IMG/VR virus record: IMGVR_UViG_3300032285_000913 | Length of the DNA: 20,000 nucleotides | Direction: 5' to 3' (one strand) | Source: an uncultured virus (IMG/VR IMGVR_UViG_3300032285_000913) | Taxonomy: Duplodnaviria; Heunggongvirae; Uroviricota; Caudoviricetes | Shown here: one piece after another, positions 1 through 20,000 of the stretch | How positions within the stretch are numbered: the stretch's first letter is position 1 | Layout: each line of letters begins with the position of its first letter | The notes under the pieces: generated by a model | The model's input: the letters and a program-made list of their open reading frames with translations, nothing else | What the model was told of the DNA's origin: nothing | Databases searched by the model: none | Program-made: the position numbers and the translations under genes

Positions 1-676
1 AGTACGTCAAAATACAGAAAGGATTATTGCTGTGTCAGAATATGAAAAGGGAGTAATCTCTAAAGAACTCAACATCAATCCAAATAAAGTGGCAGTAATC
101 CCAAATGCCATTGAGCCAGTAATTCCAAATTCAGATAAGTTTAAAAAGATTGATAAGGTAAAAATCATTCATGCCTCTACTGCTAACCGTGGTATGGATA
201 TCCTTCTTAAAGCAATCCCACTAATCACTGAGGATTTTGAATTAAATATATTCAATGACTTCTATCCAGACTTACCACATTCTTATAATTTGGATGCAGT
301 CAATGACCCAAGGGTAAACTTTTATGGAAAGACTCCACGCAAAACTTTGTATAAGTTTTTTGCAGATGCTCATATCCACGCTTATCCATCTACATACCCA
401 GAAACTTCTTGCCTAACACAAATGGAAGCACTGTCTGCTGGATGCTACGCTGTGTACACAGACCTGGGGGCATTGCCAGAAACTTCTATGGGGCATGGGA
501 CGATGATTCCATTTAACGAACTAACTCCAGAAAGATACGCTGAAGAATTAACTAAGGCTATCAAGATGGTTAAAGAACATGGATACGACTATACTAAACA
601 AGTACAGGATATCCATGACAATTTTACTTGGGATAAGGCAAAACAAAACTGGCTTGCCTTTGACCAAACAATCTAG
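1..676 (+). CDS. Glycosyltransferase, GT4/GT-B family (5' partial)
   Basis: Frame is open from base 2; GT4 signature YPSTYPETSCLTQMEALSAG...TDLGALPE and VIPNAI motif. Confidence 0.85.
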   Translation, partial: VRQNTERIIAVSEYEKGVISKELNINPNKVAVIPNAIEPVIPNSDKFKKIDKVKIIHASTANRGMDILLKAIPLITEDFELNIFNDFYPDLPHSYNLDAVNDPRVNFYGKTPRKTLYKFFADAHIHAYPSTYPETSCLTQMEALSAGCYAVYTDLGALPETSMGHGTMIPFNELTPERYAEELTKAIKMVKEHGYDYTKQVQDIHDNFTWDKAKQNWLAFDQTI

Positions 677-698
677 TATAATAACTATAGGTGATTAA

Positions 699-1112
699 AT
701 GGAATACTTTGCAGGTTCAGTTGTGACGTTAATTACAATGTACATCGTTAGTAAATTGATTAATCATCCTAAGAATAACTTCAAAACTGTAAAAACAAAC
801 TTTAGTCAGAGCCGTCAGAATGAACTGGTGAAAGACTATATTCCTATCAATGCCAAGTCTCCACTGGTATCTCAGGCATCAAAACACCTTCGCTCACAGT
901 ATACTCGCATTATCTTTATTAATGATGATGCTTTCTGGCTTGAAGATAATTGTGTATACAAGGCAGATTTTGATGGTAGTCATGTAAACTATGAAACAAA
1001 AATAAAGGTTGACATGATGGACATGGATAAGGTAGAATTAGATAAGATGATTTTTGTCGTCGAACGATTAACGGAAGGACTATCAAATGATAGTGGCAAT
1101 TCAGGGAACTAA
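699..1112 (+). CDS. Hypothetical protein with N-terminal membrane anchor
   Basis: 137 aa ORF with hydrophobic N-terminus; TATAAT at 677-682 and AGGTGA RBS upstream. Confidence 0.7.
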   Translation: MEYFAGSVVTLITMYIVSKLINHPKNNFKTVKTNFSQSRQNELVKDYIPINAKSPLVSQASKHLRSQYTRIIFINDDAFWLEDNCVYKADFDGSHVNYETKIKVDMMDMDKVELDKMIFVVERLTEGLSNDSGNSGN

Positions 1113-1437
1113 GAACTTCAATGAGTATGAAGTTTTTCTTAGGGGTATTGGTAACGCTCTGCGTAGCCTACCAGAGAGTGATACAGAGTTTACAATTATG
1201 TCTGCTGGTCCACTCAACATTAATCGTTATGCATTAGAGTTTACAAATATTAGTGAACGTAGCCTCAAGGCTCGCAATGTAAAGATTAAACTTGTTAAAA
1301 TTCCTCCTACATGGATTAAAGATAACATTAATAAGGTTAATTACTTTCTATTTTTTAGTAAGCCAAAAGAGTCTCTATCTGAACTGGTTGACCTGGCTGA
1401 AGCCAAAGATGTTGAAGTCGGAGTATACCGCTACTAA
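1087..1437 (+). CDS. Hypothetical protein, possibly SLOG/YspA-like Rossmannoid fold
   Basis: N-terminal MIVAIQGTKNFNEY resembles the YspA/DUF2493 'IxGxRxFxDY' start; overlaps both neighbours. Confidence 0.55.
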   Translation: MIVAIQGTKNFNEYEVFLRGIGNALRSLPESDTEFTIMSAGPLNINRYALEFTNISERSLKARNVKIKLVKIPPTWIKDNINKVNYFLFFSKPKESLSELVDLAEAKDVEVGVYRY

Positions 1438-1805
1438 TGTTGAGTAAAAGAGAGAATGCTTTTCTTTCGGTTGCTAGATATCTTGCAAAGAAATCTGATG
1501 CCAAGCAAAAGCATGGAGCAGTTGTTGTTAAGGGCGGTAGCGTAATTGGTACTGGCTTTAACAAGGATAGGAACCATCCAGATTTTGTATCACCTGAACA
1601 CATCAAGCAGCATTGTTCTGTACATGCTGAGATTGATGCAATAAGGGATGCAGGATGGAACGTAAAGGGTGCTGTCCTTTATGTTGCCAGAGTTAATCGC
1701 TTTGGTGAAGACCGCTACAGCAAGCCCTGTGACCGATGTAACGTGGTCATTCAGGAGACCCAAATCAAAAAAGTAATCTATACAGGGAGTGATTATGTTA
1801 ATTAA
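1437..1805 (+). CDS. Cytidine/dCMP deaminase-family Zn deaminase
   Basis: HAE and PCxxC motifs (VHAEIDA, SKPCDRC); HGAVVV..GFN. Confidence 0.85.
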   Translation: MLSKRENAFLSVARYLAKKSDAKQKHGAVVVKGGSVIGTGFNKDRNHPDFVSPEHIKQHCSVHAEIDAIRDAGWNVKGAVLYVARVNRFGEDRYSKPCDRCNVVIQETQIKKVIYTGSDYVN

Positions 1806-2016
1806 ATCACTAGAAGAGATGGAGACCATTGTAGATAACAATGAGTCACTATCATGGGATGGTTGGACTGTGCTAGAGGCGAAGAAGTCGCAAACAGCAT
1901 GGATGCAGCCAAACGCAGCATTCATCAAGCATGAGTGGCACACTGTCAATCGTTTTGACATTACCGAAAGCGGTTGGGATATTCCAACCAAGTTGGTGAA
2001 GAAGAATGCCAAATGA
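1795..2016 (+). CDS. Hypothetical phage protein
   Basis: Overlaps both neighbours; GGGAG RBS upstream; Trp-rich. Confidence 0.65.
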   Translation: MLIKSLEEMETIVDNNESLSWDGWTVLEAKKSQTAWMQPNAAFIKHEWHTVNRFDITESGWDIPTKLVKKNAK

Positions 2017-2296
2017 CAAAAATTGGAGAGATTCTGCCAAATGTAATGGTTGGGACACAAATCTTTTCTTTGACGACTACGAAGAAGACGTTGAGTTAAG
2101 GAAAGATATAGATGAGTTCTGTTCTACCTGTCCTGTTATGCGACAATGTTTCGCAGTTGGGGTATCAACTAAACAGACAGGTGTATGGGGCGGAGTCTAT
2201 CTGGATAACGGAAAGATATCTAGAGAATTTAATAGACACAAATCAAAACAAGCCTGGGCTGACACCTGGTCTGATTTAACAATAGATAAGGAATAA
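2006..2296 (+). CDS. whiB: WhiB-family Fe-S transcription factor
   Basis: W..A.C...D...FF, CxxCPV...C, GVWGG signature. Confidence 0.92.
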   Translation: MPNDKNWRDSAKCNGWDTNLFFDDYEEDVELRKDIDEFCSTCPVMRQCFAVGVSTKQTGVWGGVYLDNGKISREFNRHKSKQAWADTWSDLTIDKE

Positions 2297-2297
2297 A

Positions 2298-2531
2298 ATG
2301 TATACTGTTGAAATGGCAACGGCATTCAAGGCAATCGTTCCACCAGAAAACTTTGGTGTAACCATCCTAGATGCTAATGACTTTCTAACTATTCAAATTG
2401 ACCCAGAGGACATTGAGAGTCTTCTTGACCATCAAGTTGACGATGCTGTTCAGTACATCAAGGATGTAAAGAAAGCATTAGAAGACAATGGGGCTATTGT
2501 TTATATTGTTCGTGAAGCATTGAAGGACTAA
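2298..2531 (+). CDS. Hypothetical phage protein
   Basis: 77 aa ORF with AAGGA RBS, tightly packed in operon. Confidence 0.7.
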   Translation: MYTVEMATAFKAIVPPENFGVTILDANDFLTIQIDPEDIESLLDHQVDDAVQYIKDVKKALEDNGAIVYIVREALKD

Positions 2532-2536
2532 GACAA

Positions 2537-2977
2537 ATGATTTTATCTTGGGTTGATTCAATCATTGTTGCATTATTGCTTTCAATGGTTATTTATCTTG
2601 TTTATAGATTCTTTAAAATTAGGACATTGTTCAAGGCTTTGTCTGACCTATATATGCAAGCAATGGCAGACAAGATGCTATTGCAAAAAAAGGTAGAACA
2701 AATGTATCAAGATATCGAAAATGCTAAACTGGAACAGACTGATGGATTTCTAAAGTTTGTATCAGACTCTCGTGACTGGGCTTTCCAGTATATCGAAGAG
2801 GTGCAATCAGCACTGTCAGAATTTGATGGTGCTATAGCACCAACGCTTGAGTGGGCTAAAACATATGGTACAGTACTAGGTGAAACAGCCCACACAGAAG
2901 CACTAGAAAAAATTTCCAAAGCATACGACAAACTAAAAGAAGTATTGCCACAGGAAAACCAAACGCCTAATAACTAG
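2537..2977 (+). CDS. Membrane-anchored coiled-coil hypothetical protein
   Basis: N-terminal TM segment followed by helical region. Confidence 0.7.
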   Translation: MILSWVDSIIVALLLSMVIYLVYRFFKIRTLFKALSDLYMQAMADKMLLQKKVEQMYQDIENAKLEQTDGFLKFVSDSRDWAFQYIEEVQSALSEFDGAIAPTLEWAKTYGTVLGETAHTEALEKISKAYDKLKEVLPQENQTPNN

Positions 2978-2997
2978 GCATTAACAAGGAGAAATAA

Positions 2998-3342
2998 ATG
3001 AACGCAAAACTAAAAGCAGCACTTGCATCATATGCACGAAGTGTTCTATCAGCAGCAGTAGCCCTATATCTAGCAGGTGTAACTGACCCAGTTCAGTTGC
3101 TATCGGCTCTAGCAGCAGGTCTACTGCCAGTAGCAATTCGCTACATCAATCCAAAGGACCCTGCTTTCGGTCGTGTAGCAGAGCAGGTTGTACTTGCTCG
3201 CCTACCAAAGGGTGAAACAGTAATTCCAAAGGAATACCTTGAGAAAAACAAGGAAGCCATCGACAAGGTAATCAAGGCAGTTGCTGCAGATGCCAAGGCA
3301 AAGCAAGCAGTAAGCCCAAAGAAGGCTGCTCCAAAGAAGTAA
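2998..3342 (+). CDS. Holin-like membrane protein with basic C-terminal tail
   Basis: Two hydrophobic helices (SYARSVLSAAVALYLAG; LLSALAAGLLPVAIRY), NPKDPAFG, Lys/Ala-rich tail; AAGGAG RBS. Confidence 0.55.
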   Translation: MNAKLKAALASYARSVLSAAVALYLAGVTDPVQLLSALAAGLLPVAIRYINPKDPAFGRVAEQVVLARLPKGETVIPKEYLEKNKEAIDKVIKAVAADAKAKQAVSPKKAAPKK

Positions 3343-3356
3343 TTTAAATAATGATT

Positions 3357-3385
3357 AGGGGTAATACTTCGGTATTGCCCCTTTT
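3357..3385 (+). terminator. Rho-independent terminator
   Basis: AGGGGTAATAC-TTCG-GTATTGCCCCT followed by T run, just after the 3342 stop. Confidence 0.85.
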
Positions 3386-3413
3386 CGTTTATAAACATGT
3401 TATAATAGTAGGT

Positions 3414-3869
3414 ATGAATGAACAACTGATTACTCTACTCAAGTCTTGCACAGCAGACGCAGTAGCCCTTAAATTTAAGGCACATGGCTACCACTGGAAC
3501 GTAGAGGGTGATGATTTCCCACAATGGCACGATAAACTAGGCGACATCTATGAAGACCTAGATGGTGCTATCGACACTTTTGCTGAGTGGATTCGCATGG
3601 TTGATGTAAATGCCTATGCTCCATTCAAACTTTCACGCTTTGCAGAACTATCAACAATCCCAGAAACAGAAGTATCTTCTGACCCAATGAATATGATTGC
3701 TGACCTTGTTGCTTCATTCGATATTGCTATTGCCAGTTATGGTGTTGGCTTTGACCTAGCAACACAGACCAAACAGAATGGTCTTGCTAACTTCTTTGCA
3801 GACCGCCAGACAGCCCTACAGAAATGGAACTGGCAACTAAAGGCTTCGCTAAAGCCAATTGGAGACTAA
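3414..3869 (+). CDS. dps: Dps/ferritin-like protein (leaderless start)
   Basis: HGYHWNVEG..F..WH..L..IYE...IDTFAE ferroxidase motif; TATAAT 3401-3406 is 7 nt before ATG 3414. Confidence 0.9.
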   Translation: MNEQLITLLKSCTADAVALKFKAHGYHWNVEGDDFPQWHDKLGDIYEDLDGAIDTFAEWIRMVDVNAYAPFKLSRFAELSTIPETEVSSDPMNMIADLVASFDIAIASYGVGFDLATQTKQNGLANFFADRQTALQKWNWQLKASLKPIGD

Positions 3870-4237
3870 TGCCATATTCACTCGGAGAAAAAGGAACTCA
3901 CGGTTGCTCAGGATATCCTGTAGTTAAAACTGCGACTGGTGAGGTAATGGGATGCCACCCAACAGCAAAAGATGCTGGAAAACAATTGGCTGCTCTTCAC
4001 ATTAATGAGCCAGACGCAAATAAGGCTGACGGTCCTAATGCAGTAAATCCTTCATCAACTGCAAATCCAACCTATCCAGGAGTAGGAATTAAATATCCTA
4101 CGAGCCTTACCGCTGCTCGTAGAAGCAAGGGCGTTATTCGTAAGCCTAAGCGTAAGCGTGTTAGCGGTGGCGATGGTAATGATGCTTCTGGAGCATTTTC
4201 ATCTGGTGGACCTGGCGGAAGCATGGGGGTATCGTAA
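3869..4237 (+). CDS. Hypothetical phage protein (MPY...GCSGY.V...G.VMGCH.T type) with low-complexity tail
   Basis: ATG 3869 overlaps the Dps stop, with GGAG RBS; the 3824 start in the track is probably too early. Confidence 0.65.
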   Translation: MPYSLGEKGTHGCSGYPVVKTATGEVMGCHPTAKDAGKQLAALHINEPDANKADGPNAVNPSSTANPTYPGVGIKYPTSLTAARRSKGVIRKPKRKRVSGGDGNDASGAFSSGGPGGSMGVS

Positions 4238-4656
4238 TGGATAATGAATTAACTATGGACCCAACAGAAGACGAATTGTTTGAATGGGAATCATTGTCTG
4301 AAAGACAACAAGAGATGGCAGAAAATACTGCTGAGATTGTTCTTAAGTTTGGTATGTTTAATCAAGGCTCTGAAAAAGATGGTGCTCACTATTTTGATGG
4401 TAGCAAGAACCCATTTAAGTCTGAGGGCGTAATGTGTAAAAATTGTATCTTCTACAACGAAGAGGCTGCACAGTGTGTGGTAGTAGAAGGAAGCATTGAC
4501 GAAGAAGGTCTTTGCAAACTTTGGGTAATTCCAGAGGATGAACTGAATGAAACACCTGAGCAAGAGGCACAGGAAGACGCTACAGGCTATGAGATGGCAC
4601 AGAAGTCATTATGGTCTGGTGCATTTGACCCAAGGAGTGTGAATAAAATTGGCTGA
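4237..4656 (+). CDS. HiPIP-like 4-Cys Fe-S domain protein
   Basis: Y...CKNCIFY-x6-CVVVEGSI-x3-GLCKLW matches the high-potential iron-sulfur protein Cys pattern. Confidence 0.6.
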   Translation: MDNELTMDPTEDELFEWESLSERQQEMAENTAEIVLKFGMFNQGSEKDGAHYFDGSKNPFKSEGVMCKNCIFYNEEAAQCVVVEGSIDEEGLCKLWVIPEDELNETPEQEAQEDATGYEMAQKSLWSGAFDPRSVNKIG

Positions 4657-5248
4657 TACATATAAACCAACAGGAGCAATGGCTGCTGCTGCTCGTAAGG
4701 CTATTAAGTTTAAGGAAGATGGCAAGGCTAATGGTGCTGGAACTAACGTAGGCTGGACTCGTGCTCACCAACTTGCATCTGGAGAATCTCTCAGTCTTGA
4801 TACTGTTAAGCGTATGTATTCATTCTTCTCTCGTCACGAAGTAGACAAGAAGGGCAAGGACTGGGGCAACCAGGCTAACCCATCTAATGGATACATTATG
4901 TGGCTTGCATGGGGTGGAGACGCTGGATTCTCTTGGAGTCGTGCTATCGTAAACCGTGCAATGGACAAAGAAATCTTTGCTGACTTTGGTAGAGATTATT
5001 CCAGAGATGAAACAATTATGCTTAAGGGTGTAGGCGTTGGTGACATGGTCACTTGGGGTTCTTCTGGCGGTAACGCAACAGGTAAAATTATTAAGATTGT
5101 TCGTAATGGAAAATATAATGTTCCAGATTCATCATTCACAATTACTGGTACACCAGAAGACCCTGCTGCTGCTATTCGTGTATACCAAGATGGAAAGCCA
5201 ACCGATACTGTCGTTGGTCACAAATTAAGTTCTCTACGCAAGAAGTAA
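4649..5248 (+). CDS. Phage protein with C-terminal Tudor/SH3-like (DUF2945-like) domain
   Basis: TTG start; N-domain TVKRMYSFFSRHE...WGGDAG; C-domain VGDMVTWGSSGG.ATGKI. Confidence 0.65.
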   Translation: MADTYKPTGAMAAAARKAIKFKEDGKANGAGTNVGWTRAHQLASGESLSLDTVKRMYSFFSRHEVDKKGKDWGNQANPSNGYIMWLAWGGDAGFSWSRAIVNRAMDKEIFADFGRDYSRDETIMLKGVGVGDMVTWGSSGGNATGKIIKIVRNGKYNVPDSSFTITGTPEDPAAAIRVYQDGKPTDTVVGHKLSSLRKK

Positions 5249-5251
5249 TGC

Positions 5252-5280
5252 TTGACAATCAAGTACCTTTCCTGTAAAAT
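5252..5280 (+). promoter_or_regulatory. Sigma70/SigA promoter
   Basis: TTGACA-N17-TAAAAT. Confidence 0.75.
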
Positions 5281-5304
5281 AGACATATAAAACATTGGAG
5301 CATA

Positions 5305-5475
5305 ATGGAACACAGTCTATTTGACGTGGTCTTTGGAATAGACCATATAATTGCAGAATTCTTTTGGAATGCCGTATTCGCACTTGTCGTATATGGATTC
5401 ACAAAGGCTAGAACGCTTCGCAAGATTCACAAGTATGTGGATAGCAAGCACGGAGTAGAACACGAGGAGTACTAA
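5305..5475 (+). CDS. Small membrane protein (56 aa, not in ORF track)
   Basis: MEHSLFDVVFGIDHIIAEFFWNAVFALVVYGFTKARTLRKIHKYVDSKHGVEHEEY; GGAG RBS; stop overlaps next ATG. Confidence 0.65.
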   Translation: MEHSLFDVVFGIDHIIAEFFWNAVFALVVYGFTKARTLRKIHKYVDSKHGVEHEEY

Positions 5476-5762
5476 TGGAAATCAGTAAAGAATTTACACA
5501 GGCGGTAGCCAAAACATATGCAGAAGCAGAAGAGTTGCTTATTCGTAAGCACAAAGACTATGGACCAAAGAATATTTCTGGTAGTCCAGGTGGTCCACTA
5601 AATGGTTTGCGTGTCCGTATGCACGATAAGTTGGCTAGAATTAACAATCTTATTGATTCTGGAGCAACACCAGAGAACGAAAGTCTTCGTGACTCATTCA
5701 TTGACATGGCTAACTATGCTTTAATTGCAATGTTGGTTATTGACGGTGACTGGGATAAATAA
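5475..5762 (+). CDS. DUF1599 / nucleotide modification-associated domain 1 protein
   Basis: K.KDYG...RM.DK..R......ESL.DS..D.ANYA motif. Confidence 0.8.
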   Translation: MEISKEFTQAVAKTYAEAEELLIRKHKDYGPKNISGSPGGPLNGLRVRMHDKLARINNLIDSGATPENESLRDSFIDMANYALIAMLVIDGDWDK

Positions 5763-5776
5763 GGTATACTAGATAT

Positions 5777-6355
5777 ATGAGCAATCCAACAGAATGGGAT
5801 ATCTCTGGCGGTAACTTCAATAAGCCAGTTGAATTCCCAGAAACAATTAATACTGATATTAGTAAGAATACAGTAGATAATTTTACTAAAGTTCCAAGTA
5901 TGGTGGTTGAAGCACCAGTGGTAGTAAAGAAGTCTAAGCGTATCAATCCAGATGCCCTGCCTGTTCTATATACAGCAGTTGCACTTGTGACCATCCTCAT
6001 GATTTCATCATTCGTGGTTTCATTCAGTGGTATCTATGAGGTATCTGCATGGACAGGACTACCAACAATCCTACAATGGCTACCAGCATTCTTTATTGAT
6101 GCTGCTATTCTTGCCTATACCATTTCACTTGTGGTGTTTAAGGCTCGTGGAGAAAGTACATGGCGAACATTAGCAGGACTAACTGGCTTTGCTGCTATGT
6201 CAGTTGTTGCTAACGTAGCACATACGCTAAACTATTGGAATGGCAATGTCACAGACTATCGTGGCTGGATTGGTGTGGCTATTACTGCTGCTGCCCCTAT
6301 CGCTGTTCTACTTGCATCAGAAGAAATTACACGTCTAGCATTCGAAAAGGAGTAA
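5777..6355 (+). CDS. DUF2637-like multi-pass membrane protein (leaderless)
   Basis: Four TM segments, SF..SF..I....W..P..ID motif, ANVAH, APIA.L; TATACT 6 nt before ATG. Confidence 0.65.
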   Translation: MSNPTEWDISGGNFNKPVEFPETINTDISKNTVDNFTKVPSMVVEAPVVVKKSKRINPDALPVLYTAVALVTILMISSFVVSFSGIYEVSAWTGLPTILQWLPAFFIDAAILAYTISLVVFKARGESTWRTLAGLTGFAAMSVVANVAHTLNYWNGNVTDYRGWIGVAITAAAPIAVLLASEEITRLAFEKE

Positions 6356-6358
6356 ATA

Positions 6359-6670
6359 ATGCTAAAAGCACCAGAAGATATTATCATTATTAAAAAAGAA
6401 AAGAAAACTAACGAACCAGAAAAATCATCAAGTGGACTATTAATAATGTCCAATAGTGATGATGAAGACTCAAAGAACATCGGCACTGTTGTTCTAGTTG
6501 GCGAGGGTAGACAACTGCGTAGCGGTGTCCGTGTTCCAATGGAAGTAAAGGTTGGAGACAAGGTCATGTATAACCCAGGTGGCGTTATGAAATTTAAGCA
6601 TGAGGGAGAAGACTACCTGTCTATGTTTAGTGTTAGCGTATTAGCAATTCTGGAGAGTGATGATGAATAA
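6359..6670 (+). CDS. groES: GroES-like co-chaperonin
   Basis: SSGLLI, GTVVLVGEG, PMEVKVGDKV.Y, EGEDYL..VLAIL. Confidence 0.88.
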   Translation: MLKAPEDIIIIKKEKKTNEPEKSSSGLLIMSNSDDEDSKNIGTVVLVGEGRQLRSGVRVPMEVKVGDKVMYNPGGVMKFKHEGEDYLSMFSVSVLAILESDDE

Positions 6671-7352
6671 GATTAGTGTTCTTGACGAAGGCTATGTGCG
6701 TCTTGTAGATACGCTTGGAGACGACCTTTCAATTGTAAATGCTGCTCGTGTATCTTATGCAAAAGAGTCTGGCGTATTTGAAGACCGTGATGCTAAACTA
6801 ATCAAGTTTCTATTGCGTGAGGGACACACCTCACCATTCCGTCATGCTGCCCTAACATTTGAAGTTTATGCTCCATTGTTTGTGGCACGTCAGTGGTGGA
6901 AGTATGCTGTAGGTTCAACACACGTTGACGACCAGAATGGCTGGAATGAATCTTCACGTCGTTACATTACGGAAGATGAACAGTTCTATGTTCCACAGGT
7001 TGACGAGTGGCGTAGCAAGCCTGAGAATAGCAAGCAGGGTAGCGGAGAGCCAGTCAATGATGCACTTGGTCATGTATATACAAATAAACTAATAGAGATT
7101 ATTGCTAAAGGTACTACATGGTATCACGAGGCTATGGATGATGGTATTGCACCAGAACTAGCACGTTTGTTCCTACCTGCTTATGGTATGTATGTTCGCT
7201 GGCGATGGACAACATCTCTACAGGGTGTTCTTACATTCCTTGACCAAAGGCTTGAGCATGATGCACAGAAGGAAATCCAGGACTATGCAATCGCTGTTAA
7301 GGATTTGGCACATCAGGCATTCCCAGAAACATTTAAGGCGTTGCATAACTGA
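6657..7352 (+). CDS. thyX: Flavin-dependent thymidylate synthase
   Basis: IVNAARVSY, HTSPFRH, P.FVARQW, NESSRRY, APELAR..LP, R...AQ.EI; true start may be 6663. Confidence 0.95.
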   Translation: MMMNKISVLDEGYVRLVDTLGDDLSIVNAARVSYAKESGVFEDRDAKLIKFLLREGHTSPFRHAALTFEVYAPLFVARQWWKYAVGSTHVDDQNGWNESSRRYITEDEQFYVPQVDEWRSKPENSKQGSGEPVNDALGHVYTNKLIEIIAKGTTWYHEAMDDGIAPELARLFLPAYGMYVRWRWTTSLQGVLTFLDQRLEHDAQKEIQDYAIAVKDLAHQAFPETFKALHN

Positions 7353-7864
7353 TGCCAGGTTCGATGCCAGAAGGTAAAGACCTTGCAATGTATTGGATTG
7401 AAAATAAAATCAATCCACAAACTGTTTTAGATGTTGGTGCTGGCATTGGCACTTACTCATTGCTTTTCCGCAAGCATAACTTTGTTCCAAAACTTCTAAA
7501 TGCTATTGAGGTTTGGGAACCATATATTAAAGAATATGAATTATTAAATAAATATAAAAATGTATTTAACGTGGATGTTCGTGAGTGGGGAGACTGGGAC
7601 TATGATTTGGTTATTCTAGGAGACATTCTAGAACATATGAGCAAAGAAGAAGCCCTAGAGTTGTGGAACAGGATTTCAAAAAAGGCACGGTACGCAATCA
7701 TATCTATTCCTATTATTGATTGTCCACAGGGTCATGAACATAACAACCCTTATGAAGAACATATTAAAGATGATTGGACTACACAAGAAGTCTTGGAGTC
7801 TTTCAGCCACATTGTTGACCATAATGAATATTCTGTTGTTGGAGTTTTCTTAGCAAAGTTTTAA
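7352..7864 (+). CDS. Class I SAM-dependent methyltransferase
   Basis: VLDVGAGIG motif I; YDLVILGDILEHM. Confidence 0.88.
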   Translation: MPGSMPEGKDLAMYWIENKINPQTVLDVGAGIGTYSLLFRKHNFVPKLLNAIEVWEPYIKEYELLNKYKNVFNVDVREWGDWDYDLVILGDILEHMSKEEALELWNRISKKARYAIISIPIIDCPQGHEHNNPYEEHIKDDWTTQEVLESFSHIVDHNEYSVVGVFLAKF

Positions 7865-7870
7865 CAACTG

Positions 7871-7943
7871 CCCCTCGTAACTCAGTGGATAGAGTAGGAG
7901 CCTTCTAATCTCTTAGTCGCAAGTTCGATTCTTGCCGAGGGGG
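7871..7943 (+). tRNA. tRNA-Arg (anticodon TCT), CCA not encoded
   Basis: Acceptor CCCCTCG/CGAGGGG, D arm ACTC-AGTGGATA-GAGT, anticodon loop CTTCTAA, T arm GCAAG-TTCGATT-CTTGC. Confidence 0.92.
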
Positions 7944-7944
7944 C

Positions 7945-8628
7945 ATGAAAATTGGATTGATTATTCCCTGGAGAGAAACTCCAAGTAGATTAAGACCATT
8001 ACAGGCAGTGCTTGAATGGTATCAAACTAATCTACCAGACATTGAAATCATTTACGCCGATAAGCCAGGGGAATATTGGTCTGCTTCTGGTAGCCGTAAT
8101 TTAGGGGTCAGGAAGGCACAGGAGGCTCTCTGTGACGTTGTAATTTTGAATGATGCAGATACCCTACCAGAACTGAATTCGCTCCTAGAAGCCATAGATG
8201 CTGCCCAGTCTGATGGCATGATACATAACCCATACAGACTTTGTAAATACTTTGATATAGAGATGAGTGAGTTGTTCTACGCTGGCAAAGATATTAAACA
8301 ACTTAAACATACATTGTATACAGAAGCCAATGGTGGTATTTGGGTATGCACACCAGAGACATGGTGGAGTCTTGGCGGTATGGATGAAAAGTTTGTACAA
8401 TGGGGAGCAGAAGATTCAGCATTTGAATTAGCACACACAGTTATTAAGGGTAGTAAGTTTGTTAAGCATGATGGATATATTTATTGTCTAGGACATGAGG
8501 TTCAAATACATGACCCTGGATTCAATTATAATCAGATTAGAAACATCCAACTTTACTGGCTATACTATTCTGCATCTACACCAGAAAGAATGTTATCTTT
8601 AGTTAAACAAGAAAAGATGGAACTCTAG
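7945..8628 (+). CDS. Glycosyltransferase, GT2/GT7-like (GT-A fold)
   Basis: IIPWR, SRNLG, NDAD (DxD), GGMDEKFVQWGAED. Confidence 0.88.
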   Translation: MKIGLIIPWRETPSRLRPLQAVLEWYQTNLPDIEIIYADKPGEYWSASGSRNLGVRKAQEALCDVVILNDADTLPELNSLLEAIDAAQSDGMIHNPYRLCKYFDIEMSELFYAGKDIKQLKHTLYTEANGGIWVCTPETWWSLGGMDEKFVQWGAEDSAFELAHTVIKGSKFVKHDGYIYCLGHEVQIHDPGFNYNQIRNIQLYWLYYSASTPERMLSLVKQEKMEL

Positions 8629-8837
8629 ACTTCGCCTAGTTTTTCATAAGCCCAACCCAAGACTGCTGCAGCGACCTCGTCGCCCTCTTGCTCTTTAAGT
8701 GAAATAAGTTCTCTGAGTCTTTCAAAGAATTCAAAGCGTTCTTCTTCTCCGCCAAGTGAATATAACTCAGCGTGGATATCATCAATCTTGTGGTACAAGT
8801 CGTCCACTCGTTCTTCAATATCTTGAATGTTTTCCAT
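8625..8837 (-). CDS. Hypothetical acidic helical protein (leaderless)
   Basis: TATAAT-N6-ATG on the minus strand; 70 aa. Confidence 0.7.
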   Translation of the reverse strand: MENIQDIEERVDDLYHKIDDIHAELYSLGGEEERFEFFERLRELISLKEQEGDEVAAAVLGWAYEKLGEV

Positions 8838-8856
8838 ACTTTAATTATACTACTCT

Positions 8857-9240
8857 TTAGAATCCGCTGTTGGATTCAAATACAGACCAGAACTTTTCCA
8901 TGTCTGGAACATCATCAGGATGGATAGCCTTAATGCCTTCGGCTTCGTAAGCCTTTCTAGCACCAGCGTTGTCGTCAATTGCCAGGGTAGCGTCATGCAA
9001 CTTAGCAGCAGCCTCACGCTTCCACTTATTAGAATCTCTATAAGAATAAGGGTTCATAAGAAGAGAGTTATACTTAATACCAATCTTCTTTAGAATGGCT
9101 TCGGTCTCCGCACGGTCTTTGCGTTCTCTGCCAGTTACGATAATTACTCTAGTCTTAAGAGAGTTAACGTAGTCAATAGTTTTCTTGATAGGGTACTGCC
9201 CTGCTCGTAGAATGGTGTCATCAATATCACAAATAATCAT
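8857..9240 (-). CDS. HAD-superfamily phosphatase (PNKP phosphatase-like), leaderless
   Basis: CDIDDT motif I, VTGR motif II, K, IDD motif IV; TATAAT-N6-ATG. Confidence 0.85.
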   Translation of the reverse strand: MIICDIDDTILRAGQYPIKKTIDYVNSLKTRVIIVTGRERKDRAETEAILKKIGIKYNSLLMNPYSYRDSNKWKREAAAKLHDATLAIDDNAGARKAYEAEGIKAIHPDDVPDMEKFWSVFESNSGF

Positions 9241-9297
9241 GTATCTATTATATCAGAGACCCTGGACATTGTAAAGGATGTAGTGTATAATAGTATT

Positions 9298-9525
9298 ATG
9301 AATTGTCCCCTATGTAATAATCCAATGGTTGATGTGGTTTACGGATTCCCCACATTTGAAATGATAGAACTAGCCAAAGAAGATAAACTTGTATTAGGTG
9401 GTATACCTAAGCCATTTGACTTTAAGCCTACTCACTTTTGCTATGAGTGTCTTGAGCAGTATCCTCAGAATGAACCTGAGTACGACACTGACAGTCACAC
9501 ACCCACGTTTTCTCATGGTAAGTAA
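9298..9525 (+). CDS. Zn-ribbon protein (leaderless)
   Basis: CPLC...VYG.P...LGG...CYEC; TGGACA-N17-TATAAT (9263-9291) 6 nt before ATG 9298. Confidence 0.7.
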   Translation: MNCPLCNNPMVDVVYGFPTFEMIELAKEDKLVLGGIPKPFDFKPTHFCYECLEQYPQNEPEYDTDSHTPTFSHGK

Positions 9526-9583
9526 TAGAAGGTTTGCATGAGGCATGGTTGCCAGTCATACACCATCCGCATTTAGAACTCAT
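9428..9583 (-). CDS. Small Cys/His-rich protein
   Basis: MSSKCGWCMTGNHASC...WVCDCQC; last gene of a coupled minus-strand operon. Confidence 0.55.
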   Translation of the reverse strand: MSSKCGWCMTGNHASCKPSITYHEKTWVCDCQCRTQVHSEDTAQDTHSKSE

Positions 9584-9692
9584 CTTCGTCGTTAGACCAA
9601 TCCAAAATGTCTCTCTTGGAGTCACCTAGCCAAGCCAATAACAAAATGATTGGCAATCCAACAATAAGAAAAAGTATTTCTACCCAATTCAT
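9573..9692 (-). CDS. Small single-TM protein (39 aa)
   Basis: MNWVEILFLIVGLPIILLLAWLGDSKRDILDWSNDEDEF; ATGA coupling with upstream ORF. Confidence 0.55.
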   Translation of the reverse strand: MNWVEILFLIVGLPIILLLAWLGDSKRDILDWSNDEDEF

Positions 9693-9850
9693 ACTTCAAT
9701 ATCCTTTTCAATAAGAGCGATAACCCAATCAGAACAGACAGAATCTTGTTCCTCAAGCATCTTAATAATTTCTTTTATTGCATCCTCTTTAATGTGATGG
9801 CAACAGACACAGTCTGGACCATCGTAATAGGGGTTCTTAAAATCACGCAC
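9689..9850 (-). CDS. Small hypothetical protein (53 aa, GTG start)
   Basis: MRDFKNPYYDGPDCVCCHHIKEDAIKEIIKMLEEQDSVCSDWVIALIEKDIEV; overlaps both neighbours. Confidence 0.55.
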   Translation of the reverse strand: MRDFKNPYYDGPDCVCCHHIKEDAIKEIIKMLEEQDSVCSDWVIALIEKDIEV

Positions 9851-10019
9851 GGTAATTCCCACGGTTCATGCCAGCAATATATCCAGCCTGGAAAGCCAAT
9901 AACTCTGCCCTGGTTGGTGGGGAAGACAAACTAAGAATCCAATCCTCAGTATCCTTAACAGCCTTCTTTTTAATTGTATTGATAATACGCTCGTTATCTC
10001 TACGAGTCTTTCTATCCAT
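9843..10019 (-). CDS. Small hypothetical protein (58 aa)
   Basis: MDRKTRRDNERIINTIKKKAVKDTEDW...AFQAGYIAGMNRG; TAATG coupling. Confidence 0.6.
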   Translation of the reverse strand: MDRKTRRDNERIINTIKKKAVKDTEDWILSLSSPPTRAELLAFQAGYIAGMNRGNYRA

Positions 10020-10132
10020 TAGTTTACCTTTACTAGTCTACGCTTTGCAGGGTCAAAGACCTTTGGGCTTTTCTTAGAAGCCTTGCCATTCTGGCGGTTG
10101 CTATTGCGTGTTGATGTTTTCTTTGCAGCCAT
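10019..10132 (-). CDS. Small highly basic protein (37 aa)
   Basis: MAAKKTSTRNSNRQNGKASKKSPKVFDPAKRRLVKVN; abuts both neighbours. Confidence 0.55.
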   Translation of the reverse strand: MAAKKTSTRNSNRQNGKASKKSPKVFDPAKRRLVKVN

Positions 10133-10133
10133 A

Positions 10134-10328
10134 CTATTCTACCAAACTTTCTTCTGTTTTGTCAAATGGGAAAACATCATAACCAAAGCAAGCCTCAATG
10201 TATTTTCTGCGTAGGATATCTGGAATAATATTAACAATGTCTTGTCCTTCAATCTCCACAGAGTCTCCAGCAACCTCTACAACGTAGATGCGTTCTGGAT
10301 AAATGATGTACCGATATTTGTCTGTCAT
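10134..10328 (-). CDS. Hypothetical protein (leaderless)
   Basis: TATAAT-N6-ATG (MTDKYRY...) gives a better start than 10379. Confidence 0.65.
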   Translation of the reverse strand: MTDKYRYIIYPERIYVVEVAGDSVEIEGQDIVNIIPDILRRKYIEACFGYDVFPFDKTEESLVE

Positions 10329-10344
10329 ATTTATATTATAGCAC

Positions 10345-10373
10345 TTGACAATGACTTCTGTATGCCTTATAAT
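10345..10373 (+). promoter_or_regulatory. Consensus sigma70/SigA promoter
   Basis: TTGACA-N17-TATAAT, 6 nt before ATG 10380; back-to-back with a minus-strand -10. Confidence 0.85.
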
Positions 10374-10379
10374 GGACAC

Positions 10380-10574
10380 ATGGGAAAATTAAAAGATTTA
10401 GATGCACAAGGGGTTACTGACCTCACTTCATACCTTATCGGTATCATCAATGAGCGTGAGCGTTTCGTTGATTTCTTAGCAGCCGAAGCAAAGCGTACAG
10501 GGCTAGGCTTCATACAATATCAAACTATTCTAGAGTTCATTCAAAGTTCGGGCGAAAAGTTCGGCGGTGAATAG
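10380..10574 (+). CDS. Hypothetical protein (leaderless)
   Basis: MGKLKDLDAQG...; start defined by the promoter. Confidence 0.65.
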   Translation: MGKLKDLDAQGVTDLTSYLIGIINERERFVDFLAAEAKRTGLGFIQYQTILEFIQSSGEKFGGE

Positions 10575-10586
10575 AGGTCTATCCGC

Positions 10587-10615
10587 TTGACAAGCAAGCG
10601 AGTATCCTGTATAAT
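10587..10615 (+). promoter_or_regulatory. Consensus sigma70/SigA promoter
   Basis: TTGACA-N17-TATAAT. Confidence 0.85.
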
Positions 10616-10646
10616 AATATAAGGTCCATTAAACGAGAGAGAACGT

Positions 10647-11144
10647 ATGCAAACCTTTTTACCTTACAAAGACTTTGACAAGTCTGCACAAGCACTAGAC
10701 AGCAAGCGACTTAACAAGCAGATTCTAGAGTGCTACCAAATCCTAAAAGTACTATCCAACCCAGACCCACGAGCAGGATGGCGTAACCATCCAGCCGTGA
10801 AGATGTGGCGTGGCTATGAACACCTACTACTTGACTACACCATGTCTATGGTTAGAGAAGCAAATGAACGTGGCATTAAGACCGATAAGAACATGCAGAA
10901 CATTGTAGACCTTATTAACACCCACGCAATTGACTGGGGATTCGAAATCCCTGCTTGGTATGAAGATGATGTTAAGATGAAGCGTCTTACCACTACACAC
11001 AAAGCGAACCTATACAAGAAAGACCCAACATACTACTTTGAATTCTTTAGTGCGTTAGCGAAAAGCAACCCATGTTGCCCTGACCGTAAAGAACCTTGTA
11101 AGTATTATTGGGTTGCACATGAGGAAAATTATGCAGTTGCCTAA
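10647..11144 (+). CDS. Pyrimidine dimer DNA glycosylase / endonuclease V-like (MSMEG_6728-like)
   Basis: MQTFLPY..F..SA..LD.KRL.KQ..E..QI, W.NHPAV.MW.GY, H..NL..KDP.YY. Confidence 0.85.
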   Translation: MQTFLPYKDFDKSAQALDSKRLNKQILECYQILKVLSNPDPRAGWRNHPAVKMWRGYEHLLLDYTMSMVREANERGIKTDKNMQNIVDLINTHAIDWGFEIPAWYEDDVKMKRLTTTHKANLYKKDPTYYFEFFSALAKSNPCCPDRKEPCKYYWVAHEENYAVA

Positions 11145-11379
11145 GATATTTAAATGGCGTTTACGCCTAATCCAACAAGGTTACGACCTTGGTTGGGAAC
11201 ATGGCTATGAAGCAGGTATGGAAGAATGCCACAAGCAGATTATGGACAAGGTAAATAAGTTTGTTCATGATGTTAACTGGTTGAAAGAAGAACCATACAC
11301 TCGTAAAGAGATTATAGAAGCAATTAAGAAACACGAACCTGACCTAGAACCGATTGGATGGAACAATGGACATGAATAG
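11131..11379 (+). CDS. Hypothetical protein
   Basis: GAGGA RBS before MQLPK; G(Y/W)xxG repeats. Confidence 0.6.
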   Translation: MQLPKIFKWRLRLIQQGYDLGWEHGYEAGMEECHKQIMDKVNKFVHDVNWLKEEPYTRKEIIEAIKKHEPDLEPIGWNNGHE

Positions 11380-11527
11380 ATTATTAACTAATTTGGAAAA
11401 TGTAGTTAAAATTCAAACTGGAAATGAAATAATTCATTTTCTAGAAAAATTACAAAAAGAAGACCACAGCATTAATTTGTATGGTGCGATTGTTCTACTA
11501 AAGGAGAAGTATGGTTCATCTAACTAA
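11372..11527 (+). CDS. Small hypothetical protein (51 aa)
   Basis: MNRLLTNLENVVKIQTGNEIIHFLEKLQ...; fills the gap and overlaps both neighbours. Confidence 0.5.
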   Translation: MNRLLTNLENVVKIQTGNEIIHFLEKLQKEDHSINLYGAIVLLKEKYGSSN

Positions 11528-12107
11528 AATCTACACCAAGACTGGTGACGATGGTACAACTGCTCTAGGAGATAATTCCAGGGTATCTAAGACTGACCCA
11601 CTAATTGAAGCATATTCCACAGTAGATGAAGCAAACTCTGCTATTGGTATGATTATGGCTTTTGGCACTATGGGGTCGAATGGGCACAGTGTTTTGCATA
11701 GGCTACAGAATGAACTCTTTGATGTAGGTGCAGACCTATGCACACCCATCGTAAAGGAGCATGACGGTAAACTGCGAGTAACAGAGCAGATGGTTAAGAA
11801 TCTTGAATTAGATATTGATTTATATAATATAACGCTAAAACCGCTAAACTCCTTCGTAATGCCAGGTGGCAATCAAACATCAGCACTGTTCCACAATGCC
11901 AGAACAATTGTTCGTAGGGCAGAGCGTAGAGCATGGGCGGTAGATGAATTCAGGTTCACAAACCCTCTAGTAAAACAATACCTAAATAGACTATCAGACC
12001 TAATGTTCGTAATGGCTAGGTTCTACAATGAGCATGAAGAACTATGGAATCCAGGTGGAGAACAACATCCACCAAAGCGATTCAGGGATATAGGTAACGC
12101 AGAATGA
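11511..12107 (+). CDS. pduO: ATP:cob(I)alamin adenosyltransferase, PduO type
   Basis: IYTKTGDDGTT.L...RV.K, VDEANS.IG, QN.LFD.GADL, F..PGG, ARTIVRRAER, YLNRLSD..F..AR. Confidence 0.93.
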   Translation: MVHLTKIYTKTGDDGTTALGDNSRVSKTDPLIEAYSTVDEANSAIGMIMAFGTMGSNGHSVLHRLQNELFDVGADLCTPIVKEHDGKLRVTEQMVKNLELDIDLYNITLKPLNSFVMPGGNQTSALFHNARTIVRRAERRAWAVDEFRFTNPLVKQYLNRLSDLMFVMARFYNEHEELWNPGGEQHPPKRFRDIGNAE

Positions 12108-12307
12108 TGCATGATGAAGGACTAAATATTCTTGCTGCGATTGACAATGCCTATAAAACAGGTGTCAATGAGGAGCGAGACCGTATAGTTAAATTGCTAG
12201 AAAGTCTTGAGCATTCAACTACACATAGTATCTGGGACTATAATGATAAAGTAGCCTCAGTAATTGCACTTATTAAAAATTCGGGGCATACAAAAGATGC
12301 TTCGTAA
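12104..12307 (+). CDS. Hypothetical protein
   Basis: ATGA coupling; AY..G...ER.RI..LL motif common in small phage proteins. Confidence 0.6.
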   Translation: MMHDEGLNILAAIDNAYKTGVNEERDRIVKLLESLEHSTTHSIWDYNDKVASVIALIKNSGHTKDAS

Positions 12308-12330
12308 TCCTAGTAGAAAGAATACACCTA

Positions 12331-12483
12331 ATGAGAATACAGTTTAAACGATATAGGCTCATATCATCCAAGAAGCCATATAGTCTTGAATTCATAAGAA
12401 CCAAAGAGGTTTGGATGATAAGAGGAAATACGCCTAAATGGCTATGGGGCTTTGGCATTGTCTTTGATACCCCACAAAAATAG
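12331..12483 (+). CDS. Small hypothetical protein (50 aa)
   Basis: MRIQFKRYRLISSKKPYSLEF...; AGAAAG RBS upstream. Confidence 0.4.
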   Translation: MRIQFKRYRLISSKKPYSLEFIRTKEVWMIRGNTPKWLWGFGIVFDTPQK

Positions 12484-12487
12484 AGAG

Positions 12488-12540
12488 TTATCCACAAGTA
12501 AACTAAAGTTTTCCACAGGTTATCCACATAGTTATCCACA
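12488..12540 (+). promoter_or_regulatory. Cluster of four DnaA boxes
   Basis: TTATCCACA at 12488, 12520 and 12532; TTTTCCACA at 12509; all same orientation. Confidence 0.8.
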
Positions 12541-13150
12541 GATAAATATTACTGTTGATAATGGTTTTCATTAAGGATAGGGATGTTGGAAAGAATAGTG
12601 TGTAATAGTGCAAATCATTAACAGGCTTCGTAATCATTTTCCCAAATCCCCCTATCGTAATAAAATTGTTATATTCCCATAGCGACCAAATCGTTATATA
12701 AATGTAACATTTTATTTAAATTTATTTAATAAATGATAATGATTATCAATAATAAATTAAATAAATAAATAAAAACATATATAAATATGGGAAAAATAAA
12801 CAGGGGTTCGTAATAGGTGTTATATCTCTACTAGGGATATCAGGCATGCTTCGTAATACCCTGGCAAAGCCAGCCCCCATTCGGGGGTATTTAAACAACC
12901 ATCGTAAAGGAGAATTACCTATAGTATAAACATATAGCATATACCACTGACATTATATTTCGGGAAAAATATTTTGGGGTTCGTAATATGGGGTTATCTT
13001 TATTTAAACAAATATGGATTTCCTGGAAAAATTTCGACCATCGTAATATCGGGATATGTCAAACAAATCTATTTGGGATTTTCATCTATACACACTTTTG
13101 GCGATTTGTCAATAGGTGTTACCAAATTGTTATAATTTTCTGCGCAGAAA

Positions 13151-13173
13151 TCCCGATGCCTGGTGGCAAGGGG
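13151..13173 (-). terminator. Probable terminator hairpin
   Basis: Minus strand TCCCTTGCC-ACCA-GGCATCGGGA then TTTC, just after the 13186 stop. Confidence 0.5.
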
Positions 13174-13185
13174 ATAACTATTTAT

Positions 13186-13362
13186 CTATTCAAGCACATC
13201 TAGTTCGTCTAGGTTCTGGGTCATGTCTTCCCAAACAAAGTAGTTCATTGTCTCATAGATAGAGCGAGACAGTTTGTCCCACTGCTCGTCTGTGAATGTG
13301 CGATTAGCCCACAACTCTACTGCTGTGCGAGTTACTGTGTATGTTACTTCTTGATTAGTCAT
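13186..13362 (-). CDS. Small hypothetical protein (58 aa, leaderless)
   Basis: MTNQEVTYTVTRTAVELWANRTFTDEQWDKL...; TATAAT-N6-ATG. Confidence 0.65.
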   Translation of the reverse strand: MTNQEVTYTVTRTAVELWANRTFTDEQWDKLSRSIYETMNYFVWEDMTQNLDELDVLE

Positions 13363-13368
13363 AGTTAC

Positions 13369-13397
13369 ATTATACCCTTACCCACCGACATTTTAGC
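13369..13397 (-). promoter_or_regulatory. ATGTC-box promoter
   Basis: GCTAAA-ATGTCGGTGGGTAAGGG-TATAAT. Confidence 0.7.
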
Positions 13398-13659
13398 GTG
13401 GTGCTTGTAGAAATACATCATCAAGTTCTTCGAAGCCTTCATCTTCTACTTCAAGACTGGCTAGGAGCAGAGAGAACGTTTCATCAATAAACTTATTAGC
13501 CATCTCGGTTGTCTTCACAATACCAGATGATACAACATAGGCTAGTGGTAACCCAATGTCATTATAACTAATAAAATCTGTAAAGTTCTCGTCATCCCTG
13601 TAAGTCATCCACAGTTCGGCAAGGATACTAGCCTTATTCTCTAATGTTGTCTCGCTCAT
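13393..13659 (-). CDS. Hypothetical phage protein
   Basis: 88 aa acidic ORF (ILAELW..Y...F.DF..YND.GLPLAY); GGAAAG RBS. Confidence 0.75.
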   Translation of the reverse strand: MSETTLENKASILAELWMTYRDDENFTDFISYNDIGLPLAYVVSSGIVKTTEMANKFIDETFSLLLASLEVEDEGFEELDDVFLQAPR

Positions 13660-13834
13660 GTTTCTTTCCTTCTCGCTCTTCCTTAGCCGCTTCTGCTATC
13701 AGCATAAACCTTCTAAATGCTACATTGGGCAGATACCACGCTAAATACTTTCCTGCTATGTCTAAGTCAAATCTCAAATCACTAATAAGATTACTTACAA
13801 CAGTAGCAAACTTCTCTTCATTTGTTTTACTCAC
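13634..13834 (-). CDS. Hypothetical phage protein
   Basis: GTG start downstream of TTGCCT-N17-TATAAT (13858-13886). Confidence 0.7.
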   Translation of the reverse strand: MSKTNEEKFATVVSNLISDLRFDLDIAGKYLAWYLPNVAFRRFMLIAEAAKEEREGKKHERDNIRE

Positions 13835-13872
13835 TTTACTCTATTCTCTTATGTTCTATTATACCAAAATGT

Positions 13873-13912
13873 TGTGGGGAAGGCAAGCACTAATTTGCCC
13901 ACCCTCCCCACA
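13873..13912 (-). terminator. Hairpin / probable terminator
   Basis: TGTGGGGA...TCCCCACA with an inner GGCAA/TTGCC stem, after the 13938 stop. Confidence 0.5.
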
Positions 13913-13937
13913 TGTGACGGAATCGGAAACCCCTAAC

Positions 13938-14297
13938 CTATCCGTCATTGGTAGGGAGTGCTCTCAACCCACCAAGTTTATTAATTTCATTAGTGTCATA
14001 TGCATTGGGTAGGGTCCCAAGCAGAGAGGCTAAACGTGGAGGAGCAATCTCCAGAAAGTTCTGTAGGCTGTCTGTCCAGTCCATACCGTACTCGTTTTCA
14101 GGGTACACGCTTCGAAGGTAACGTGCTTCTGCAAACGTTGTAGTAAACAGAATGTCAGTGTACCAGTTATCAGAGCGTTCAGCGTCCCATGAATAAACTA
14201 CAGGATTGATAGTTATAACGTCGTCCCATGTAGTCTCGTCAGTTTCAACGTTGTAGTCTTCTCTGAAGAAGATGTTTAGGTCCCAGTCTTTTTCCAT
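13938..14297 (-). CDS. Hypothetical acidic protein
   Basis: 119 aa ORF with TAATG coupling. Confidence 0.7.
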   Translation of the reverse strand: MEKDWDLNIFFREDYNVETDETTWDDVITINPVVYSWDAERSDNWYTDILFTTTFAEARYLRSVYPENEYGMDWTDSLQNFLEIAPPRLASLLGTLPNAYDTNEINKLGGLRALPTNDG

Positions 14298-14653
14298 TAG
14301 TCACCCCACACAGTCTTAGTTCCAGTGCCACCACATTCATGGCAGTTGTTTTTAGGGTCCACTTCGCCGTCATAGCAATCACAATCAATGTACTCGCATA
14401 CGACAATCTCAATGTCTTCAGTCCACATCTTATTAGTGATGTAGTATTGAATACGATTGACGTAGTGGTAGCCACTGACGATGTACACACCGTTGTCGCC
14501 ATCCATCTCGGTCCAGACAAACCGCTCGTCCTGCTGTGAGACGTAGTCAAGTTCATCACCATAGGTCTCGTAGGCAATTCCGTCATTAGTTATCTGGTTA
14601 GTCATAGGAAGATAGGTCTCTTCCCACTCTTGGTTAGTTATTGTCTTAGACAA
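14297..14653 (-). CDS. Hypothetical protein with C-terminal Zn-finger
   Basis: ETYG.E...V......VWT..DGD.G......GYH.VNRI.Y domain, then CDC...CHECGGTG. Confidence 0.75.
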   Translation of the reverse strand: MSKTITNQEWEETYLPMTNQITNDGIAYETYGDELDYVSQQDERFVWTEMDGDNGVYIVSGYHYVNRIQYYITNKMWTEDIEIVVCEYIDCDCYDGEVDPKNNCHECGGTGTKTVWGD

Positions 14654-14888
14654 TTCGCTGTCTCAATTCTTCTAGGGTTTTGTTGTCATACAGGTTACTA
14701 TTATACATCACACCTACGACATCTAATACCATCGTAACTGCATCGTGCCAGCCTTTCATGTGGGCTAGGTTAGTCAGTTCTGTGAGTTGCATGGAGAAGT
14801 CTTCTGAGTCATTGTTAGGAAATGATTCTACAAATGAATAGAGAAGGTCTATTGCTTCATCAAACTCTTGCTCGGTAACGTTAGTCAT
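14646..14888 (-). CDS. Hypothetical protein
   Basis: Coupled to both neighbours; contains an internal ATGTC-box promoter (14700-14728). Confidence 0.65.
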   Translation of the reverse strand: MTNVTEQEFDEAIDLLYSFVESFPNNDSEDFSMQLTELTNLAHMKGWHDAVTMVLDVVGVMYNSNLYDNKTLEELRQRIV

Positions 14889-15069
14889 TCTCAATCACCA
14901 AACACCATTCATCAACACCGAAGTCACGCAGGTAGGTGTGAATGTCTGCTTCTGCATAGTCAAGCACACGCTCACGGAATTGCTCTTCTGGAAAGTCTTC
15001 ACCAACCATAAAGCGAAGGTCATCTAGATTATAATCTAGTTCCATAACAATCTTGATAGACTTACTCAT
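14881..15069 (-). CDS. Hypothetical acidic protein
   Basis: MSKSIKIVMELDY...; overlaps the upstream stop. Confidence 0.65.
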   Translation of the reverse strand: MSKSIKIVMELDYNLDDLRFMVGEDFPEEQFRERVLDYAEADIHTYLRDFGVDEWCLVIEND

Positions 15070-15268
15070 CTTCATCCAACTCATCATTAGTGGTTACTGC
15101 TTCAACATCTACAGCATACCAACTGTCAGTGTAGCCCTTGTCAGACGAGTAGGGCTTCCACTCTTCTGATAGGTTCATTGCTAGTTCTTCTGCTTCATCG
15201 TAACTGTCTGCTTCTACTTCATAGGTGGTATCAAAGTGGAAGGAAATGCTTACTTCAAATGTAGCCAT
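15062..15268 (-). CDS. Small acidic protein, DpnD/PcfM-like
   Basis: F.V.I......YEVEADS.DEA...A pattern; AGAGAAAGAGA RBS; TTGACT-N17-TATACT promoter (15295-15323). Confidence 0.7.
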   Translation of the reverse strand: MATFEVSISFHFDTTYEVEADSYDEAEELAMNLSEEWKPYSSDKGYTDSWYAVDVEAVTTNDELDEDE

Positions 15269-15306
15269 TGGGGTCTCTTTCTCTAGGGTATTCTAGTATA
15301 GCAGGT

Positions 15307-15840
15307 TTAGAAGTGGAAGTCAATAGGAACAAGGAAAAACTTTGATACAGTTTTCGGGGTAACTAGGTCATGGTTATCCAACTTACTAAGAATGTGAGTA
15401 GCGTTGGTAGACCAGGCTGTAAAGTCAAAGAAGGCACTGTCGTAAAACCAGTCACCATTCTGAAAGCGTAGCATGTTCTTGAGCGAGTAGAACATAGGGT
15501 CGTAACTCATTACGCCACCATAGTTATCTAGTTTGCTAAGAATGTCCTGCTCCTTGACTTCAGCATACATGCGATTGTATTCTTCAATACGGTATTCGAT
15601 AGCCTTGTCAATCTTTGCTCGGAAGCCAACAGGGTCTTTATCGTAACTGATAATCATGTTAGTAGAGTTGTGGTAAGGGTCTTGCATTTGGTTCCAACGT
15701 CCACCACCAACAACAAACCAGTCATACCAACTGGAAGGGTTTTCTCCGTCACCCATTGCCTGGTTTAGTAGGCTCTCGGCTTCGTCTGCTGCAGTCTCTT
15801 CGTCGTCTGCTTCAACTGCTACCCATTGTAGAACGTGCAT
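15307..15840 (-). CDS. Conserved hypothetical phage protein
   Basis: MH.L..VAVEA...WYDWFVVGGGRW...LVPIDFHF; start placed after the AGAGAAAGAGA RBS. Confidence 0.78.
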   Translation of the reverse strand: MHVLQWVAVEADDEETAADEAESLLNQAMGDGENPSSWYDWFVVGGGRWNQMQDPYHNSTNMIISYDKDPVGFRAKIDKAIEYRIEEYNRMYAEVKEQDILSKLDNYGGVMSYDPMFYSLKNMLRFQNGDWFYDSAFFDFTAWSTNATHILSKLDNHDLVTPKTVSKFFLVPIDFHF

Positions 15841-15872
15841 AGGGGTTATCTCTTTCTCTTGGTTAGGTTTCA

Positions 15873-15901
15873 ATTATACACCCTACCACCGACATTGTAA
15901 A
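15873..15901 (-). promoter_or_regulatory. ATGTC-box promoter
   Basis: TTTACA-ATGTCGGTGGTAGGGTG-TATAAT. Confidence 0.8.
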
Positions 15902-15998
15902 GACCCAATTTTCTGGGAATTTTTAGTCTCTTCGTAATCGGTGAACAATGTCTAGCATGGTTACTTTACATAATAATTGGGCTGCGCAGAAATTGAAG

Positions 15999-16023
15999 CC
16001 CCTACTTCTCATAGAAGTAAGGG
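15999..16023 (-). terminator. Terminator-like hairpin
   Basis: CCCTTACTTCT-ATG-AGAAGTAGGGG on the minus strand, overlapping the stop at 16002. Confidence 0.55.
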
Positions 16024-16139
16024 TCAACAATTCTCAGTCTCAGCATGTTTAGAATAGTAGATGTAGGTAATTCGTCCACGCCTGGAATTGCCATGAAACT
16101 GTCAATGAGTTCCAAGACAACTTCTGTATCACTCTTCAT
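16002..16139 (-). CDS. Small hypothetical protein (45 aa)
   Basis: MKSDTEVVLELIDSFMAIPGVDELPTSTILNMLRLRIVDPYFYEK; overlaps upstream ORF. Confidence 0.5.
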   Translation of the reverse strand: MKSDTEVVLELIDSFMAIPGVDELPTSTILNMLRLRIVDPYFYEK

Positions 16140-16251
16140 CTTCACTATCAACAGGGGCAAACATTCGTTGAGCCGTGCGGTAGGTCTTATAGTCCCATGT
16201 CTTCACAATCTCCCAAATACGCTCCATGCTTGCTTCACGTTCGGCAATCAT
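16129..16251 (-). CDS. Small hypothetical protein (40 aa)
   Basis: MIAEREASMERIWEIVKTWDYKTYRTAQRMFAPVDSEDEE. Confidence 0.45.
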   Translation of the reverse strand: MIAEREASMERIWEIVKTWDYKTYRTAQRMFAPVDSEDEE

Positions 16252-16351
16252 GTTTTCTAACTCTTCGTTCACTGCTGCTCCTTTATTGGCTTAGAAATAT
16301 AATAAGCACCACAATCGATGCAATAATCACAAATGAAATGGTGTTCACATT

Positions 16352-16477
16352 TTACTTTCTTGGGCATTGTTTGTGTCCTATCTTCTTGTAGTAAGACTTC
16401 CATTGCTTACCACAGCCTTTACACTCATAGATGTTGTAAAACTCATCTGTAAGTCTAATTTTGTAAAGTTCAGGCAT
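16352..16477 (-). CDS. Small Zn-finger-like protein (41 aa)
   Basis: MPELYK...YECKGCGKQW......HKQC; coupled to the upstream stop. Confidence 0.55.
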   Translation of the reverse strand: MPELYKIRLTDEFYNIYECKGCGKQWKSYYKKIGHKQCPRK

Positions 16478-16721
16478 CTTCGCACTCGCAATCTTCATAG
16501 AGTTTGCCACACTCTTCGCAACACTCGCACTCATCTTCTGGGTGGTCGCAAGTTTCGCAGTGGTCATACTCATCAACAACAATCTCTTCTACGCTGTCGT
16601 AGGTAATCGGTGCGTCATCACCATAGTAGGAATGCCACGCCATTTGCTCTGCTTCTTCTTCGCTGTTAGCGTAGATGTCGCCTTCGTAGTTTACCTGAAC
16701 CTTTACATTGTATTTACGCAT
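16470..16721 (-). CDS. DpnD/PcfM-like small acidic protein with Cys-rich tail
   Basis: KY.V.V.......IYANSEEEA..MA, then CETC..CECCEECG...CEC; AGAGAAAGAGA RBS. Confidence 0.7.
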   Translation of the reverse strand: MRKYNVKVQVNYEGDIYANSEEEAEQMAWHSYYGDDAPITYDSVEEIVVDEYDHCETCDHPEDECECCEECGKLYEDCECEDA

Positions 16722-16735
16722 TGCTTCTCTTTCTC

Positions 16736-17161
16736 TTAGGCTACTAGTATACCAGCAACCAGCGACATTTTGTCCTGTGGGTATCCCTTAGCATACTGTT
16801 GCCAGACGTAAAGGTTAGTTTCTAGGCGGTCTCCAAATACCCGAATGTGGTCAGCAAGGTCAGTAGTTTCATCACTGATTAGGGTTCGCAACTCGTCAGC
16901 GGTAACGTCAATGTAGCCACCGCTACCATTCTTACCCCAATAGTTGATAGGAATGCCACCATCTTTATCTGCGAACCAGCCAACACCTTCATCAAGAACA
17001 GTAGCCAAACCATTCTTGCCATTTACGACAGCCATACGTTCTGCCTTTATGTCTGCTTGTGGGTTCTCAAAGCGGTTTCTAATAAACTCGGTAGCCTTCT
17101 CAACGTCAATGACGTGAACGATAGTGCCAAAGGTTCTGGATGAATAGCGGTCTTGGGACAT
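16736..17161 (-). CDS. Hypothetical protein
   Basis: 141 aa; AGAGAAAGAGA RBS; its 3' end contains an ATGTC-box promoter (16746-16774). Confidence 0.75.
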   Translation of the reverse strand: MSQDRYSSRTFGTIVHVIDVEKATEFIRNRFENPQADIKAERMAVVNGKNGLATVLDEGVGWFADKDGGIPINYWGKNGSGGYIDVTADELRTLISDETTDLADHIRVFGDRLETNLYVWQQYAKGYPQDKMSLVAGILVA

Positions 17162-17192
17162 AGGGTTCTCTTTCTCTTGGGTTATAGTATCT

Positions 17193-17221
17193 ATTATACA
17201 GGATACCTACGACATTGTAAA
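17193..17221 (-). promoter_or_regulatory. ATGTC-box promoter
   Basis: TTTACA-ATGTCGTAGGTATCCTG-TATAAT. Confidence 0.8.
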
Positions 17222-17250
17222 TAGGCAGTTTTGAAAATCTGCGCAGAAAT

Positions 17251-17290
17251 CCCACCCCCATATTCCGTTTCTGGAATACAGGGGCAGGGG
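17251..17290 (-). terminator. Terminator-like hairpin
   Basis: GC-rich stem with inner TATTCC/GGAATA, downstream of the DUF932 stop, followed by ATTTC. Confidence 0.55.
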
Positions 17291-17299
17291 TTGAATGGC

Positions 17300-18316
17300 T
17301 TACGCCATTACAACCGACTGAACCACCTTCATCAAGCGGTTCTTCTCTGCGTTGATTACAGGGTCAAAACCAGAAGCCGAAGCGTAAATGCTTTCGTTGC
17401 TTCCACCACGAGCAGACCTGTGCCAGTCTAGGCGTTCGGTCAATGCGTTGTAAGCACCCCAAGCAGTGCCAGCAATGGTGTCGTTGAACTGTCCAATGTA
17501 GATTGCGTTTAGCAGGTCAATCTTGCTGTCGTATTTCTTGAATGAACCCTTAGCGTCTTTTTCAGGGGCAGGGTAAGCAAGAGCAACAATCTGGTCAAAC
17601 TGTGCCTTAGTGATTTCCTTTTCAATCATAGCGTTAGCCATAGAAGAAAACTCGTCAATGTAAGTCTTAGCAAGACCTAGTGCTTCACGAGCAACTGCGA
17701 TTTTACCTTCGGCAGTTGAAGTGTGGCGGATTTTGAAAGTCTGCTTCGCTGCTTTCTTACCCTTGAATGAAGATAGAGCAAGGTTGAGAGTGTTAGCACA
17801 GACTACACGAACAGGCGTAATGCTTGCCTGAATAGCGATAGAACCGTCGTGGCTAGTGTTGATAAGAAGGTAGTTGTCAATCTTGTCAGCACGACCATTA
17901 GGGTCTAGGGTAATGCTGTCAGCAAGAGCGATAGAGCCGAATACTTGACGACCACCCTTGATTGAGCCAGCAGTTTCCCAACGACCACCACCGTCTAGCA
18001 AGTTGTCGCCAAACGAAAATAGGTCTTCGTTTTGTAGTGGAACATAACGCTCACCAACAACACCGAGAACATCATTCTTGGTAGTGTCAAAAGGGTTAGT
18101 GCGAGTAACGAATGAGTAAGCCTTGTCGCTCTCAAAGGTTTCAGGAATGGTTACATCTTCAAGACGAACATTCCAGTTGTCAAGGTGAGCAAGTTTTAGC
18201 ATCTCTGCTGTATTGACTTGCTCTTCAAACACAGTGCCTAGATTGTGCCACGCTGGTTGGCGTAGTGAAGCAAATGCGGCTTCGCCATTAGCACCGATTT
18301 CGATTTCGTGAGCCAT
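17300..18316 (-). CDS. DUF932 family protein (phage/plasmid-like, TIGR03299-type)
   Basis: PAWH.LG, LGVVG.RY.P.QN, ETAGS..GG, YLL..SHDGS, TPVRVVCANTL, HT, GTAWGAYNA.TE..D. Confidence 0.9.
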   Translation of the reverse strand: MAHEIEIGANGEAAFASLRQPAWHNLGTVFEEQVNTAEMLKLAHLDNWNVRLEDVTIPETFESDKAYSFVTRTNPFDTTKNDVLGVVGERYVPLQNEDLFSFGDNLLDGGGRWETAGSIKGGRQVFGSIALADSITLDPNGRADKIDNYLLINTSHDGSIAIQASITPVRVVCANTLNLALSSFKGKKAAKQTFKIRHTSTAEGKIAVAREALGLAKTYIDEFSSMANAMIEKEITKAQFDQIVALAYPAPEKDAKGSFKKYDSKIDLLNAIYIGQFNDTIAGTAWGAYNALTERLDWHRSARGGSNESIYASASGFDPVINAEKNRLMKVVQSVVMA

Positions 18317-18357
18317 TTGTATCTCTTTCTCTTAGTGATTTATTTGTTGATAATACC

Positions 18358-18386
18358 ATTATAAGGCATACCACCGACATTGTCAA
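18358..18386 (-). promoter_or_regulatory. ATGTC-box promoter with perfect -35/-10
   Basis: TTGACA-ATGTCGGTGGTATGCCT-TATAAT. Confidence 0.88.
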
Positions 18387-18471
18387 TACCATTTAGCATT
18401 ATTTCTGGAAATATTTTTAGTCTTCGTAAACTGGGGCAGGTGGTGGGGGGCGCAGAAAAAACTGCGCAGCG

Positions 18472-18520
18472 AAAAAATCCCCCTGCTAACCAGCATCTAT
18501 CCAGACACTTCACAGGGGGA
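18472..18520 (-). terminator. Rho-independent terminator with long loop
   Basis: TCCCCCTG...CAGGGGGA followed by TTTTTT on the minus strand. Confidence 0.6.
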
Positions 18521-18580
18521 CTTCATCTGGTAGCCATAGTTTTTACCCTTCCCATTGCCACACCAGCCCAATGGTTTTGG

Positions 18581-18607
18581 AAGCCTTTTAGACACTTGCT
18601 TAGGTGT
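18581..18607 (-). ncRNA. Pseudoknot repeat, copy A
   Basis: ACAC-CTAAGCAA-GTGT-CTAAAAG-GCTT; compensatory AAGC/GCTT second stem. Confidence 0.6.
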
Positions 18608-18614
18608 TTGCGTT

Positions 18615-19067
18615 TTACAGCAGTTCTAGAACGCTGTTGTAAGCAGACGAAGTAATCGTCTCCTGCTCACTCATTTTGAGCAAACGCAGGGTCTTCTCCA
18701 ACTCTGCCTTTTTAGAACCATACTGCTGTCCGTAGTAGCCCTTTGGCTCTGGGTCTTGTGGCTCGGTTGGCTTTTCCAAACCAGCAACCAAGTCCTTACC
18801 AATGGTAAGTTCCAAAGCGTTGCGGTAGTTAGTGCTAACGCCAACCTTGTTGTCTTGGTCTTCGCTAGATAGCAACTCAGCACCACGCTTGGTTAGCAGG
18901 TCAGCAACAACAGCAACAACCTTTTCGGTGTATGCCTGTCGGTCTGCTACATACTGAGCCTTGCGAGCAGGGTAGGTAGCAATGTCTTCGTTGATTTGAG
19001 CAATCTTCTGCTCAATCATCTCAATGACTTTGTGGGTTGGGATTTTTACTGAAATGGCTCTTGCCAC
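18615..19067 (-). CDS. Hypothetical coiled-coil phage protein
   Basis: GTG start with AAGGAG RBS; 150 aa. Confidence 0.8.
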   Translation of the reverse strand: MARAISVKIPTHKVIEMIEQKIAQINEDIATYPARKAQYVADRQAYTEKVVAVVADLLTKRGAELLSSEDQDNKVGVSTNYRNALELTIGKDLVAGLEKPTEPQDPEPKGYYGQQYGSKKAELEKTLRLLKMSEQETITSSAYNSVLELL

Positions 19068-19108
19068 TTTATCTCCTTATTTGTTAGGGGTTATTTGTTG
19101 ATGTATTC

Positions 19109-19137
19109 ATTATACCTGATACCACAGACATTTATAC
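19109..19137 (-). promoter_or_regulatory. ATGTC-box promoter
   Basis: GTATAA-ATGTCTGTGGTATCAGG-TATAAT. Confidence 0.72.
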
Positions 19138-19154
19138 ACTTCGTGGTTGTGGTG

Positions 19155-19189
19155 TGAGCAGTTATTTTTGCCAGACATACTCAGGTCTG
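19155..19189 (-). ncRNA. Pseudoknot repeat, copy B
   Basis: CAGAC-CTGAGTAT-GTCTG-GCAAAAATAAC-TGCTCA. Confidence 0.65.
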
Positions 19190-19204
19190 CCCGATAAATC
19201 GGAC

Positions 19205-19366
19205 TTAGTTTAGGACAGTTCCCTGAGCCGAAGTCCAGTGTGGCTTTCCGTCAATGTCCAAACGAACACGGAATGAGCCGTTCTTGTTCTGTGCGATTTC
19301 CTGAACGATACCAACAAACTTGTTAGTCTTGGTCTCGTAGCGGTCGCCTACCTTGATTTCTGGCAT
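19205..19366 (-). CDS. Small SH3/KOW-like beta-barrel protein (53 aa, not in ORF track)
   Basis: MPEIKVGDRYETKTNKFVGIVQEIAQNKNGSFRVRLDIDGKPHWTSAQGTVLN; GAGAAAAGAG RBS; TTGACT-N17-TATAAT promoter (19430-19458). Confidence 0.72.
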   Translation of the reverse strand: MPEIKVGDRYETKTNKFVGIVQEIAQNKNGSFRVRLDIDGKPHWTSAQGTVLN

Positions 19367-19521
19367 TTGTTACTCTTTTCTCCCGAAGGGCTTGTATTGC
19401 TTGTAATACCAACTTTTGTTGATACTTCTATTATAAGGCATAAGCAGGGGAAAGTCAAGCCTTTTCGTAAACATTTTTAGTTTTTATTTTTAGATGTCTT
19501 GCTTCTCTTGCTTATGTATCC

Positions 19522-19550
19522 ATTATACAGGTAGCCACAGACATTGTAAA
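19522..19550 (-). promoter_or_regulatory. ATGTC-box promoter
   Basis: TTTACA-ATGTCTGTGGCTACCTG-TATAAT. Confidence 0.78.
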
Positions 19551-19619
19551 TAGTTTCAGGGGTTTCGTAACACAATCGTAACATAGGGCAGCCTGGATTT
19601 TTTTGCCCAAAAAAATGGG

Positions 19620-19838
19620 TGAGCAGTTTCAGACTTACTCAGGTCTCCGCCAATGTCATTTTTGAGCAACTCAGTATTGAACTTACAAGGCTAGGCTTAG
19701 GGGAGCAGTTTTACCAACTTGCTCAGGTTGTTTGCTTCATCAATAAGCCCTAATGCTTTTACAAGCAAAAATAAAAACATTAGAGAAAGGTTTCCATACC
19801 ACCTATAAGTTAGAGCCTTTTTAGGACTTGCTCAGGTC
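19620..19838 (-). ncRNA. Array of three pseudoknot repeats (C 19620-19646, D 19703-19730, E 19813-19838) with unique spacers
   Basis: AGAC-CTGAGTAA-GTCT-GAAAC-TGCTCA; CAAC-CTGAGCAA-GTTG-GTAAAAC-TGCTC; GAC-CTGAGCAA-GTC-CTAAAAAG-GCTC. Confidence 0.68.
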
Positions 19839-19863
19839 GCTCGGTAGAGAAAGAAAGGGAACT

Positions 19864-20000
19864 CTACCGAACTCTCCAATCTTCTACATCGTGGTCTACT
19901 TCAAGAACATCAGCACCATCAAAGTCGGTGTAGAACTCAACACGCTCAACATAGGTGCTGTCTGCCACTTCATCAGGGTCAGCACCATAAGGCACTTCGA
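19864..20000 (-). CDS. Hypothetical acidic protein (5' partial)
   Basis: Open frame ...EVPYGADPDEVADSTYVERVEFYTDFDGADVLEVDHDVEDWRVR-stop. Confidence 0.65.
   Translation of the reverse strand, partial: EVPYGADPDEVADSTYVERVEFYTDFDGADVLEVDHDVEDWRVR

What the first reader, a model, noticed from the sequence alone, without database searches (positions are those of the whole stretch)
18581..19838. Family of five co-varying RNA pseudoknot repeats, three arranged as a repeat-spacer array
Seen: five non-coding minus-strand elements share the form [P1]-CU(G/A)AG(C/U)A(A/U)-[P1']-A-rich linker-(U/G)GCU(C/U). P1 co-varies (GAC/GUC, CAAC/GUUG, AGAC/GUCU, CAGAC/GUCUG, ACAC/GUGU). The loop-tail pairing P2 also co-varies (GAGC/GCUC vs AAGC/GCUU). 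In copies B and C, P2 needs a G-U pair that only forms on the transcribed minus strand, which argues for RNA structure rather than a DNA operator. The topology is a compact H-type pseudoknot with a 2-nt L1 and an A-rich L3. Copies A, B and E lie just 3' of stop codons. E, D and C are separated by unrelated 82 and 56 nt spacers in an ORF-free stretch. I cannot assign it to an RNA family I know. Inference: a conserved handle for processing, stabilising or protein-loading a set of phage small RNAs. Alternatives are an exonuclease block or a decoy like the pseudoknot-repeat antitoxins of type III (ToxIN) systems that some phages mimic.
Basis: partly seen in the sequence, partly recalled or inferred. 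Interest (0 to 1): 0.88.

Follow-up and report, generated by a model that had tools for sequence, protein, structure and literature searches.

The report
Widespread phage RNA pseudoknot after genes
The five repeats are real copies of a tiny, uncatalogued RNA pseudoknot that phages of many bacterial groups place just after the end of a gene or a tRNA, probably to mark or protect RNA ends.

Summary
Observation confirmed and enlarged. The window holds exactly five minus-strand copies of a ~31-nt H-type pseudoknot: 4-bp P1 of free sequence closed by C-G, loop C-UGAGYA-W, linker ending AAAC, then UGCUCA.

- **Structure.** Both helices covary. In IMG/VR the tail UACCCA goes with the matching loop UGGGUA in 94 stretches, and with the commoner non-matching loop in 8.
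- **Not catalogued.** Rfam 15 has no match. Papers searched by motif strings gave nothing.
- **Spread.** More than 126 IMG/VR stretches carry it. So do prophage-like regions in genomes of many phyla, and cultured or named phages of Synechococcus, Methylophilales, Paracoccus, Mycobacterium and Christensenellales.
- **Position.** It lies on the sense strand and hugs the 3' end of the upstream unit. It starts 5-6 nt after a stop codon, even where 100 nt or more of free space follows, or 1-2 nt after a tRNA. Often a tRNA starts 2-13 nt behind it.

Best reading (about 0.35): a non-terminating module that protects or defines RNA ends. A new ribozyme, an RNase P mimic and an aptamer remain open. The ToxI-like decoy and "repeat-spacer array" readings are not supported.

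The parts
19812..19838 (-). Copy E. P1 19838-19836 pairs with 19827-19825. Loop 19835-19828 (CUGAGCAA). A-rich linker. P2 3' strand GGCUC(U) 19816-19812. Starts 25 nt after the TAG stop at 19866-19864.
   Evidence: 30 bits. Orthologues with a different P1 in L001, L002, L003 and L005.
19702..19730 (-). Copy D. P1 19730-19727 pairs with 19718-19715. Loop 19726-19719. Linker ends AAAC. P2 3' strand UGCUC(C) 19707-19702. No long ORF upstream.
   Evidence: 33 bits. No counterpart in L001-L005.
19620..19646 (-). Copy C. P1 19646-19643 pairs with 19634-19631. Loop 19642-19635 (CUGAGUAA). P2 3' strand UGCUCA 19625-19620, with one U-G pair.
   Evidence: 30.7 bits. No counterpart in L001-L005.
19155..19189 (-). 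Copy B. P1 19189-19185 pairs with 19176-19172. Loop 19184-19177 (CUGAGUAU). Long linker of 11 nt. P2 3' strand UGCUCA 19160-19155. Starts 15 nt after the TAA stop of the 53-aa ORF.
   Evidence: 15.9 bits; the long linker costs score. Orthologues in L001-L005 with P1 AUC/GAU, GAC/GUC, CAGAC/GUCUG and AAAGAC/GUCUUU.
18581..18607 (-). Copy A. P1 18607-18604 pairs with 18595-18592. Loop 18603-18596 (CUAAGCAA). P2 3' strand GGCUU 18585-18581. Starts 7 nt after the TAA stop of the 150-aa ORF.
   Evidence: 29.4 bits. Orthologues in L001-L004; three of them have loop GAGC with tail GCUU, the G-U intermediate.
19864..19998 (-). 3' end of an ORF that runs off the window; copy E follows it.
19205..19366 (-). 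53-aa ORF, no family found. Copy B follows it.
   Evidence: Homologues in 27 of 203 element-bearing loci.
18615..19067 (-). 150-aa ORF, no family found. Copy A follows it.
   Evidence: Homologues in 31 of 203 loci.
17300..18316 (-). DUF932 gene (338 aa). Here a G+C-rich hairpin followed by UUU follows it. In relatives L002 and L003 the same place holds the pseudoknot plus tRNA-Glu.
18471..18536 (-). Terminator-like hairpin with a U run, about 45 nt downstream of copy A.
   Evidence: Weak likeness to an Rfam terminator-bearing sRNA only.
19430..19550 (-). Two sigma-70-type promoters (19550-19522 and 19458-19430) downstream of copy C and upstream of the 53-aa ORF.
   Evidence: 11 of 12 consensus positions each

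Best explanation
The element is a cis-acting boundary module of phage transcripts. It is a compact H-type RNA pseudoknot set directly behind the 3' end of a functional unit (an ORF, a tRNA or a tmRNA).

It lacks the G+C-rich stem and U run of an intrinsic terminator, so RNA polymerase should read on into the next gene or tRNA. Later the long transcript is cut, for example by RNase P at a following tRNA or by host endonucleases in the G-poor stretch behind the element. The knot is then left as the end structure that shields the upstream RNA from 3'-to-5' exonucleases. It would also leave no naked RNA between the terminating ribosome and the protecting fold.

Shown here: the fold (by covariation), the strand, the placement rules, the wide spread, and the swap with a terminator-like hairpin. 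Inferred: that it blocks nucleases, that cuts fall where I say, and that the conserved loop and linker bases serve a tertiary (triplex-like) fold rather than a partner.
For: - **Fold.** On 109 copies, 97.4% of cells pair against 79.5% in shuffles, and 8 of 10 pairs have double changes. The loop/tail natural experiment gave 94 stretches against 8.
- **Sense-strand placement behind stops.** Among 258 distinct copies, 121 have the closing C of P1 within 5-20 nt of the stop of an ORF of at least 60 codons. Ten more ORFs end at the loop's own UGA. The antisense control gives 27.
- **Spacer.** The stop-to-P1 spacer peaks at 5-6 nt (18 + 24 of 187) and is never 0-1 nt.
- **Tied to the upstream unit.** Where the next ORF is 100 nt or more away, 34 of 124 copies still sit at 8-10 nt. 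Where it is 50 nt or less away, 16 of 91 do. Examples are Labelle and NatCom_6392: stop, 6 nt, P1, then about 200 nt of free space.
- **tRNA and tmRNA ends.** The element starts 1-2 nt after tRNA 3' ends in S-CRM01 (ARAGORN ends) and 3 nt after the encoded CCA in C48C1. In L113 it starts about 16 nt after a tmRNA match (with the element's place).
- **tRNA behind it.** In 35 of 309 descriptor hits a same-strand tRNA starts 2-13 nt behind it, so RNase P cutting would leave the knot at the upstream RNA's 3' end.
- **Natural swap.** Behind the DUF932 stop, the window and L001 have a G+C-rich terminator-like hairpin. L002 and L003 have the pseudoknot followed 3-6 nt later by tRNA-Glu.
- **Not a terminator.** There is no U run behind the element. 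The stretch behind it is G-poor (G 0.04-0.13 at +4 to +7).
Against: - **Weak helices.** Nested folding of the five window copies gives -2.2 to -8.1 kcal/mol, with z from -1.85 to +0.87 against shuffles. P1 is usually A+U-rich. Ordinary 3' stabilisers are long and G+C-rich.
- **Conserved unpaired bases.** The near-invariant L1 C, the junction A/U and AAAC, kept across phages of many phyla, look more like a catalytic core, a ligand pocket or a binding site than a plain roadblock.
- **tRNA trailers.** A protector right behind a tRNA has no clear benefit, because the trailer must be removed.
- **Redundancy at copy A.** A terminator-like hairpin lies about 45 nt downstream, which would make the knot redundant there.
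- **Limits of the counts.** Relatedness of contigs is not corrected. ORFs are simple stop-to-stop calls.
Confidence: 0.35

Rival explanations
1. A new, very small self-cleaving ribozyme that cuts at or next to its own 5' edge. It would trim transcripts just behind stop codons and tRNAs without any host enzyme.
For: - Covarying helices around a few near-invariant unpaired bases, a spread across phages of many phyla, one to several copies per genome, and placement flush against tRNAs are the pattern of phage ribozymes.
- Theta (minimal HDV-like) ribozymes sit within 5 nt of phage tRNAs (PMC10879173, passages read).
- Host independence would explain the wide host range.
Against: - At 31 nt with only two helices, it is smaller than any natural class I know of (recalled).
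- It has no nested double pseudoknot and no three-way junction.
- No Rfam ribozyme model matches, even at E up to 10.
- Spacing to tRNA ends varies (1-3 nt on the 5' side, 2-13 nt on the 3' side), so cleavage would not make mature tRNA ends.
- No conserved base lies upstream of P1.
Confidence: 0.15
2. A mimic of the tRNA acceptor arm that host RNase P cuts in the loop. This would punctuate polycistronic phage RNA in the way tRNAs punctuate mitochondrial transcripts.
For: - RNase P is universal, which would fit the host range.
- With P2 read as 5 bp, the loop offers U then G, with G paired to C, followed 3' by A then C. This resembles the U(-1)/G(+1):C(72)/R73-C74 context of pre-tRNAs (established knowledge).
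- A small pseudoknot aptamer with a 3' RCCA is cut by bacterial RNase P in loop 1 (PMC12710915; only the abstract in a search listing was seen).
- S-CRM01 copies do not show the A-C. Cyanobacterial RNase P is said not to use CCA (recalled).
Against: - The A-C after P2 was fixed by my search pattern. Among 90 copies not retrieved by it, A is only 54% and the next C 42%.
- The third position is C in only 44%, even in the pattern-biased set.
- An RNase P site 2-13 nt before a tRNA, or filling a tRNA-tRNA spacer, would be redundant.
- There is no T-loop-like end.
Confidence: 0.1
3. A ligand- or protein-binding aptamer. It would act either as a riboswitch for the next gene or as an abundant decoy or sponge carried in highly expressed early and tRNA transcripts.
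For: - Its size and layout match the smallest riboswitch aptamers: a hairpin, a loop-to-tail helix, and an A-rich linker able to lie in the P1 groove.
- The helices are marginally stable, so folding could depend on a partner.
- Junction bases are invariant.
- In 91 of 258 copies the next ORF starts within 50 nt.
- Several copies are clustered in strong early units, as in the window and S-CRM01.
Against: - No riboswitch model matches.
- The ribosome-binding site is not part of the fold.
- Many copies are followed by a promoter, a terminator-like hairpin or a tRNA rather than an ORF.
- Placement follows the upstream unit, not the downstream one.
- Downstream genes are diverse.
- No partner gene travels with it. 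The commonest neighbour, DUF932, is in 42 of 203 loci.
Confidence: 0.12
4. A translation-linked device. The knot sits at the ribosome's mRNA entrance when the stop codon is in the A site. From there it would tune termination, block sliding or re-initiation, or shield downstream RNA from ribosomes.
For: - The 5-6 nt spacer equals the spacer of frameshift and readthrough pseudoknots (established knowledge).
- It recurs in unrelated phages that have free space downstream.
- The architecture (1-nt L1 of C, 1-nt junction, A-rich linker) resembles compact viral recoding pseudoknots (recalled).
Against: - There is no three-base periodicity. Distances 8, 9, 10, 11 and 12 occur 24, 21, 10, 11 and 12 times.
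- I saw no slippery heptamer before the window copies.
- 103 of 258 copies are more than 30 nt from any long ORF's stop, or have none.
- Copies behind tRNAs and a tmRNA cannot act on ribosomes.
Confidence: 0.1
5. An operator of the gene-32 type, that is, a nucleation site where a phage single-strand-binding protein loads to repress the next gene.
For: - It has the same topology as the T-even gene 32 pseudoknot: one base over a 6-7 bp stem 2 (recalled).
- One S-CRM01 copy ends 27 nt before the gp32 start.
- One metagenomic copy precedes an SSB gene.
- A G-poor tract follows the element.
Against: - Only 1 of 89 downstream proteins scanned is an SSB. Adding the S-CRM01 gp32 case gives two in all.
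- The S-CRM01 gp32 copy has only 3 P2 pairs.
- The model finds nothing above 16 bits in T4.
- Most copies precede unrelated genes, tRNAs or promoters.
Confidence: 0.05
6. A mimic of a type III (ToxI-like) antitoxin, or a double-stranded DNA operator made of the inverted repeat TGAGCA-N11/12-TGCTCA.
For: - ToxI units are small pseudoknots, and phages can carry mimics (established knowledge).
- The two P2 strands form an inverted repeat at a nearly fixed distance.
Against: - There are no uniform tandem units and no toxN- or abiQ-like gene among the 17 window ORFs scanned.
- Genome hits are single copies in prophage-like DNA.
- A DNA operator does not explain P1 covariation between the upstream flank and the spacer, which is 99.3% paired with up to six pair types.
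- It does not explain the 27 U-G pairs in P2 either, nor the strict sense orientation.
Confidence: 0.03

Closest known systems
Autoregulatory pseudoknot in the gene 32 mRNA leader of T-even phages
   Same: A phage intercistronic H-type pseudoknot of about 30-36 nt. One base bridges a 6-7 bp second stem, the first stem is short, and an unstructured A/U-rich tract follows (recalled). One S-CRM01 copy lies 27 nt before gp32. Rfam holds no model of the gene 32 structure (PMC10690425, passage read), so a blank in Rfam does not separate the two.
   Different: No sequence likeness was found: the best T4 match is 15.8 bits, on the + strand at 57026-57052; I did not check which gene lies there. The present family follows many unrelated genes and tRNAs, and its placement follows the upstream unit.
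preQ1-I riboswitch aptamer (Rfam RF00522)
   Same: A minimal H-type pseudoknot with an A-rich 3' linker ahead of the second helix, and conserved junction bases.
   Different: No match to the Rfam model, even at E up to 10. The junction is 1 nt rather than several. It is not in leaders of queuosine genes. The ribosome-binding site is not in P2.
Theta (minimal HDV-like) ribozymes beside phage tRNAs (PMC10879173)
   Same: A small structured RNA set within a few bases of tRNA genes in tailed phages, with a proposed role in tRNA trailer processing (passages read).
   Different: Theta ribozymes have the nested double pseudoknot of HDV-like ribozymes. This element has two helices only and no match to ribozyme models. 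It is also found behind protein genes in phages that show no tRNA nearby.
ToxI, the RNA antitoxin of type III toxin-antitoxin systems
   Same: A small pseudoknot RNA, present in several copies, with known phage mimicry.
   Different: ToxI is a head-to-tail array of equal units beside its toxin gene and is specific to each system. Here copies are dispersed, differ in P1, have no toxin gene nearby, and share one loop and tail across phyla.
Intercistronic processing and stabilising hairpins (T7 RNase III sites, REP and other 3' stabilisers)
   Same: Structured RNA between co-transcribed genes that defines or protects RNA ends without stopping transcription. This is the working model here.
   Different: Those are long, mostly G+C-rich hairpins without conserved loop sequence, and each is confined to one phage or host group. 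This is a 31-nt pseudoknot with conserved unpaired bases, shared by phages of many phyla.

Membership tests
Type III antitoxin RNA (ToxI-like) | Head-to-tail array of units of equal length | tested here: not met
   Copies are 77-82, 52-56, about 430 and about 550 nt apart and differ in P1. Relatives lack D and C. Collection hits are almost all single.
Type III antitoxin RNA (ToxI-like) | Adjacent ToxN/AbiQ-type endoribonuclease gene | tested here: not met
   None among the 17 window ORFs scanned against Pfam, nor among 108 upstream and 89 downstream ORFs of other loci. PADLOC was not run.
preQ1-I riboswitch | Match to the curated covariance model | tested here: not met
   No match at gathering score or at E up to 10 on the region and on 20 further loci.
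preQ1-I riboswitch | Lies in the leader of queuosine or preQ1 genes, with the ribosome-binding site in P2 | tested here: not met
   Downstream genes are diverse and none is a queuosine gene. Shine-Dalgarno sequences lie about 8-20 nt behind P2 by eye in the sequences.
Gene 32-type translational operator pseudoknot | H-type knot with a 1-nt first loop over a 6-7 bp second stem | tested here: met
   L1 = C and P2 of up to 6 bp, supported by covariation. The comparison with the T-even structure is recalled.
Gene 32-type translational operator pseudoknot | Sits in the leader of the phage ssDNA-binding protein gene | tested here: not met
   True for 1 of 10 S-CRM01 matches and for 1 of 89 downstream proteins. 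True for none of the window copies.
HDV-like/theta, pistol, twister, hammerhead and hatchet ribozymes | Match to the family model, and that family's helices | tested here: not met
   No Rfam match. Only two helices covary, and no conservation was found beyond the 31 nt.
Self-cleaving ribozyme (any) | Site-specific self-scission | not testable with these tools
   Needs an in vitro transcription and cleavage assay.
Intrinsic terminator | G+C-rich hairpin followed by a U run | tested here: not met
   The scan flags none of the five copies. T is 0.32-0.40 at +3 to +7 and stems are A+U-rich.
-1 frameshift or readthrough stimulator | Slippery site or leaky stop 5-8 nt upstream, with an extended frame | tested here: not met
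   The spacer matches. But there is no frame preference, I saw no slippery heptamer before the window copies, and copies also follow tRNAs. No systematic scan for slippery sites was run in other loci.
RNase P substrate (tRNA-like) | Acceptor-like helix followed by a 3' RCCA | tested here: inconclusive
   After a 5-bp P2, A is 54% and the next C 42% in 90 copies free of pattern bias. Cleavage is not testable here.
CRISPR-like repeat-spacer array | Near-identical repeats at regular spacing | tested here: not met
   P1 differs in every copy, spacing is irregular, and the array is absent in relatives.

The most novel reading that the evidence does not exclude
The 31-nt knot is a catalytic RNA, the smallest natural self-cleaving ribozyme class. 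Phages of many phyla would use it to cut their transcripts a few bases behind stop codons and tRNAs, independently of host RNases.
Probability: 0.12. Interest if true: 0.95.

Novelty: new variant of a known kind. Interest (0 to 1): 0.78.

Why it matters
If this holds, it is a new and very widespread phage RNA family. The scans found hundreds of copies in phages and prophages of Cyanobacteria, Proteobacteria, Actinobacteria, Firmicutes, Bacteroidota and Patescibacteria.

The family has an unusually clear structural signal for its size and a precise placement rule. It would add a host-independent 'punctuation mark' to how phage polycistronic RNAs and tRNA clusters are organised.

It offers a 31-nt part for synthetic operons, whether as an insulator, a stabiliser or, if catalytic, a cleaver. 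It is present in culturable phages (Mycobacterium phage Labelle, Paracoccus phage ParMal1, cyanophage S-CRM01), so it can be tested directly.

It would also give annotators a marker for true gene ends and strand. In the Christensenellales phage record the element implies a + strand ORF where only - strand ORFs are annotated.

Tried and rejected
- **Rfam 15.** The whole window at gathering score, the region at E up to 10, and 20 other loci at E up to 10 gave nothing at the element.
- **Literature.** Motif strings and word searches found no description. The catalogue of about 10,000 viral candidate RNAs (PMC10690425) may hold it unnamed. Six supplementary files held as text were searched and gave nothing. 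Files 1, 2 and 4 could not be searched.
- **A partner gene.** All-against-all clustering of ORFs in 203 loci found no family present throughout. The top clusters were DUF932 in 42 loci, the 150-aa ORF in 31 and the 53-aa ORF in 27, all from one phage lineage.
- **boxA/nut-like reading of UGCUC.** Rejected, because the tail covaries with the loop (UACCCA, UGUCCA, UGCCUA, UAUUCA).
- **Anticodon-loop, T-loop and K-turn likenesses.** None fits by inspection.
- **Readthrough in a fixed frame.** Rejected for lack of three-base periodicity.
- **Compaction as the cause of the short spacer.** Rejected.
- **The window's genome.** No whole genome is held. The nearest record, G001 (28.8 kb), holds only copies A and B.
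- **Phages without the element.** It was not found (under 20 bits) in Streptomyces phage Persimmon, Syn9, S-PM2, P-SSM2, P-HM2 or T4.
- **Earlier notes of this scan.** None holds the motif strings.
Full report
**What is in the window**

Reading the minus strand of 18300-20000 shows five elements of one form. Each has a short stem P1 closed by C-G and an 8-nt loop C-U-R-A-G-Y-A-W. The return strand of P1 follows, then an A-rich linker, then (U/G)GCU(C/U).

Their spans are E 19838-19812, D 19730-19702, C 19646-19620, B 19189-19155 and A 18607-18581.

The core CTRAGYAWG occurs 6 times in the 20 kb, against 1.54 expected, and 0 of 200 shuffles reach 6. Five of these are the copies. The sixth (4556, + strand) has neither stem nor tail.

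I built a covariance model from 109 copies: 107 from other contigs plus window copies A and E. It finds the five at 33 to 15.9 bits (E 2.6e-8 to 0.0033) and nothing else above 8.6 bits. Copies B, C and D were not in the model.

A, B and E start 7, 15 and 25 nt behind the stops of a 150-aa ORF, a 53-aa ORF and an ORF that runs off the window. D and C have no long ORF before them.

**The structure is real**

Five related IMG/VR contigs, found through the 150-aa ORF (72-90% identity), keep copies at the places of E, B and A, but with other P1 sequences. At B, for example, P1 is CAGAC/GUCUG, AUC/GAU, GAC/GUC or AAAGAC/GUCUUU.

At A, the window and L001 have loop AAGC with tail GCUU. L002-L004 have GAGC with GCUU, which is the G-U intermediate.

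On 109 aligned copies, 97.4% of cells pair against 79.5% in shuffles. Eight of 10 pairs show changes on both sides, and sliding the partners by 1-3 columns drops pairing to 23-37%.

- P1's three outer pairs take four to six pair types each; the closing pair is C-G in 105 of 106 rows.
- P2 can be read as 6 bp (UGAGCA/UGCUCA), with 27 U-G pairs at one position.

These rows were chosen with P1 of at least 4 pairs, so the percentage paired is partly circular. The unselected figure is: of 212 pattern or regex hits, 186 have P1 of at least 3 pairs.

P2 also covaries as whole variant sets: UGGGUA/UACCCA, UGGACA/UGUCCA, UAGGCA/UGCCUA and UGAAUA/UAUUCA.

I tested this directly in IMG/VR.

- Tail UACCCA with the matching loop UGGGUA gives 94 stretches (39 distinct sequences, 91 with P1 of at least 3 pairs).
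- The same tail with the far commoner but non-matching loop UGAGCA gives 8 stretches. Three of these are chance hits with P1 of 1 pair. The other five share one element sequence and look like one lineage.

The G-U pairs and the orientation make this a structure of the sense-strand RNA.

The consensus is N-[P1, 4 bp]-C-[UGAGYA]-W-[P1']-NNAAAC-[UGCUCA]-C, 31 nt in all. The distance from loop to tail is nearly fixed: 124 distinct copies have exactly this geometry. No conservation extends beyond these 31 nt.

**It is not catalogued**

Rfam 15 gives only a tRNA (7871-7943) in the window at gathering score. It gives nothing on the elements at E up to 10, either here or in 20 other loci.

Full-text searches with motif strings and with words found no description.

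A catalogue of about 10,000 viral candidate RNAs (PMC10690425; passages read) may contain it unnamed. Six of its supplementary files were searched and gave nothing; files 1, 2 and 4 could not be searched.

**It is widespread**

In the bacterial set, 85 of 141 candidates have P1 of at least 3 pairs. The other 56 look like the chance matches expected for 596 Gb. The 85 come from records titled Saccharibacteria and other Patescibacteria, Clostridia, Erysipelotrichaceae, Bacilli, Bacteroidia, Polynucleobacter and other Proteobacteria, Actinomycetes and others.

Two complete chromosomes hold one strong copy each. The neighbouring genes there match phage protein families.

Among deposited phages, the model finds the following.

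| Phage | Matches |
|---|---|
| Synechococcus phage S-CRM01 | 10 at E up to 0.1 (7 below 0.003) |
| Methylophilales phage Melnitz-3 | 1 strong |
| Phage C48C1 | 1 strong, 1 weak |
| Paracoccus phage ParMal1 (T7-like) | 1 |
| Cyanophage S-RIM4 | 1 |
| Mycobacterium phage Labelle | 1 |
| Christensenellales phage NatCom_6392 | 1 |

Nothing reaches 20 bits in Streptomyces phage Persimmon, Syn9, S-PM2, P-SSM2, P-HM2 or T4.

The window's own host is unknown. The window has no close match among deposited phages. Its DUF932 protein is at best 54% identical to those of Streptomyces phages.

**Placement**

*Behind stop codons.* Among 258 distinct copies, 121 have the closing C of P1 within 5-20 nt behind the stop of an ORF of at least 60 codons. 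In 10 more, the ORF ends at the loop's own UGA. The same count on the antisense strand gives 27.

The spacer from stop to P1 peaks at 5-6 nt (18 and 24 of 187) and is never 0-1 nt. This is about where the mRNA leaves a ribosome that holds the stop codon in its A site (established knowledge).

The short spacer is not due to crowding. Where the next ORF is at least 100 nt away, 34 of 124 copies still sit at 8-10 nt (stop end to closing C). Where it is within 50 nt, 16 of 91 do. Labelle, NatCom_6392 and ParMal1 all read stop, 6 nt, P1.

*Next to tRNAs.* In S-CRM01, copies start 1-2 nt after tRNA-Tyr, tRNA-Met and a tRNA-Ser that ARAGORN finds. They end 2-4 nt before tRNA-Met and tRNA-Leu (by ARAGORN ends), and a weaker-scoring copy (25.8 bits) ends 2 nt before tRNA-Asp. 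One copy fills the whole tRNA-Met/tRNA-Leu spacer.

Over all loci, 39 of 309 descriptor hits have a same-strand tRNA within 30 nt. In 35 the tRNA starts 2-13 nt behind the element, and in 5 the element follows a tRNA by 1-2 nt. Some loci overlap and many belong to one lineage.

In L113 a copy lies just behind a permuted tmRNA.

*Flanking genes.* Upstream genes are varied. DUF932 accounts for 14 of 108, HSP20 for 4, and there are single cases of a Mu-type capsid protein, a ribonucleotide reductase and others.

Downstream genes are varied too. They include four AAA_33/polynucleotide-kinase-like proteins, an SSB, helicases, a primase, ArdC, Mom and MerR.

No gene family accompanies the element throughout.

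**A natural swap**

Behind the DUF932 stop, the window and L001 carry a G+C-rich terminator-like hairpin and then a promoter.

L002 and L003 carry the pseudoknot instead, followed 3-6 nt later by tRNA-Glu.

So where a co-transcribed tRNA follows, a knot without a U run stands where a terminator-like hairpin otherwise would.

**Mechanism**

I take the element to be a boundary module of the upstream RNA unit. It does not stop RNA polymerase. After the transcript is cut (by RNase P at a following tRNA, or by endonucleases in the G-poor stretch behind it), it remains as the end structure that shields the upstream RNA. It also closes the gap between the last ribosome and the protecting fold.

This fits the strand, the stop-hugging, the tRNA contexts on its 3' side, and the swap.

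Several things count against it.

- The helices are weak. Nested folding of the five window copies is no better than shuffles (-2.2 to -8.1 kcal/mol, z from -1.85 to +0.87).
- The invariant unpaired bases (L1 C, junction A/U, AAAC) suggest catalysis, a ligand or a specific partner.
- A protector directly behind a tRNA makes little sense.
- Copy A has a terminator-like hairpin about 45 nt further on.

I therefore give it 0.35 and keep these rivals:

| Rival | Confidence | Note |
|---|---|---|
| New very small self-cleaving ribozyme | 0.15 | Context resembles that of theta ribozymes (PMC10879173, passages read), but the fold does not |
| Aptamer or sponge | 0.12 | |
| RNase P mimic | 0.10 | The A-C after P2 was partly forced by my pattern and is 54% and 42% in unbiased copies |
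| Translation-termination device | 0.10 | No frame periodicity |
| Gene-32-type operator | 0.05 | One S-CRM01 copy lies 27 nt before gp32, but with only 3 P2 pairs |
| ToxI-like decoy or DNA operator | 0.03 | |

**Comparison with what is known**

In shape it is closest to the T-even gene 32 pseudoknot and to the smallest riboswitch and viral recoding pseudoknots; those comparisons are recalled. In context it is closest to intercistronic processing and stabilising structures, and to ribozymes that sit beside tRNAs.

It fails the defining tests of ToxI arrays, preQ1-I, the known ribozyme classes, intrinsic terminators, CRISPR arrays and frameshift sites (see Membership tests).

I file it as a new family: a new variant of the known kind 'structured intercistronic or 3'-UTR phage RNA'. 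Its function is still open.

**Limits**

- Relatedness among contigs is uncorrected.
- ORFs are simple stop-to-stop calls.
- Pseudoknot energies were not computed.
- No RNA data were available.

Noticed in passing
window minus strand: 19550-19522, 18386-18358 and 17221-17193, and by eye near 19128-19100, 15900-15870 and 13395-13365: One shared early promoter of the form TTTACAATGTCGGTGGTA-n-TGTATAAT recurs before successive small genes. The scan scores three of these sites at 11-12 of 12 consensus positions. The same box is seen in relatives L001-L003.
   Followed up: partly
window minus strand near 18460, 17250, 15990 and 13150: The 8-bp palindrome CTGCGCAG, usually within TTTCTGCGCAG, sits just behind terminator-like hairpins and ahead of the promoters. 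It may be an operator or another DNA site. Relatives show similar TCTGCGC/TGCGCA boxes.
   Followed up: no
window minus strand 13100-12600, and upstream of several promoters (for example 18430-18395, 15945-15905): Many copies of a TTACGAA word, often as TTACGAA-n-ACTAAAAAT-n-TTCCAGAAA. They are dense in a non-coding, very A+T-rich stretch around 12800-12700 that separates the two gene orientations. This may be an origin or a control region.
   Followed up: no
window minus strand: before the starts at 18316, 17161, 16721, 15840 and 15268: A purine-rich box AAGAGAAAGAGA, which is not a standard Shine-Dalgarno sequence, precedes at least five start codons at a fixed distance. The 150-aa ORF instead has AAGGAG.
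   Followed up: no
window 19785-19748 (-): A 38-nt long hairpin (15 pairs counted by the scan) lies between copies E and D. The E-D-C stretch may be one structured non-coding RNA or a 3' UTR.
   Followed up: no
window 19674-19663 (-): CUGAG-UUG-CUCA between copies D and C. It looks like the two P2 strands without the P1 hairpin between them, possibly a decayed copy.
   Followed up: no
L113 351-626 (-), IMG/VR contig: A permuted (two-piece) tmRNA match of 64 bits, cut by the locus end, lies just upstream of an element copy.
   Followed up: no
L385 (PV036419.1 about 6000-6140): The record annotates only tiny minus-strand ORFs here. Yet a plus-strand frame ends in TAA 6 nt before the element, as in other phages. 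The annotation may be on the wrong strand.
   Followed up: partly
L269 about 720-808 and L268 about 1470-1536 (S-CRM01): tRNA-like sequences with T arms stand directly before two element copies but are not annotated in the record. ARAGORN calls the first one tRNA-Ser.
   Followed up: partly
window + strand 1-12300: The opposite arm encodes ThyX (6657-7352), a DenV-type pyrimidine-dimer glycosylase (10647-11144), a cobalamin adenosyltransferase (11511-12107), a glycosyltransferase (7945-8628) and one tRNA (7871-7943).
   Followed up: no
L034, L110, L122, L382: In four loci the gene right behind the element is an AAA_33/polynucleotide-kinase-like ATPase, and in L034 an HSP20 gene precedes it (L110 and L122 upstream not scanned). 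A link to RNA-end chemistry is possible but untested.
   Followed up: no
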